A DNA stretch of 63,990 bases, counting the filler, from Aduncisulcus paluster (taxonomy: Eukaryota), in assembly GCA_024181965.1 (NCBI GenBank). It is 9 parts of 9 records of this genome, joined end to end, with 100 filler letters (N's around TTAATTAATTAA, not from the genome) between each part and the next. Parts side by side here need not be neighbours in the genome. Positions count along the whole stretch, not along the records: positions 21,475 to 41,118 come from BQXS01000045.1; 8 more parts are not named here. One strand, given 5' to 3'. Each line of letters starts with the position of its first letter. Position 1 is the stretch's first letter. Positions 1 through 63,990 of the stretch are shown in pieces. The position numbers and the translations under genes were made by a program. Below the pieces are notes generated by a model. The model was not told the origin of the DNA, ran no database searches, and was given only the letters and a program-made list of their open reading frames with translations.

Positions 1-4
1 CGGG

Positions 5-567
5 GAAATGTCATGTTCCATGAAGCATCAGGGGATTAGATTCGTAGCAGTATACAGACATATGTATAGCATCGTATTTCGAGTTCTTGATATTTTTGAT
101 TGTAAGCAAAGGCAAGTGAAAATGAAACAGAAAGGCAAGGATAAGGATAGAAATGAAATGGAAATATATCCAAGTTATTGAATGGCATTGAAATCGTTCA
201 TAAATGTTCTTAACACGTGAAATGGAACTATATCCAGTCCTGATGGGTCTCCAAAAGCCTGAGATATCGAGAATAAACACCATGGCATGGAAATGGAAAT
301 AAAACATGTTTTTATCATTTGTCAGCATTTAACTCGTTTATATGTGTGTTTTATAAATTCCCAATCTTATCTATTGAAGAGTTGCTTGTTCAGTCTGTTG
401 GCGGCTAAGCACCGATGTCCATTTTTTCTTTGCAAACGAGCAAATTGTATGTTTACTATATGCCATATCTTTTATTAAATGTATATTAAGAAATATTTTA
501 ACAGGATTCATTCATTATTCTGCTTGTTTTTATATTTATTTAGATAAGAAATTCTATCTCTATTCAA
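5..567. repeat. Dispersed ~0.6-kb non-coding repeat, copy 1, upstream of a variable-domain family gene
   Basis: Reverse complement of ~10075-10650; also matches 14085-14822 and 40731-41118. Confidence 0.9.
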
Positions 568-1686
568 ATGAGTTCTTCCACAGATGCTGTTATTCAAACT
601 GTGGAGCCTGTGTTTGTTCATGGAGGATACACCAATTGCTGTCCAATTCCTCGAGATTCCCCCAATATTAAGAGTGTAGAATTTCCAACTATCAAAGCAA
701 TAGATGGAACCAAGGAAGAAGGTGATAAAAAGTACGATCAGAGTTCTAAAGCACAAGATATGATGAAAGGAGAGGATAATTATGGACAATTTACCCATAT
801 CTCCATCCCTTTCTCTTCATCTTCCCCAATGAAAGGTGTTTATATCTGTCTTGATGGTAGATCTTATTCTTCACCTCCATCACACCTTATCTTCACTCTC
901 ACATCTTCAAAGGGTGATAAAACATCCAAAAAATACGAATTTCCTGGATTTGAAGGTTTTCATTGGCATTTCCTTCCTGTTGATCTCCCTGATGTTGTTC
1001 TGTGTGAGATTACAGGGAAAGGAAGAGAGGAAGAGTGGTTTGAAATCGAATCCCTTGTTTTCATTAGAAAAGAAACTCCTGAAGAAATCAAATCTCGTGA
1101 AGCCAGAGAGAAACTATGGTCTGAAGCTCAAGTTGTGAAACCAGAGTTTGTTAAGGTGGGAGTTATAAAATATGGCTTTGTAGAATCTTATGATAAAAAA
1201 TCTATTCCCATTCCACGTGATGATCCACATCTTGTAGATCCTTCATTCTCAATGGTTAAGTGCAAGAATGATTCGAAGAGTAAGGAATCTGAAAAGTATG
1301 ATCAAAGTTCAGAAGCACAAAGAATGTTAAAAGGGGAAGATGGTGTTTGTTTATCCCATCTTTCCATTCCTTTCCCATCACCTAGTCCAATGAAAGGTGC
1401 TTATATCTGTGTGAGTAAGTATTCTAGTTCACCCTCTCTTCTCTTCACTTTCACTGATTGTGATGATAAGAAAACATGCAAGAAGTATGAATTCACAAGA
1501 CCTAAACATGAATTTGAATGGCACTTTCTTCCTATTGATTTGGATAATGTTGTTTTGTGTGAGATAGAAGGGAAAGGAATATGGTGTGATAAGAATAGTC
1601 GAGGTTTCTTTATCCACTCCCTTGTATTTACTATGCCCGAGGAAACCATTGCAGCTGAACGAGTATCTCTTCTTCCATGGAAATAA
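568..1686 (+). CDS. Variable-domain family protein (two ~165-aa domains, no kinase)
   Basis: 372-aa ORF with two copies of the H(I/L)SIPF..SPMKG.YIC...FT.T...K...KKYEF...WHFLP.DL..VVLCEI.GKG motif; paralogous to 9010-10074 and 10784-13949. Confidence 0.85.
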   Translation: MSSSTDAVIQTVEPVFVHGGYTNCCPIPRDSPNIKSVEFPTIKAIDGTKEEGDKKYDQSSKAQDMMKGEDNYGQFTHISIPFSSSSPMKGVYICLDGRSYSSPPSHLIFTLTSSKGDKTSKKYEFPGFEGFHWHFLPVDLPDVVLCEITGKGREEEWFEIESLVFIRKETPEEIKSREAREKLWSEAQVVKPEFVKVGVIKYGFVESYDKKSIPIPRDDPHLVDPSFSMVKCKNDSKSKESEKYDQSSEAQRMLKGEDGVCLSHLSIPFPSPSPMKGAYICVSKYSSSPSLLFTFTDCDDKKTCKKYEFTRPKHEFEWHFLPIDLDNVVLCEIEGKGIWCDKNSRGFFIHSLVFTMPEETIAAERVSLLPWK

Positions 1687-1980
1687 TTCAAGAAATGGTA
1701 TAAAATGCTAATATTCTGTGAAGAATAATAAAAAAAAAAGTACCTGTTTTTATTTCTGGGGTCTTTATTCTAGATTGTTGGACAAAATCCCTATGTCATA
1801 GGGCCTATGAGTTGGAAACGGAAGTCGAATGCAATGCATTCAATGTATTGTCACAATACATTGGGACGGTCCCGAAAAGAGATTCCTCTAATCTTCAATT
1901 AAGTTAATTGAGCCCAGAATTGCCAATTATCATAAATAAAAAGTATTAAAACACATAATTTAATATCATTTATTCGGCCA

Positions 1981-3315
1981 TTATTTAATTCTCCAGGTGG
2001 ACCATAAAACGAGAGTCCCGAGAAGCTTCTGCTCGAATTCAGTAAGGTACATTGAGTGTCCTGCCTCCCAAACTGCCGATCTTGTTCCGTTATGTTCGAA
2101 TACCGTTAAGTAAGGGACAGATTCATGGGCCATTATAATACTTTCCTCCCTTTGGAGAGGAACTCCAAAGCTCGGATGTGTTGGAGCAATCTTTGGGGGC
2201 TCACTATCAGCATTGATACCAACAAACTTCACAATGTTATGGTCAGCGAAAGCAGTGAGACCGGATATCTCAGGAATTTCAATGTAATCAACGATTTCTT
2301 CTCCTTGTTCATTTTTGGTCTTGTGTTCACGGCCCTGTTGTTTGCCAACATTCCAATACCCGCTATATCTCATTGTTGGAGTGAGAGGAACGAATGTACG
2401 GGTGAGGACGTCATGTGTGAAGATAATGGAGCCTCCTTGATCCTGATAGTGAAGAAGAGCAACGGANNNNNNNNNNNNNNNNNNNNTATGGTCAGCGAAA
2501 GCAGTGAGACCGGATATCTCAGGAATTTCAATGTAATCAACGATTTCTTCTCCTTGTTCATTTTTGGTCTTGTGTTCACGGCCCTGTTGTTTGCCAACAT
2601 TCCAATACCCGCTATATCTCATTGTTGGAGTGAGAGGAACGAATGTACGGGTGAGGACGTCATGTGTGAAGATAATGGAGCCTCCTTGATCCTGATAGTG
2701 AAGAAGAGCAACGGAGAGATTATGACGTTCATTTTCATCCATGTATTCAACGATCCAATCTCCAAAATGCTCCACAATATCAAAGATAACAACATCATAG
2801 AGATCAAGTAAATCAAAGGTTACTTTGGAGACATCTTTGTGATCAATGAGAAGAAGAGAGTTGGGGATTTGAAGTTTAGATAAGTATTGCACCAGAGAGT
2901 GATGGGATGTCTCTGCATCATCAGCAGCATCAGTTACATGAGTGAAGCACTCATCCTCCTCATCGAAGTTAGTTGTCAGAACAAGGGCTCTTATCTCAGA
3001 AACATCTCTAATAAGAGGCATTTTAGGGGATGATAGCCGAGTGAGAGATTCAACAGAACCGTTCAAATTGACATTCATATAGAAAACTTGTAAAACAGTA
3101 GATATGCATAAAACTATCAGAGCTATTGAAGAAATCAAATTAAACCATCCTCTTCCAGACATTTTCATCGGATTTCTCCTGATGGGTTCCTCAGGTGCCC
3201 GAGGTTCGGGTTTCTTATTAGAAGGCGTTTCTTTTTCATTTTCAGACACAGATTCGGATTGAATATCATCAGAAACATCTTGTTTCTTATCAATCAATTC
3301 CTCTTTTTCACTCAT
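1981..3315 (-). CDS. Type II membrane protein with putative class-I glutamine amidotransferase-like (DUF5057-like) domain; ~361 aa after removing the gap duplication
   Basis: One TM segment (WFNLISSIALIVLCISTVLQVFY); motifs YDVVIFD, YQDQGGSIIFTHD and AVWEAGHS..LTEFEQKLLGTLVLW. The 249-nt offset repeat around the N gap 2467-2486 is an artefact. Confidence 0.6.
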   Translation of the reverse strand: MSEKEELIDKKQDVSDDIQSESVSENEKETPSNKKPEPRAPEEPIRRNPMKMSGRGWFNLISSIALIVLCISTVLQVFYMNVNLNGSVESLTRLSSPKMPLIRDVSEIRALVLTTNFDEEDECFTHVTDAADDAETSHHSLVQYLSKLQIPNSLLLIDHKDVSKVTFDLLDLYDVVIFDIVEHFGDWIVEYMDENERHNLSVALLHYQDQGGSIIFTHDVLTRTFVPLTPTMRYSGYWNVGKQQGREHKTKNEQGEEIVDYIEIPEISGLTAFADHXXXXXXXSVALLHYQDQGGSIIFTHDVLTRTFVPLTPTMRYSGYWNVGKQQGREHKTKNEQGEEIVDYIEIPEISGLTAFADHNIVKFVGINADSEPPKIAPTHPSFGVPLQREESIIMAHESVPYLTVFEHNGTRSAVWEAGHSMYLTEFEQKLLGTLVLWSTWRIK

Positions 3316-3658
3316 GTTATGAATCTAAAGCAAAACAATAAAATGAGATCAGTGATCTCTGCGCGTGCAAAAATGCCGTCTGACTACTGATTGGTCTTTG
3401 CAATAATACTGATCTTTACAATCCTTTCCAACAATAAAATCCTATCTATATCACAATAAAGTTAATTTTCCATTATTACGTTTCATTTTTTTGCGTTTTC
3501 TGTCACTCTCCGAACTGGCTTCTATTTCCGCCATTTTTGAATGTTTAAAATAAATATTAAATGTTTCATTTCATTACTAATGCGTTAGCTGGGAATTTAC
3601 GACGTATTATTGCCTGATTTCTCCTTGGGAATTTGACAACACTCTTTGTATTACACGC

Positions 3659-4294
3659 ATGTCATTGAAAATTAAAACTATTGATCCAAACCGGAAAAGG
3701 GCAAGCAAACACAGAGTGAGCAAAGTTCGCCATGGTGGACCCCAGATATTCAAGGATGAGATGGAAGTAGACAAAGAAGAGCAAAAAAAGATATATACGG
3801 AATTGAAACGTCAAAATAAGATCCTAAACAATTTGTGGAGAGCTTTACTTCTATGTGTCATCGTTACTGTGGCCATTTTCTTCACAGTTGCCGCTTCTAT
3901 CAATGGATTCTACCCCGAGAATTCTAAAAAGATTCATCTGATTGGAGAACGTGATGACATCGAGATCAACGCTTTTATTGTGACAGGAGACATCTTGACG
4001 GCCCTTTCTGCCGTTATTGTTGGTGCTTTCTTATTCAGACCCAAAAAAACACCTCCAATTGTATCAAAGTACATATTTGGCACTTGTTTTATTCTTAATT
4101 CAATTTGCTCTGCCTTTTACTCCAAAATTTGTTTCTCAAATGAAATTCCTTTCCCAACCACTCTATTCATCCTTGGCCTCACTGGATTGATCCTTTCTCT
4201 CCTTGTATATGCTGCTGACCTCAGTATAAGAGGAAGCGATGATGCTTTATACCATCTAAAATCCACTATGGGTAGACGTCATAAGAAAAAGTAA
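3659..4294 (+). CDS. Four-TM membrane protein of unknown function
   Basis: 211-aa ORF; EEQKKIYTELKRQNKILNNLW helix followed by four hydrophobic segments and a basic tail. Confidence 0.75.
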   Translation: MSLKIKTIDPNRKRASKHRVSKVRHGGPQIFKDEMEVDKEEQKKIYTELKRQNKILNNLWRALLLCVIVTVAIFFTVAASINGFYPENSKKIHLIGERDDIEINAFIVTGDILTALSAVIVGAFLFRPKKTPPIVSKYIFGTCFILNSICSAFYSKICFSNEIPFPTTLFILGLTGLILSLLVYAADLSIRGSDDALYHLKSTMGRRHKKK

Positions 4295-4598
4295 GTGAAA
4301 TTTCTCATCTTTCCAATCTTTGGAGTCTGTAATTTTTTCGAATAAATTTCCGATTGTAAATCTAATATTATATTGTTTTAGAGCTCATATCATGCAATAT
4401 GTAAATGGGAATACAGCGAAAAAAAAGTTTGGGCCACTACAACCATCCTTGAAATACAAACCAATTTTTAGCATAAATTTTTAATATTATCATTTCATAT
4501 TGATATTGCCTGAATAAAAGCCAATATTTATTCGATTTGAATTTTTGCAATTATTTTTTTGCGTTTTTCCCTTGATTATAAGAATATTTTAAGAATTG

Positions 4599-7500
4599 AT
4601 GGACATTGACTTTTCGGGTAACATTGAATCAAGACTAAAAGACTTGATAACAATCTCAATTTTTAATTTTAAACAGAAGAAGGAAGAAAGTGATCATTTG
4701 ATGCAGCATGTGTGCAATTCAATCAAAAATTATGTCTTTAGCCAGAAAACTGATACAAAACCGGTTACTGATAAACAAAAATACGAAATTCTTCAACCAT
4801 TTATTGAGTTTATAAATGTAGTTTTGTCATCAAAGGATGTAATTTATCGGAAAAGAGCAGCCAAATGTGTTTCTTATCTTTTGAAACCAGTCAGTTTACC
4901 TCCATATGGACAGAGAATAACGTTCTTTTCCACCAAACTTCCCACTGATGTTATCTCGCATGAATTACGAGATTCTTTGAAAGATTTATTTTTATCTGCC
5001 ATTTCTAAAGCGTGGAGTGACAGTGCCATATCTGTTAGGTCAGAAATAACCGGAGCTCTCTGTCTTTTCATCAACCAAGGTCCCATCACGTTGCAAACCC
5101 TCTACAATGAGCCTTCAACTGATGTAAAACTTAATATAATATCTCATTATGAACCCTTTGAACATCAAAAGTTGACTCTTTTGTTCCTCTCTTCTTCTCC
5201 GACTGAAGTTGTGATCCAACTCATTCGAAAGCTCTGTGATACCAGCAAAGCTCATTTATTCCATGGATTTGATCCCGAAATATTCTCCTTGGCCCGCATT
5301 CAGACGTCTCTCTTTTGGTTGATGCAGCGTGGTGATTCTTGTCTTGGTATTGTTCTTAAATATGAAGTTGTCATGCTTGTATGTCATTTAATTGCTCATT
5401 ATGATTCATATTTCTCACGTTTTTCTGATATTTCCTGCCAACACGATGTGATTCTTGCACTTTCATTGACTCCGACACCGAATAGCTTGGATAACATGAA
5501 TCAGATATCAAGGGAGATGTGGGAAGTCCAACCTCATGGCAGAATGTATCTAAATATAGTTAAACAGTGCGTTGAAGAATGTATTGATATATCTCCGGCT
5601 AAAGTTGAGAAGGAAGTGCTGAAAAAATCTCTCCAACCGAAAAAAAAGATGACAACAGCTCTAAAAACATCTATCAGGGAAATTGTTGAAAAAATCATCG
5701 AATTTCGACCCCTTCTACTCCATTCATATTCCAAATCAATATACAAATCAATGTGCGTAATATCAAACCCCCAATATGAATCCAGATTAATGCAATATCT
5801 TACACACGGGAAAGATGAACTCTCAATCTGTGGTAATTTATGTGTTTCTGCATGTGGATGTCATGCTTCACAGTTACTACTTTCTCACCAGTCTATTTTT
5901 AGCCAAACTTCTTCTCAATTTGATTCAGAAGAAGATGAAATTATACTTCAGATTGAAATGGAACCATTAATTAATGCCTTACGAGTCATATCGAAATATT
6001 TCATTCCTTCAACAATTGAAGAAGAGAAATTGAAACTCAAGTCGTTAAAGTCAAGTATAGCTTCCATATCGCGTTATTTTATGGTTCTATTTTTAGTTTT
6101 GAGTAACATTACCACATTAATAGATCATTCGTCTGTTTCCATCGATATTTCTTGCATTAAATTGTGTATGAATGAAGTTTCAAACGTTCTTAAAGCTCAT
6201 GCATTTTTACTGTATGCTGAACGTCGCTTAAAACCTTCAAAAGCTCACGTAGATGTTGAAATTGATGAGTTGGTGTGCTCGTGGAATTGTATATATTCTC
6301 TTTGTGCCCGCATTTGTGCATGTGCAGCCTCATATGAACCTGATCAACATTTAGCTATTGTTTCATGGATTCGAACAATTGCAAACGACTATCTCCAACT
6401 TGAAATAGTGAGGCACAGTGAAGCTGAAAGATTCAGAAAAGAGGAAGTTGAAGAAGAGAAAGAGGAAGAAGAAGTTGAAGAAGAAGAGGAGGAAGAAGAG
6501 GAGGAAGAAGAAGAGGAAGAGGAGGAAAGAGGTGAAGAGGATCTAAATATAGACAATGAGAAAGAAGTAGAATACAATGATGGTGATGACCATAAATCCA
6601 AACTTCAGAGTAATGTGTATGGCTATAGTACAGCTGCTGGAAAGAGTACTATTCTCCCTCATAGCTGTATTTTTTGTTCCTTACCTTCTCTCTCTGCTCT
6701 ATTAACTGAAAATGTCGGAAGAAGAACAAAACAGAAACTTCTTGTATATTCTTCCTTTTCTGCACCGAAAGTATCTGTTTTATTNNNNNNNNNNNNNNNN
6801 NNNNGAAGAGGAGGAAAGAGGTGAAGAGGATCTAAATATAGACAATGAGAAAGAAGTAGAATACAATGATGGTGATGACCATAAATCCAAACTTCAGAGT
6901 AATGTGTATGGCTATAGTACAGCTGCTGGAAAGAGTACTATTCTCCCTCATAGCTGTATTTTTTGTTCCTTACCTTCTCTCTCTGCTCTATTAACTGAAA
7001 ATGTCGGAAGAAGAACAAAACAGAAACTTCTTGTATATTCTTCCTTTTCTGCACCGAAAGTATCTGTTTTATTGTATTTTATTGCACAGTGTATCTTAAT
7101 ATCTTCTCACCCCGCTTTACTCTTCAAACATTTATCATGTTCTCTGAAAGAAAAATGTATCTATTCGATGGCGTTGGAGTTAAGCAAGACACTTAACTCT
7201 ATCGGAAAACGACAGATTGTCAAGAATGAACACGTTCTGGGGTCTTTTCTTTCTGTAATTAATGCATGTATTGTAACAAGGATTATAAAATGGGATATTA
7301 TTTCTGTTAAGGAGTGTTCTATACAAACCACGGAAGAAACTAAGTCACCCACACAGGGTTGTCCTATGTTAAAATCAACCCCAACGATTTGTTCTGGTCA
7401 CCTTACTGGTCACCTTACTGGTCATCTTAGTGATCCAGATCATCTTAGTGGTCACAACCTTGGAAACACTCCTGAAGGAAATGGTAGTGTAGTACCAGGA

Positions 7501-8979
7501 TTTACAGGAGAAGAAAGTGGGAAAGAATCATTTGTAGCTGACTTTCTTCAAGGAAAAAGAAGACAGTTTCCTTTAACTCCATCATCAACAGCTATCACTC
7601 ATATGGAACGTAATCTTGATCAAAGAAGGAAACATTATCTCTCTCCTTCCATCTTTCCCTCAGAGTCAGTAAGGGAGACAAGAGAAGAGAGAGAAGAGAG
7701 AGAAGAGAGAGAAGAGAGAGAAGAGAGAGAAGGAAAGAAAGTCACATTTATGCTTCCGAAGGAAGAAGGTGATGAATTGAATGATTCTGAATTGAATGAA
7801 CAAGAAGAGGAAGAAGAAGAGGAAGAGGAAGAGGGAGAGGAAGAAGAAGAGGAAGAGGGAGAGGAAGAAGAAGAGGAAGAGGGAGAAGAGGGAGAGGAAG
7901 AGGAAGAGTTAAAATTGGAGGATTTGTTACCGACATCTGCCAATCTCTCTATCTCTTCTCTTCTTGTTTTCATGTCCTCTGTTTCTTCTCATCTCTCTCT
8001 TATTTCCACACTATCCATTGTATCTTCTTCTCTAACTCATATTATATCACAATTACTATCACAATATAGACATAGACATTCTTCTCTTCTTTCCATGTCT
8101 ATGTCTATGTCTACAAAATATTCAAAGATATTCTCTAGAAGAGCAAAGACTGTTATCGCGAGTGTTATGGCTCACCTTGAATCATTGCATCCTTTCCTGC
8201 AACGATTGCTTGTGAGCGAAGAAAGTTCATCAATCGATCCACTCACTTTGAGATCTCTCTTCATAACATCCCATGCCATTCTGCAGTACTCTGCAATGGC
8301 CACGATGCTTTATACAAAGAATCCAATGAAGAAAATCCATTTTCATTTGAAATATCTCCTCAATGTTGCCAGAGATATTGGCAGTGGTGTTGTATTGCTC
8401 GTTCCACGGGTGATACGACCAATTTTAGGCAGTAGCATCATAGTTTCTGAGCTTGGAGGCTGGAAAGATGAGTATGACCGACGTTGTATCGAGAAGTTGG
8501 AAATGCCTAAGAATACGTATGCTGTTCAACTTGTGTGTGAGTCAATCATTGGTGCTATCCTAGGAGAAGGTGTTCGTGAAGGAGAGATATCTGCATTTAA
8601 ACTATTCCATTCTTTGCTATGGTGTCTCTCTTCAACTAGACACATTGTGGCAGTGTGTGAGTTATCCTTATGTCATAAACTACTCATTGGAAATGGAGAT
8701 GGCCTCTCAAAGAAAAAAAAGAAGGATTTACTTGAGTTGCTTGTGCCTCCTTTCTTCAATTCTCAGGCAGGTAAGCATCCATTGGACAAGGAATATCAAT
8801 CAGAAGTTAATATCTTGTGTGAGGATCTGTCTCCCCTTGCTTCAACGATTTCTCTTCGAGCTAAGCTTGGAGAATGGATAACTTTTGTTGCTGAAGACAG
8901 TTCCAGCGATGAGCTTAATGATATTGAGTCAATATATATTGACATCTCGGCTAAACAAGGAATGCGATTTGGAGAATAA
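4599..8979 (+). CDS. Large HEAT-repeat protein with acidic tracts (~1363 aa), possibly condensin Cap-G-like
   Basis: ORFs 4596-6824 and 6712-8979 join in frame once the 289-nt duplication plus gap (6785-6804) is removed. N-terminal SKDVIYRKRAAKCVSYLL / DSAISVRSEITGAL / NEPSTDVKLNII resemble Cap-G HEAT repeats (tentative). Confidence 0.65.
7681..7908 (+). repeat. Purine-rich coding low-complexity repeats (REE repeats, poly-E/G)
   Basis: (AGAGAAGAG)n at ~7681-7731 and GAA/GAG runs to ~7908. Confidence 0.8.
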
Positions 8980-9009
8980 TATTTAATATGTTGTGAATAA
9001 ACGACACTT

Positions 9010-10074
9010 TCACATACAGCAGCAGGTAGTGTCATCACCACGAAGGAAAACAAGGGAGACGATGCAGAAACGTCGACTATTCTTCTCCTTCCAACTTCCT
9101 TTCCCTTCAATCTTACACAATACAACATTATCCAAATCAATAGGAAGGAAGTAGCATTCTTCGTCATCTTTAGGTTTTGTGAATTCATACTTCTTGGATG
9201 TCTTCTTACCATAGCAATCAGTGAAAGTGAAGAAAAGAGAGGGTGAACTATCTTCATTCACACAGATATAGGCACCTTTCATTGGATGAGGTAATGAGAA
9301 AGGAACGGAAAGATGGGATAACCATACAAAACCTTCCCCTTTTAACATTTTTTGTGCATTTGGACTCTGATCATAATACACAGATTCCTTACAAAAGGCA
9401 TCATCCTTGCACTTAACCATTGAGAATGAAGGATCTACAACTTGAAGCTTTAGTTCTTTTCGTAGAATGGGAATAGAATCAATACCTCCCACCTTAACAA
9501 ACTCTGGTTTCACAACTTGAGCTTCAGACCATAGTTTCTCTTTGACTTCACGAGACAAGGTTTCTTCAAAAGTTTCTTCTCTACCAATGAAAACAAGGTA
9601 GATGATTCCAAAATACTCTTCCTCTCTTCCTTTCCCTGTAATCTCACACAGAACAACATCAGGGAGATCAACAGGAAGGAAATACCAACGACTACCTTTA
9701 AATTCAGGAACTTTGTATTTTTTGGATGTTTTATCACCCTTTGAAGATGTGAGAGTGAAGATAAGGTGTGATGGAGGTGAAGAATCACCATCAAGAGATA
9801 TATAAACACCTTTCATTGGGGAAGATGAAGAGAAAGGAATGGATATATGGGTAAATCGTCCATAATTACCCTCTCCTTTTATCATCTTTTGTGCATTAGA
9901 ACTCTGATCGTACTTTTCATCACTTTCTTCCCAGGTTTCATCTCTCGCTTTGATAGTTGGAAATGCTGCACTCTTAATATTGGGGGCATCTCCAGGAACT
10001 GGACAGCAACCGAATTTTCCTTCAAGAACAAACTTAGGTTTCACATTTTGAACTACACTTTCAGTTGAACCCAT
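9010..10074 (-). CDS. Variable-domain family protein (two domains, no kinase) with N-myristoylation motif and C-terminal CaaX-like CCCM
   Basis: 354-aa ORF starting MGSTES and ending TTCCCM; paralog of 568-1686. Confidence 0.85.
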   Translation of the reverse strand: MGSTESVVQNVKPKFVLEGKFGCCPVPGDAPNIKSAAFPTIKARDETWEESDEKYDQSSNAQKMIKGEGNYGRFTHISIPFSSSSPMKGVYISLDGDSSPPSHLIFTLTSSKGDKTSKKYKVPEFKGSRWYFLPVDLPDVVLCEITGKGREEEYFGIIYLVFIGREETFEETLSREVKEKLWSEAQVVKPEFVKVGGIDSIPILRKELKLQVVDPSFSMVKCKDDAFCKESVYYDQSPNAQKMLKGEGFVWLSHLSVPFSLPHPMKGAYICVNEDSSPSLFFTFTDCYGKKTSKKYEFTKPKDDEECYFLPIDLDNVVLCKIEGKGSWKEKNSRRFCIVSLVFLRGDDTTCCCM

Positions 10075-10683
10075 TTGAATAGAGATATAATTTCTCAGAA
10101 ATAAGGCTTATCTAAAAAATAAAAACAAGCAGAATAATGAATGAATCCGGTTAAAATATTTCTTAATATACATTTAATAAAAGATATGGCATATAGTAAA
10201 CATACAATTTGCTCGTTTGCAAAGAAAAAATGGACATCGGTGCTTAGCCGCCAACAGACTGAACAAGCAACTCTTCAATAGATAAGATTGGAAAATTAAA
10301 AAAACACATATAGACGAGTTAAATGCTGATAAATGATAAAAACATGTTTTATTTTCATTTCCATGCCATGGTGTTTATTCTCGATATCTCAGGCTTTTGG
10401 AGACCCCTCAGGACTGGATATAGTTCCATTTCACGTGTTAAGAACATTTATGAACGATTTCAATGCTATTCAATAACATGGATATATTTCCATTTCATTT
10501 CTATCCTTATCCTTGCCTTTCTGTTTCATTTTCACTTGCTTTTGCTTACAATCAAAAATATCAAGAACTCGAAATACGATGGTATACATATGTCTGTATA
10601 CTACTACGAATCTAATCCCCTGATGCTTCATGGAACATGACATTTCATTCCACCCAACTCCAACTCCAATTCCAACTCCAACT
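10075..10683. repeat. Dispersed non-coding repeat, copy 2, ending in (TCCAAH)n
   Basis: Inverted copy of 5-567; the contig ends in CCAACTCCAACTCCAATTCCAACTCCAACT. Confidence 0.9.
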
Positions 10684-10783
10684 NNNNNNNNNNNNNNNNN
10701 NNNNNNNNNNNNNNNNNNNNNNNNNNNTTAATTAATTAANNNNNNNNNNNNNNNNNNNNNNNNNNNNNNNNNNNNNNNNNNNN
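10684..10783. other. Artificial contig linker (also at 15842-15941, 21375-21474, 41119-41218, 51373-51472, 56984-57083, 59944-60043, 62475-62574)
   Basis: Identical N44-TTAATTAATTAA-N44 six-frame-stop spacer, eight times. Confidence 0.98.
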
Positions 10784-13700
10784 CAGGTTTGATGTCTCGA
10801 TGAATAAGCTTCTTCTTTGCCGTGAACACATCATCGAGACATTCAATCATGCCAACACATAGGGCGGCAACTTTCACGGGGTTCAGTGTCATGGGGTCAA
10901 ACAAAGTGGGGTCTTCATCTTCATCTTTTGAGGAAGTGTCAGACTCAGATTCTTCGTCATCCTTAGCACTCACATACTTGCCATCAGCACACCAACGCTT
11001 GGCAAACGCACTCACACTGCCTCCAACACAGAACTCCATCAAGAAGCCATACACACCTTTCATATCGCAATCAAGCAGGTCAAGGATATACAGAGGACGT
11101 GGGATACGGTTGAAACATTTGGGATTGTTGAACAACTTGAGTTGTACTTTGAACTCCTTCCGACACCCTTTCACAACAGTTTCATCCGCAATCCGAAGCA
11201 TCTTCTTCAGAACACATGGGAAAGGAATGCCATCAACTTTGACAAGAAGAACCTCTCCGAACCCACCACTGCCAATGATGCACTGGGGAGTGATGGTGGA
11301 TGCAGATGTCAGGGTTAGCGAGTCGTGCTTGGGGTTATACTTGGATTCTTCTCGGGATTTTGTCTTGGCTTCTTCCTTAACAGATATTGAAGGCTCCTTG
11401 GTTTTGGAAGAACTGGAAGGAACATGTGTAAGAATAGAAGAGGTAGGGATATCGTCATTTCGAATGAATATGAGAGATTGGATAGAGCTCCATCTACTTT
11501 TTTTATCACACCACGTCCCTTTCCCTTCAATCTCACACAATACAACATTTAACAAATCAATAGGAAGGAAATGCCATTCAAATTCATGTTTAGGTTGTGT
11601 GAATTCATATTTCTTTGACGTCTTCTTACCATCAGAATCAGTGAAAGTGAATAGAAGAGAGAGGGGACCATAATCTTTACCAATGCAGATATAGGCACCT
11701 TTCATAGAGGAAGGTGATATAAAAGGGATAGAAAGATGGGATAATGCTACACTCCCTCCCAAATTCACCATTTTCTTTGCATTTGAACTTTGATCATACC
11801 TTGTAGATTCCTTGCAATATGAGTCATCCTTTCCCATCACTTTAGAAAATGAAGGCCGTAATATTGATGAATGATCACGTGAAATAGGACAAGAAAATAT
11901 TCCTCCTTCTTTAATAAACTCTGATTTAGTAGGTAAAGTTGTAAGCCATAGATTTTCCTTGAACTTAAATTTTGATAATTCCACAGAGCGTGCTTCACGG
12001 ATGAAAAAGAGGGCTTTAATTTTAAAATTCGCACTTTTCTCTGAGCTTCCAACTATCTCGCACAGAACAACATCAGACAGATCGATTGATAGGAAATACC
12101 AACCATACCCATCACATTTCCTTTCAAAATCATATTTTTTAAACGTTATTTTTCTCTTAGAAGATGTAAAAGTGAAGATAAGACAATTCATAGGCAAATC
12201 ATCACGATTTAGACAGACATAGGCCCCTTTCAAAGGAGTAGGAGCAAAAGGGAGGGAGATCTCACTGAAGGGTATATCATTTACCTCTCCTTTCATCATA
12301 GCTTGTGCATAACGGCTTTGATTAGCACCAATTTCTTTTGATTCCTTCGTAGAATGTGCTTTGATGGTTGAAAACTCTGGATTTTTGATGTTGGGAGCAT
12401 CTCGCGGAATTGGACTATAATACCAAGCTCCTTCATGAATAAACGGGGGATTAACGGTTTGTATATCAAAAGATTGTTGTAAACTTGTTGACTTGGATAA
12501 AGAATCTTTGTCTGAGGAAAAGCCAGCACATTTCAGCGACCTTGATGTTATTTTGGGAGCAATGTCAATGTCAGCATAACCTCGAAGGAAAACAAGGGAG
12601 TAGATAATGAAATGTCGACAATTCTTCACATCCCACGTTCCTTTCCCTTCAATCTCACACAATACAACATTATACAAATCAATAGGAAGGAAATGCCATT
12701 CATATATATGTTTAGGTCTTGTGAATTCATACTTCTTGTATGTCTTCTTACCATCACAATCAGTGAAAGTGAAGAGGAGACAGGGTGAACTAGTATACTT
12801 ATTCACACAGATATAAGCACCTTTCATTGGACTAGGTGATGGGAAAGGGATGGAAAGATGGGATAAGAGTACATCATCTTCCCCTTTTAACATTTTTTGT
12901 GCTTCTGAACTCCGATCATACCCCTTAGATTCCTTGCTCTTCGAATCATTCTTGCACTTAACCATTGAAAATGAAGGATCTACAAGCTTTGGATCATCAC
13001 GTGGAATGGGAATAGAATCTTTCCCAAAAGATTTTTCATCTCCTTCCTTAACAAACTCTGGTTTCACAACAGGAGCTTCAGACCATAGTTTCTCTCTGGC
13101 TTCACGANNNNNNNNNNNNNNNNNNNNATAAGCACCTTTCATTGGACTAGGTGATGGGAAAGGGATGGAAAGATGGGATAAGAGTACATCATCTTCCCCT
13201 TTTAACATTTTTTGTGCTTCTGAACTCCGATCATACCCCTTAGATTCCTTGCTCTTCGAATCATTCTTGCACTTAACCATTGAAAATGAAGGATCTACAA
13301 GCTTTGGATCATCACGTGGAATGGGAATAGAATCTTTCCCAAAAGATTTTTCATCTCCTTCCTTAACAAACTCTGGTTTCACAACAGGAGCTTCAGACCA
13401 TAGTTTCTCTCTGGCTTCACGAGATGCGATTTCTTCAGGAGTTTCTTCTCTACTAATGAAAACAAGGGATTCGATTCCAAAATACTCTTTCTTTCTCCCT
13501 TTCCCTGTAATCTCACACAGAACAACATCAGGGAGATCAACAGGAAGGAAATACCAGCTAAAATTTCCTTTTAATCCAGGAAATTCGTATTTCTTGGATG
13601 TTTTATCACCCTTTGTAGATGTGAGGGTGAAGATAAGGTGTGATGGAGGAAATATAGAAAAACCACATAGACAGATATAGGCCCCTTTCATTGGGGAAAA

Positions 13701-13949
13701 CGAAGAGAAAGGAATGGAGATATGGGTAAAACATTCATTATTATACTCTCCTTTCACCATCTTTTTTGCTTCAAAACTCTGATCGTACTTTTTATCATCT
13801 TCTTCCTTGGTTCCATTAATTGCTTTGATAATTGGAAGCTCTGCACCCTTAACATTGGGGGCATCTCTAGGAATTGGACAACAACAACCCGATCCTTCAT
13901 GAATAAACACAGGTTCCACAGTTTGAACTACACTTTCAGTTGAACCCAT
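10784..13949 (-). CDS. Variable-domain family protein kinase: four ~165-aa domains plus the start of a Ser/Thr-type kinase domain (3' truncated by contig end)
   Basis: MGSTES start; IGSGGFGEV, VLKKM, KEFKVQ, LMEFCVGG, HRDIKP. The duplication around gap 13108-13127 is an artefact. Confidence 0.9.
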
Positions 13950-14084
13950 TTGAATAGAGATAGAATATTATACCTAGAATAAAAATAGAATAATTATGAA
14001 TTTTAAGGAGAACAGTCCGAGAAACAAAGACAAAGATCAAACGAAAAAGAAACGACCATACAGCACAATATAGTTAGTATAATT

Positions 14085-14822
14085 GAATGAATCCGGTTAA
14101 AATATTTCTTAATATACATTTAATAAAAGATATGACATATAGAAAACATACAATTTGCTTGTACGACGAGAAAAAATGGAGGACTGAACAAGCAACTCTT
14201 CAATAGATAAGATTGGAAACTTTAAAAACACACATATAAACGGGTTAAATGCTGGTAAATGATAAAAACATGTTTTATTTTCATTTCCATGCCATGGTGT
14301 TTATTCTCGATATCTCAGGCTTTTGGAGACCCATCAGGACTGGATATAGTTCCATTTCACGTGTTAAGAACATTTATGAACGATTTCAATTTTATTCAAT
14401 AACATGGATATATTTCCATTTCATTTCTATCCTTATCCTTGCCTTTCTGTGCATTTTCACTCGCTTTTGCTTACAATCAAAAATATCAAGAACTCGGAAT
14501 ACGATGGTATACATATGTCTGTATACTGCNNNNNNNNNNNNNNNNNNNNGACCCATCAGGACTGGATATAGTTCCATTTCACGTGTTAAGAACATTTATG
14601 AACGATTTCAATTTTATTCAATAACATGGATATATTTCCATTTCATTTCTATCCTTATCCTTGCCTTTCTGTTCATTTTCACTCGCTTTTGCTTACAATC
14701 AAAAATATCAAGAACTCGGAATACGATGGTATACATATGTCTGTATACTGCTACGAATCTAATCCCCTGATGCTCCATGGAACATGACATTTCCTCCTTT
14801 CCTACCAACTCCAACTCCAATG
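14085..14822. repeat. Dispersed non-coding repeat, copy 3
   Basis: Same sequence as ~10137-10683 with a small internal deletion; internal duplication around gap 14530-14549. Confidence 0.88.
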
Positions 14823-15271
14823 CCAGATCCTGATCATCCCATACATTTAATACTGAGATTTGTGCTATTTCACCCTAGATTGACAATATGACAATCATGG
14901 AAAGTGATATCGTAGGTTTTTGAATTTTGTATTGAATCGGTCATGCAATGGAAGCGAATAGATGTACAGAACTAGAAGTACTACATATTGTACTACAATA
15001 TCCATGTGTAAGTAGTATATGATATCAATTCAAAGAAATGTTTACTTCATAAAAATGGAACAGTAATAACAGTAACAGAAATAATAATACAGAATAGAGA
15101 ATAGAGAATAGAGAACAATTCCAAACAAGGCGCCAAAGTTCAATAATAATGTCTCATCGTGAAGGAGAGTATGCAACATGTTCAACCTTCAACCTTCAAC
15201 CTTTGAATGAACTCTTCTCTCAAATTGTTCCAGTAAGAATAAAATTTTACATCAGAATCTTTCCACATCAC

Positions 15272-15841
15272 TCACTGACTCTGATCCCAACCTTCCTCAT
15301 GCTCAACACCAACAACATCGCATCTCATTCCTTCAATGGTTCCAACAGAGCCACCATACTTCTTGCGTTGCTCACGGATAATGGCTTCAATGCTTGGACA
15401 GTCATAGTCTTCGCCAATCGTGGGAAGGAAAGGTTTGATGCATTGGACTTTCACACGAGCTTCATGCACTCTCATACGTTTGTCAACATCAAGCAGAGTG
15501 AGACCTGTGAATACTTCATTCAACACTTTATGAACAGGTTCGTACTTGCCATCCTCAATGGTCAAAAGGGTTTTGAAAAGGGAAGAACTGGAGAGTTTAG
15601 GGGTCATCCCAGATGTCATCAGCTGAGAGAGTTTTGTCATGAATTGAATGCTATCAATTATCCCACGAAGACCTGGGTGACCGAGAAATGGCGGAAGACA
15701 AGTGAATAAAGAAAGGATAGATAATCCAAGAGAATATCCATCACTACTCTGGGTTTGAAGACCTTCCATTAACGTTTCATACGAGTTGTAAACAAGAGTT
15801 CCACAATTTGAACTGATATCTTCTTCTCCTTCGTCTTGAGG
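15272..15841 (-). CDS. Protein kinase C-terminal lobe (5' truncated), probably the previous member of the same kinase family
   Basis: Open from the contig edge: CGTLVYNSYE (subdomain VIII), SDGYSLG (IX), DVDKRM (XI). Confidence 0.85.
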   Translation of the reverse strand, partial: PQDEGEEDISSNCGTLVYNSYETLMEGLQTQSSDGYSLGLSILSLFTCLPPFLGHPGLRGIIDSIQFMTKLSQLMTSGMTPKLSSSSLFKTLLTIEDGKYEPVHKVLNEVFTGLTLLDVDKRMRVHEARVKVQCIKPFLPTIGEDYDCPSIEAIIREQRKKYGGSVGTIEGMRCDVVGVEHEEGWDQSQ

Positions 15842-15941
15842 NNNNNNNNNNNNNNNNNNNNNNNNNNNNNNNNNNNNNNNNNNNNTTAATTAATTAANNN
15901 NNNNNNNNNNNNNNNNNNNNNNNNNNNNNNNNNNNNNNNNN

Positions 15942-17908
15942 ACTTCAGATAACCCGCACCCACTGACAGACAAGGATGTAAGACCGGAATCAATGGAACC
16001 ATAATCATTTGAATAACTCACTGCCTTTGCTAAGATCTGAACAACCAGTTTATCATACTCGGCGTTAGAATTAGTATCTCCACTCAAGTCATATCCATCA
16101 AGGGTCAAAGAGGTCAGTGAAGTGGCATACTCAAGACCTTGAAGTGTGGTGAGCTCTGTAACATCAGAGATGTTTGAGCTATAGGAAACAATATCAGAGA
16201 GGGAGAGCGAGGTACAGGTGAGAGCACTCCTCAGGGTAGCAACACTGATGATACCATTAGTTTCAATGTCATCGGCAGTCAAACATGAATTGGTTTCATC
16301 AGAGAGGTATGTTCTAAGTTCATCGTCATGAACAGTGTAACACTCACCACTATCACCTTCCTTGGCAATGAACGCACATTCTTTAGAATCAACCCCGTCA
16401 AGACTGTTGTACACCTCATTCAGGACAACGGAAGGACACTGGTCGTATGTATCGGGATCACAGTAATAAGGAGTGTTTCCAGCATCGTCGTTAAGAGGAC
16501 AGCTGTTGGGGAGATAATACTGATCCAAAGAAGAAGAATTTGTATCAAAGGTAGCAAACACGGCAGAAAGGAATGTTTGATATTCGGTATCCGTCTCTGA
16601 ACGACAAATAGGAATTCTAGCTATTGTATAATCAGTGTTAGCGACAGGGAGCATAGCTATTCCGATATTTCTGAATAGCACAGAAATATCGTAGATGGAC
16701 TCATTTCCGGCAATGTCGACATAATACAGCCTATTCATTACGTATAAAGAGGAAATATCATAGACATTGGTGCTGTAATCCGTGTCATCTGTCTGGTAGG
16801 GATGCAAGGAGTAAAGCTGAGAAAGGGCAGAAAAAGGAGCCACACTGGTGATATCGGTGAAGTGGCAATAAAATTCGGAAATATTAATTAATTTTTGGGC
16901 ACCCTCAAAGGTCTTAATATTCATGTAACCCAAATCAATTGATCCAGAAAATGTGGCCATCTCGAATTCTGTAAGATCACAGAGCGCATCGGCATATCCA
17001 TAAGCTTCACATCCCTTTTCTCTAAAGATCTGGTCAGGGATATGAACAGAGAACATGTCGTCACAAGTATCCCCATACCACTCCACTCGGCAGCCAAGTT
17101 CAGGAGCATCACCTCCATCCTCAAAAATACACATATAATTTCCATCAATATACGCAGAACACTCTAAACCAGAGTCTAAGACACATGATAACGTGCTCTC
17201 ATCAAAGTAATACCCAGACTCACATTCAGCCGCATAACGGCCAGATGAAATCTCGGTACACTCCAAATGATCATCCTCAGAAAGATAACGACCACATTCA
17301 ACAGAAAATCCATACTGGCAGTTGTCTCCACTGTATCCAGTGTCACATTCGCCATAGACAGATTGGAGAACGGTGAGAAACGCGAAGATGAAGAACAGAG
17401 AGTCAATTGATGCCATACGCTTATAAGGTACCGATATAAGGGGTACTGATGGAAATATACCCATAAATATCATTGACCTGAGGAAAATTATAACACTCAG
17501 GCCGAGCAAAACAATAGAGTAAAATGGTTTGAGAGAGGGCTTCTCAATGGTAAGAGAATCAGGAACATCGACGCTAAGGCAAAGATCTGGTCGAAAAAAG
17601 ATAGAATAATCAGCAAAATGATCAAATGGTTCCTTTATCATAAGATTTGACAATGTTTTGTCATTCAAAGTTTGTGGAATCGAGAGATATGAATATCCAG
17701 AAAAATCTCTTATAATAGGAAAAAATAAAGAATGGTTTAAGTCAAGCATTGATTGGAATTGACCTTGGTGGTGAATAGAAGTCCTGGCCAGAAATTCTGG
17801 TATCGAATTACAGGAAAGGACAAATATGGTGGTTAATAAAATAAAAAATGGAATAAATAAAAAGGAAAAAACATTGTATTTCATTTTTCGCAATGTAAAA
17901 TTCGACAT
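15942..17908 (-). CDS. Cys-rich EGF-like/LRR surface protein, N-terminal part (3' truncated)
   Basis: Hydrophobic leader, CDTGYSGDNC and CRVEWYGDTC EGF-like motifs, IPDQIFREK cap, LQGLEYATSLTSLTL LRR. Start at 17908 or 17884. Confidence 0.8.
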
Positions 17909-19339
17909 AATTTGAAATAACAGCCAAAAAAAAAACAAAAAAAAAATAACGAAACTCAGTGAGTGTTGACTAAATTAAATGTTGTTTTGAGGATGAAAGT
18001 TTGTTATAATTAATGGATTTAATGAGAAAATTGTTTTTCTAATTTTCAATGTTTGGTTATTCGAAATTCAGTTTCAGTTCCATTTTTGGCGCTTAGCTAG
18101 ATAAAATAAAAAATAAAAAAAATTGAATTTCATTTTTCGCAATGTAAAATTCGACATAATTTGAAATAACAGCCAAAAAAAAAACAAAAAAAAAATAACG
18201 AAACTCAGTGAGTGTTGACTAAATTAAATGTTGTTTTGAGGATGAAAGTTTGTTATAATTAATGGATTTAATGAGAAAATTGTTTTTCTAATTTTCAATG
18301 TTTGGTTATTCGAAATTCAGTTTCAGTTCCATTTTTGGCGCTTAGCTAGNNNNNNNNNNNNNNNNNNNNNNNNNNNNNNNNNNNNNNNNNNNNNNNNNNN
18401 NNNNNNNNNNNNNNNNNNNNNNNNNNNNNNNNNNNNNNNNNNNNNNNNNNNNNNNNNNNNNNNNNNNNNNNNNNNNNNNNNNNNNNNNNNNNNNNNNNNN
18501 NNNNNNNNNNNNNNNNNNNNNNNNNNNNNNNNNNNNNNNNNNNNNNNNNNNNNNNNNNNNNNNNNNNNNNNNNNNNNNNNNNNNNNNNNNNNNNNNNNNN
18601 NNNNNNNNNNNNNNNNNNNNNNNNNNNNNNNNNNNNNNNNNNNNNNNNNNNNNNNNNNNNNNNNNNNNNNNNNNNNNNNNNNNNNNNNNNNNNNNNNNNN
18701 NNNNNNNNNNNNNNNNNNNNNNNNNNNNNNNNNNNNNNNNNNNNNNNNNNNNNNNNNNNNNNNNNNNNNNNNNNNNNNNNNNNNNNNNNNNNNNNNNNNN
18801 NNNNNNNNNNNNNNNNNNNNNNNNNNNNNNNNNNNNNNNNNNNNNNNNNNNNNNNNNNNNNNNNNNNNNNNNNNNNNNNNNNNNNNNNNNNNNNNNNNNN
18901 NNNNNNNNNNNNNNNNNNNNNNNNNNNNNNNNNNNNNNNNNNNNNNNNNNNNNNNNNNNNNNNNNNNNNNNNNNNNNNNNNNNNNNNNNNNNNNNNNNNN
19001 NNNNNNNNNNNNNNNNNNNNNNNNNNNNNNNNNNNNNNNNNNNNNNNNNNNNNNNNNNNNNNNNNNNNNNNNNNNNNNNNNNNNNNNNNNNNNNNNNNNN
19101 NNNNNNNNNNNNNNNNNNNNNNNNNNNNNNNNNNNNNNNNNNNNNNNNNNNNNNNNNNNNNNNNNNNNNNNNNNNNNNNNNNNNNNNNNNNNNNNNNNNN
19201 NNNNNNNNNNNNNNNNNNNNNNNNNNNNNNNNNNNNNNNNNNNNNNNNNNNNNNNNNNNNNNNNNNNNNNNNNNNNNNNNNNNNNNNNNNNNNNNNNNNN
19301 NNNNNNNNNNNNNNNNNNNNNNNNNNNNNNNNNNNNNNN

Positions 19340-19900
19340 CATCGACGCTAAGGCAAAGATCTGGTCGAAAAAAGATAGAATAATCAGCAAAATGATCAAA
19401 TGGTTCCTTTATCATAAGATTTGACAATGTTTTGTCATTCAAAGTTTGTGGAATCGAGAGATATGAATATCCAGAAAAATCTCTTATAATAGGAAAAAAT
19501 AAAGAATGGTTTAAGTCAAGCATTGATTGGAATTGACCTTGGTGGTGAATAGAAGTCCTGGCCAGAAATTCTGGTATCGAATTACAGGAAAGGACAAATA
19601 TGGTGGTTAATAAAATAAAAAATGGAATAAATAAAAAGGAAAAAACATTGTATTTCATTTTTCGCAATGTAAAATTCGACATAATTTGAAATAACAGCCA
19701 AAAAAAAAACAAAAAAAAAATAACGAAACTCAGTGAGTGTTGACTAAATTAAATGTTGTTTTGAGGATGAAAGTTTGTTATAATTAATGGATTTAATGAG
19801 AAAATTGTTTTTCTAATTTTCAATGTTTGGTTATTCGAAATTCAGTTTCAGTTCCATTTTTGGCGCTTAGCTAGATAAAATAAAAAATAAAAAAAATTGA
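19340..19900. repeat. Exact duplicate of ~17568-18125 across a 990-N gap (18126-18349 also repeats part of it); probable assembly redundancy
   Basis: Appears identical on reading and sits next to a gap. Confidence 0.8.
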
Positions 19901-20054
19901 ATTATATGAAAAAAGTCAAGAAAAAGGGCCAAATTCCTAATTAAAAATGTATCAGCATGACAACTTGTCGATGGAATCGACGATTCCGAATCGTTAAACG
20001 ATGACCTAATTATCGTTTATCATAAAATACTTGTTTATTTATGTATTATCAATC

Positions 20055-21374
20055 TTATTTTGGGTTTAATACTTGAGGTGGGGGTGTAAAGCTGACAGAG
20101 CTTGAAGGAGTATCAGATTGGTGAGCTCGAATACCTCCCTTCGCCAAAAGACGAGTTCTAGCAGATTGTCTCGCACTAGGCCGCACAGGTCTCCTTCTTC
20201 CGGCCCTAGTCAGACTATCCGATGAAGGAAGAGTCGAGGAAACTTGTTGGGAAGGTTGGTCAGAAGGAATTGAAGTCGCAGCAGGAACAATCCCTGAGCC
20301 CATAGGTTGTGGCATTGGCATGGGATTAATTGGAGCCCCAGATACCTTAGGAGGCATTCCACTCATCAAAGGATTTGGACCTGTTGGGACCATTGGAGTC
20401 TGTTGAATCGATGTTTGAATAGGTTGGTGGGATACTGGAAGGCTTGGCTTTGGAAGAGATTCAGATTCAGTTCTTCCAGGAACAGGGAAAGTCGCAGAAG
20501 GCATCGAAGGAGTGATCTGAGCTGGAGTAGTTTGAGAAGGAGGTATACCATGTGGGGCGACAATACTCGGTATTGGGTTGAAGAAGGCAGCAGGTTGTTG
20601 AACGGGCTTTGTTTCTGAAGTTGACGATGGTATAGGCATTAAAGAAGGCTGTCCAGGCATTAAAGAAGGCTGTACAGGCACCATTGCTGGTTTAGCAGGA
20701 ACTCCTTGCCTTGGCATGGTGGGAATGACAGGAAAAGTTGAAGGGAAGGCATGGTGTGGGTGTTCAGCTGAAGTTGAAGTTGAAGCTGGAGGAGGGGAGA
20801 CATATGAAGAGCCTCCGGAGAGTTGAGTTGTGATTGACGTTGGTTTGACAACCTCACTTACATCATCTTCTTTTTTCTTCTGAACAATCTCACTCATCTT
20901 TGGAGGAGGAGGAGCTGCTTTCTTCACAATTTTTTCAATCATATTTCCTTTCTTATCAACACGAATATAACAGTTATGCTCAGTGCTAAAGATCGTCTTG
21001 CTAGATGATCCAAGATCAGCCTGTTTCACCTTATCTTTCTTGCTACGACCGAACAAACGCCGTAAAAAGCCAGTATCTTCACCTTCTCTATCTTCCTCAT
21101 TTCCAGCATTATCGGCATCAGTTTGGGTCTTATCGGGCACCTTAAATAGATCATTCTCATCTTCCTCCTCAGATCCTTGGAGATTTGCACCAGTAGAAGC
21201 CATCGTTGACTGAGGTTGAGCTTTCTGAGCTGGGGCCATAGCTTTGTCACCAATAGACTGTTCATCTTCCTCTTCTGTCTCATAGGTATATTCGCTGCTC
21301 TCTGTCTCTCCGCCTTGACGATCAATATCATCCCTATCGGCCTGGTTAGGGTTTGAATCGCTTGTTTCAGTCCC
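20055..21374 (-). CDS. Sec16-like protein, C-terminal part (5' truncated)
   Basis: Frame open to the contig edge. GFLRRLFG...KQADLGSSSKTIFSTEHNCYI...AAPPPPK resembles the Sec16 C-terminal AxLGEENxFYYDxxLKRWV...PPPP motif; Pro-rich tail follows. Confidence 0.55.
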   Translation of the reverse strand, partial: GTETSDSNPNQADRDDIDRQGGETESSEYTYETEEEDEQSIGDKAMAPAQKAQPQSTMASTGANLQGSEEEDENDLFKVPDKTQTDADNAGNEEDREGEDTGFLRRLFGRSKKDKVKQADLGSSSKTIFSTEHNCYIRVDKKGNMIEKIVKKAAPPPPKMSEIVQKKKEDDVSEVVKPTSITTQLSGGSSYVSPPPASTSTSAEHPHHAFPSTFPVIPTMPRQGVPAKPAMVPVQPSLMPGQPSLMPIPSSTSETKPVQQPAAFFNPIPSIVAPHGIPPSQTTPAQITPSMPSATFPVPGRTESESLPKPSLPVSHQPIQTSIQQTPMVPTGPNPLMSGMPPKVSGAPINPMPMPQPMGSGIVPAATSIPSDQPSQQVSSTLPSSDSLTRAGRRRPVRPSARQSARTRLLAKGGIRAHQSDTPSSSVSFTPPPQVLNPK

Positions 21375-21474
21375 NNNNNNNNNNNNNNNNNNNNNNNNNN
21401 NNNNNNNNNNNNNNNNNNTTAATTAATTAANNNNNNNNNNNNNNNNNNNNNNNNNNNNNNNNNNNNNNNNNNNN

Positions 21475-23761
21475 TCACCACCCTTGTCATTTCAATTCCT
21501 GATTCTCAAAATGTTGTGCCAACGATGCATAATTTGGAAACACTCACCATTGCCGATACAACTATTACTTCCATTCCAGATCTTTCGAACAGTGCCGACA
21601 AACTCACATTCCTAAATATTTCCAATACAAGTGTGTCATCTCTTGTTGAAGCTGGAACTCTGTCAAACCTTGAGACGATCAAATTTCTTGATTGTCATGT
21701 TTCAGATCTCTCTCCATTGTACCATTTGTCGTCCCTCACATCTGTTCATGGAACTGGGAACAATATCTGTGTTGGTTCTGCAGAAACCATAGAAACGATC
21801 AAATTGAAGTTTGTCTCCCATGCCAGCCTTACGCTTGATCTTTGGACAACCTTAAGTACTGACCAAGCCTGTGAATGTTCCTCTGCTGACCTTGGAACGA
21901 CCCCTATCGCTGACAATCTTATATGCAGTGAAACCAAGCCTTGGTCTAACACATGGTATGTTGTGTGTGCCAGTGATTCATACACGTCATACACATCTGC
22001 TGAGGACTTTTCATGCACTCAGCCAGATTCATCCACCACGAACTGTTCTGGAGGGTGTGAGTATGGATATGAGTGTAGATATCTTGGTGATGAAGAGATT
22101 AGTGGTGTTTCTTATTCTACTGGAGAGTGTCAGCAAGTGATCGTCGATGAGAACTTGCATGATTGTGTTGCTGATATGTTTGTGGATTCTGATGGAAATG
22201 ATGATTATTCCCATCGAACAAACTCCACGCCATCACTTTTCAGTGTGGCCTCCTTGAAGACTCTTGTTACCAATAATCAAGGGGGACATCTGCGGTACAC
22301 GAGTTCCTCCAACTTCATCAGCGATATCTCTGGGATTGAACATCTTGCTTTTGTTACATATATCTCTATTATGTATATTGATGTTTTAAGTCTTAATGAT
22401 CTCGAACTCATGTCAACTCTAACTAACCTCAAGGATCTTTATCTACAAAGTTATCAGTATGCCCCTACAACCTTCGATTTTCCAGATTTCACCCTTCTTT
22501 CTGATCTTGATATTTTGTTTATTTATAATGCATCTGTGACCTTCCCTGCAGATCAATATGTTCTACCTTCTTCTCTCAAAATATTATCCATTTCAAAATG
22601 TGATATATCTCAAGCAGGTTTTGAAAAGAATGTCAGTGATCTTGTCAATCTTGAAACACTCAATATATCAAACACTTCCATATCTTTCCCCTCGGATCGA
22701 TATGTTGTTCCACCAACGATTAGAAACTTGGATATATATGGCACATCTATCGATCAAGCTGGATTTGATAAGAATGTTGGTTACGATTACATCTCATCTC
22801 TTGAATATTTACATTTTGGAGGAGAAGATAATTTGATCACTTCCATTGAATCGTTGTCAGAGGACCAACTTTCGACTATCACCACCTTTTCTTTCTATGA
22901 TTATCCCATTTATGATGGGTTTAATGATGTTATTTCTGAAATGACATGTTTAGAGCGGTTGTATTTGGCCAATTGCAATCTGCTGACTATTCCTGATCTT
23001 TCAAATAGTGCTACTACTTTGAGAAAGCTTTATATTTACTCCAACTCCGATATTACATCCTTGGTTCCATTATCTAGGATTGAATTTGATTCACTTCAGT
23101 CCATTTCCATAAATGATTGTTCCATTTCTGATCTCTCTCCTTTGTATGATTTCCCCAACATATCGAATATTAATTGTTCTAGCAACAATATATGTTTTGG
23201 ATCAGAGAGTATCTCTGAGCTTCAGGACAAGTTTACCCAATCATCTGGCATTTCTTTCTCTGTGGGATCACAAAGTTGTGAATGTTCCTCAGTTGATCTC
23301 GGCTCGACTCCTATCACTGACAATCTTGTGTGCAGTGAGACAAAGCCTGGATCTAACACATGGTATGTTGTGTGTGCCAGTGATTCATACACGTCATACA
23401 CGTCTGCTGAGGACTTTTCATGCACTCAGCCAGATTCATCCACCACGAACTGTTCTGGAGGGTGTGAGTATGGATATGAGTGTAGATATCTTGGCGATGA
23501 AGAGATTAGTGGTGTTTCTTATTCTACTGGAGAGTGTCAGCAAGTGATCGTTGATGAGAACTTGCATGATTGTGTTGCTGATATGTTTGTGGATTCTGAT
23601 GGAAATGATGATTATTCCCATCGAACAAACTCCACGCCATCACTTTTCAGTGTGGCTTCCTTGAGGACTCTTGAATCTGATCTGGACATTGACACTGATG
23701 AGTATTCGCCTCTTCTCTCATGCTCCAACTCTACTTCGCCCATCAGTGTTTTATCTGGTCT
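21475..23761 (+). CDS. LRR/Cys-rich surface protein, internal fragment
   Basis: LRRs (IPDLSNSADKLTFLNIS, SDLSPLY) alternate with a repeated Cys-rich module; open at both ends. Confidence 0.85.
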
Positions 23762-23863
23762 NNNNNNNNNNNNNNNNNNNNACTTCTACCCCCTAGTCAT
23801 TACTTGTGTGCATTGGTTAAAAATAGATATTTTGATTGGGTCTGTTATATTTGTTTTGGCGAT

Positions 23864-25051
23864 ATGGGGAAGATCTCTGTTTCTAAATTTATTAATCTTC
23901 TACTCGAAGAAACCGTTTCAATCGTTGAAAAGGTTGAAGGTTCAGAGAAAAGTGATGATTTGAGACGAAGTGTCCTTGCTGAAAAAAAGCCCACAGCAGC
24001 CTTTGAAATCTTGTTAGAAAAGTTAGAATTGTTTTTCATGCAAAAATTTGACTTCCTTCAAATTGAATTCGTCTTCGAAAAACTGTTGATTGCCTTCACC
24101 CACATCCAATATCTGGATGATTTTACTAACACAATATTCTCAACAAAATATCTTTCAATTGCCCAAAAAACAAAATATATGTACCATTTCCTTTTTGCCT
24201 TAACCAATGAAGACAAAGGAACTGTTGTCGTTGGGAGAATTATCCCTAATTTCGTCAAACTCTTGAAATCTGGCCTTGAAGAAGGGGAATTGATCTTCTT
24301 CTCCAATGTCCTTCAATGCGTTCATTCTAATAATAGAGTTATGGAGCATGTTGATGATGAAACAAAGAAGTTTCTCAGGAACTGTGTTGTGACTGCTGTG
24401 ATGAGTCTTCCTCTCGAAAGAATTCCATTTGAACCCATAGAATATCTTATTTCTGAGAAAGAGTTCAGCGCTGCTGTTTTATTGCTCTTGGGCGAGACCA
24501 GTTCCAAACGTTCTCCTACTCAAATTGTTGGGATTCTTAATAAGATATGGAAGATGCCTGGAGGGAAGGATGCCTGCTCTAAGGGACTCCAGAGCATTGT
24601 TGAAATGTTGTTAACACCCCCAGACTCCTTTTCAGAAGCTTGCAAGAAGTTTTCAGACATGTTTGAAATGGCCAAGGATGCTCAAAAGAGTGCCGCTGGA
24701 AAAGTTGTTAAATGCTCGACTTACACTTATGTCGCATGCCCTATCTTTGCCTCTGGGTTTATTATCCCTCTGTGTATCGGTATTGTTGATATTTTGAGTC
24801 ATGTGCGTGTGATGCCCGAAAATTCCGTCAAATTGGCCGAACTTGAAAAAGAAACTGGCGTTAATATTGATCAAATAATGGATTTCATATTCAACACCAC
24901 CATTATCTTTGGTGATTTTGTTGGTGTTGACGTTCAAGAAGAGAGTCTCTTTGTGTCCAAATCTGATTATAGAACAATGACTGAAAAACACTGGAGCCTC
25001 GTTGAGAAGGTTCTTAAAGAGGAACAGAAGAAATGGAGTGATTCTCAGTAA
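23864..25051 (+). CDS. Hypothetical helical protein (395 aa)
   Basis: Long ORF from ATG 23864; no recognised motif. Confidence 0.7.
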   Translation: MGKISVSKFINLLLEETVSIVEKVEGSEKSDDLRRSVLAEKKPTAAFEILLEKLELFFMQKFDFLQIEFVFEKLLIAFTHIQYLDDFTNTIFSTKYLSIAQKTKYMYHFLFALTNEDKGTVVVGRIIPNFVKLLKSGLEEGELIFFSNVLQCVHSNNRVMEHVDDETKKFLRNCVVTAVMSLPLERIPFEPIEYLISEKEFSAAVLLLLGETSSKRSPTQIVGILNKIWKMPGGKDACSKGLQSIVEMLLTPPDSFSEACKKFSDMFEMAKDAQKSAAGKVVKCSTYTYVACPIFASGFIIPLCIGIVDILSHVRVMPENSVKLAELEKETGVNIDQIMDFIFNTTIIFGDFVGVDVQEESLFVSKSDYRTMTEKHWSLVEKVLKEEQKKWSDSQ

Positions 25052-25358
25052 TTGTAACCCATATAGAATTTGAAGAAATCTCTTGCAAACAAATGTCCAG
25101 AGTACAAACTAACTTTATTATGAATAGGATTAGCTGTTGGGAAAGTAAAAATAGATTTTGAGATGGACGATTTCGATGGTAAAACTCATTTTATCCGGTT
25201 TTAGCTGCCAGCTAATCCAGTGGATTTATGATTGTGGCCGAATAACATCACAACTTAGCATTAATCAATTAACAAATTCCAAGGAAAATAACACTTGTTT
25301 TAGCACATATCTATTGTTGTTTGAATTACACCACTACATAAAAAATAACGGATAAATT

Positions 25359-25429
25359 TGCGCCCACCGGGATTCGAACCCGGGCCGTCACGATGGAAAC
25401 GTGATATCATACCCCTAGACTATAAGCGC
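25359..25429 (-). tRNA. tRNA-Gly (anticodon TCC)
   Basis: Minus strand GCGCTTA...TGGGCGC-A acceptor stem, TCACG-TTTCCAT-CGTGA anticodon arm, CCGGG-TTCGAAT-CCCGG T arm. Confidence 0.95.
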
Positions 25430-25585
25430 CTGATAAAAATCGTTAATTTTATAATCCATAGAAATATAATTTTGAATGTTTTTCTTTTTCGCTTTTAAAA
25501 CCCATAAATAATCCTACTTTGGTTTGAACATTTATAAACGGAATTTTATTCTCACATAACATATATACAACAATTCCTAGACTTA

Positions 25586-26371
25586 TCACTTATCTTCTTC
25601 CTTCCCCTCTTCCTTTTCATCTTCTTCCAACCAAGGAAGTTTTCCTTCCTCAACAAATTTCATTAATTGCCCGAGTTTCATTTTGAGAGGTCTCAGATGC
25701 GATTCTTTTCTCTCAATTTCAGCTTTTATATCCCGAACTAGTTTCCTATTCTTTCCAATAACGCCATCAAAATATGATTTCATGTCAATTAATTCTTTTT
25801 TTCTTTCTGTTTTCAATGACTCCAATCGTATGCATTCTTTCTTTGACATTTCAAACTGATATTTTGCTTGGTCACGCTGTTTTAAACTTTCTGCAGCGCG
25901 TTTGGCGTACATTCTTATCTGATCATTGGCTTCAATGAGTCTTTTTGCAGCAACTGAACGCATATGAAGTAATTCGGCTTGCTTTTCAGAATCCTTTGAT
26001 CTTTTTTCTGCAATTTTTTTGAGTTCACGTTTCACTTTTGCATTAATATTTTCTTGCTCCAGGTTATGAGCTTTCTTTTCTGCTATTGAAAGTTTATATT
26101 CTTGTATTTTGTCTGTCAATATTCTGAGATTCCTGTCAACAGTATCTAATTCCCGTGAAAGGGCTTCATCTTCTTTCTGAAGGGCTTCTAGCCGTGCATC
26201 TTCTCCAAAAATATCAGCTCCGCTATATGTATCCATTCCAAGATCTTCACCCGCCTCTCGTTGTTTTTGGAGAATATTAAGGGCCATTCCAGCAATATCA
26301 GCACACTCTCCACCCAGAGCACCAAATTCTACGAACTTCATGGCCAAATCCTGGTCATCTTTATCCCCCAT
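25586..26371 (-). CDS. Coiled-coil protein of unknown function
   Basis: 261-aa K/E/L-rich heptad ORF. Confidence 0.8.
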   Translation of the reverse strand: MGDKDDQDLAMKFVEFGALGGECADIAGMALNILQKQREAGEDLGMDTYSGADIFGEDARLEALQKEDEALSRELDTVDRNLRILTDKIQEYKLSIAEKKAHNLEQENINAKVKRELKKIAEKRSKDSEKQAELLHMRSVAAKRLIEANDQIRMYAKRAAESLKQRDQAKYQFEMSKKECIRLESLKTERKKELIDMKSYFDGVIGKNRKLVRDIKAEIERKESHLRPLKMKLGQLMKFVEEGKLPWLEEDEKEEGKEEDK

Positions 26372-26739
26372 TGTAAAAACTTCTTTTTATCCTTTGTATA
26401 GTTAAAAGTACGTATTAAGTTGGTTAATAAATGAAATTTTGATCACTATAAAATAATAGTATCAATCCAAAACAGATTTAAAGGACAATTTTTTCGCAAA
26501 ACAGAAAATGATTTTAATAATCTCATATTATTAGCAAATATATGATATCCTTTCCATTTAAATATATTTTATGCTTTTAATTTTTTTCGCAGTTCCCCTA
26601 TTACTAACGGAAACAAATCCTTTATTTTGGGAGGATATATTCAAAGTTGACAATAAGTTTTGCCTCTATTTGCATTGATTTTGTGTTATTGATTTAGTTT
26701 ATCCTTCGTTTTTCATATTTATCGTTTCTTACTTGACTT

Positions 26740-27444
26740 ATGCCAAAGCAATCAAAGCGTGGGGGTTCTAGCAAGTTTTCCCAGAAATTGCGTTCGAAAA
26801 AGCTTGAATTTGAAACAAAAAAGAAAGATAAGGGCATTGGGCAATCCCTTAAACCTTCTCTTAATCAGAAATATAGGAGAATCATGGAGCATTCCAATCT
26901 TAAAGGAACTCTTACTGTAGATACTCAACCGACTATTTGCATGCCGTTTCTTAAAACTGGGCGTTGTCCCTTTGGAGATGCTTGTATTTATGCACATGTA
27001 CGTGATCGAGTTGTAAGTTCAGCTGACTTGTCTCGCCGAGAGCGAATTATCCAAAAAGAGCTTGATGAGATAAAAGATGCTCACAGTTGCACTAGACCTG
27101 AGTCATCCATTCTACGTTCCTCTTCATCTTCATCCTCCGCTTCTTCATCCTCTTCTTCCTCTTCAAAAATATACAAACCCCAAGATCTCCAACCCGACTC
27201 CCATATATGCCCTATCTGTAAATCATTAGTTCAAGAACCTGTGAGTGGGGATTGTGGCCATGTTTTTTGTTTTGAATGTCTTCAAGAAGGTTGTCATGGT
27301 TCTTCATCAGTTAAGTGTCGTTTGTGTTCATCTCTCATAGAAATGCCAACAATTCGCTTCTTAGCTGACAAAGATTTATGGTCGCCAACATTGAAGAGTG
27401 AAGGTGACTCTCATGACTCATCTCCGGTAAAAAAAAGAGAATAA
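26740..27444 (+). CDS. CWC24: Pre-mRNA splicing factor Cwc24/RNF113A (CCCH finger plus RING)
   Basis: DTQPTICMPFLKTGRCPFGDACIYAH matches the [26 protein letters not shown] family motif; C3HC4 RING CPIC..CGHVFCFEC..CRLC. Confidence 0.85.
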   Translation: MPKQSKRGGSSKFSQKLRSKKLEFETKKKDKGIGQSLKPSLNQKYRRIMEHSNLKGTLTVDTQPTICMPFLKTGRCPFGDACIYAHVRDRVVSSADLSRRERIIQKELDEIKDAHSCTRPESSILRSSSSSSSASSSSSSSSKIYKPQDLQPDSHICPICKSLVQEPVSGDCGHVFCFECLQEGCHGSSSVKCRLCSSLIEMPTIRFLADKDLWSPTLKSEGDSHDSSPVKKRE

Positions 27445-27750
27445 TTTTTCTATTACGATATCAGATTTGATTATTTTCTCAAAAATATTCTATTATCGGT
27501 GATTTGAAACCGATTAAAGAAATATGTTAAATTGAATGTTTATTGTAATCCTCTTCAGCTGTGGATATATATAAAATAATATTCTTTCACCTTTTCATTC
27601 TTTGAAATGCGTCATTATCCAGTAATATAAGCTATAAGAATCAAGAAAAAGACATCTAAGAATAGAAATATCCAAAACAATAGGGGATTCTTGAGAAAAT
27701 AAAATATCTAGTTTCGATTCTGGTTAGATGTTATCAAATGTCATGAATTA

Positions 27751-28346
27751 TTATTTTTCACCTTCAAATAGTGAACCAAAGTGAGTTGTCCAGGTATCTT
27801 CGGCACATTTCATTACTCTTCTATCATATTCTTCACGATCGTGTTCATATAGTCTCGCAGCTTCACAATTAGCAGGAGAAGAGCAGTTTGGCTCAGTTAA
27901 TAATGATTGAATAGCAATAAGAACGGCAACAATATCATATGATGAAACCCATTCATTTTGAAGCAAATCTAAACATATCTTTCCATCAGGATAAACTATG
28001 AAAGAAAAATGATATAAATCACATATAATAAGTAAATAAAGAAAAGAAAAAAAGTTAATCAACACAATTAATCACAATTTAGGCGAGAAATAACAATTGA
28101 TCACATACTATTTGGATGAAATACTTTGGTCACAAATTTAATCTTAGGAGGTTTCATAGGATAATCTTTTGGATATTCAATTGATAAAGGCAGGATAGCT
28201 CCGTCCCATACAGTTTTAGAAGGACCGATGATTGCTGCATGCCATTTAAACATATCTGAAGAAGGTTGGGCATATACTCCAGTCGTTTCTTTCTGGGTTT
28301 TTAAACGTTTATAATCAAGCAAAACTCTTTTTCTGCATTGAGACAT
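27751..28346 (-). CDS. RAD6: Ubiquitin-conjugating enzyme E2, Rad6/UBC2-like; two exons (28346-28109, 27995-27751), 160 aa
   Basis: Splicing a 113-nt GTATGT...CATAG intron restores HPNIYPDGKICLDLLQNEW; N-terminal RKRVLLDYKRL; C-terminal PNCSSPANCEAARLY. Confidence 0.85.
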
Positions 28347-28483
28347 TTGATTCTTTCCCAAAACATGAAATTCTGTCTTTGTTTACACCTGCCAAATAAT
28401 TTGGATTTATTCAGTTTTATTTTGTGGTTACATTTCATTTTATTTATAATTTTCAGATTTATATAATATTTTAGGTTATTAAT

Positions 28484-31400
28484 ATGGGTTTGCGACAAAT
28501 GGAAGCAAAAAACGAGCTATGGTTTGAGCAAGTTCGTTTTATATTTGTACTATGTGATAAATCAAACAAAAATACTATACCTTATTCACAATTCATGCCA
28601 TATTATCAAGCATTTAAGAAAGAAATGGAGGATCAAGGAAAGATAGCTCCTCCGCTAGAATCTCCACCCCCTTCGATCGGTTTGCTTCAAATGGAACTTA
28701 TTCTTACGGCATTTTCTCTTGATGACTTGATTTCTTTTCGGAAACTTATTAATTCTATACTTGTTGCGCAACAAGCTCTGACAACCTCTTGGGTCAGTAT
28801 CATTGAGGTTTGGCGGCGTAAAGTCCGTGGTCTTATTGGAACTCCTGTTTTTAAACATGCGTTATACTTTTTCCCACCCCAAGTCAAGAATTCCATTGAA
28901 ACCTCGATTTCCTTCAAAGATATCATACCTTCCTCGACTCAAGTATCTTCAATCCCGACTCATCCGTCCTCTTCGAAACATATCCCGACTCTTCCTTTCT
29001 CCATCCCACTGCGTAGATGTGTCCAATGGTGGGAAGGCCATTCCCTTGAGGATATCTCTTCTTGTGGTGATATGGTGAGCGCTGTCAGTGAGGTATGGAA
29101 GGTTTTATGCTCTGTCAAAGAAGTTTGTGTCGATGCCTGCGTCAGAATCCGTGATATTGGATGTTCAAGCGGTGTGGGTCGAGTTGAAGAAGTCTTTGGG
29201 AAAATTAAGGATAAATCTGAACGTTCAGCCGGATCAAATCGAAGAGAATTCGATTGGGAAGTGTGGAAACATTGGGATGGTGACATTCAGCGTGAACGTG
29301 CTATCCGTGGTCGAGGAGGAGCGTCCACCCTCACAGGGGCTGCTGGCGGTGCATTTGTCAATGATATCAGGAAAAAAGTGGGTCAATTTGAAACAATTGC
29401 CATTGACGATGGTGATCACAGCCCCTCAACTCCAACCCATCACTCGATCCCTCGTCATTCACATTCTTCTCAGCATTACTCTGATGATCTGAAAACATGC
29501 TCTAATTCATCTGAACAAACAGCTCAAGACAAAGCAGAAGAAGACAAAGCAGAAGAGGAGGAGAGAGAAGAAGAGAGGAAAGTGGGTGAGTCTTCCCCAA
29601 GTAAGCAAGATACTGTGAAGAGAGAGAAAGAAATAACGACAAGTGAGAAGCAAGAAAAAGGTAATAAGACATCCAATATTGATGCCCAAGAAGGTGAAGA
29701 AGAAGATTTCTCTGGGTTTTCTGATGGTTTTGACACTTCCTTTGGCTTTTCAAGTGGAACTCCAAGTGGAACTCCCACAAGATCAGCCACACCAAAGCCC
29801 TGTACATCTGTCCCGACAAGCCGTGCCTCTTCCTCTCTCAAAATACATAGATCAGCTCCCCAAGACAGTACTGATGAAGCCGAGGATAGTCATGTCTCAA
29901 GCACTTCTTCAAACACAAAGACACAAGACACACGAATGGTGAAAGAGAAAGAGAATGATTCAACCATCATTCGCAATCAACCTGCTGTAAAACCAATAGA
30001 TTTAGATTCAGCCAACACAGCTGCTGAAGCTGATGAAGGAGATGGAAAGGATGGTGTACACGGGCCAACTACCACCATTACAACAGGAACAGTGGATACA
30101 ATAGAGGATAGGGTTAGTGGCGATGGTGCAACTCATCCTACTCAGGGCACAAATTTAACTTCCCCTATTCCTCACCCTCCATCACTCCCCTCGTCATCGA
30201 GCCTTCGTCCTCTATTTTTATCTCACGCATCAGTGCGAGATCTTTCATCTTGTTCGAATACTCTGATCTCCCTCCTCTCCTCGCTCTTACAGACCGCCAG
30301 ACATGGTTCCGAGGAGATGCGAGAAGTGTGGGGTCTCGTTGTTTGTGGAGAGGGAATGCACATCCTTTCGTGGGCTTATGTGGTCGTCAGTGCCCTTGCT
30401 CTTGTAATCAAGAGAACTCGCGTATGGGATCTTCAACAGGGACAACACGAGCAGATAACACAGCCAGATGGTGCAACTATGGGCATTATCGGAGGTCAGG
30501 GTGACTCTATGACATTGTTTCAGACTGGTCACACAACTGGAAAGGGCCACCCACAATCAAGAGGGAGGTCCTCTTCGTCTCTCTCTTCTCTCTCGTCTTG
30601 CTCTCGCTCAACATCACCATCTATGACTGGAATGCATCAATATTCAACGACATGCTCATGTTCTTTGTGTTCTTCTCTCTTTTCTGTCTCGATCAAGCTT
30701 CATTCTCTTGCTTCAGATGTTGTATCACTTCTCACATATGCTATGAGATATCATATGCACAATAATATTGCATTAGACACGGTGCGTGAGAGTGTATGGG
30801 CTTGGGCTGGGATGGGACGATCATATGAATGGCAGACAAATGGAACTTTCTCAGAAGATTCTAAAAATAGTGGTAGGGATGTGGGAAGTGACATCGAGGG
30901 TCAAAGTACTCTTATGGAGTTCAAAGAGAAACCTTCCAGGGGTACACATAAGAAATATCGTTCCTCATCTGCCTCTCATAAAAAGCAGCTTAAACGTTCA
31001 GGTTCAGCAAGCACATTCAGTGTTCCACTCTCTCCTGCCCGTTTCTCAGCCTCTACGTTACTTGCTCAACCCTTGTCACCAATCATGACACAGCAAGAAC
31101 GAGCAAAGAAACAATCCATCCAAGCTGGTGGGTCTAAGGATCTTAGCGATGCACATTCCAGGTACATTCTCCCTCTAATTCTGACTATTCCGCTTCCCCA
31201 TGCCGATAAACTCCTTGATGGAATCATCAACGTCGAGCGGGAACGCTTGAAGATGGAAAAGAGACCGAGACGTGCCATTGCGAGAAAGAAAAGCCTTCTT
31301 GGTCGGATGGTGTATGATGGAACAAGGTTAGACTCAGATGAAGGAATCGGAGATGGTATGAAGCAGAATGAAGCAGAATCTAGACACTCAAATCAACATG

Positions 31401-34400
31401 GAAGTGGCTCTTCGTGGGAAATATTCCCATTTGTGAGTTCAATCCCATCTCTACAACCTTCTGGGCGAAGATCACGTTCCCAGAGCCCCTTCTCTCGACA
31501 TTCGTATGTTAAGCTTCCACCTGTGCATCCTTCTCTCTCTATTGCTCGCTTCACTCTCCCGTCACTAATTCATGTATTCACTCACACGACGGATAGCTAT
31601 CTACGAGAGAGCATTGGGGAGTTGATTGTTCTCTCCCACGCAGAAAGAGAAGCTGATCCTGATGCCTTGGATAATGAACCTGAGACACAAACCCCTCATG
31701 GTGAACAAACTCTGCCTATATCGCCGAGGAACAAGAAAGATACAGCGTCCCCTCAGCATGTCAATACTGATCAACTCATTGACGATGCTCCTGTCATTCC
31801 TAAACGGGGTTCTGTTTCATCTCGAAGGATAAGAGAGCAAGCAACAGATGTAATGGAACAGAGAGGAGCTGTGTTGCGGATGCTCCTTGAACTTAGTGTG
31901 GCAATGGGATCATTCTCATCGTCTGCTTCTTCTGATAAAACTAAAAATAGAAATAGACAATCGACTGCAACCGGTTCAAACCGGGAAGAGGAGGATGTGG
32001 TTGAGCATGCTCCTGGGCATCCCTTCTCACATTCCTCTGTTCAAACCCAAAGACTCATACCTGAGGTTCCTCCTCCTCCTCCCCCTCTTCCCGATGGTCT
32101 TAAGCATCAGGTTCCCAATGGAAGGAGTGTTTCTAACTTCAGAGGGAAAGTCGAAGCCAAGAAATTAGTTTCTGAAGCAACAAAAGCTAGTGAAGCTAAC
32201 CATACAACTGGTGGAGATGAGNNNNNNNNNNNNNNNNNNNNGGGATCATTCTCATCGTCTGCTTCTTCTGATAAAACTAAAAATAGAAATAGACAATCGA
32301 CTGCAACCGGTTCAAACCGGGAAGAGGAGGATGTGGTTGAGCATGCTCCTGGGCATCCCTTCTCACATTCCTCTGTTCAAACCCAAAGACTCATACCTGA
32401 GGTTCCTCCTCCTCCTCCCCCTCTTCCCGATGGTCTTAAGCATCAGGTTCCCAATGGAAGGAGTGTTTCTAACTTCAGAGGGAAAGTCGAAGCCAAGAAA
32501 TTAGTTTCTGAAGCAACAAAAGCTAGTGAAGCTAACCATACAACTGGTGGAGATGAGTTAAAGAAACTGATGCAACAAAACATTCAAGATATTGCAAAGA
32601 AAACATTCTCGTCGTGTGTGTATTTGATTAAACCGAGTGATGTTTCCCATATCTTGTGTGTTCAGAACAGTGAGATTCCATATTTTATTCATTGTAAATA
32701 TATTGCAAGGATCATTGATCTTATCGTGTCTGGCGTGAGTACGTGTCTTCGTGAGGATAGCAAAGTACAGCGATTCTCACTTGGGCATACTACTCACCCT
32801 CTGGCAAGTGCTGGATCATTCCCTGCTCAATCAGCAGCTTCAACATCGCTATCGGCGACTTCGTTGACTCGGATGCCACATCTCCACACACATACAAAGC
32901 TCCTTACCGATCTTCTTCGGCATGTTGTCCATGATTCTTCAGGGGCAAGCGCACTCTATCACATGGTCAATGCGGCTGTCTTCTTTGAAAATCATGTCAA
33001 AAGGAGAGGACTCACAGGATTTTTGTGGAGAGTTGTGTCGGCAATTCTTCCATTAGCATCGAATAATCTTCCTGATGAATCGTTGGGAGTAATTCGCCAA
33101 GCTCTAAGAAATGCATCTGTTTCTCAATCTATTTTTGGAATAAGTGTTATACATTGTGCTCGAGCTCTTGTGTGTCTCAGATCCTTGGTTTTGAGTGGGA
33201 TCCTTCAGCTTCGAGGACAATGCTCTGCATTGTATGCTGAAAGTCATGGATTCGAGCGTTCTGATATATTATATTCCATTTCTGAAGTTCTTCCTCTCTG
33301 TGTTGGTGGCAGTGCTATTGGAATACGGGAATTGAGTGAAGGAATCCGAGATTGGGCTGACTGTTCCATCATTGCTCAAGCTCTTGGTCCAGCTTCGATG
33401 GCAACAAAGTATTTGCTCCCTAAATTACAACATAACTCTTCTGGTATGCCCACAATCAGCCGCCTTGCTTCATATTCGTCACTTTCAATGTCCAGTGTGT
33501 CTTCCCCAAGGTCGAAACCGTACGTCTCTCTTGAAGAACGCCTATTGACGGAGCCTGACACCATTATTCCGTCAATTTTACTCTCATCTCTGCGATTGTT
33601 CCTTTTGTCTGCTTCCCATCTTCATTTCCACAGTAATTGTGTTCGTGTCTGTGGCACTGACGGTATTCGAATTGGTGAGAAAACTATTCGCCTTCTCAAT
33701 GTATCCGATGGTGTGTGTTGTACCTCTCGATGGGACGATTCATCAAATTCCAAGCCAGTGCCCGTTGGCATTAGTTCTGGGTGTGAGTGTTTCAACCTGT
33801 CTCCGAAGAGTGCGTGTGATCATGTGTGTGACTGTATGAGGATGTTACGACTGAGATGTGATGTCATGATGATTGAGAAAGAAAGGGCGAAGAGGAAAGG
33901 CGAGAGGAAAGATGACGAGGTGACGACATCCCAAGCATCTGAAAGGTGTGTGATTTCCGTCGATGAACTCTTTGATGATCCTATTTTTGGTCATTACATG
34001 ATAATGTTGCTCGGATTTTGTGTGTATTTGAAAGGACAACCCATTGAGACTGCCTGCAATTGGTTGAAAAGGAGATGCGTGAACATTATGGAAGAACAAG
34101 GCTGTGGACGTGGAGATGATGGGACTGTTTTTATCAGAGAACTTTCCCATTGTGTTTGCGAACAAGAATGCTCAGACTTCCACGATAACGGGGCGTTAAA
34201 TGTCACAAATATTGCTCCTTCGACAGCCGTTCACTCATTCGTGAATGATTCAAAGCTCAAACAATCATCAGAACGCTTTCCGAAGATTAAAAATTTGCTT
34301 TCTCGGTCAATTCGGCCACCCTCTCTTTCTAACACGAGTCTTGAGCATACTTATGGAAATTCCCTCGAATTGCCAGAAAAAGAGGTTATTGACGATATTA

Positions 34401-34486
34401 AGGAACCGGCTGGCCTTCTTAGATTCATTGTTTTTGGAAAGTATTGGAGACTAATTGTCAATCCAATCTCATATTTTGTCGAATAA
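28484..34486 (+). CDS. Very large Ser-rich hypothetical protein (~1888 aa after removing the gap duplication), possible N-terminal EF-hand-like motif
   Basis: Uninterrupted ORF; 336-nt offset duplication around gap 32222-32241; FVLCDKSNKNTIPYSQF. Confidence 0.75.
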   Translation: MGLRQMEAKNELWFEQVRFIFVLCDKSNKNTIPYSQFMPYYQAFKKEMEDQGKIAPPLESPPPSIGLLQMELILTAFSLDDLISFRKLINSILVAQQALTTSWVSIIEVWRRKVRGLIGTPVFKHALYFFPPQVKNSIETSISFKDIIPSSTQVSSIPTHPSSSKHIPTLPFSIPLRRCVQWWEGHSLEDISSCGDMVSAVSEVWKVLCSVKEVCVDACVRIRDIGCSSGVGRVEEVFGKIKDKSERSAGSNRREFDWEVWKHWDGDIQRERAIRGRGGASTLTGAAGGAFVNDIRKKVGQFETIAIDDGDHSPSTPTHHSIPRHSHSSQHYSDDLKTCSNSSEQTAQDKAEEDKAEEEEREEERKVGESSPSKQDTVKREKEITTSEKQEKGNKTSNIDAQEGEEEDFSGFSDGFDTSFGFSSGTPSGTPTRSATPKPCTSVPTSRASSSLKIHRSAPQDSTDEAEDSHVSSTSSNTKTQDTRMVKEKENDSTIIRNQPAVKPIDLDSANTAAEADEGDGKDGVHGPTTTITTGTVDTIEDRVSGDGATHPTQGTNLTSPIPHPPSLPSSSSLRPLFLSHASVRDLSSCSNTLISLLSSLLQTARHGSEEMREVWGLVVCGEGMHILSWAYVVVSALALVIKRTRVWDLQQGQHEQITQPDGATMGIIGGQGDSMTLFQTGHTTGKGHPQSRGRSSSSLSSLSSCSRSTSPSMTGMHQYSTTCSCSLCSSLFSVSIKLHSLASDVVSLLTYAMRYHMHNNIALDTVRESVWAWAGMGRSYEWQTNGTFSEDSKNSGRDVGSDIEGQSTLMEFKEKPSRGTHKKYRSSSASHKKQLKRSGSASTFSVPLSPARFSASTLLAQPLSPIMTQQERAKKQSIQAGGSKDLSDAHSRYILPLILTIPLPHADKLLDGIINVERERLKMEKRPRRAIARKKSLLGRMVYDGTRLDSDEGIGDGMKQNEAESRHSNQHGSGSSWEIFPFVSSIPSLQPSGRRSRSQSPFSRHSYVKLPPVHPSLSIARFTLPSLIHVFTHTTDSYLRESIGELIVLSHAEREADPDALDNEPETQTPHGEQTLPISPRNKKDTASPQHVNTDQLIDDAPVIPKRGSVSSRRIREQATDVMEQRGAVLRMLLELSVAMGSFSSSASSDKTKNRNRQSTATGSNREEEDVVEHAPGHPFSHSSVQTQRLIPEVPPPPPPLPDGLKHQVPNGRSVSNFRGKVEAKKLVSEATKASEANHTTGGDEXXXXXXXGSFSSSASSDKTKNRNRQSTATGSNREEEDVVEHAPGHPFSHSSVQTQRLIPEVPPPPPPLPDGLKHQVPNGRSVSNFRGKVEAKKLVSEATKASEANHTTGGDELKKLMQQNIQDIAKKTFSSCVYLIKPSDVSHILCVQNSEIPYFIHCKYIARIIDLIVSGVSTCLREDSKVQRFSLGHTTHPLASAGSFPAQSAASTSLSATSLTRMPHLHTHTKLLTDLLRHVVHDSSGASALYHMVNAAVFFENHVKRRGLTGFLWRVVSAILPLASNNLPDESLGVIRQALRNASVSQSIFGISVIHCARALVCLRSLVLSGILQLRGQCSALYAESHGFERSDILYSISEVLPLCVGGSAIGIRELSEGIRDWADCSIIAQALGPASMATKYLLPKLQHNSSGMPTISRLASYSSLSMSSVSSPRSKPYVSLEERLLTEPDTIIPSILLSSLRLFLLSASHLHFHSNCVRVCGTDGIRIGEKTIRLLNVSDGVCCTSRWDDSSNSKPVPVGISSGCECFNLSPKSACDHVCDCMRMLRLRCDVMMIEKERAKRKGERKDDEVTTSQASERCVISVDELFDDPIFGHYMIMLLGFCVYLKGQPIETACNWLKRRCVNIMEEQGCGRGDDGTVFIRELSHCVCEQECSDFHDNGALNVTNIAPSTAVHSFVNDSKLKQSSERFPKIKNLLSRSIRPPSLSNTSLEHTYGNSLELPEKEVIDDIKEPAGLLRFIVFGKYWRLIVNPISYFVE

Positions 34487-35326
34487 TGCTTGATTTTGAG
34501 CATAGTAATATCAGAATCTTGGCCCATAAATATCTTATTATCAATATCATAATCTCAATATTTCCAATTTATGTTTGATCAAAGGAAGAAGTTGTATTGT
34601 GAATTAAATATTAAAATTTGTATGAGCTTTAATTATATTTTCTCCCTTTCAAATTTACGAGTTTTATCAATAAATAAACAATCATATTCATTAAAGCTTC
34701 ACCGACCTATAATTGTGTGAATTTCAGCCTGAAAGATCTCTGAGAGATCCAAAAAAGGTATATTTGGATTTAAGCATTTTTTTCAGAAAACGATGGTGGT
34801 ACAATAGGTAATTATCCACTTTAAAGAAAAATATTCCATTATAATGATATTAACGGCATAATATCAGGAGATTCATTATTTCAAGGATATCTCAATCAAT
34901 TCTCGATTATTTTAAAAACACATCAGGAAATAAATACAAAATAATTATTATAAAAAAGAATATATTACTATAAATATAATCAGTTCATTATTCAGGAGTC
35001 GAAACGATGACAAAAAAAATCATTTCGTCAAAATGTCAAATACGCGAGTTCGTTTAAATATGTTTAAGAAAGTGATCAAAAAATTCCCTACCTCATTTAT
35101 TATTATCGACTACCATTTTAATAGTGTTGTTTCTACGTAGATCCCGAAGTCAACCTCGGTCAGTTGTTTGACAAATATTTTAAAGCAATTTAAAATTCAA
35201 AAATAATACCAATGAAAAGCCTAAAATATAAAATAATTTCTAGAATAATCTGAAATTGCTTTATTAAAAACACTCCATTCGACAATTTTCTTTCAAGATT
35301 TTTCCTGCCAATTCAAACCTAAAACA

Positions 35327-37263
35327 ATGGAAACATTATCCTACTCTGAATCTATTGATTATTTAATGTCAATGTATGATAAATATGTTGAATTTTGTAA
35401 AGAGAAGTCGGCTGAAATCGAAGCAATTCCAGCGAAAACTAGAGCTCTTATTCGTGCCTTATCAAGTGAACAACGTCCTTACCTAACTCATGTTGTCCAA
35501 TTAAGGAAGGAACTTGCGACTTCAAACAAACGGGAGCAGTTTAAACATCGTGCCGAGATTGCCCTAAAGGCTGGAGGAAACCCTTTCTTATTCCCCACAG
35601 AAATGCTTGCTGGACCTGACATGTTGTCTGATTCAGGTTCTTCCGCCATGGATGCCTCTCAATTCGGAAAGCTGATGATCGGAGATGAGTCTTATGGATC
35701 AAACAAGGGTTGGTTCATATGGAATCAGACCATCAAGGACATCTTCCATCCCAAATTTGGAAATCCTTTTGTCAATCAATCAGATAACGAAGAGCTCAAT
35801 TCCAAGTATTTCAACAAGAAATCCTTCAATTTCCTCTACCATCAAGGCCGTGCTGCCGAGAACTCGCTCTTTAGGAACATTCTTCAAACAATTGTTTTGC
35901 AAGGAGGAAAGGAAGCAGAGGGTGACTGGTACGCGTGTTTCAACACAGCCTTTGACACCACGGGTGGCCATATCCTGAGCCTTTCTCGGACTGAAATGCC
36001 TGATGCTGAGGGAAATCCCGTGAAAGTTGGCCTCAAATTGACCGAGTTTAACAATCCAAAGATCAGGGATGGAACATACAAGAAAGACGATCGATTCCTC
36101 GGAAACTGTGACTTCGATGCTGCCAAGAAGTTCATTGAGGAAAATCACGCTCGGATTGCCATTTTCTATATGACTATCACGAATAATAAGGGTGGTGGTG
36201 CTCCCGTCTCTCTTGATCACATCAGAAAGGTGAGCTCTCTTTGCCACAAATATGACATCCCTTTCTTCTTTGACGCCTGCAGATTCGCTGAAAATGCCTG
36301 GTATGTCCAACGTGACGAGTATCCAGACAAGTCAATACAGGAGATCACTCTCGAAACCTTCGATTGTTGCGACGGATTCCACTNNNNNNNNNNNNNNNNN
36401 NNNTCAGAAAGGTGAGCTCTCTTTGCCACAAATATGACATCCCTTTCTTCTTTGACGCCTGCAGATTCGCTGAAAATGCCTGGTATGTCCAACGTGACGA
36501 GTATCCAGACAAGTCAATACAGGAGATCACTCTCGAAACCTTCGATTGTTGCGACGGATTCCACTCTTCTCTGAAAAAAGATGGGCTTTGCAACATGGGT
36601 GGATGTTTATGCATCGCCCCTGAGGGTGTTTTCGCCAAGAAATACTCGAGCGAGAAGATTGGTGAGCCTTGCATCATTCAGATGCTCACAGACTCTATCA
36701 TTCTGACTGAGGGACACTTTACATACGGAGGTCTTACAGGACGTGATATCTTGGCTCTTTCTGAGGGATTGCGCATTATTGTCCGTCAAAGTTACCTTGA
36801 TGGTCGTATTGGACAGGTTATTCGACTTGGAAATCTCCTCGCTGACCTTGATGTGCCAGTGATTCAACCAGTGGGAGGTTCCGCTGTATATGTTGATATG
36901 GATAAGTTTATGGGGGATCTGGAACCTCATAAAATAGGAACAAGTAAGCGAGGAAAATTTTATGGGTGCGCTGTTGTGATGATTATGCTGGCCTTTGGAT
37001 TCAGAGCGTGTGAACTCGGTGCCCAAGCTTTCTCAAGTCCTTATGGAGTTGCCCCTTACGAGAAACCCGAGGATGTTTCTGGAAATTTCGTGAGACTTGC
37101 TATTCCAAGACATATTTATGCTGATTGTGATTTATATAACATGGCTTTGGTACTTTCATTCTTGAAAGAGCATAGAGACCTCATAAAACATGTTATTCCC
37201 GACGAAGGATGTCGTCGCCTCTCCTTGCACCATTTCAAAACAACTTTTAAGGTAGCCAAGTAA
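35327..37263 (+). CDS. tnaA: PLP-dependent beta-eliminating lyase, tryptophanase-like (~584 aa)
   Basis: AGGNPFL, DMLSDSGSSAM, GDESY, HQGRAAE, FDTTGGH, DACRFAENA, SLKKD (PLP Lys), TYGGL, RLAIPR, LHHF. The two ORFs join in frame after removing the 162-nt duplicate plus gap 36384-36403. Confidence 0.85.
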
Positions 37264-37648
37264 TTACACTTTAATTTATAATATAACTCAAAACGAGTCG
37301 CAAATTTTTCCTATTTTTCATTCAGTTTGATCATCAAAAGTGGTAATCACTAAATGTTTTTGAATGCTTTGAGATTTTATGTATCTAATTGCTATTTGGC
37401 TTTAATATGATTATATCTTTGGTTTTATCATTTTTTTATGTTTTTTTTTTATTGCTAATACATGATAAGAGAAAAAAGAAGTGTCTAGCGTGATAGCAGA
37501 GCTAATAAATTTCTTTTCATGATTGAATATTTATTATTTGGAATTTTGGAGACAATATCAATACTAATTTTCAAAATTAATGTCATGAATTGACAAATAG
37601 AACTCTGGGTTATAATAGTCTATTTTTTTCTCGATTCTGAAACCAAGA

Positions 37649-38723
37649 ATGAAAGACCCAATCAAAGTTGTTGTTACAGGTGCTGCAGGACGAATTGGTA
37701 TGTCCTTCAAATTTGATAAATTGGTTTTTGCTAATATAAGAATATCTAATTGTTTCTTTTTTGTTTGTCTTGCTCATTATTTCCCAAGCCAACAATATTT
37801 TACCGCGAATCTGTCATGGAGATGCTTTTGGGTCCAACCAACCTGTGATTCTGTCCCTTTTGGATATTACACCTGCTTTGCCAGTGTTAAAGGGAATTGT
37901 TATGGAACTTGAAGATTGTTGCTTCCCTTTAATCACCTCTATCGAGACTTCAGACGATCCCAAGGTTGCTCTCAAGGATGCTGACTTTGCTTTGATGCTT
38001 GCTTCTTACCCTTTTAGACCTGGTATGGAAAGGGTTGATCTATTGATCAAAAACAAGGCTATCTTCAAACAACAAGGTATTGCCTTGGATACAGTCGCCA
38101 AGAAGACTGTCAAGGTGCTTGTTGTTGGAAATCCTGCCAACACAAACTGTCTTGTTCTTTCTGAGCATGCTCCTTCCATTCCTAAGGAGAATTTCTGTGC
38201 TTTGACTCGTCTTGACCATAACCGTGCCGTTTCCCTGTTGGCTGCCCGTGCTGGTTGTACCGTTCGGGATATTGATGGTCCTGTGTGTATATTTGGAAAC
38301 CACTCGTCTACGATGGCCGTTTACGCCCATTCTGCAACTGTGAAGGGCAAAAAGATCCAGGACGTAGTTGAGAAGGACTTCTTTTCACGTGAATTCGAAC
38401 CTCTTGTCCAAGTTCGTGGTGGTGCCATCATCAAGGCAAAAGGAACTCCTTCAGTTTTCTCCGCTGCTGCTGCCATCATTGATTGTATTCACGATTGGAT
38501 GGTTGGATCTGAGGGAAGAATTGTATCAATGGCTGTTGCTTCGTCCGGCAAATATGGAATCCCCGAAGGAGTGTTCTTCTCCGTTCCTTGTAAATGTGAG
38601 GATGGTAAGTATGAAGTTGTTGACTTGGATATAGATCCCTCTTACAAGGAAGAATTCGAGGCAAAGCTCCAAAAATCTTACCAAGAACTCATTTCTGAAG
38701 CTAAATTAGCTGAAATATATTGA
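37649..38723 (+). CDS. Cytosolic MDH-family 2-hydroxyacid dehydrogenase; two exons (37649-37697, 37789-38723), 327 aa; substrate uncertain
   Basis: Splicing a 91-nt GTATGT...AAG intron gives VVVTGAAGRIANNILPRI; VGNPANTN, LTRLDHNRA, GNHSST. Confidence 0.9.
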
Positions 38724-39125
38724 AAAAAAAGATCTTCATTAGTAGTATTCTACAATTTATCTTTTCTTTCTGTTTAAAAAATCGATCGTCGATCATCGTC
38801 TATGATAGATGATCTATCCTAAATTTTTAGTTCAAAATAAGTTGTTGAAACTATTTTGTACAATTTAATAAATTCAATACATTCATGAAAATATTTCAGA
38901 AATAAGTTATTTCTAAAAATTCATTTTTTTTTTTTTTCTCAGAAGAAAGGATTGAACTTTGAATCCGGGTGTATTTGTCAAGTAAATTGGTATTTTATAT
39001 TCAAATAACAATGAAGGATTCTTTACTAGATTGATAATATCGCGATAACGAAATAGAGAGAGAGAGGTCCATATAAACTGTTGTTATATAATAAATTATT
39101 GAAATTCACTCCAGATATGAGTATT

Positions 39126-39548
39126 CTATTCGCAAAAAAATGAAATAAAGTCGGTTTCAACTTTGGATTCATCGGGAATTGGAAATTGAAGAAAATGGTC
39201 GATTACAACCTTGGCAACTTCAGATTTAACTTCTTTGTGGACCTTCAATCCAAATGTCTTTTTATATTTCCTTAATGCTGTTATTGGAAGTTGACCAATT
39301 GCGGTCTCAATAATTCTTGATGACTTTTCTAATCGTTCTGAAGGATGAGATTCAAGCAGAGGAGAATCCTCATTTTCATCCTTAACCTGTTCGGTTGGAC
39401 TAGATGGCTTTTTAACAATTTCTGGAGGTACAATTGGGGCTATTGGTGGCTTTCCGGAGTCTATATCTATTTCTGTTGATAATGGTTGTTCTACTTGTCC
39501 TTCAACGACTTGAAGGGTATCTTTTGAGTCTATAGGAATTGTTTCCAT
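39126..39548 (-). CDS. SAP30-like protein (Sin3-binding domain)
   Basis: QLPITALRKYKKTFGL...VAKVVIDHF..PIPDESKVETDFI parallels SAP30 QLQVNTLRRYKRHFKL...LVEIVGCHF..IPVNEKDTLTYFI. Confidence 0.7.
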   Translation of the reverse strand: METIPIDSKDTLQVVEGQVEQPLSTEIDIDSGKPPIAPIVPPEIVKKPSSPTEQVKDENEDSPLLESHPSERLEKSSRIIETAIGQLPITALRKYKKTFGLKVHKEVKSEVAKVVIDHFLQFPIPDESKVETDFISFFCE

Positions 39549-39866
39549 TTGTTCATTGAGACAATGCGAAAAAAAAACACACACTTTCATTTCCAAGAAA
39601 AATAGAATGAGCTTCCGTTGAGTAAACTTGAAGAATTTGCTTCTGCAATATATATAATATACAATTCGTAATAATATTGTTTATATTAATCATCTTTGGG
39701 CAACCAAAATAAAAATGCCATTTAGCGGGTCAATTTTTTAAAAAAGAAATATTAAGGAAATATTTTCGAGTATTTAACATAGAAACAATTAAAAAACAAA
39801 GGGCTATTTGGATATAAATGTTTGCAATTAACTGATACTTTCAATCATCACAATTCTTTTCGAATA

Positions 39867-40683
39867 ATGTATTGTCCAGGTATGATTTATTCAGTTTTAT
39901 AATATTTTGATGAATTATATTGAAATTTTCTTATCTGTTATGTTGAATTCTTAATGCACACTAGTCTGTTCTCTACCATTCGAGTATTGTCCCTACAATC
40001 CAAAAGGAACTGCCACATCTTTCAAAAAATGTGAAAATTATATCAAATCTCATAATGAAGAGATGTGGAAACGGATTTGGGGAAGTCCAGTTGAGATTGC
40101 TGAAGAAATTGTAGATGTCGTGGTAGATAAATCTGAGAAGCCGATTGAACCAATAGTGGAGCCTGAAGAGACAAAAGAAACTGTTGAAAAGGATGAATCT
40201 CATGAAAGTGAGAAAGAGGAGGAAGAAAAGGATGAGGGTAAAGAAGACGAGGAAGAAGAGGTTAAAACCGTATCTTTCTCAGGTGTAACGATCGGAGAAA
40301 ACAAGGAAAAACATATTATTACCGATAAAAAGGGTGACTTGATGCACATTACTCTGGTTCGTTGTGAGATTCGTCCGCGGAAATGGGTGACTCAAGTCTT
40401 CGGTCTTGAGAAACATACTTACATCGATATGAAGAAAGTATCACAGGTTTTGAGGAAGAAATGTGCCACAGGAGCTTCTGTATGCAGTGATACTAGAACT
40501 GGATTCACAATCATTGAAGTGCAAGGAGATGTGGTGCCAATTGTGAAGAATACTTTGATCTCTGACTTTAAAATAGAGGCAAAATTAGTCGTTATTGGAA
40601 AGGATATGAAAAAGAAAGGAAGAAGCAAGAAAGCTAGCAAGAGAGAAGCCCAGAAACAAAGTATTACAAAAAAGAAGAAATGA
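39867..40683 (+). CDS. DENR: Density-regulated protein DENR/Tma22 (Zn-binding N-terminus plus SUI1 domain); exons 39867-39879 and 39965-40683, 243 aa
   Basis: Splicing an 85-nt GTATGA...CACTAG intron gives MYCPVCSLPFEYC; SUI1 motifs RKWVTQVFGL, KKCATGASV, IEVQGD. Confidence 0.88.
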
Positions 40684-40730
40684 TTCAGTATTCAAAATAA
40701 AAATTTTATTTTATCGATCCGTTCCTATAA

Positions 40731-41118
40731 ATAAACGAGTTAAATGCTGGTAAATGATAAAAACATGTTTTATTTTCATTTCCATGCCATGGTGTTTATT
40801 CTCGATATCTCAGGATTTTTGGGACCCCTCAGGACTCCATATAGTTCCATTTCACGTGGTAAGAACATTTATGAACGATTTCATTGCTATTCAATAACAT
40901 GGATATATTTCCATTTCATTTCTATCCTTATCCTTGCCTTTCTGTTCATTTTCACTTGCTTTTGCTTACAATCAAAAATATCAAGAACTCGGAATACGAT
41001 GGTATACATATGTTTGTATACTGCTACGAATCTAATCCCCTGATGCTTCATGGAACACGACATTTCCCCGCAGTCAAATCCAACTCCAAATCCAAATCCA
41101 AATCCAACTACAATGCCA
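40731..41118. repeat. Dispersed non-coding repeat, copy 4 (solo, truncated, no family gene), ending in (TCCAAH)n
   Basis: Matches ~10310-10655; starts ~47 bp after the DENR stop. Confidence 0.88.
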
Positions 41119-41218
41119 NNNNNNNNNNNNNNNNNNNNNNNNNNNNNNNNNNNNNNNNNNNNTTAATTAATTAANNNNNNNNNNNNNNNNNNNNNNNNNN
41201 NNNNNNNNNNNNNNNNNN

Positions 41219-42013
41219 CTCTGTCCTCTATGTAACCAGTTTGTCCATCCTTTGTACATTTCCGAGCATGTTCAGAGAGAAGTCCAGAGTGGTCAATGGG
41301 AAAGGGAGAAAAGGGACTGGCAGGAGAAACAGAGGGTTGTTCGGGGCATGCAGATTGATGACGCACAGTTGTGGGAAGGAATCGTGAAGGTTATGAAGAG
41401 GAATGAGCCAGATATCGCTATAGATGGCACTCATCCGCTCTATCAAGGCGAAATGTCAGAGACACTGCATGATACTGATGGTGCAACATCCACTGAAGGT
41501 CATTTAACGGTGGACTATAAGAGCAGAGAAGCTTCTTCAACTCATCATTCTGAAATGGAAAGAACTGACTTGAAAAAGGAAGAAGAGGAAGAAAAAAGAG
41601 GAGAAAGACGTGTTGTTGACGATATATCAATGGGAAAAGATGAAGAGAGGGAGAGAAAAGGAGTGAAGATGGAAGAAGGAGAGGATTCAATAATTGATCA
41701 GAAACCTGAGAAAGAAGAGGAAAATCCTGAGAAAGAAGAGGAAGAACCAATTATATTCACATTTATTATTACAATTCCACCAAACCCTAAACAGAAATTG
41801 ATGAAAGAAGGAGGATCTGTTGAGATAGTTGTGGGATCAACGGAGGAATTACAAGTTAAAATGTTTGAAATGACAGGTGTTCCAGTGAAAAAACAAAGAT
41901 TTCAGGATTCTGTGTCGAAATCTTTCTTGGATGTCAAAATACCATTACAAGAACAAAGCATTGGGAAAGACCTTATTTTTAAGATAAAAACACGTGGAGG
42001 CAAGAGAAAATAG
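41219..42013 (+). CDS. SF3A1: Splicing factor SF3A1/Prp21, C-terminal part (5' truncated)
   Basis: CPLCNQFVHPLYISEHVQRE...QWERE (Prp21-like) and a C-terminal ubiquitin-like domain ending KTRGGKRK (human ends KERGGRKK). Confidence 0.75.
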   Translation, partial: LCPLCNQFVHPLYISEHVQREVQSGQWEREKRDWQEKQRVVRGMQIDDAQLWEGIVKVMKRNEPDIAIDGTHPLYQGEMSETLHDTDGATSTEGHLTVDYKSREASSTHHSEMERTDLKKEEEEEKRGERRVVDDISMGKDEERERKGVKMEEGEDSIIDQKPEKEEENPEKEEEEPIIFTFIITIPPNPKQKLMKEGGSVEIVVGSTEELQVKMFEMTGVPVKKQRFQDSVSKSFLDVKIPLQEQSIGKDLIFKIKTRGGKRK

Positions 42014-42549
42014 TTCCTGATATAACCAATCATTTACTTGTTTTTATTATTATTAATAATTATTATTAATATTTATTAATAATTTATTAATATTTATTCA
42101 AACAATTTGAGGATGCGTATATTGTATAGTATAGTATAGTATAGTTATCGATTGAAAAGGTAGATCTAAATAGAACCTATCATTGATCATTGAATTTTAG
42201 ATTTCGGTTTGATCCAAGATTTGTTCAGTTTATTCCTTCAAATTCTTTAAATGTAATGTAAATGAAATCTAATTTGAATAATTCAGAATCTGAATATTTA
42301 AAGTTTCATAAAAGAATCTATGAAAAGGATTCTAACTGCATTGAGATAGAGGATCGATAAAGAAAATGCCCAATCGTAAATGCATAAAGATTATACGGAA
42401 ACAATGTCAACAATAACGGGGATGAAATCAGAACGAACACTAAAGTAGCGAGAAAGAATTTAATTATTTAAAAATAGTATATCTCATAGTAGCATAAAAT
42501 TAAAGAAAATTATAAAAGATTGGATGTATATTTTATCCAATTAAAAGAT

Positions 42550-45213
42550 CTATTTCCCCTTTCCTTCTCCAATAAAATCCTTAGCAGCGAGAGTGAGTGC
42601 ATCAGTCGTATCACAAGCGTTATACACAATTGGCATGCATCGCAAATCTTTGGTTCCCTTGAGAACAGCTTCGATTTGTGAGAATTTAGATCCTAAAGCA
42701 TCGTCCAATGCATCAATACCTACTTCTTCGTCAGATATATGACTTAATTGAAGTGATAGAGATGAATCTGAGAGTGTTCTTGCACGTAGATACCTCTGAT
42801 CAAGACCTTCTTTCGTCTCAGATAGTGTGGAAATACACGATGCCAACTTAAGATCTTGTTCTTGATATGAGTCAAGTACACTCTCTACCGCTTTGTCTTG
42901 CATCATATCAAGGTATCTCCGGGCCTCCGAGAAGGACTTGGAAAGGGATGAGAGGGCTTCCCGACATTGTAAAGTATTCTCCTCTCGCTTTGCATTAGAC
43001 ACCTCAAGGACCTCCATGAGTTCATTGCAGTGCTTCTTAATATCAGTGCTAAGATGGGATATTCTTTCTTCGATGGAAGAGACAGAAGAAGCCGATGGTT
43101 TCATAAGGGAAATAAGCTTAGATTTATCGAACAGAGCCTGCGAAGATCCGTGGGAAGGCCGTCCAATTGTTCTATCAGAACCTGAGACCTTCACGATAAT
43201 TGCATCTGGTCTTTCACTTCTCTTGGGTGCCTTAAATGTAGAATCTGCATCCTTTTTGTGTGAATGTGTTCCATCTTGATTTGGTTTATCCTTACCCTGT
43301 GTTATCTTATCTTCTCTTCTCGATTCCTCTACTTTCTCCTCTTCTTCTTCACTTTCCCATCCATTCTTTCCCCTTTCTCTCCCACATTTCTCCTCAGAAA
43401 TATCATAACTTCTCCCTCCACCAATAATATGCCCTCCCGAGGACTTTCTGTCGTGATCAAATACACATCGCAGACAGCACCTCCGCTTGTGAACATCATC
43501 CCAGAAAAGAGTGGATTTCCCGTGATCAACGCATATCCACCGTTTTAAGTAAAGGAATTGTTCAAGGGGGATCAATGAATGGTTCTGTGGAATGCTTTTG
43601 ACATCATGGGCGATTCTTAACTCACGTTCTTTGAGCTGGACAGCAGCTTTCCCGCGAACTTTCGACTCTGGAAGAGGGAATTGGATTATTGGAGATACTG
43701 GCGTTGACGCTGACTGTAAGAGAGTGAAAACTGATAATGCAGCCACCTTTCCAAATTCATTCTGGGCGAGTCCAATGATATCATTTCCGATCTGTCCGAA
43801 TGGAACTTTGTCAAGCGATTTTTCGCGGAGAAGAGAGAGCACAAATGGAGAAGGGCAGGTGCATGTTGTTGATTCTGATAATGAAACCAAAGGAATACAT
43901 GGAGATTGGAATTGAGGGATAGAATCGGAGAGCATAGTTGGAGTTGGTTCCAATTCACCGCGTTTCTTTGCTTTCTTTTTTTGTTTAGTCAATTGTTCCT
44001 TCTCTTTTTCCACATTAAATCGGAAATCCTCCCTTTGTTTAAGGGTATGTAACAGACGACCCTTCCCTCCCCAACAACATAGAGAACGTTCAGAACAAAA
44101 TAGTTTGAGACATCGCAAACATATCATTGTAGCTGATTTTGAGCAGACAGAGCATCCAAATTCCCATAATGGTTTCTGTCCGAATGGAACTTTGTCAAGC
44201 GATTTTTCGCGGAGAAGAGAGAGCACAAATGGAGAAGGGCAGGTGCATGTTGTTGATTCTGATAATGAAACCAAAGGAATACATGGAGATTGGAATTGAG
44301 GGATAGAATCGGAGAGCATAGTTGGAGTTGGTTCCAATTCACCGCGTTTCTTTGCTTTCTTTTTTTGTTTAGTCAATTGTTCCTTCTCTTTTTCCACATT
44401 AAATCGGAAATCCTCCCTTTGTTTAAGGGTATGTAACAGACGACCCTTCCCTCCCCAACAACATAGAGAACGTTCAGAACAAAATAGTTTGAGACATCGC
44501 AAACATATCATTGTAGCTGATTTTGAGCAGACAGAGCATCCAAATTCCCATAATGGTTGAGATGAGGGTATTTTTGGAAGTGGTTGAGAAAGAAGTTTCG
44601 GATATATTGGCAATGGAGGAATCCTTTTTGATTTGAGGGAAATCAACGGACTATCTTCTGATTTTGACTCCATAGGAGAAAGAGATGACATATTTGAGCC
44701 TGTTGATAGGAGGGATGTAGAATTTTTTGGTGAAATGGAGTCGAATTCAGACTTTACAGTTCCGTCATCACAAGTTAACGTCGCATGTTGGAGAGAAGAG
44801 GAGGATGTACACAACATTGCTCCATCTTTGCGTTTGAGTGACCCATAAACATAAGGAATAGCGGCACAGTTCTCTTTCAAATCAACAAAATGTTTTGAAT
44901 GGCATAAGGTTGTCTTACTACATTTGGGACATGAATAATACGTGTATTTCATTGAATCAGGATTCGTTGATGAATCTGATTCATACGATTTACGATGATA
45001 TTTCGCACATTGTGGGCAAATAGCGCAGCCACACTCCAATATTCTAGTCAATTATGTATTAGGAAAAGCTGAGGTATTTTAAAAAACGATAGATAGGAAA
45101 TGATAAAAAACATACAAACTCCCCAAGTTATCACAAGCAATACACTTTAATGGATGATGTGGGAAGGCCAACCGACCTTCAGTTGTAAATATACTAATAT
45201 GATGCGTATTCAT
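42550..45213 (-). CDS. TRIM-like RING / B-box / coiled-coil protein; exons 45213-45116 and 45043-42550
   Basis: Splicing a 72-nt GTATGT...GACTAG intron completes the RING (CIAC...LECGCAICPQC...CPKC); B-box-like CSVC..CLRC..C and CVDH...CCLRCVFDH; C-terminal coiled coil. Confidence 0.75.
43791..44558. repeat. Exact in-frame 384-bp tandem duplication
   Basis: 43791-44174 equals 44175-44558, with no N gap. Confidence 0.9.
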
Positions 45214-45438
45214 AACCTCTAATTGATACGAATGGATAACATTTAGAACATGGCGAAGTTGAAATGGAAGTGACAAGAGAGGATACTGATATTGATATGA
45301 GACTAAAATAGGAAACCTAAAACAAAATTAAATAACATTTAAACAACAATAATTGTCATTATTCTGATATTTACGAAGAAAACTGATGATGGAATCATTT
45401 TCTTTGTTTTGTCAAGTATAATAACAAAATCAACAAAT

Positions 45439-47073
45439 ATGGGGAGTATTGGAATTCAATCAACCCCAATAAGCACAGATGATCAATTTTCACAAACCCA
45501 AACAGCTGATATTCAATGCCAAACAGATACATCAATTACCAAGACAGAAACCGTTATTATGCTTGAAGACGAAGCGGAACAAACAATATTAGAGTTCTTA
45601 AAAGACGAATCTTTTTTGAAATCACTTGATTTATCATATGAACTAGCTATTGAAGCTACAATGCCCTCTCCAATAGCAATAGCATTAAAGCATACTGACG
45701 GAATGTCATTATATTCACATAAACCAATAAGTAATGTTAATATTCAGCATACATTATATTTTTCAAAGCCTCTAACACGATTAACTCAACCTTCCTCCCC
45801 TATGATCTCTTCTCAACCACTCTCTCCATTCTTGCAACAAAAATATTCAAAATCACCGTTTCCACCGGTTTCAGCCATATCTATTAATATCACATGTTCA
45901 TTACTAGCTGTATCTCATTCTCATCGTCATAGAGATTGGTGCCATCATGAAGATGGATGTGTGCAGGTTTATTCGCTTCTAAACTTGCCTCATTCAGGTT
46001 TTGTTGTTAAAGATATTGGAAAACTTGAGCATACACCCAGGTCATCCTCCAATTTTTCTCCTTCTTCTCTCGTCCCTACTGCTCCATTGTACAATATTAT
46101 AACACATACATGCATTACTACTGTTGCATTCCATCCTTCCTTGCCACATACTCTTGCTATTGGCGATGTTCTTGGCAATGTGATGCTTTACTCTCTTGGT
46201 GGCTCTGTTGGTGTTCGTCAGATCTGTCGGTCCTCTGGATCACCTGTGTCTCACGTCGATTCTGTTACCAGTTTAATGTGGCTCGAGAGTAAGAGATTAA
46301 AGGGTGGGTTTGGACTTGTCAGCAGTGGGCGAGATGGAAAAATACTCTTGTGGGATATCAGAAACGGGTTTAAGATGCCTATTGGCGGTTGTCATCTTGC
46401 TAGAGGCTCAGGAATCGAAGGAACAAGAAGTTGTATGTGTGTGTATGCGTGTGAACCTGTTGTTGGAAAGGGTTCTAGCATTGTACATTCACAATACAGT
46501 AGTTTCACAAGTTCTGATTCTATCTTCCCGATTATCATTAGCACTGAGAATGGGGCTGTTCTGAGGATGAATCTACTCATATCTGAACGAGGAATTGATG
46601 ATGATTCAATGCTCAGTCGGACTGCCTGGCGTGTCTGTTCCCACATAGGAAATACATCCCTCCATACAATGCCAGGATTGATTGGGGGGGAAAAGGGTGG
46701 TGATTACGAGTGTGTTTGTAGTGTAGGGGCCGATTGTTGTCTGCAAGTAACGAATATAAATGATGAGAAACAACCTGTGTCTCTTTTAAGCACTCGTCTC
46801 CCAAGTTCAATGTTATCAGCGACAATATCACACTCTTTCCCAGGTGTTCTCATGTGTGGAAGTGCAAATGGTATGTATCTTATCCCTGTAAAACGTTATC
46901 TTCCTTCCTCTTCTGTTATGTCTGAATCTTTTGAAATGATAAGCTTCAAAGAAAAACTCAAATTCATTCCTTTTCCCGAATTGGGTGCTTGTGTTGAGGT
47001 TAAATGCAATGGTAATACATTTGTATATTGTGGAACTCAAGGATTTACTGTTGGAAGAATTGATTTATTGTAA
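45439..47073 (+). CDS. WDR34: Dynein-2 intermediate chain WDR34/FAP133-like WD40 protein
   Basis: Light-chain-binding QT motifs (SQTQTADIQCQT), HRDWCHH, VAFHPSLPHTLAIG, SHVDSVTSLMW, SSGRDGKILLW. Confidence 0.75.
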   Translation: MGSIGIQSTPISTDDQFSQTQTADIQCQTDTSITKTETVIMLEDEAEQTILEFLKDESFLKSLDLSYELAIEATMPSPIAIALKHTDGMSLYSHKPISNVNIQHTLYFSKPLTRLTQPSSPMISSQPLSPFLQQKYSKSPFPPVSAISINITCSLLAVSHSHRHRDWCHHEDGCVQVYSLLNLPHSGFVVKDIGKLEHTPRSSSNFSPSSLVPTAPLYNIITHTCITTVAFHPSLPHTLAIGDVLGNVMLYSLGGSVGVRQICRSSGSPVSHVDSVTSLMWLESKRLKGGFGLVSSGRDGKILLWDIRNGFKMPIGGCHLARGSGIEGTRSCMCVYACEPVVGKGSSIVHSQYSSFTSSDSIFPIIISTENGAVLRMNLLISERGIDDDSMLSRTAWRVCSHIGNTSLHTMPGLIGGEKGGDYECVCSVGADCCLQVTNINDEKQPVSLLSTRLPSSMLSATISHSFPGVLMCGSANGMYLIPVKRYLPSSSVMSESFEMISFKEKLKFIPFPELGACVEVKCNGNTFVYCGTQGFTVGRIDLL

Positions 47074-47283
47074 AATGGTGACAGAGATTCGTTTTTTATA
47101 ATATCTTTGGGGGCGCTGTGGGAAACATAATTTTAGAAGTAAATAAATTTATTCGTACTCAAAAAACTGTTTATTATCATAAATATGGATTATTTTGAGA
47201 ATTTAATTTCCTAATATGATCACAACCCACATTTTGGCAAAAGATTGCCAACCCACATTTTGAAAGGAATGTCAACATAAAAT

Positions 47284-48072
47284 ATGGATTATTTCGAAAG
47301 AGATGAATTTAAAAAGGCCATGAGTGCCCTATATAAAGCCGCTAATGCGGTTAATGAATCTAAATTGCTTATTCCCGAGCTTCATGCCAAACCTCAAGGA
47401 TCCGATGATGAATTTCGGAAAAAACATAAAGAATTAGCGTCATTTATTCAAATGCAAAGTACTAAATTTCAAGCAGCTCCTTTATCCCCAATTACTCCAG
47501 ACGTTGCAAAATATCTCCCCTCAGCAGACCGATCTTCACCAACAAGATTAGCCGAATACTACCATAGCCATGAAGATAAAAAAAGTGATATTATTTTTGA
47601 TGATAAACAAAAGGAATCAGATGAAGAGAGAGAATCTACTGTTATATCATATGGGGTTTCTCCCTTTTTTAGATCGCATACAACTATTCTAGACAGCGAA
47701 TGGGATGGTATAGTTGACAAAGATGAGACATATTTCAATTGGAAAGATGAAGTTTATGATATTGAAATTGACAGAGATGACGCTTCTGCCATTTTTTCTC
47801 TGTCACAAACAGTTACAACTCAAAAATCAAAAGATAATAATCATACAATTGCTAGTTCTATGAAGACTCCGGAGACAGCACGACATTTTCGGTCCCTCCC
47901 TTCTGGAAATAACAAAATGATATCACCAATATTTCCACACTCTCAAGAAATACCAAAAAAAGAGATGAAGGAACCAGAGAAAGAAATGTTCACGGCTCAT
48001 GTCATACCATACGAGTCATCTGATTTCGGATTGGATGATTTTGGTTTGGATGAACTTCGAATATTCTATTGA
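47284..48072 (+). CDS. Hypothetical protein (262 aa)
   Basis: ORF with AT-rich flanks; no recognised motif. Confidence 0.65.
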   Translation: MDYFERDEFKKAMSALYKAANAVNESKLLIPELHAKPQGSDDEFRKKHKELASFIQMQSTKFQAAPLSPITPDVAKYLPSADRSSPTRLAEYYHSHEDKKSDIIFDDKQKESDEERESTVISYGVSPFFRSHTTILDSEWDGIVDKDETYFNWKDEVYDIEIDRDDASAIFSLSQTVTTQKSKDNNHTIASSMKTPETARHFRSLPSGNNKMISPIFPHSQEIPKKEMKEPEKEMFTAHVIPYESSDFGLDDFGLDELRIFY

Positions 48073-48750
48073 ATACCAACCATAAAGTGGTTCCGGCACC
48101 GTACATTGCCATGTCGAAATAACCTTGGACATGCGAGGGGATTTAGTTTGTGTGAAGGCTTCACAGTGAAGCTGGTGATAAAATTTCAAGCTAAGGGGTC
48201 AATAGGGAATGAATGGAGGCTCTAATTCACTAATTTGGCATTTATTCGGAAATAAACATTGTTTTTAGTGAATATTGATAAAGATATGTATGAATATGTC
48301 GACAAATGTCGAAGTTTGATCTCAGATCTCATAGGCTATGAAACGATTACCTGTTACGTCTATAAATAAATCGATCATTTAAACGATTTCGTGTCAGGAG
48401 TGGACTCACAAGGATGGCATGCAATATATGATAGAAAGAAAAATGATCATATAAATTTATTTATATATTGTATGATATTGCTTCCTGAGGTTGTCATTCG
48501 TGACTTTGTGTTTTCGTCTTCTGCTTTTCCTTCGTTGGAAGCAATACAAGCTTTACTGTATGTCAGTTATTTCATTAAATGTGCATTAAGACATATTTTA
48601 TGAGTACTGTCCGGTTCTGAGAACCAATTTGCTTCTACACTGTAATGGACTCTTGGCTGGAGTACTTTCATCCAGAATCTGGATTCCAGATAACCATACT
48701 GGGATGTCATTCAGTTTATTTCAATCCCATGGATCTGATTATATTGTCCA

Positions 48751-49533
48751 TTACACAATATCGCAATGATCATCGTGGTGAGTTCCATGTTTATGGTGAT
48801 CATGGACTTTCTTATCTGTGGGTTCTATACTTGGGATTAATGTACTGTCCTTTGGGGAATAAACACCAGCAACAATTTTTTTATATCGATCAATTGTATC
48901 TTCTTCCTCGTCTTTTGGGGATTCCGTTGAGAAGCTTTTCCCTTCGACCACCAAGTCAACCTCATTTTTCAGAACATGACACAGAAATTGCATGAAGGAA
49001 TCGAATCCTTCACGTGTTGCAGCTGATAATTCAACGTGTCCAGAGATCACTTGAACTCGTTCTTTTCCAATAGATACAAGTTTTTGAGCCAATTCATGGA
49101 CCATTTTATCTTGAACTGCTCTGGGGGCAATCACACATAAATCTAACTTATTTCCAACTAATACTATCTTTTTAGGGGTGTAAAATCCTGAGGTTGGAGA
49201 TTTTGAATCGACTATAGAATGAATAATACTTTGGGCATTTTTAATGAGATATTTCAGGGAATTGGCATTAACTATAGAAAAAACTAGCACTATAATATCA
49301 CAATTATCAAAGAAGGCCATTGGTGGTGCCGAAACAACTTCTTCAAGGAGAAAAGTATCCAGAACATGAATCACGGCACCACATTCTTTCTTTAAAACAA
49401 CTTCAAAGGTCCTAGATAATGATCCAAAATACTCAGTTTCATCGAAATTTCCACCAATTCGAGATATAATCGAACTCTTACCAACTTGAGATTGACCCCA
49501 AAAAGCAACACGATAACATGGTTTGATATCCAT
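48751..49533 (-). CDS. Atypical Ras-superfamily small GTPase with CaaX-like end
   Basis: G1 GQSQVGKS, G3 DTFLLE, G4 NKLD, G5 ELSA, C-terminal CDIV. Confidence 0.85.
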   Translation of the reverse strand: MDIKPCYRVAFWGQSQVGKSSIISRIGGNFDETEYFGSLSRTFEVVLKKECGAVIHVLDTFLLEEVVSAPPMAFFDNCDIIVLVFSIVNANSLKYLIKNAQSIIHSIVDSKSPTSGFYTPKKIVLVGNKLDLCVIAPRAVQDKMVHELAQKLVSIGKERVQVISGHVELSAATREGFDSFMQFLCHVLKNEVDLVVEGKSFSTESPKDEEEDTIDRYKKIVAGVYSPKDSTLIPSIEPTDKKVHDHHKHGTHHDDHCDIV

Positions 49534-50080
49534 TTTAATCAACAATTAATAATCACAAAAGTCACTTGGTTGAAATTGAACAGTGTAATAATACGGGTGG
49601 GTAATATTTGATTCAAGTTAGAGTGAAGGGGTGATGGAATCAACAGTGAAGACTTTCGCAGATTTGAAGACAAATCACATAATACATGGTAGATTATACC
49701 AAGAAAAGGAAATTAATTTGAAGTTGTCACGGAAAATAATGAACTAAATTTGAATAAGCCAGAAGAGATTGTGGATTACAGGGGCTTTTTAAGAAGGGAG
49801 AGAATGTTGTTGAATACTGGGATTAGATAGAAATACTATGAATATTTTAACTCCATATTATTGAAATCTTGCTCGAAAAAAAGTGAAAATTTTCTTTTGT
49901 TGCCATAGCGGGGAAATGGTTGGGACAGGCGATTAATGAGTAAAAATATATTAATTTCAAATAAAAAATTTATCTATAATATATTTTATATGCATTAATA
50001 AATTATTTTGTCGGAATAGTCTGGAGCCAATTAGATTTGTTCTGAAATCACTTTTTTTGCACGCTTTAGGCACTGGGAAA

Positions 50081-51372
50081 ATGTCTTCATCACCAAAGTA
50101 CACTCCAAAGCAATTGTTAGGTCTTTACAAGGAATATCCTCTTCCTGAAGATATGAAGAAGGTCTTCCATGATGATTTGATGTCCGAAAAGCCCGTCAAA
50201 CCAATGTCTTTCACCGCAATCAATATGTCAGAAGCGATTGTTACACAACCTATAAAAGGAAAAAAGGATAGGAGGGGAGATGAACGCTTTTCAGTACTGT
50301 ATTCTGATCCAAAAAGGATGCGCAGTAGTCAAAAGTATATTCCACAGCATCAGCAACGTGCCAAGCGCGAAGCAAACATTCAATGGGAATATATTGATAC
50401 TTCTGGCAAAATTCAAGGACCTTATAATAATGCTCGTATGGCTGGATGGTTTAAGCGTAGTCTATTCAAGCAATCCCTTCTGGTGAAGCAAGTTCAAGAA
50501 AAGGATTTCTTTCCATTATCATTACGGTTTCCAGGGGTTGTTCCCTTTGCGTTACCCATTCCTCCCCCACCTGAGACTCCTTCTCTTCCCCCTGGCATGG
50601 AAATGGCAGATGCCCTGCATGAGCCCATAGAACATCTTCATTCTTCTTCTCAACAGCTCTCTTCAAGCTCATCTGCTCATCAACTTCCACAGTTCCCAAT
50701 ATCTGGACATCAAGTTGGAGCTTCATTCCCATCGTCAGGTTCTATTCTCCCTCCATTCTCCACATCTGATTCGGCCCACTCGTCTCTCCCGTCGTCCTCA
50801 AATTCGTCCCCTCCAAAGATGTCCTCCGAGTCGGCAGGGTTTGGGACACTATCGCTTCCTCCCCTTCCAGAAGGATGGCCCTCTCCCACCCCTATGCAAA
50901 CGACTACGACTCAAGAACAACCACAAACTCTTGACCATCCAAGCTCACACCAAGCTTCTGAACCTCTTGCTGCCCCTTCTCTTCCTCCTACAACCCAGTC
51001 TCAGCCACAACAGAGTGCTCAGCCACCTCACCCATCAATGCACGGTAGTGTTCCTCAAGGCAGTGGCATGGCAGGTCAGAGTGGATACCCTTCTCTCCCC
51101 CACTTACCCCACTCAGCCCCTTTCCCTTTCCCCATGCTGCCCTCCCTTGACGGACACCCTCCAAACCCTCAGCAACAACATGCTTTCTTCCAACAATACA
51201 TGCACCACATGATGCAATATGGACTCCAACCCATGACTCCGGAACAGATGGCCCAGGTTCAAGCCCCAATGATGCCCATGCCTTCTATGCCCTCTTCTGA
51301 GCAACCTCCGCTTCCCTCTTCGGAACAACATCACGCCCAGCCACCTGAAGAAACTGCCCAGACAACACAGCA
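50081..51372 (+). CDS. GIGYF/Smy2-like GYF-domain protein (3' truncated)
   Basis: WEYIDTSGKIQGPYNNARMAGWF GYF fold; N-terminal YTPKQLL (YxxxxL-phi); P/Q-rich tail. Confidence 0.8.
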
Positions 51373-51472
51373 NNNNNNNNNNNNNNNNNNNNNNNNNNNN
51401 NNNNNNNNNNNNNNNNTTAATTAATTAANNNNNNNNNNNNNNNNNNNNNNNNNNNNNNNNNNNNNNNNNNNN

Positions 51473-52361
51473 GCTTTAACTGCTTCATCGGGGAGGTTTG
51501 GTCGATTTCTACAATCCCGTAGAGTGTCCTCTACTTCTTTTCTCATCGTCGTTTCATGTTGTTTTATCATTTGTGTGATGGCAGTAATGATCTCTCTCGT
51601 CGTTTTCGTTTCTACATCAGGGATTTTCTTCAATATGTCGCGGTATTCGTCAAATTTCATCTTATGTCCAGTGTCTTCAATTGATAGTAGGAATTGGGGC
51701 ATATTGGGGAATGCTTTCATGGGGTCCAGCAGGCACCGGCGTAGACCTCTCATTCGTGCTATCCGCCTATCAACCATTTCAAGGGGAAGGCCGAGACCTC
51801 CACCCTTGGTCGACATCGATATCACGTTCATATGGACTCCTTTGAGCCCAAACATCTCTCCAATCATCTTCATTTGCTTCCACAAAACAACAAACAATAC
51901 AAATCAATAAGATCCTCCTTCCCATCCAGTGATGATATAACATGAATATCACAAGAAATAACATTATCAATATCTATTGGGAACTCTTGCCAGAAATAAT
52001 GATTTGGAGGCATCTCTCCCATTTGGTATTCTTTTGTAATCATCTTTCCATCTGATGTTGTGAATGCGGCATTGAAATCTTTGATTCCATCAGGATAACT
52101 GTGATGACTTACAACAAACTTACTGAGATAATGTGGTGAAATAAATGGGAGATGTAAATTGGGATTGAAATAGATGTCTCCATAACCTCTTAATAATTCC
52201 AATAAATTAGAATGATTATGACCATGATGATAATCCCCATATGCTTTGGATCCATCAATTTCAGATAGATCTGGATGACCAGTAGGGTAGGGGCCTTTTA
52301 ACACTTTGCCACCGTTCCAATAAGATCCAATATCTACAATACATTTGCCAATAATTCTCAT
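51473..52361 (-). CDS. Divergent variable-domain family member (52361-51870), followed out of frame by a helical ORF running off the contig; possibly frameshifted or a pseudogene
   Basis: LHLPFISPH...FTTSDGKMITKEY...FWQEFPIDIDNVISCDI aligns with LSIPFPSPS...FTDSDGKKTSKKY...EWHFLPIDLDNVVLCEI. Confidence 0.6.
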
Positions 52362-52787
52362 CACAAACAATAATAACCCGCAAATATCGAAATTTAATTG
52401 AAATAAAAAAAGACAATAAACACCAGTAACCTCCCCAATTGCAAGGGAAAACACGTTTTTACAATTGTCTTGGAATAGAACAATAATATCCAGAATCGAC
52501 GTTTCTTAATCTCGATCCAAAATCGTTGAATGAGTCATCGGTGTATTTATTTCATGTAAAATAAAGGTAGATTTATTATCATAATGATCATCATGATGAC
52601 AGAAACTGTGAGGCACTTGTGATGCAGCATCAAAGCAAAAATTGTTATGCCATTAGTACCATACAAAGTATGGTTTACTCATTAGTAATGAAATCGGATA
52701 AATTAACTGATACAACTGTTATTACAAAAATTATGTATTACATATCGATAACCTGATCGAAACGGAATTGATAGTCAACAATCATCG

Positions 52788-55700
52788 TTAACAAACGAAA
52801 ACTCCATGAACAAGACGAGCGAGAGCAGATGCCCAAGCACAAAAAACCTCGGCATCGGGTGCTGTCAAGTGTATATGGCGGGAAGAAGTTGTAATACCAA
52901 TACGCAAACAATCAGTGTTCAAACTTTTCGAGCTCTGATAAGCTTTCTTTTGTTCCCGAATAGCCTTATCCAAGACACCACTTCCCTCCACCATGGCAAC
53001 AGCAGCACGGCCACTCATAATTCTTCCACCAGCTTCAAGGGAACGACTCAAGTTGCTCTTCTTTCCGTCGCAAATGGCAGAGAAATGGTTAATCACTAGC
53101 TCATCAATGGCAGAAGCTGCGTGTCCAAGATACACAGCTTTTACGTGATTGAGAGACACAACACCTCCTCTTGATTTCATCGAGTCACCAGCCACTAAGA
53201 AACCAGACTCCGCACCAGTCAATCCTGCTCCAGCACCGCTACTTGATGTTGGCTTATCGACGGCCATCACTGTCCGATGTTTGGCCCATATAAGTTTGTT
53301 GTCAGACAAATCGATTCTACACCAACGCTTGGCTATCTTGACACTGCTGCTCAAGCCCTCTTTCACGCACACGAGCTTCTCAAAGAGGTGGGGGGAGACG
53401 ACTAGAGACACGACGGAGGGCGATAATTGATCAGAAGAAGAGGAAGAGAGGGAGGCTGAGAGTGAAGAACCAGTGCCTTGATACTGACTGGTCGGAGACA
53501 AGGCCACGGACGAAGGACTCTTGGGCACTCCAACCATCTGTTGCTCGAGGTAATCCCACCCAGCAGCACCAGTACCAGTTTGGTCATACATCTCAATATC
53601 CTGGCCTTGCATGCCAATCCTTCCTTCAATACCGTCCTGTGTGATGTCAGCAGCTTCTTCCTCATCTTCCGAAGGCGTAGCTCCTTTCTTGACTTCCTCA
53701 AGAGCTGTGTTTTGTTTCAGACGGAGCTCTGCAAGACGACTGTCCAGCTTACGAATCTCTTCGCGTTGTTTCCTAAGCTTCTCTCTCTCTGCACTTAAAT
53801 CCAGAGATAATCCATCATCGCCTTTATCTTTCCCAGCAGGACCTTTTCTCTTCTTCTTNNNNNNNNNNNNNNNNNNNNGGAAGAGAGGGAGGCTGAGAGT
53901 GAAGAACCAGTGCCTTGATACTGACTGGTCGGAGACAAGGCCACGGACGAAGGACTCTTGGGCACTCCAACCATCTGTTGCTCGAGGTAATCCCACCCAG
54001 CAGCACCAGTACCAGTTTGGTCATACATCTCAATATCCTGGCCTTGCATGCCAATCCTTCCTTCAATACCGTCCTGTGTGATGTCAGCAGCTTCTTCCTC
54101 ATCTTCCGAAGGCGTAGCTCCTTTCTTGACTTCCTCAAGAGCTGTGTTTTGTTTCAGACGGAGCTCTGCAAGACGACTGTCCAGCTTACGAATCTCTTCG
54201 CGTTGTTTCCTAAGCTTCTCTCTCTGCACTTAAATCCAGAGATAATCCATCATCGCCTTTATCTTTCCCAGCAGGACCTTTTCTCTTCTTCTTTCCAGCT
54301 TCTTGCTGTTCTGCTTGTCTTGCTGTGGCAGAATTGTCTTCTTCAAGCATCTGGAAATATGTCGATTGTTTCAACTGTTTCTCAATAAACAAATCAAGAT
54401 CTGTTTTGGCGGTTTGGGTGGAACCTGAAGTGGCAGAACGTTGTTTTTCTTCTTCTTCCCTTTCTTTCTCCTCCTTTTTGATACGTTTCCACTGTTTATC
54501 GGCCTTCTCAGCCACCTTGACTTGTCGCATGTCCTCATCGTGGCGCTGATCAAGTTGTTTCCATGTCTCATTGAAATCACGAATATCACGAAGCTTTACA
54601 CCGCTCTTGGATGCAATCGGGCCAACAGAACGACTTCTCGAGTGACTGAGATCTCTTGAGCCACGTAGAGTAGTTCTTGATGAAGAAACATCGCCTTGAG
54701 TGTCAGCACTGCCAATACCTTCACCAGCAGTAGGAACATCTGCCACCTGTAAATCGGAACTTGTAAGGCCAAACCCAAAACTCATGCTCCGATCATGTTG
54801 TTGGCTTGCACCTCCAGCACTGTACCCACGCCTTGGGTGAGCCGAGGATGAACGACGACGCCGACCAGCCCCAACAATAGTAGAACCTTGAGAAATATTA
54901 CTTATAGCTGAAAAAGTACTCCCAGATCTATTTGTTCTCCCTCTCAACGAGTTATCATCTCCAAACATTGAAGTTGAGCCAATGGAAGCTCTTCGGCCAC
55001 TTGCTGATGTTCTTCTTGTCCCAAGGGCTCCAAGAGAAGTCCCGAACCTTGAAGAGTGACTCAGATTAGCTGTTGATGATGCATATTCAACGCCTCCACG
55101 GAGTTGTCTTCTCCTCTCTCTCAAGATGGGACTGTCACCCAACACATGCTCTTCTTCAGCATCATCGAGTAAGTCATACTCACTCACTCCTCCTCGACCA
55201 CTCCCGAGAACACCTGGGCCAATGATTCCAGAGTCACTCCTGCGAATTCTTTCTTTGAGTTGTTCGATCACACGCTCACGTCTTATTCTTCCGATATCAT
55301 GACTGCCATCCTGAACAATCTCTCCATCTTCAACGTGTGTTTTGATCCCAACAGAAGCATCTCTACGAGAATCAGTACCACGATGAGCAATTCCTTTGAC
55401 TTTTTCAGTTTTTGTGCCAAGGGATTTCATTCGATGGATCAATTGAGAGTTTTGTCTCTTTTCCTCATTTTCTAACTCAACCCATCGTTGTTCCCACGTC
55501 TCATGAGCATCATCAGCGATTGAATATGTTGAAGCTAGAGAACGAGAAGAAGTGGGCTGGTGGTCCATGAAGGAATCACGGTGAGGCTGTTGCAATCTAG
55601 AACCGGCAATAGAACCTGCGGAAGGTCTGTTAAGCTCACCGATACGTGTGGGATCTTTGTTCCATGATGTTTGTTCAAAACGGAGGGTACGAAGCCTTTC

Positions 55701-56983
55701 ACGAAGACGTTCTTCTTGCTCATCGGTTGTCTCCTCACGGATCTTTCGCAGAGCTTCCAACCTTCTCTCGTGGGCCATTCGAAGCTCTTCATCCTCATAT
55801 GTTCCTTGCCTTTGTTGATCTTCTTCCTTTTGTGTTTCTATGATTGAAGGTTTCCCCATCAAGTCTCTGAGTTGAGACTGATCTTGGGGTTGTCTGGGGT
55901 GCACTTCAGTCGTGATTATACCATGAGAGGCGACAGAATCCATCTCAGAGTCGGCAACAACAATCTCTCTAGGTAACTCTTCGTCCTCTTCCTCGAGAAC
56001 TTGTTGTGATGTTTGTTGGGATATAGAATCGTCCTGAATTGTGGACATGGATGGTCTAGATGTAGGATTCATGGTAAGAGGGGTGGGTGTTGAAGGAGCA
56101 TCAATGACAATCACTCTCCCTTCTTCAACGTGTGTATCCATCACAATCCCTCTGTCTTCTCCTCTCCTCTTTTGTAACACTTCCTCTTCCTCTTCTTCAT
56201 CATCTTCCTCATCTTTCAAGGGACTCAACGTTTGCTGGTGGATCTGAGAATACGATTGCTGGGAACGAGAGTGGGATGGACTACAAGTCGTGGTAGTTAA
56301 CGTGTTGTTTAATGTTGTACTTACTGAAGTTAATGTGTTTGGAACGGCAGTTAATGTGTTTGGAACAGTGGCAGTGGTAGTCGTAGAGCTCGAAGAGGAG
56401 ATTTGCTCAGCTGATGAACCAACAGGTAGTCTTCCAGTTGTCTTTGCTGAACGCTTACTCTCTCTCATCAAAACGACGCCATTGTTGAGTGGCTAATTGA
56501 CCTAATTGAACGCGTTGATCAATAGCAAGTTTATCTTCGTGTTGCCTCTTTTCTTCTTCAAGCTTCATGCGTAGTTTCATTCGTTCTTGACGGATCTCTT
56601 CTTGTTCTCTTTCTCTCTCTGCTCTTTCGATTGCAAAGGCACGTTCTTGGCGTTTCTTGAGCTCTTCATCCATCTTTTTCTCTGCTTCTTTCCTCCTCTC
56701 CTCTTCCTTCCTATACAGCTCTTCACGAAGTGTGGTCTTTGGATCCTTCTGCTTTTGTTTAAACCCTGGAGAATGCTTGGATTTGATCATCTCCCTCGAA
56801 TGTCTGAATCTCCCTCTAATATTTCTGAACGATGACGACAACAGAGTCACATCTGCTTGACTGGCTTCCCTCATCAGGCCTACGGAAGAAGTTGAAGCAG
56901 ACACGGACATATCTTCCCTTCCTTCTCCTTTCTCCATCTGATCTCTCTCTTTCAAAAGGGAAGGACGACTAAAGGGACTCAAA
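52788..56983 (-). CDS. Large low-complexity/coiled-coil protein with C-terminal PH domain (5' truncated; apparent frameshifts at (GA)n tracts)
   Basis: KRWCRIDLSDNKLIW, VSLNHVKAVYLG, HIHLTAPDAEVFCAWASAL; three ORF pieces joined across ~56460 and the duplication at gap 53859-53878. Confidence 0.75.
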
Positions 56984-57083
56984 NNNNNNNNNNNNNNNNN
57001 NNNNNNNNNNNNNNNNNNNNNNNNNNNTTAATTAATTAANNNNNNNNNNNNNNNNNNNNNNNNNNNNNNNNNNNNNNNNNNNN

Positions 57084-57338
57084 ACGAATGAAATAAACAA
57101 CCTTGTTAGGGCATGAAATGGGTACCAAAGACATCTGAATGAGAGCTTCGGCTTTTGTAGGTTTTTCGGGGCTTGGATTGAACCAAAACATTGCTTTTGG
57201 ACCTCCATCAGGCCAGAACTTTGGCATTTCGGCGAGGAATCCCCTCAATTTTGCATGATTTGAGACAGTTTCAAGGTCCAGATCAAAAGCATCGGCGACC
57301 CTACTAAGAATCCACTTAGTTCGAGCATCCAATGACAT
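57084..57338 (-). CDS. Axonemal outer-arm dynein gamma-type heavy chain (DNAH5/8-like), N-terminus only
   Basis: MSLDARTKWILSRVADAFDL...FWPDGGPKAMFWF...VVYFIR resembles the gamma heavy chain start MALDNRHRLIVGKLAEAFGL...FFTPAGPPSLVF...VYFTR (recalled). Confidence 0.65.
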
Positions 57339-58007
57339 TGTTCAATGATATTTGTGTTTTAATGCAAAAAATGGAACAACAAAATATAAATCAAAGGAAA
57401 AACGCAAAATTCAATTTGACATCGAATAATTACAGAAATGTGCGCGTTTATGAATAAATTTGGAGTATTAATGCAAGTGTGATATTTATTCCAACATGAA
57501 AATGGACATGAAAGCAGCAAGAACAAGTTCAACAGTTCATTTTTGTTTTTCAAAAAATCTCGCCGAAACACAATCACAGATAGAAAGAATGCGTTCAAAT
57601 ATTGAAATAAAAGGGAAAGAAATATAACAAAAAATATAAATCAAAGGAAAAACGCAAAATTCAATTTGACATCGAATAATTACAGAAATGTGCGCGTTTA
57701 TGAATAAATTTGGAGTATTAATGCAAGTGTGATATTTATTCCAACATGAAAATGGACATGAAAGCAGCAAGAACAAGTTCAACAGTTCATTTTTGTTTTT
57801 CAAAAAATCTCGCCGAAACACAATCACAGATAGAAAGAATGCGTTCAAATATTGAAATAAAAGGGAAAGAAATATAACAAAAAATATGATATTTACGATG
57901 TGATTATGCTGAAACAAGGAATGATTGCACCGCCAGTTGACAACGCTTATTTCATTAATTTGGAAATAACTTCAACAGTTTTCCAGATTTCTTTCTCATT
58001 TTCTTCA
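57178..58007. repeat. Inverted duplicate of 59366-59943 with an extra ~250-bp tandem copy
   Basis: Direct reverse-complement match including the last codons of the 58092-59426 gene. Confidence 0.88.
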
Positions 58008-58091
58008 ATTTCTACGCATCAGGTATCTTGATAATTATATGGTGGACATGATAGTGGATTGAAATCTCGTAATCTTGTTTTTGGAGTCACT

Positions 58092-59426
58092 ATGGGAAAA
58101 GGGACATTAGAAGACTTAGAATTATGCTTACGAAAAGGTGAAGTAGGAGATGCGTTGCATATAATTGCTGCTTTGCGGGAGGGTCATTCCCATATGAATG
58201 AATTGATTGGAGAAAAGTCATTACCTTGTTGTTTTTATCCAGTAAGTGAACATGTTGCATCAAAAATAGGAAGACTATTTGAATTATGTCATATGACTCT
58301 TCATAATTTCGTTCCTTCGGAAGGAATCTTCAAATCTCTTGTTATTTCTGTAATTTTAAAACCTTTTGTGGAAGAAGTTAAAAAGTATTCTAAAGCCATT
58401 GGGAAAATTATATCTGACACAGGAAATGTTACATTAGCCCAAAAGATGAAGATTGCAGAAGAATGTATTTCTACGCCTGCAGCTTCATTATCTTTTGCCA
58501 TTTTTATGTTAAAGGACCTCGTATCATTTGGAAAAATACCATCATGTGAACTTCAGAGGCATTTTGAAGGATTTGGCGAGTACTCACAATATGAGATAAA
58601 ATGTGGATTTCGTGACCTCGAAGAATTATCCATTGAACAACAAGCCGTGTTATCATTTTTCAATGTTATTCATTCTATTGATTCAGAATTTGCCACAAAG
58701 AATTGTCCTGTTCTCGGTGAATTTGTTAGCGAACCACTTGTGTTTTCTGGGCAATTTTCTGTTGCTCATCAAATATATTCGAACTATGATATACTTTCAA
58801 CAACGATTGTTAGGTTAAAAGATTATATTTCAAAGCTTCCTTTTAGTATGCAAGAATCCCTTGTTGTTTCTACTCGTCCCCTGTTGACCTGTTCCATAGC
58901 TTGCAAAGACAATGTTAATATTGCCAAGTGTGAAGCCTTGACATTTATGCTATGTCGTATTTGCGAAGGAACCATGCCTTTCTCTATTGCTCAGGGTCTA
59001 ATCCGCTGCTCTTCTGTTGATGATGTTGAATGTACAATCGCCAAAGCAGAAAGAGAAGGATCTGCAATGTTAATCGAAGAAGCGAAGTATGATCTCAGCG
59101 ATGACGATGAAGAAAAAGATGGTGCCGAGTGTGGTGGAGAAAGACAAACGAGTGATGATTCTTCACTAATTCTCGATAAAAAGGACTTATACAAATATCA
59201 ACCGCCAAAGCATCTTTTAAAATATAGCTCAATTATTCCCATGTCATCTCTTACTTTGTCTTCTGCATGGTTGTGCATTGGTTGGGCCTATGCTTATAAT
59301 TCACACTATGAAGAGGCACTTGGATGCTTCGCTGAAGGAATTAAACAATGTATAGCAGTTGGCAATGAAGAAAATGAGAAAGAAATCTGGAAAACTGTTG
59401 AAGTTATTTCCAAATTAATGAAATAA
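58092..59426 (+). CDS. Hypothetical protein with C-terminal TPR-like motif
   Basis: AWLCIGWAYAYNSHYEEALGCFAEGI. Confidence 0.72.
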   Translation: MGKGTLEDLELCLRKGEVGDALHIIAALREGHSHMNELIGEKSLPCCFYPVSEHVASKIGRLFELCHMTLHNFVPSEGIFKSLVISVILKPFVEEVKKYSKAIGKIISDTGNVTLAQKMKIAEECISTPAASLSFAIFMLKDLVSFGKIPSCELQRHFEGFGEYSQYEIKCGFRDLEELSIEQQAVLSFFNVIHSIDSEFATKNCPVLGEFVSEPLVFSGQFSVAHQIYSNYDILSTTIVRLKDYISKLPFSMQESLVVSTRPLLTCSIACKDNVNIAKCEALTFMLCRICEGTMPFSIAQGLIRCSSVDDVECTIAKAEREGSAMLIEEAKYDLSDDDEEKDGAECGGERQTSDDSSLILDKKDLYKYQPPKHLLKYSSIIPMSSLTLSSAWLCIGWAYAYNSHYEEALGCFAEGIKQCIAVGNEENEKEIWKTVEVISKLMK

Positions 59427-59784
59427 GCGTTGTCAACTGGCGGTGCAATCATTCCTTGTTTCAGCATAATCACATCGTAAATATCATATTTTTTGTTATA
59501 TTTCTTTCCCTTTTATTTCAATATTTGAACGCATTCTTTCTATCTGTGATTGTGTTTCGGCGAGATTTTTTGAAAAACAAAAATGAACTGTTGAACTTGT
59601 TCTTGCTGCTTTCATGTCCATTTTCATGTTGGAATAAATATCACACTTGCATTAATACTCCAAATTTATTCATAAACGCGCACATTTCTGTAATTATTCG
59701 ATGTCAAATTGAATTTTGCGTTTTTCCTTTGATTTATATTTTGTTGTTCCATTTTTTGCATTAAAACACAAATATCATTGAACA

Positions 59785-59943
59785 ATGTCATTGGATGCTC
59801 GAACTAAGTGGATTCTTAGTAGGGTCGCCGATGCTTTTGATCTGGACCTTGAAACTGTCTCAAATCATGCAAAATTGAGGGGATTCCTCGCCGAAATGCC
59901 AAAGTTCTGGCCTGATGGAGGTCCAAAAGCAATGTTTTGGTTC
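59785..59943 (+). CDS. Same dynein heavy chain N-terminus (3' truncated)
   Basis: Identical to the first 53 codons of 57084-57338. Confidence 0.65.
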
Positions 59944-60043
59944 NNNNNNNNNNNNNNNNNNNNNNNNNNNNNNNNNNNNNNNNNNNNTTAATTAATTAAN
60001 NNNNNNNNNNNNNNNNNNNNNNNNNNNNNNNNNNNNNNNNNNN

Positions 60044-62474
60044 TTCTGTGTCTGCTCTTCCCGACACTTCCGAGTGTGCTGATACATACACCTCCTTGAG
60101 CTCTCTCAATCTCGCCGAAACATCCATTATTGATATTAGTGCTCTTCTTGTTGCTGCCGACTCTACCAATGTTTCGTTGACGGAGCTGATAATGAATGGT
60201 GTGTCGTTGTATGATGATGTTGCAGAAACGACTTCATTGTTTGACCCATCCATTCTTGTGAGTTTCTCTTCCATTTCCTCCTTAGGCCTTGCCTCCCTGG
60301 GTCTTGTAGATTCCGATCTCTTATCCATTGTGCATCTTGCTCTCGATGAGTTGAATGTTGCACACAATTCCCTTGTTGACATCTCTCCTTTATATCATCT
60401 GAATGGTGACTTGGCCACACTCGACATCAGCTACAATTCCATCTGTCTTGATGGAGTTGATTATGATGACGATTCTGCGTTGTATGATTTCTTCCCTAAA
60501 GCTGCAACTGCCGGTCGTTTCAGGCCTCCTTCCATCACATCTTCCTCACAGGATACCTCTTCCTGTGGTTTCTGTTCATCCTCTGAGACTGCTGGAGATG
60601 GTGCTGGTGATTCCGTTATTCATTGTTCAGATACTTCTTCTGCCGCGTCTCTTTCCTCCAACACGATCTGTCGTAAAGTGTGGGACTGGACGGAAAGTGT
60701 TGAAGAAGATGATGGCTCTGGTGGAGTGACCACAACCACAATTTACCACGAACAATGGAGTGTGGAGTGTAATCTGTATAGTTACAAAGTAGACAATGGA
60801 GATGAAACGTCAAGTTCATGTGTGTCATATCTTGATGAATCGGATAACTACACTCCTCCTGCCTCATTCCCCACGTGTGTTGAATCATCCATGGATAATG
60901 CGAATGTTGAGTGTTATAGCATTGATGGCACAGAAACATCTTGCATCGAGGGTTGGTATGGTGATGAATCATCGTGTGAGTATGAATGTGCTATTATCGT
61001 TACTGCTGATGATGTAAGTTCCATGTGTAGTGAAGTGTATGGGTATGGAACATGTGACACTTCCACACATGTCTGTTCGTGCTCTGAGGGTTATGAAGGA
61101 GACATCTGTGAATATCTCGCATATGACTCACTTGAAGACTTCATCTGTGCAAACCGTAATGTTTCTTCCATTGTGGAGGTATCTGAAGGAGCAAGCATTG
61201 AATGTGTTGGAAATGAACTGACTCCTGTTGAGGTGCTTGATATCATTGGTCTTGACCTGTCGTCATCTGGTCTCTCTGATATATCAGGGTTACGTTTCGG
61301 GACCAACTTGGTGAGTCTGGATCTGAGTGGACTGCCCTTGGATGCTTCAAATCCTGCTTCATATCTCTTGACAGAACTGTCTGACCTTCCGAACTTGCAA
61401 TATCTTGATGTGAGTGGTGCTAATATTGATGTCACCAATGCCATTTCCAATATGCCAACCTCTTTGAGATCTTTGTATATGAATTCACTCAACCTTGGTG
61501 CTGATACAGATTTCTCAATGTTCACAGATCTTTCAATTCTATCTGTCACAAACAACACATCTTTCAATATCTCGTCCATCACATATCTGCCTGTTTCACT
61601 CACACATCTTAACATCAGTGGGTGTTCGTCATTCTCAGATTTAGGTGTTCTCTTAGTCGATGATTATGATGAGAATCTCACAACTTTGATTGTGGATGAC
61701 GTTTCTTTGACGAACAAACAAACTCTTGGATCGTTTTCCTCATTGAGTACTCTAAGTGTGTCCAACACTGGGTTGACTGACGATGACTTGTTCCACATTG
61801 TCTCAATTTCATCTCTACAGACGTTAGATCTGTCGAACAATTCTCTGACAGACATCTCTCTGCTGTTCCAGTTGTCCGAGTTGACTTCCTTGGACGTGTC
61901 TCAGAACAAGCTCTGTGGAGTGACGGATGAGATATTTAAGCCATTCTTTACTCTTTCTGACAGCATCACAATCACGACTGGCAATGAGTCAACTTCCACT
62001 GCGATTGACCAAGATGATGCTTATTGTGGATATTGTTCCGATTCAACTCCTTCTGTCGATCCTTCTTCTAATGTTGTGTGCAAAGAGGTGTGGAGTGGCG
62101 AGTACCATACGGATTGTGCCATCTTCAGCTATCGTGATTACTCCAACTCTGGGTCTGGGTCTGGGTCTGAGGAACCGTTAACATGTGTGAACTTTGGATC
62201 TGAAGTTGACACTTCTTCCTTAACGTGCTTGTCTGGCATCGAGTCCAACCCCAACACTCAGTGCATCGGTGTCTACAACGAGTCCGATGCATCCGTTTCT
62301 ATCGAGAGTGGATGTGTTGAAGGGTGGTATGGCGATGAGTGTCTGGATGAATGTCCACTCCAAGGCACTGAGGAATGTGGAGGCTCTGGGTATGGAACAT
62401 GTGACAGTTCAACACATACTTGTGATTGCAATCTTGGTTATGAGGGTGACGCTTGTGAATTTCTTAATTATGAC
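60044..62474 (+). CDS. LRR/EGF-like acidic surface protein, internal fragment
   Basis: LQTLDLSNNSLTDISLL LRRs; EGF-like motifs GYGTCDTSTHVCSCSEGYEGDICE and C.EGWYGDE. Confidence 0.88.
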
Positions 62475-62574
62475 NNNNNNNNNNNNNNNNNNNNNNNNNN
62501 NNNNNNNNNNNNNNNNNNTTAATTAATTAANNNNNNNNNNNNNNNNNNNNNNNNNNNNNNNNNNNNNNNNNNNN

Positions 62575-63092
62575 GATTTGATAACAGATTGACAATCAAC
62601 ATAGGAACGATGGTATCCAGCTTTTCGAATTAAATGCTTCAATGTTGTTTCCTTATCCCAACCCTGTTCACTGGCAACCTCAGGAAGAAACACAGCTGAT
62701 TGACCGTTAATTAACTTGATTATAATTCCATGTGTCCCCACAGTCCAATCGTAACAATCCTTCCCATCTTCATAGTCAATAAGAACGGAAACAGTGACGC
62801 GCAATTGTTTTAATTCCGAGGCAGATATTGGCATAAATCTATGATCACGAGTTCCTGCAATAACAGCATATTCTCCGATACCAGCGCGAAGAGGCAAGCC
62901 ACTCAGATTACCAATACAGCCTCTCAAATCATACTCACTTCCATGGTCACGTTTTTTCCAGGTGACAAAGAGAGGTGATTCAAGGGAAGTGGGGATTTCT
63001 GTTGGTTCTCGGGGATCCTGTTTGAAGGAAGAATCAATCTCCTTGCGAAGACTGTCAAATGCATAAATACACATAGATTTGCTTGCTTTCAT
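62575..63092 (-). CDS. AMMECR1: AMMECR1-family protein (3' truncated)
   Basis: PLFVTW, LRGCIG, DHRF.PI...EL, DWTVGTHGI, FLPEVASEQGW, L.RKAG. Confidence 0.92.
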
Positions 63093-63314
63093 TTTTTAGA
63101 TGTTGTCAAATTCGCTGTTGCTTTTCTAAGGTGAAGAAAAGAGAATATCATAACGATTTGAATTTAAATTTTTGCAAGAAATGAATATAAATCAATCCAA
63201 ATATATTTTTGTTTGAAATATGGAACTGAATACTCCCAGAAGAATTCTTCGGTTTTCTTCGCTTCTGACGAGCTCCATTTGCTTTATTGATGTAATAGAT
63301 ATCACATATATAAT

Positions 63315-63990
63315 ATGAGTGCTATTGATAATATTAAAGCAGAATTTAAGTGTTCTTTATGTCTCGGAGCAGCTGGACAAGATTCAAGATTTTATTCCAT
63401 TGAGTGCTCCACTTCTCCGCAATTAGTTCGTCACTTTTTCTGTCATTCGTGCATTACTGATTATTTACTATATAACAAATCATTTTCTACTGAAGGAGAG
63501 ATCATTTCTGATACGCAACGAGATTTTCTCTCTCAAAGGTATCCAGGTTCTATTATCCCATATATCCTTCCAAAAGAGAGGTCATTACTTCCAAAAACAT
63601 ATAAATTCTCCGGAATTACTCCTCCTAAATATAAAGATCCTTATGATAATCACGTATTAGGAGTATGTCCAATATGCCGGAAAAAGGTCGATTTCACTGC
63701 TTCTGTACGGCGCGAATTATGGCTTGAACGACTCAATTCGTTATTGTGTTCATGTAAAGTATGTTCAGCCACCGGTAGTCATCGTGAGATGACTCATCAT
63801 CTTTCCCAACATGTCTTAGAGCTATATAATCCTGATAAATCGAAAGATAAGCAACTTATTCCCACATCTCAATCTTCTTTCTCTTCATTTTTCCCTCCCG
63901 CTCCTCATTTCTCTACCTTCATCTCTGTGGGATCATCTGTGTGTATTTCTCTTCGACCTCATCTTATTTTGAGTGATGTTTCCTCCCATC
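63315..63990 (+). CDS. RING-finger protein with a second zinc finger (runs off the window; absent from the ORF track)
   Basis: Hand translation: MSAIDNIKAEFKCSLC...EC...HFFCHSC...CPICRK...CKVC...HHLSQH, with no stop to the window end. Confidence 0.8.
   Translation, partial: MSAIDNIKAEFKCSLCLGAAGQDSRFYSIECSTSPQLVRHFFCHSCITDYLLYNKSFSTEGEIISDTQRDFLSQRYPGSIIPYILPKERSLLPKTYKFSGITPPKYKDPYDNHVLGVCPICRKKVDFTASVRRELWLERLNSLLCSCKVCSATGSHREMTHHLSQHVLELYNPDKSKDKQLIPTSQSSFSSFFPPAPHFSTFISVGSSVCISLRPHLILSDVSSH

Follow-up and report, generated by a model that had tools for sequence, protein, structure and literature searches.

A family of predicted jelly-roll modules with hypervariable segments, in part fused to kinases, in Aduncisulcus paluster

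The galactose-binding-like families hold their ligands with loops at one end of a beta-sandwich, and several of them are cytosolic protein-binding modules. TRIM proteins with a B30.2/SPRY domain (e.g., the fish finTRIMs) carry an intracellular beta-sandwich whose loops were diversified by duplication and positive selection and which is joined to an enzymatic signalling part. In the HNWD genes of Podospora anserina, highly conserved repeats are reported to undergo concerted evolution, being exchanged within and between paralogs, and a few positions of the interaction surface to be under positive diversifying selection (PMC1805685).

We compared these systems with a domain family of the free-living flagellate Aduncisulcus paluster. 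The A. paluster module has the same fold as discoidin/F5-8 type C, CBM32, APC10/DOC, PITH (TXNL1, PITHD1), IFT25 and the muskelin discoidin domain over about 120-160 aligned residues and, like several galactose-binding-like families, is probably cytosolic; judging by topology, its variable segments fall at the end where those families hold their ligands. It differs from them in having no sequence similarity, in an extra N-terminal hairpin (residues 9-30) and C-terminal helix, in stringing together as many as 15 modules, and in being hypervariable in the germline. As in TRIM-B30.2 proteins, diversified loops sit on what would be an intracellular beta-sandwich together with an enzymatic part; the sandwich family is a different one, and the effector is a kinase instead of an E3 ligase with RING and B-box. 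RING, B-box, coiled coil and SPRY were all absent from Pfam scans of family members, and a TRIM-B30.2 identity was rejected. The NLR-type genes HNWD, het-d and het-e with their hypervariable WD repeats likewise encode intracellular proteins, in which a recognition part is joined to one for signalling or effector function. Their fold is a WD40 propeller versus a jelly roll in A. paluster, where the effector is a C-terminal kinase, and 10 HNWD genes are reported versus at least 330 A. paluster proteins. Pfam gave no NACHT or NB-ARC match at E≤1e-4 in 63 long family members, which rules out an NLR/STAND protein of the fungal HNWD type.

The window (the whole stretch of DNA analysed, 63,990 nucleotides) consists of 9 A. 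paluster draft-assembly contigs with spacers N44-TTAATTAATTAA-N44 between them. The original prediction of three paralogous genes held: all three ORFs (568-1686, 9010-10074 and 10784-13949) are intact, and they contain 2, 2 and 4 full-length copies of a module of ~160 aa. Genes 1 and 2, both kinase-less, share the contig 1-10683.

1-567, no strand assigned: conserved 5' flank of gene 1 (equivalents: 10075-10683 for gene 2, 13950-14794 for gene 3)
568-1686, plus strand: gene 1, two-domain, kinase-less, 372 aa (ORF and domain HMM)
595-1071, plus strand: gene 1 domain A (domain HMM)
1129-1638, plus strand: gene 1 domain B (domain HMM)
625-639, 769-792, 850-876, 943-966 and 1024-1053, plus strand: hypervariable patches A1, A2, A3, A4 and A5 of gene 1 domain A (entropy profile, 69 paralogs)
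1159-1200, 1333-1350, 1414-1428, 1495-1521 and 1579-1617, plus strand: hypervariable patches B1, B2, B3, B4 and B5 of gene 1 domain B (entropy profile, 69 paralogs)
9010-10074, minus strand: gene 2, two-domain, kinase-less, 354 aa (ORF and domain HMM)
9577-10050, minus strand: gene 2 domain A (domain HMM)
9037-9519, minus strand: gene 2 domain B (domain HMM)

The gene 1 product is identical to database protein P0044 and its C-terminal helix/tail reads ...EETIAAERVSLLPWK. Gene 3, identical (100%) to the annotated partial protein P0288, lies on a different contig (10784-15841, 5,058 bp); gene 2 is not its physical neighbour.

10784-13949, minus strand: gene 3, four domains, linker and kinase N-lobe (ORF, domain HMM, motif positions)
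13446-13925, 12579-13073, 11994-12461 and 11457-11933, minus strand: the four gene 3 domains (domain HMM)
11250-11279, minus strand: kinase G-loop (motif)
11199-11216, minus strand: kinase beta3 Lys context (motif)
10785-10802, minus strand: kinase HRDIKP (motif)
12813-13422, no strand assigned: assembly artefact, exact 295-nt copies 13128-13422 and 12813-13107 flanking a 20-N gap at 13108-13127

The 295-nt duplication is an assembly artefact and the real gene has four domains; a partial additional copy matched by the domain HMM is likewise an artefact.

Genes 1 and 2 had been reported to share two identical blocks around a divergent patch, and this is exactly what we found. Reverse-complemented, 9715-9785 reproduces positions 866-936 exactly, and 9615-9683 likewise reproduces 968-1036. 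The intervening 31 nt, which correspond to patch A4, carry 8 differences (G>A three times, T>G, TT>AG, A>G and C>T), and 8/8 are non-synonymous (EFPGFEGFHWH vs KVPEFKGSRWY in the codon view). At a gene-wide nucleotide divergence of 16%, chance is unlikely to leave runs of 69-71 nt identical. Over codon columns 93-218, 23 codons differ non-synonymously and 1 is synonymous-only.

Variation so focal inside identical flanks, in a genome with hundreds of potential donor copies, might be written by a programmed system, for which mutagenic retrohoming of the DGR kind and somatic hypermutation/cassette conversion are the candidates. We consider this extremely improbable. The patch shows no adenine-specific bias and changes across the family cover all 12 classes, which speaks against a diversity-generating retroelement. 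Moreover, the variants are germline copies at separate loci, and no reverse transcriptase was found among the selected window ORFs scanned with Pfam.

Gene conversion between the copies had also been proposed. The genes do have a mosaic, conversion-like structure: over the length of genes 1, 2 and 3 the nearest relative changes (permutation p 2e-4), and in P0009 everything from the linker on is identical to gene 2, yet patch A4 is that of gene 1. Domain A and domain B yield strongly conflicting trees (delta lnL 565 and 350), but randomly interleaved alignment halves are almost equally discordant (299 and 270), so the A/B conflict says little; throughout the family, tree signal shows little consistency. 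Part of the mosaic signal could come from chimeric short-read assembly, which may inflate it, as the identical blocks approach read length.

Taken to its limit, this concern would make the paralogs, mosaics or patches themselves the product of repeats collapsed or mis-joined in a 150-bp short-read MaSuRCA assembly. The assembly is indeed highly fragmented (N50 4.6 kb, 25,863 contigs; PMC9933649), exact duplications flank gaps, and repeats lie at contig ends. Public contigs from the same runs break up within gene 1 at patches in both runs, with loose ends at 636, 866, 1156 and 1591 and none spanning the gene. However, the runs contain 15,153 (X1) and 2,714 (X2) matching pieces at 80-100% likeness, which shows that variants exist in reads. 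Hundreds of separately assembled intact ORFs vary at the same positions, and the variation is codon-structured and confined to particular structural positions, unlike errors. We therefore regard an assembly origin of the whole pattern as very unlikely.

The variable patches noticed earlier at the N-terminus and downstream of YIC and GKG are seen again in an alignment of 69 two-domain paralogs, where another follows KKYEF. A near-invariant framework with hypervariable patches is thus a family-wide property: each patch has 57-68 distinct variants among the 69 paralogs, and mean pairwise identity is 0.477 in patches vs 0.775 in the framework. Each domain contains 4-5 hypervariable segments at positions common to domain types A and B, and entropy at aligned A/B positions correlates (Spearman 0.62, p 1e-17, 154 pairs). 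Tyr, Trp, Asn and Asp/Glu abound in the segments, with enrichments at 36 hypervariable sites of 3.9x for Tyr, 3.3x for Trp and 4.5x for Asn. Variability falls at these positions also in a distant single-domain subfamily (~190 aa, 28 proteins retrieved), to which one further window ORF belongs.

51870-52454, minus strand: divergent single-domain member (domain HMM; 23% identity to gene 2 domain)

The guess of a beta-sandwich was borne out by confident models (pLDDT 91-95) and by Foldseek and VIA matches, which point to a galactose-binding-like jelly roll. The AF2 model of gene 1 has pLDDT 91.3 and pTM 0.86, and the model of the single-domain subfamily has the same fold (pLDDT 95.3). Foldseek returned a tandem CBM32 at E 2.5e-9, and over the two models VIA gave Z 10-13 to CBM32, DOC/APC10, IFT25, muskelin discoidin and PITH (118-159 residues, rmsd 2.5-6.4). 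Single-domain VIA matches of 118-135 residues had rmsd 2.5-3.6 A; for the window protein the APC10 chains reach 4.6 A, and two tandem CBM32 rows (Z 12.9-13.1) span both domains at rmsd 11.5-12.3 A. The subfamily model scored Z 11-12.6. Because the Z scores for window protein and subfamily are tied within about 1 Z (HECTD3 DOC 11.3/12.6, APC10 10.9/12.2, PITHD1 10.5/11.8, IFT25 11.1/11.7, CBM32 11.2/12.0), the module cannot be assigned to one sub-family. Protein-atlas features for CBM32 and F5/8-C scored just 0.82-0.85, a lead only.

By sequence, Pfam gave nothing at E≤0.01 on genes 1 and 2 and nothing at E≤1 on P0004 and the divergent member, and a 9-sequence profile against solved sequences found none under E 0.14, the best being an unrelated chain. 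These searches gave no sequence match to the curated F5_F8_type_C, CBM32, APC10/DOC and PITH models. By predicted structure, the module belongs to the Galactose-binding-domain-like superfamily, a jelly roll of ~160 aa followed by a helix.

We placed the hypervariable segments in the strand order of this fold. One leads into strand 4, three are the connections S5-S6, S7-S8 and S9-S10, and a further patch belongs to the N-terminal extension. In both domains variable and conserved connections alternate strictly: the four apical connections have a mean entropy of 1.4-2.7 bits, the three opposite turns 0.34-0.76. This alternation would place the four variable segments of the strand series at the same end of the sandwich. 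Judged by strand and loop topology, as distinct from coordinates, the variable sites may thus cluster on one face as predicted.

Does selection maintain this diversity? We defined hypervariable sites from 67 other paralogs and compared the three genes (eight domains, one short-read assembly) in pairs. Hypervariable dN relative to gene-wide dS was 6.0 (CI 3.7-10.7), 2.9 (1.85-4.8) and 4.6 (2.8-7.8) in the three gene pairs, so for these genes the proposed excess of non-synonymous change at variable sites stands, at 3-6 times gene-wide dS. Framework omega was about 0.2-0.6. The 5' flanks differ by 2.7-6.1%, well under the coding region, and have a divergence of 0.028-0.064 in the selection analysis.

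These ratios could also arise if the apical loops were neutral and unconstrained. Concerted evolution would then homogenise the framework and flanks by conversion and fail across diverged patches, and old, saturated loops would mimic dN >> dS; neither selection for diversity nor diversified binding would be needed. Several observations fit: the similarity between copies in framework and 5' flank is far greater than the loops predict, dS within hypervariable codons is raised in 2/3 gene pairs (0.42, 0.71), in older domain pairs omega at hypervariable sites is no more than about 1-2, with saturation, and consistent tree signal is scarce. In 2/12 domain pairs, moreover, hypervariable dS is at least as high as hypervariable dN. 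Domain A of genes 1 and 2 argues otherwise, with a whole-domain omega of 2.36 and a hypervariable dN of 0.598 vs a hypervariable dS of 0.043, as does the excess of non-synonymous codons in columns 93-218. Tracts bounded by 31-nt patches, with 69-71 identical nt on each side, are unusually short unless selection removes converted patches. Trp (5.7%) and Tyr (12.9%) among hypervariable residues do not make a drift composition, and more than 60 full-length two-domain ORFs have been kept open. Neutral loops are thus unlikely to explain the pattern.

One copy had been described as fused to a kinase. The fusion is supported by the G-loop, beta3 Lys context and HRD motif of gene 3 and by full-length relatives that match PF00069; the window kinase itself is incomplete, since its contig runs out at HRDIKP, and its best Pfam E is just 0.25. 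The consensus of 24 complete family kinases reads IG.GgFGEv, PCvLKkML, HRDiKPdNFLV, DLG and SDgySLG, and all eukaryotic protein kinase superfamily motifs (G-loop, beta3 Lys, HRD..N, DFG-type Asp, subdomain IX) are present in the 24. PF00069 matches 25/36 and 8/27 of the long members scanned (E≤1e-4; a few below gathering score). This divergent Ser/Thr-type kinase (HRDIKPDN) matches its best solved relatives, CDPK, HRI and RIPK1, only at E 1e-4. Upstream of gene 3, and sharing its strand and contig, is a second kinase piece, its 5' part missing at the contig edge 15841.

15272-15769, minus strand: C-lobe of the same kinase family (...QTQSSDGYSLGLSILSLF...; ORF, in agreement with the family kinase consensus and the C-termini of P0124 and P0128)

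The term receptor, in its classical sense, did not survive. A crude hydropathy scan of 286 proteins, made with no dedicated predictor (cut-off 19-aa mean Kyte-Doolittle ≥1.8), revealed neither a signal peptide nor a consistent transmembrane segment, the stretch between array and kinase included. Only 19/286 proteins have any strongly hydrophobic 19-aa window; these windows are inconsistently placed, in strands of the kinase or of the domain or in N-terminal extensions that are themselves doubtful. Between its array and kinase, gene 3 has a hydrophilic linker. Because signal peptide and consistent transmembrane segment are lacking, the family proteins are predicted to be intracellular. In discoidin-domain receptor tyrosine kinases and lectin receptor kinases the binding domain is likewise N-terminal to the kinase (DDR1 discoidin Z 9.6), but those proteins are transmembrane with an extracellular binding domain, and such an identity was rejected on the same scan.

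We next consider the family as a whole. The domain is present in 330/369 retrieved proteins, with 819 copies in total and 1-15 per protein. A kinase motif accompanies it in 98 of the 330 (about a quarter; at most 30%), and the domains lie N-terminal to the kinase in 68/72 proteins with a placed HRD motif. There are 157 near-length homologs; of the 120 matches listed, 119 carry an A. paluster label and the remaining 1 is the protein of the window itself. A profile search of 1.84 billion proteins gave 179 representatives at E≤1e-3, and 10/10 that we looked up, weak ones included, are from A. paluster; no member was detected outside this species in that search or among all source-labelled matches. 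The domain family is previously undescribed and so far seen in A. paluster only. The link between kinase and domain is not exclusive, since 38/136 kinase-motif proteins lack the domain and thus have other N-terminal parts; other partners of the same kinase family are LRR, MSP, PARG-like and PARP. Some members are fused to thioredoxin (P0052, Trx E 1.3e-21). TXNL1 also pairs this fold with thioredoxin (TXNL1 PITH Z 9.6-10.7), but in the order thioredoxin to PITH; in P0052 and P0091 two modules come first and thioredoxin is C-terminal, which excludes a TXNL1-type protein, and the module has no sequence match to PITH.

This range of partners suits another reading, in which the modules are housekeeping adaptors that steer an expanded kinase family to endogenous targets (cytoskeleton, flagella, trafficking machinery) and the diversity reflects subfunctionalisation, not conflict. 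A comparable case would be the expanded Nek kinases and ankyrin repeats of Giardia. The predicted intracellular location would fit, as would the intracellular protein binders among the structural neighbours (IFT25, APC10/DOC, muskelin, PITH) and the free-living habit of the organism (PMC9933649). However, subfunctionalised paralogs are normally under purifying selection, whereas the closest pair here differs mostly by loop amino-acid changes. The set of loops is unique in nearly every copy, and a family not detected outside A. paluster is not a conserved cell-biological module. We regard the housekeeping reading as doubtful.

Taken together, hundreds of genes with a near-invariant scaffold and mostly copy-specific loops look like a germline-encoded recognition repertoire. 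We consider it fairly probable, from architecture and evolution, that the family is a cytosolic, diversified repertoire of binding surfaces coupled to kinases. Each module would show its own putative binding surface at the variable end, as the topology suggests. The dN, dS, flank divergence and mosaicism suggest that the repertoire may grow by duplication of a unit that includes the conserved 5' flank, that short tracts may be exchanged between paralogs, and that selection may favour amino-acid change at apical sites. We propose that ligand capture by the variable ends would control or localise the kinase, and that the far commoner two-domain kinase-less proteins could act as free binding modules, adaptors or competitors. 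The likeliest role would be to recognise many or fast-changing targets, either non-self (viruses, bacteria) or rapidly evolving partners, and a putative immune-like role is plausible. More tentatively, and against our own expectation, a free-living metamonad might have independently built intracellular innate-immune-like recognition. Hundreds of germline jelly-roll 'variable domain' arrays, with unique apical surfaces made by patch-wise exchange and diversifying selection and wired to Ser/Thr kinases, occasionally to PARP, LRR or thioredoxin, would then detect viruses, intracellular bacteria or prey-derived molecules, and the free two-domain proteins would be sentinels or decoys.

Gene 2 has a myristoylation-like N-terminus (MGSTES) and a CaaX-like C-terminus (CCCM), both read by eye against a known motif pattern, which may be acylation motifs. 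A myristoylation-like MG start was seen in 15 proteins of the hydropathy set.

The three paralogous ORFs of the original prediction are intact, and a domain HMM finds 2 + 2 + 4 full copies of a ~160-aa module in them. Genes 1 and 2, both kinase-less, are convergent and lie one at each end of contig 1-10683; the N-terminal and C-terminal modules within one protein (A and B) are ~45% identical. Gene 3 is carried by a different contig of 5,058 bp (10784-15841; its identical annotated protein is P0288) and is the paralog for which a kinase fusion had been proposed. Its modules indeed run via a hydrophilic linker into a kinase N-lobe with the motifs GSGGFGEV, CVLKK and HRDIKP, at which point the contig ends. 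Exact duplications border the 20-N gaps inside contigs, and the gap in gene 3 (13108-13127) has 295 duplicated nt on each side; the apparent fifth, partial domain of gene 3 is thus an artefact. Comparison of gene 1 with gene 2 reproduced, exactly as claimed, both blocks of identical nucleotides and the 31-nt patch between them, in which all 8 substitutions are non-synonymous. The features of the window are as follows.

568-1686, plus strand: gene 1, two modules, 372 aa
9010-10074, minus strand: gene 2, two modules, 354 aa
10784-13949, minus strand: gene 3, four modules, linker and kinase N-lobe
15272-15769, minus strand: C-lobe of another kinase of the same family, upstream of gene 3 on the same contig
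51870-52454, minus strand: divergent single-module gene, 23% identical
1-341, 10306-10646, 14076-14794 and 40731-41070: ~340-bp repeat, copies 94-96% identical
10684-10783, 15842-15941, 21375-21474, 41119-41218, 51373-51472, 56984-57083, 59944-60043 and 62475-62574: inter-contig spacers (44 N, TTAATTAATTAA, 44 N)

We aligned 69 full-length two-module paralogs. Most columns were near invariant, and short segments reached 3-3.7 bits of entropy. Ten patches were each present in 57-68 versions among the 69 proteins, and the mean pairwise identity was 0.775 outside the patches versus 0.477 inside, so the variable patches recur in an invariant framework as predicted. High-entropy positions matched between modules A and B (Spearman 0.62, 154 aligned pairs), and the same variable positions recurred in a distant subfamily of single-module proteins.

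We wondered what fold carries these patches. Pfam had no match to the module, sequence profiles against solved structures gave chance-level matches only, and its protein-atlas matches were all below 0.9. An AlphaFold2 model of gene 1, built with the 69-paralog alignment, was confident (pLDDT 91.3, pTM 0.86) and displayed two beta-sandwiches, a linker helix (171-186) and a C-terminal helix, bearing out the guess of a beta-sandwich; the single-module subfamily gave a model with pLDDT 95.3. The best solved matches in Foldseek were tandem CBM32 (E 2.5e-9), neuropilin b1b2 and allantoicase. An independent VIA search returned CBM32, F5/8 type C, DOC/APC10 (HECTD3, HERC2, APC10, CUL7), IFT25, the muskelin discoidin domain and PITH at Z 10-13 over 118-159 residues, with an rmsd of 2.5-3.6 Å for 118-135 residues and 4.1-6.4 Å for the longer APC10 and muskelin alignments. 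Because the VIA scores are tied across sub-families, the module can be named as a galactose-binding-domain-like jelly roll but not assigned to a sub-family; its membership of this superfamily is a reading of predicted structure. Foldseek also returned bicupins (oxalate decarboxylase, vicilins), which we rejected as two-barrel look-alikes (TM 0.1, lower probability). A viral fold library gave generic F5/8-C or tail-fibre type matches only, with no sign of viral origin.

The variable patches follow the strand order of the model. In both modules, variable connections (the lead-in to strand 4, S5-S6, S7-S8 and S9-S10; mean 1.4-2.7 bits) strictly alternate with conserved turns (S4-S5, S6-S7 and S8-S9; 0.34-0.76 bits). 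Since successive connections of an antiparallel sandwich lie at opposite ends, the topology predicts that the variable segments all share one end of the sandwich, distal to the termini and linker helices. On the first and the last strand of this series, residues are variable and invariant by turns, a pattern expected where one face is exposed. Tyr (12.9%, 3.9-fold), Trp (5.7%, 3.3-fold), Asn, His and Asp/Glu are over-represented at the 36 most variable sites (entropy >=2.5 bits), and Pro, Met, Thr, Val, Ile and Leu are under-represented; this composition resembles that of binding sites. The C-terminal tail ERLSLLPWK is conserved and common even to the distant subfamily. We dropped the idea that it is a kinase docking motif: it resembles the helix found after every module inside arrays (REAREKLWSEAP) and is better regarded as belonging to the repeat unit.

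Whole-gene Nei-Gojobori omega was 1.15, 0.62 and 0.92 for the three gene pairs. We then considered 55 variable codons, defined from the 67 other paralogs only. Their dN was 0.78, 0.61 and 0.90 against a gene-wide dS of 0.13, 0.21 and 0.20, giving ratios of 6.0 (bootstrap CI 3.7-10.7), 2.9 (1.85-4.8) and 4.6 (2.8-7.8), while omega in the 228 framework codons was ~0.2-0.6. The conserved 5' flank (480 nt) diverges by only 2.8%, 6.4% and 4.9%. For module A of gene 1 versus gene 2, overall omega was 2.36, with a variable-site dN of 0.598 against a dS of 0.043. Variable-site dN exceeded variable-site dS in 10 of the 12 module pairs, and the two exceptions are comparisons with gene 3's fourth, older module. 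The proposed diversifying selection is favored by these ratios; however, in two of the three pairs dS inside the variable codons is itself elevated (0.42, 0.71), which counts against a simple selection reading and could reflect patches acquired from diverged donors, or multiple hits. Unconstrained loops drifting neutrally within a homogenised scaffold are a less likely explanation, one that accounts badly for the youngest pair and for the kinds of residue at the variable sites.

The three genes are also mosaic. The closest pair shifts from 2+3 (codons 1-30) to 1+2 (31-120), to 1+3 (211-330) and then back to 2+3 (permutation p 2e-4). From the linker on, P0009, a separately annotated protein, does not differ from gene 2, yet it carries the A4 patch of gene 1. 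Both observations fit the short-tract exchange between paralogs that had been put forward as gene conversion, but chimeras of short-read assembly could also have produced such a signal. Incongruence between the trees of domains A and B was rejected as evidence of exchange: the differences (delta lnL 565 and 350, RF 124) were nearly matched by randomly interleaved columns (299 and 270, RF 106).

A near-length search found 157 relatives of the 354-aa gene 2 protein; among the 120 listed, 119 were A. paluster proteins named 'hypothetical protein ADUPG1_...' and one was the window's own protein. A profile built from the nine domain copies of the window matched 179 clusters at E<=1e-3 among 1.84 billion representatives, in proteins of up to 3,335 aa with at most 15 modules; the 10 matches that we looked up, weak ones included, were all from A. 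paluster. Starting from the divergent copy at 51870-52454, we reached a subfamily of 28 proteins of ~190 aa with one module each, all from A. paluster. The gene in the window stops at ...LFCGSK and its 28 relatives extend into a long helix ending in ERLSMLPWL; the copy may be truncated, frameshifted or spliced. In the pooled set the module was present, in 819 copies, in 330 of 369 retrieved proteins; these 330 correspond to ~2% of the 15,316 proteins predicted from the draft genome (PMC9933649). We found no published description of the family: the genome announcement does not mention it (PMC9933649), and the supplementary orthogroup tables of PMC11437800, which possibly list it, lay outside our search. 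The UniRef label 'NudC domain-containing' on three of the retrieved proteins (P0004, P0005 and P0101) was unsupported by Pfam on P0004 and P0101.

The kinase N-lobe of gene 3 retrieved 132 longer proteins, and all 120 listed were from A. paluster. Module and kinase motifs occur together in 98 proteins, with the modules ahead of the kinase in 68 of 72, and Pfam called Pkinase in 25/36 and 8/27 long members. Single long members carry PARP, LRR or NYD-SP28, and P0052 has a C-terminal thioredoxin (Pfam). The family kinases keep every catalytic motif, and the nearest solved kinases are distant (CDPK, HRI and RIPK1; best E 1e-4). The same divergent kinase family is annotated with chromo-like, MSP, LRR and PARG-like partners in P0299, P0314, P0315, P0322, P0339 and P0340, and the jelly-roll module is absent from 38 of 136 kinase-motif proteins. 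Thus, the kinase is a widely reused chassis in A. paluster. A less probable alternative to a recognition role is a housekeeping one, in which the modules would be targeting adaptors for this expanded kinase family.

No signal peptide and no consistent hydrophobic segment were detected, a strongly hydrophobic window being present in 19 of 286 proteins and at unrelated places, which argues that the family proteins are intracellular. Genes 2 and 3 and 15 database members begin with MG..[ST], which we take to be a myristoylation-like motif; several have an adjacent Cys, and gene 2 ends in CCCM. Lipid anchoring to membranes is probable for some members.

Animals, plants and fungi have germline-encoded repertoires of variable recognition domains that evolve under diversifying selection; to our knowledge, very little is known of them in free-living protists, and we know of nothing in Fornicata, the group of Giardia. 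Our results support a large germline repertoire of putative binding modules inside the cell, in which the scaffold is constant and the apical surface differs from module to module. In about a quarter of the module carriers that we retrieved (98/330), this repertoire is coupled to a kinase that looks active. Duplication, inter-paralog exchange and selection for change would together renew this repertoire. The immune-like role suggested by the original prediction, or a conflict-driven one, is the boldest reading that the data allow. In mechanism, the repertoire is similar to the Podospora HNWD/NLR genes with their hypervariable WD repeats (PMC1805685), and its variable loops resemble the B30.2 loops of expanded TRIMs. 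However, it has a different fold and no NACHT, RING or SPRY was found in the members scanned with Pfam, so the family is a member of neither. Discoidin-domain and lectin receptor kinases differ by a membrane topology that is absent from the A. paluster proteins. The jelly roll would be a fold not previously seen in such a recognition role, and a cytosolic array followed by a kinase a new architecture. If this reading holds, the family offers a tractable case of recognition diversity arising without adaptive immunity and a structural scaffold with natural hypervariable loops, and it partly explains the poor assembly of the genome. If the loops are neutral, it is still a striking case of concerted evolution mimicking selection.

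Public contigs from two runs of the organism's own sample contained 15,153 and 2,714 pieces matching the family at >=80% likeness. In the DNA run, summed depth reached 0.5-2.6 million across most of the coding sequence (661-1584) versus ~1,250 in the flank at 1915-1980, which is single-copy, an excess of hundreds to thousands of times. Such values agree with a very abundant repeat and suggest hundreds to ~2,000 family copies, summed contig depth not being a copy number. Contigs of the second run, X2, which is RNA only by our guess, cover the coding region (625 of the 2,714 pieces at >=99%). Its summed depth was 34.5 in 397-462, 34.5-1,056 over 265-528 and 19,000-112,000 over most of the coding region, in a measure that cannot rank parts of a gene. 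At most, this hints weakly at transcription of the family, and it bears on no single gene.

The ~340-bp repeat lies ~230 bp upstream of each family gene; a lone copy lies 48 bp past the SUI1 gene, and contigs terminate within the repeat. In the DNA-like run its summed depth is as high as that of the family, and the RNA-like run also covers it well. A 1-nt deletion in the gene 3 copy interrupts the 105-codon ORF of the repeat, which is therefore probably non-coding. Rfam (gathering scores) and tRNA scans of 1-16000, the repeat included, gave no match.

A. paluster is a free-living microaerophilic fornicate whose draft genome was assembled from 150-bp short reads with MaSuRCA (29.4 Mb, 25,863 contigs, N50 4.6 kb; PMC9933649). 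The window has ~37% GC, many N runs and long ORFs that are mostly uninterrupted under standard stops. Its nine contigs are split by eight identical spacers; adjacency across these is therefore not physical, and ORFs entering them are cut at contig ends. Duplicated translations similar to that in gene 3 occur around 2467-2486, 6785-6804, 14530-14549, 32222-32241 and 36384-36403. Such gap-flanking duplications stretch ORFs artificially and split genes, for example the beta-eliminating lyase (35327-37263). The remaining genes are ordinary: this lyase, malate/lactate dehydrogenase, SUI1, a Ras-like GTPase, GYF, AMMECR1, a RING/CCCH protein and LRR proteins. Large LRR proteins with Cys-rich modules, at 15942-17938(-), 18342-19712(-), 21516-23759(+) and 60048-62474(+), match Pfam LRR_4 in two cases; two ORFs flanking a 990-N gap share an identical N-terminus of ~120 aa. 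They look like another expanded, repeat-rich and hard-to-assemble family. An 833-aa ORF at 42550-45051(-) contains an exact internal duplication of ~190 aa (PLWEFGCSVCSKSATMICLRC... twice) with no N gap between the copies, which may reflect either genuine tandem duplication or misassembly.

Follow-up and report, generated by a model that had tools for sequence, protein, structure and literature searches.

A cytosolic-type malate dehydrogenase paralogue of Aduncisulcus paluster with phenylalanine in place of the oxaloacetate-specific arginine is probably a lactate-type dehydrogenase of independent origin

Aduncisulcus paluster, a free-living anaerobic flagellate among the fornicate metamonads, is the source of a gene for a protein of the malate dehydrogenase (MDH) fold, found in the 63,990-nucleotide stretch of DNA that was analysed (the window). 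The gene and all the features described here are on the plus strand. It has two exons, 37649-37697 and 37789-38723, and encodes a cytosolic-type product of 327 amino acids. Exon 1 starts at the ATG, reads MKDPIKVVVTGAAGRI and ends on the first base of codon 17; it contains the NAD-binding GxGxxG region and was defined from the sequence itself, from a tblastn search with P0002, the gene's public annotated protein, and from the N-terminus of P0002. The intron (37698-37788), read directly, is 91 nt long, of phase 1 and of the form GTATGT...AG, and the G/CC join across it gives Ala17 exactly as in P0002; the splice rests on P0002, since contigs from a second library, X2, begin only at 37936. Exon 2, placed by its tblastn match to P0002, encodes residues 17-327 and the TGA stop at 38721-38723. 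P0002 agrees with the spliced model and is named 'Malate dehydrogenase [Aduncisulcus paluster]'. A tryptophanase-family gene lies 386 bp upstream on the same strand and contig. Gene order over the full window was rejected as a source of information, as the window is made of several contigs joined by 44N-TTAATTAATTAA-44N spacers and only 21475-41118 is a single contig. In the literature searched we found no published work on the malate dehydrogenase genes of A. paluster, which the main text of the genome announcement does not mention, and no paper joining Fornicata, lactate dehydrogenase (LDH) and Carpediemonas.

Both Pfam domains of the family score above the gathering threshold, PF00056 (Ldh_1_N) with 101.9 bits against a cut-off of 27 and PF02866 (Ldh_1_C) with 96.6 against 22.6. 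The protein also exceeds the cut-offs of TIGR01759 (MalateDH-SF1, the cytosolic-type, group I MDHs; 391.4 bits, cut-off 345.65) and of the NCBIfam MDH model NF003916 (382.6 bits, cut-off 271). It lies below that of TIGR01758, the equivalog model for eukaryotic cytosolic MDH (344.5 against 470.4 bits), as does the Arg-bearing paralogue of the same species, P0004 (411.8), and far below that of TIGR01756 for the trichomonad 'protist' LDH (221.2 against 486.25). On the canonical L-LDH model, TIGR01771, it scores 64.9 bits (cut-off 303.55), and position 102 is Phe and not Gln. The best sequence matches in the PDB are the MDHs of Burkholderia and Thermus (E 1e-84), and the AF2 model has a pLDDT of 94.8 and superposes on Thermus MDH with a TM of 0.94. 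PMC4109310 describes Arg102 as present in every known MDH; in our alignments this residue, which marks MDH function (EC 1.1.1.37), is missing from the protein. Pfam, TIGR01759 and the alignments are in agreement with the sequence-only reading of the window, in which this had been taken for an MDH-family enzyme without its specificity Arg.

The mobile substrate-specificity loop (38001-38033) reads ASYPFRPGMER, the codons giving A88 S89 Y90 P91 F92 R93 P94 G95 M96 E97 R98, where R98 is equivalent to Arg109 from the alignments and column counts. Phe92, encoded by TTT at 38013-38015, takes the place of the Arg specific for oxaloacetate (102 in LDH numbering, Arg91 in cytosolic-MDH numbering) and stands opposite the Arg of 'gaRPRxxGMER' in HMMER alignments to the solved Thermus and Burkholderia MDHs. 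The second substrate loop (38439-38465, K234-A242) reads KGTPSVFSA (K234 G235 T236 P237 S238 V239 F240 S241 A242) against the consensus RGxSSAASA. This facing loop is more hydrophobic, with the changes S237P, A239V, A240F and R234K. Position 237 may be LDH residue 246, going by LDH motifs and by the trichomonad 'RGFTS' string, but alternative registers are 1-2 residues away and the equivalence is therefore left out as evidence. Residue 246 of LDH is reported to be a steric determinant (PMC10583557).

The set of residues that characterises the LDH/MDH superfamily is complete (H188, D159, R162, R98 and N131), in columns that are invariant or nearly so. Asn131 (38130-38132), within GNPANTN, corresponds to Asn140 and lies in an invariant column. 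D159-H-N-R162 (38214-38225), within TRLDHNR, provides the equivalents of the catalytic Asp168 and the carboxylate-binding Arg171, each found in 250 of 250 Arg-bearing rows, and His188 (CAC, 38301-38303), within GNHS, is the catalytic His195 equivalent from both the sequence and the column counts. The protein has kept its fold, the NAD-binding motif and the machinery of hydride transfer, namely His188 paired with Asp159, Arg162 to bind the C1 carboxylate, Arg98 of the mobile loop and Asn131. The sequence-only reading had both loop strings and its coordinates exactly right, its assignment of the Phe codon is borne out by direct reading and by the HMMER alignments, and the LDHNR and GNH motifs are intact as it had said, with D159, R162 and H188 present. 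It had also proposed confirming the codon in reads. X2 and the probable source run share one sample, which makes X2 a further library of a single isolate; possibly RNA, though this is a guess, it was used as contigs, which cover 37936-38695. Another run, X1, gave no matching contig, a zero that may be false. Over 37967-38085 a contig of 119 nt with a word depth of 4,386 has 0 differences, the TTT codon included. The Phe92 codon is no assembly slip.

The search of the homologue library gave 5,559 matches, 150 of them among the matches listed, and a word search with residues 78-120 returned the Phe92 protein itself as the only match (1 of 3 candidates). Position 92 is Arg in 250 of the 270 aligned homologues. 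Adding 132 more homologues brings the Arg count to 376 of 402, with Phe in 2 and Tyr in 1, so that an aromatic residue is seen in only 3 of the 402: the two Aduncisulcus copies and one parabasalid-like sequence. At four further loop positions where the 250 Arg-bearing rows mostly agree (S237 in 235, A239 in 220, R234 in 217 and G88 in 242), the residues of the Phe92 protein are P, V, K and A. As raw co-variation, 'AS' at 88-89 is found in 8 of the 20 rows without Arg and in 3 of the 250 with it; for a residue other than Ser at 237 the corresponding counts are 14 of 20 and 15 of 250. Independent-pairs tests of the non-Arg state against Ala88 (median p 1) and against non-Ser237 (median p 0.125) were not significant; with 6 pairs on supported branches they are underpowered, so only the raw associations stand. 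Members of the cytosolic-MDH subfamily that lack the Arg are spread through environmental data and, at 20 of the 270 rows, are not very rare in sequence databases. As these 20 rows require at least 17 changes on the tree, the switch away from MDH may have happened far more often than the few cases studied would suggest.

Besides the Phe copy (P0002), A. paluster has two paralogues, a Tyr copy (P0003) and an Arg copy (P0004). The Tyr copy is 68% identical to the Phe copy, has Tyr at the specificity site followed by Gln93, and its second loop is remodelled in the same way. The Arg copy (62% identity) keeps the Arg and has the canonical loops GAFPRKAGMVR and ARGLSSACSAA, which suggests that it is the true MDH of the species; a separate Arg-bearing MDH had been named in the sequence-only reading as something to look for. 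Of 85 columns with a conservation of 85% or more across 249 Arg-bearing homologues, the Phe copy keeps 72, the Tyr copy 70 and the Arg copy 78. With the catalytic columns and 72 of the 85 conserved columns kept, and with the pLDDT and TM values given above, the Phe copy does not have the look of a decaying gene. Nine conserved columns are altered in the Phe and Tyr paralogues and unaltered in the Arg paralogue, and six of these are in the two substrate loops (86, 88, 92, 234, 237 and 239), against 11 of 76 for the other conserved columns (Fisher p 0.0016). The Tyr-bearing sister, the joint change of several other loop positions and the fair frequency of non-Arg members in sequence databases had not been part of the earlier reading.

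Trees were built without the loop columns. The three Aduncisulcus paralogues form one clade (FastTree 100; IQ-TREE quick SH-aLRT 96; IQ-TREE careful UFBoot 98 / SH-aLRT 94) in which the Phe copy is sister to the Tyr copy (99, 99 and 100/99 respectively), and the branch lengths from their common node are 0.27 for the Arg copy, 0.48 for the Phe copy and 0.57 for the Tyr copy. Resolution along the backbone of the tree is poor. Forcing the Phe and Tyr copies together with P0168 and P0233, which resemble trichomonad LDH, cost 52.7 lnL (AU p 0.022, for a group that was named after the tree was seen). A loss of the Arg that is phylogenetically independent of trichomonad LDH is supported by these trees, in keeping with the further independent loss that had been proposed. 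The alignments and trees exclude the aromatic L-2-hydroxyacid dehydrogenase (AHADH) of Trypanosoma cruzi, whose sequence was not found among the protein set with a short motif from its N-terminus, obtained by translating a primer (PMC6749089).

With the Arg that recognises oxaloacetate swapped for an aromatic residue, the Phe92 protein is probably a lactate-type dehydrogenase, and one that probably arose independently of the known cases. We would put at roughly 0.6 the probability that the Phe and Tyr copies are sisters derived from duplication of a cytosolic-type MDH in the Aduncisulcus lineage, are no longer MDHs and are now likely to be reductases of uncharged 2-oxoacids, pyruvate foremost. 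The best reading is of a lineage-specific shift to an NAD-dependent L-2-hydroxyacid dehydrogenase from which oxaloacetate would be kept out by charge: its second carboxylate would end up buried among apolar side chains, with nothing to balance its charge. The enzyme would take uncharged 2-oxoacids and, using NADH, reduce them to L-2-hydroxyacids. The physiological substrate would most probably be pyruvate, such that the enzyme would act as an L-lactate dehydrogenase re-oxidising NADH in an anaerobe, and a side or main activity toward larger apolar or aromatic 2-oxoacids may be possible. The MDH function would be carried on by the Arg-bearing third paralogue. A canonical LDH in the genome, if present, would lessen the need for an extra LDH.

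It is possible, if rather unlikely, that the enzyme is mainly an aromatic or broad hydrophobic L-2-hydroxyacid dehydrogenase, working on phenylpyruvate, 4-hydroxyphenylpyruvate, indolepyruvate or branched or sulphur-containing 2-oxoacids. These could come from the transaminated amino acids of ingested bacteria, with the Phe and Tyr paralogues on different substrates, and the divergence of the two non-Arg copies (68% identical, one with F92 and R93, the other with Y92 and Q93) does suggest a division of labour. There is reported precedent in the cytosolic-MDH clade, where T. cruzi AHADH is described as without oxaloacetate activity and FrsC as a specific phenylpyruvate reductase, and apicomplexan LDHs with an aromatic specificity residue are described as mostly reducing phenylpyruvate about as well as pyruvate. 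However, the characterised aromatic enzymes are small at 102, having Ala, or Ser together with a five-residue insertion, whereas the Phe92 protein is bulky at this position, has no insertion and has a bulkier facing loop (A239V, A240F). The neighbouring tryptophanase-family gene would point to aromatic amino-acid catabolism, though the products given for tryptophanase are pyruvate and indole and no aromatic ketoacid, and adjacency of genes is weak evidence in eukaryotes. Doubtful, and more speculative, is the idea that Phe or Tyr directly at 102 is a new solution to LDH/MDH specificity, that the two paralogues are matched aromatic/apolar L-2-hydroxyacid dehydrogenases and that they and the adjacent tryptophanase make up a module for the fermentation of amino acids. 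Substrates might then be divided, with indolepyruvate or phenylpyruvate for one copy and 4-hydroxyphenylpyruvate or pyruvate for its partner, and the substrate's side chain would be stacked against the ring of residue 102.

That both copies have left MDH function also has to be set against a retained malate dehydrogenase in which Arg93, or another basic residue, binds the C4 carboxylate instead. The protein is annotated as an MDH and passes two NCBIfam MDH cut-offs, and Arg93 follows immediately on Phe92, but position 93 varies freely among true MDHs, the 250 Arg-bearing rows having G in 91, S in 61, K in 55, T in 14 and R in 10, and is Gln in the sister paralogue. In the pig-type 'PRR' MDHs, dependence on the first Arg persists. 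T. vaginalis LDH (TvLDH) has Lys after its specificity residue and yet is an LDH, making rescue of MDH activity by Arg93 unlikely; as the near-invariant Ser of the second loop is also lost, and the species already has a canonical MDH paralogue, we regard a retained MDH as highly improbable. Scarcely better placed is a catalytically impaired or non-enzymatic paralogue, either a pseudoenzyme or a copy heading for loss. A bulky aromatic at 102 can merely cripple an MDH, as seen with Arg102Trp in a reconstructed apicomplexan MDH, which is reported to have all but abolished activity on both substrates (PMC4109310), and the branch of the Phe copy is about twice the length of that of the Arg paralogue. 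Against this, every catalytic residue is kept in both non-Arg copies despite their divergence to 68% identity, the changes in conserved columns cluster in the substrate loops rather than being scattered, the reading frame is intact, the fold is confidently predicted, and the second library (possibly RNA) contains the coding region, with word depths that run into thousands.

Change in enzyme specificity has its textbook example in the LDH/MDH pair, and the Aduncisulcus locus would provide another natural replicate, and an unusually clean one. One organism holds a parent-type Arg copy and two descendants with different aromatics at 102 and no loop insertion, and with three such close paralogues epistasis and the 'charge versus size' models of specificity become directly testable. 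The public name 'malate dehydrogenase' is probably wrong for two of the three, and metabolic reconstructions of fornicates may omit an NADH-reoxidising lactate (or hydroxyacid) branch.

LDHs are reported to have arisen from MDHs in one canonical and four independent events (Plasmodium, Cryptosporidium, Trichomonas and Selenomonas; PMC10583557), and the convergent enzymes described by Boucher 2014 have Gln, Lys (with Trp107f), Gly or Leu at 102, Leu being that of the trichomonad LDHs (PMC4109310). The precedents invoked in the sequence-only reading are sound as far as these sources go, with Leu in TvLDH (PMC4109310 and the title of PDB 4uul, 'TvLDH L91R') and Ala102 in T. cruzi AHADH (PMC9299796). 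AHADH (EC 1.1.1.337) is described as belonging to a cytosolic-like MDH clade and as having lost the Arg, and with it oxaloacetate activity, with no insertion; A102R is reported to bring back oxaloacetate reduction (PMC9299796). It is from a different eukaryotic supergroup, and its small Ala leaves room for a ring where the Aduncisulcus copies have Phe or Tyr. The small residue at 102 of the characterised aromatic reductases, set against the bulky Phe, weakens the direct analogy with AHADH. FrsC of Chromobacterium vaccinii is likewise reported as a descendant of a cytosolic-like MDH that has lost malate/oxaloacetate use, but differs in its five-residue loop insertion, Ser102, preference for NADPH and role in bacterial secondary metabolism. 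Where the specificity residue is aromatic, the closest parallel in mechanism is the LDH of Plasmodium, Toxoplasma and Eimeria, where Trp107f is described as filling the space of Arg102 and barring oxaloacetate. That enzyme is placed on the LDH-like MDH branch of alpha-proteobacterial origin and gained its Trp through a loop insertion with Lys102 expelled, whereas in Aduncisulcus the aromatic is at 102 itself and the length of the loop is unchanged.

A nearly identical loop motif occurs in the parabasalid-like P0272, which has Phe at the same position (MLASAPFLPGM, against MLASYPFRPGM in Aduncisulcus). It is 90% identical to P0168, which has Leu there (MLASAPLLPG as against MLASAPFLPG), and this difference suggests that Phe and Leu may be interchangeable in such enzymes. 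Both sequences come from public read assemblies, differ from the Aduncisulcus copy in a second loop reading ARGGGSVVSA, and have a reconstructed trichomonad MDH as their best solved relative; in the tree P0168 clusters with the trichomonad-LDH-like P0233, apart from Aduncisulcus. The L-LDH of T. vaginalis (PDB 4uum, 4uun and 5a1t; L91R, 4uul) has a measured function, where that of the Aduncisulcus copies is predicted from sequence. It differs in having Leu at the site rather than Phe or Tyr, is only 36% identical, and arose separately according to the trees, where grouping the Phe and Tyr copies with the LDH-like sequences is rejected at the AU p of 0.022 given above. Like the Phe92 copy, however, it is a metamonad duplicate of a cytosolic-type MDH with the same fold (TM 0.91), in which the Arg became an apolar residue with no loop insertion. 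From ancestral MDH to LDH the trichomonad loop went from VGSFPRKPG to VASMPLKPG, and both enzymes share the Gly to Ala change two residues before the loop Pro ('AS-x-P-X'), a basic residue after the specificity site (Lys in TvLDH, Arg93 in the Phe92 copy) and replacement of the Ser at position 237, by Thr in TvLDH and by Pro in the Phe92 copy.

The specificity position of P0002, a 327-residue protein of the malate dehydrogenase (MDH) fold, is occupied by phenylalanine. Phe92, which corresponds to residue 102 in LDH numbering, is encoded by TTT at 38013-38015 (plus strand) and faces the Arg of the 'RPRxxGMER' motif of the Burkholderia and Thermus MDHs in HMMER alignments with solved structures (E 1e-84). 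The codons thus bear out the sequence-only reading, which had placed Phe at the Arg102 equivalent. The two loop strings it had given, ASYPFRPGMER (38001-38033, plus strand) and KGTPSVFSA (38439-38465, plus strand), were also recovered by direct reading, as were the catalytic motifs TRLDHNR and GNHS. Confirmation of the codon in reads came from X2, a second run, putatively of RNA, on the same sample, whose contigs are confined to 37936-38695; a 119-nt contig (word depth 4,386) covers 37967-38085 with zero differences, so the TTT is not an assembly error.

The gene was read on the plus strand as two exons (37649-37697 and 37789-38723, with the stop codon TGA at 38721-38723) separated by a 91-nt intron, GTATGT...AG, at 37698-37788. 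This hand-read splice gives exactly the public protein named 'Malate dehydrogenase [Aduncisulcus paluster]', from a microaerophilic free-living fornicate (Metamonada). P0002 contains the Pfam domains Ldh_1_N and Ldh_1_C and belongs, by sequence and fold, to the cytosolic-type MDH subfamily. It scores above the NCBIfam cut-offs for TIGR01759 (391.4 against 345.65) and NF003916 (382.6 against 271), and below those for eukaryotic cytosolic MDH (344.5 against 470.4), trichomonad LDH (221.2 against 486.25) and canonical LDH (64.9 against 303.55). An alignment of 34 sequences yielded an AlphaFold2 model (pLDDT 94.8, pTM 0.93) that superposes on Thermus MDH with a TM of 0.94 and on T. vaginalis LDH with a TM of 0.91 at 36% identity. 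The catalytic residues His188, Asp159, Arg162, Arg98 and Asn131 occupy invariant alignment columns. Judged by its sequence, P0002 lacks Arg102, the functional hallmark of an MDH.

The gene lies on a 19,644-bp contig (21475-41118), the length also on record for the contig of P0002. Spacers of the form 44N-TTAATTAATTAA-44N, where TTAATTAATTAA is a six-frame stop string, are found at 10684-10783, 15842-15941, 21375-21474, 41119-41218, 51373-51472, 56984-57083, 59944-60043 and 62475-62574; the window is thus made up of separate contigs, with gene order meaningful only inside each piece. On the same strand and contig, 386 bp upstream of the MDH-like gene, is a tryptophanase-family gene (beta-eliminating lyase; 35327-37263, plus strand) whose product is extended by about 70 residues at the N terminus. 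A 20-N gap (36384-36403) with some 160 bp repeated on both flanks divides the gene into two halves, which reach about 190 bits each on NF009709. The repeated flanks are a scaffolding overlap, an assembly artefact, so the gene is probably intact. The same artefact is seen in a Ser-rich 2,000-residue ORF (28484-34486, plus strand), where about 100 residues are duplicated either side of a 20-N gap at 32222-32241. Within an 833-residue ORF (42550-45051, minus strand), about 125 residues, from PLWEFGCSVCSKSATMICLRCLKLFC to KVPFGQ, are duplicated exactly and in tandem; the duplication may be genuine or stem from misassembly. A 206-residue protein (40063-40683, plus strand) has a SUI1 translation-initiation domain (Pfam, 51.3 bits) after an acidic N-terminal half.

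The search for a separate Arg-bearing MDH, proposed in the sequence-only reading, yielded P0004 in the same species. It is 62% identical to P0002 over the MDH part, and both its loops are canonical (GAFPRKAGMVR and ARGLSSACSAA), which identifies it as the ordinary MDH of A. paluster. Its annotated C-terminal tail of about 220 residues, rich in Lys, Arg and Glu, is without counterpart in other homologs; it could be a genuine extension or the product of gene-model fusion. A further paralog, P0003 (326 residues, 68% identical to P0002), has Tyr at the specificity site, followed by Gln, within a first loop ASCPYQPGMMR, and shares the remodelled second loop (KGSPSVFSA). The best foreign matches are at 56-61% identity for P0004 and 49-54% for P0002. 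Coding sequence for P0003 and P0004 was not found in a search of the whole window.

To place these substitutions we used a 270-row alignment of 119 word-indexed matches, the best 150 representatives of an exhaustive HMMER scan and P0002. Arg occupies position 92 in 250 rows; the remainder have Leu (6), Gln (4), His (2) and one each of Phe, Tyr, Asn, Gly, Ser, Asp, Val and Met. With 132 sequences added, the counts become 376 of 402 for Arg, two for Phe and one for Tyr. P0168 and P0272 are parabasalid-like MDH-derived proteins from public read assemblies; P0272 is a second natural case of Phe at this site, being 90% identical to the Leu-bearing P0168 (MLASAPFLPG against MLASAPLLPG). On a 159-row tree the 20 non-Arg rows amount to at least 17 state changes; the Arg has therefore been lost repeatedly in the cytosolic-type subfamily, and these 20 of 270 rows point to many uncharacterised specificity changes within it.

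In P0002 and P0003 the loops have changed along with this residue. Across 85 columns conserved in at least 85% of 249 Arg-bearing homologs, P0002 keeps 72, P0003 70 and P0004 78. Nine positions (18, 61, 86, 88, 92, 214, 234, 237 and 239) are changed in P0002 and P0003 and not in P0004, of which six fall in the substrate loops, against 11 of the 76 other conserved columns (Fisher p 0.0016). In place of 'GA' or 'GS', 8 of the 20 non-Arg rows have 'AS' at 88-89, two residues before the loop proline; among the 250 Arg rows only 3 do. Position 237 holds a residue other than Ser in 14 of the 20 and 15 of the 250 rows, respectively. When loop co-variation was tested on phylogenetically independent pairs, these were too few for significance.

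The loop columns (86-100 and 230-244) were excluded from every tree. The three paralogs form a clade, with the Phe and Tyr copies as sisters, in FastTree on 159 rows (support 100 and 99) and in IQ-TREE PMSF on 46 rows, both in a quick analysis (SH-aLRT 96 and 99) and in a careful one (UFBoot/SH-aLRT 98/94 and 100/99), in which the bootstrap was not fully settled. From the shared node, the branch lengths are 0.27 for the Arg copy, 0.27 + 0.21 for the Phe copy and 0.27 + 0.30 for the Tyr copy. The nearest outgroups are one sequence (94/84) and an Anaeramoeba MDH (78/81), the deeper backbone being poorly resolved. The trichomonad-LDH-like P0233 and P0168 pair elsewhere (97/93), and the best solved relatives of P0233 are the reconstructed trichomonad MDH and T. 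vaginalis LDH. Constraining the Phe and Tyr copies into a clade with this pair, a group picked post hoc, costs 52.7 lnL (AU p 0.022). The loop-free trees and this test support the earlier suggestion of an origin independent of the Trichomonas LDH. The order of events follows from the trees: duplication of an MDH in the Aduncisulcus lineage, loss of the Arg with remodelling of both loops in one copy, then a second duplication.

Enzymes of the LDH/MDH superfamily deliver a hydride from NADH to C2 of the substrate, with His195, paired with Asp168, as the acid; the C1 carboxylate is held by Arg171, and Arg109 enters on the closing loop. In P0002, Phe92 and the facing Pro237, Val239 and Phe240 would remove the charge and hydrogen-bond partners of the second carboxylate. 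Such a site would turn oxaloacetate away and admit 2-oxoacids that bear no further charge, the obvious substrate in an anaerobe being pyruvate, whose reduction would provide an NADH sink; larger substrates may fit to some extent. Boucher et al. (2014; PMC4109310) ascribe discrimination at residue 102 mainly to charge balance, and give Gln, Lys (where Trp107f does the job), Gly or Leu at this position in convergent LDHs. By analogy with this literature we infer that P0002 would reject oxaloacetate and reduce uncharged 2-oxoacids.

It seems unlikely that the neighbouring Arg93 replaces the lost Arg, since position 93 is freely variable among true MDHs, T. vaginalis LDH retains a Lys at the equivalent position and P0003 has Gln there. 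Against reading P0002 as an LDH, Arg102Trp all but inactivated a reconstructed apicomplexan MDH (PMC4109310). P0002 might instead be an aromatic 2-oxoacid reductase like the T. cruzi aromatic L-2-hydroxyacid dehydrogenase. The known aromatic-ketoacid reductases of the cytosolic-MDH clade carry a small side chain at 102 or a lengthened loop (PMC9299796), which weakens a simple analogy with that enzyme, though an aromatic residue at 102 could stack on the substrate despite these precedents. In apicomplexan LDHs outside Plasmodium an aromatic specificity residue accompanies high phenylpyruvate activity. Tryptophanase yields pyruvate, indole and ammonium; the adjacency is equally compatible with the LDH and aromatic readings, and may be due to chance.

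Like trichomonad LDH, P0002 has no insertion and is apolar at residue 102. Loop changes of the kind seen in P0002 and P0003 also separate T. vaginalis LDH from the reconstructed trichomonad MDH, from VGSFPRKPGMER to VASMPLKPGQVR in the first loop and from ARGASSAAS to HRGFTSAAS in the second. Like apicomplexan LDH, P0002 puts an aromatic side chain into the space of residue 102. It belongs to neither family, given the failed model cut-off and the separate origin. The three paralogs are not described in the literature searched, nor in the available main text of the A. paluster genome announcement (PMC9933649). Switching of the MDH-to-LDH type is already known, a 2023 paper counting four independent origins of LDH from MDH apart from the canonical one (PMC10583557), and relatives without the Arg are no rarity in environmental data. 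P0002, P0003 and P0004 nevertheless make up a clean natural three-paralog system for the classic specificity question.
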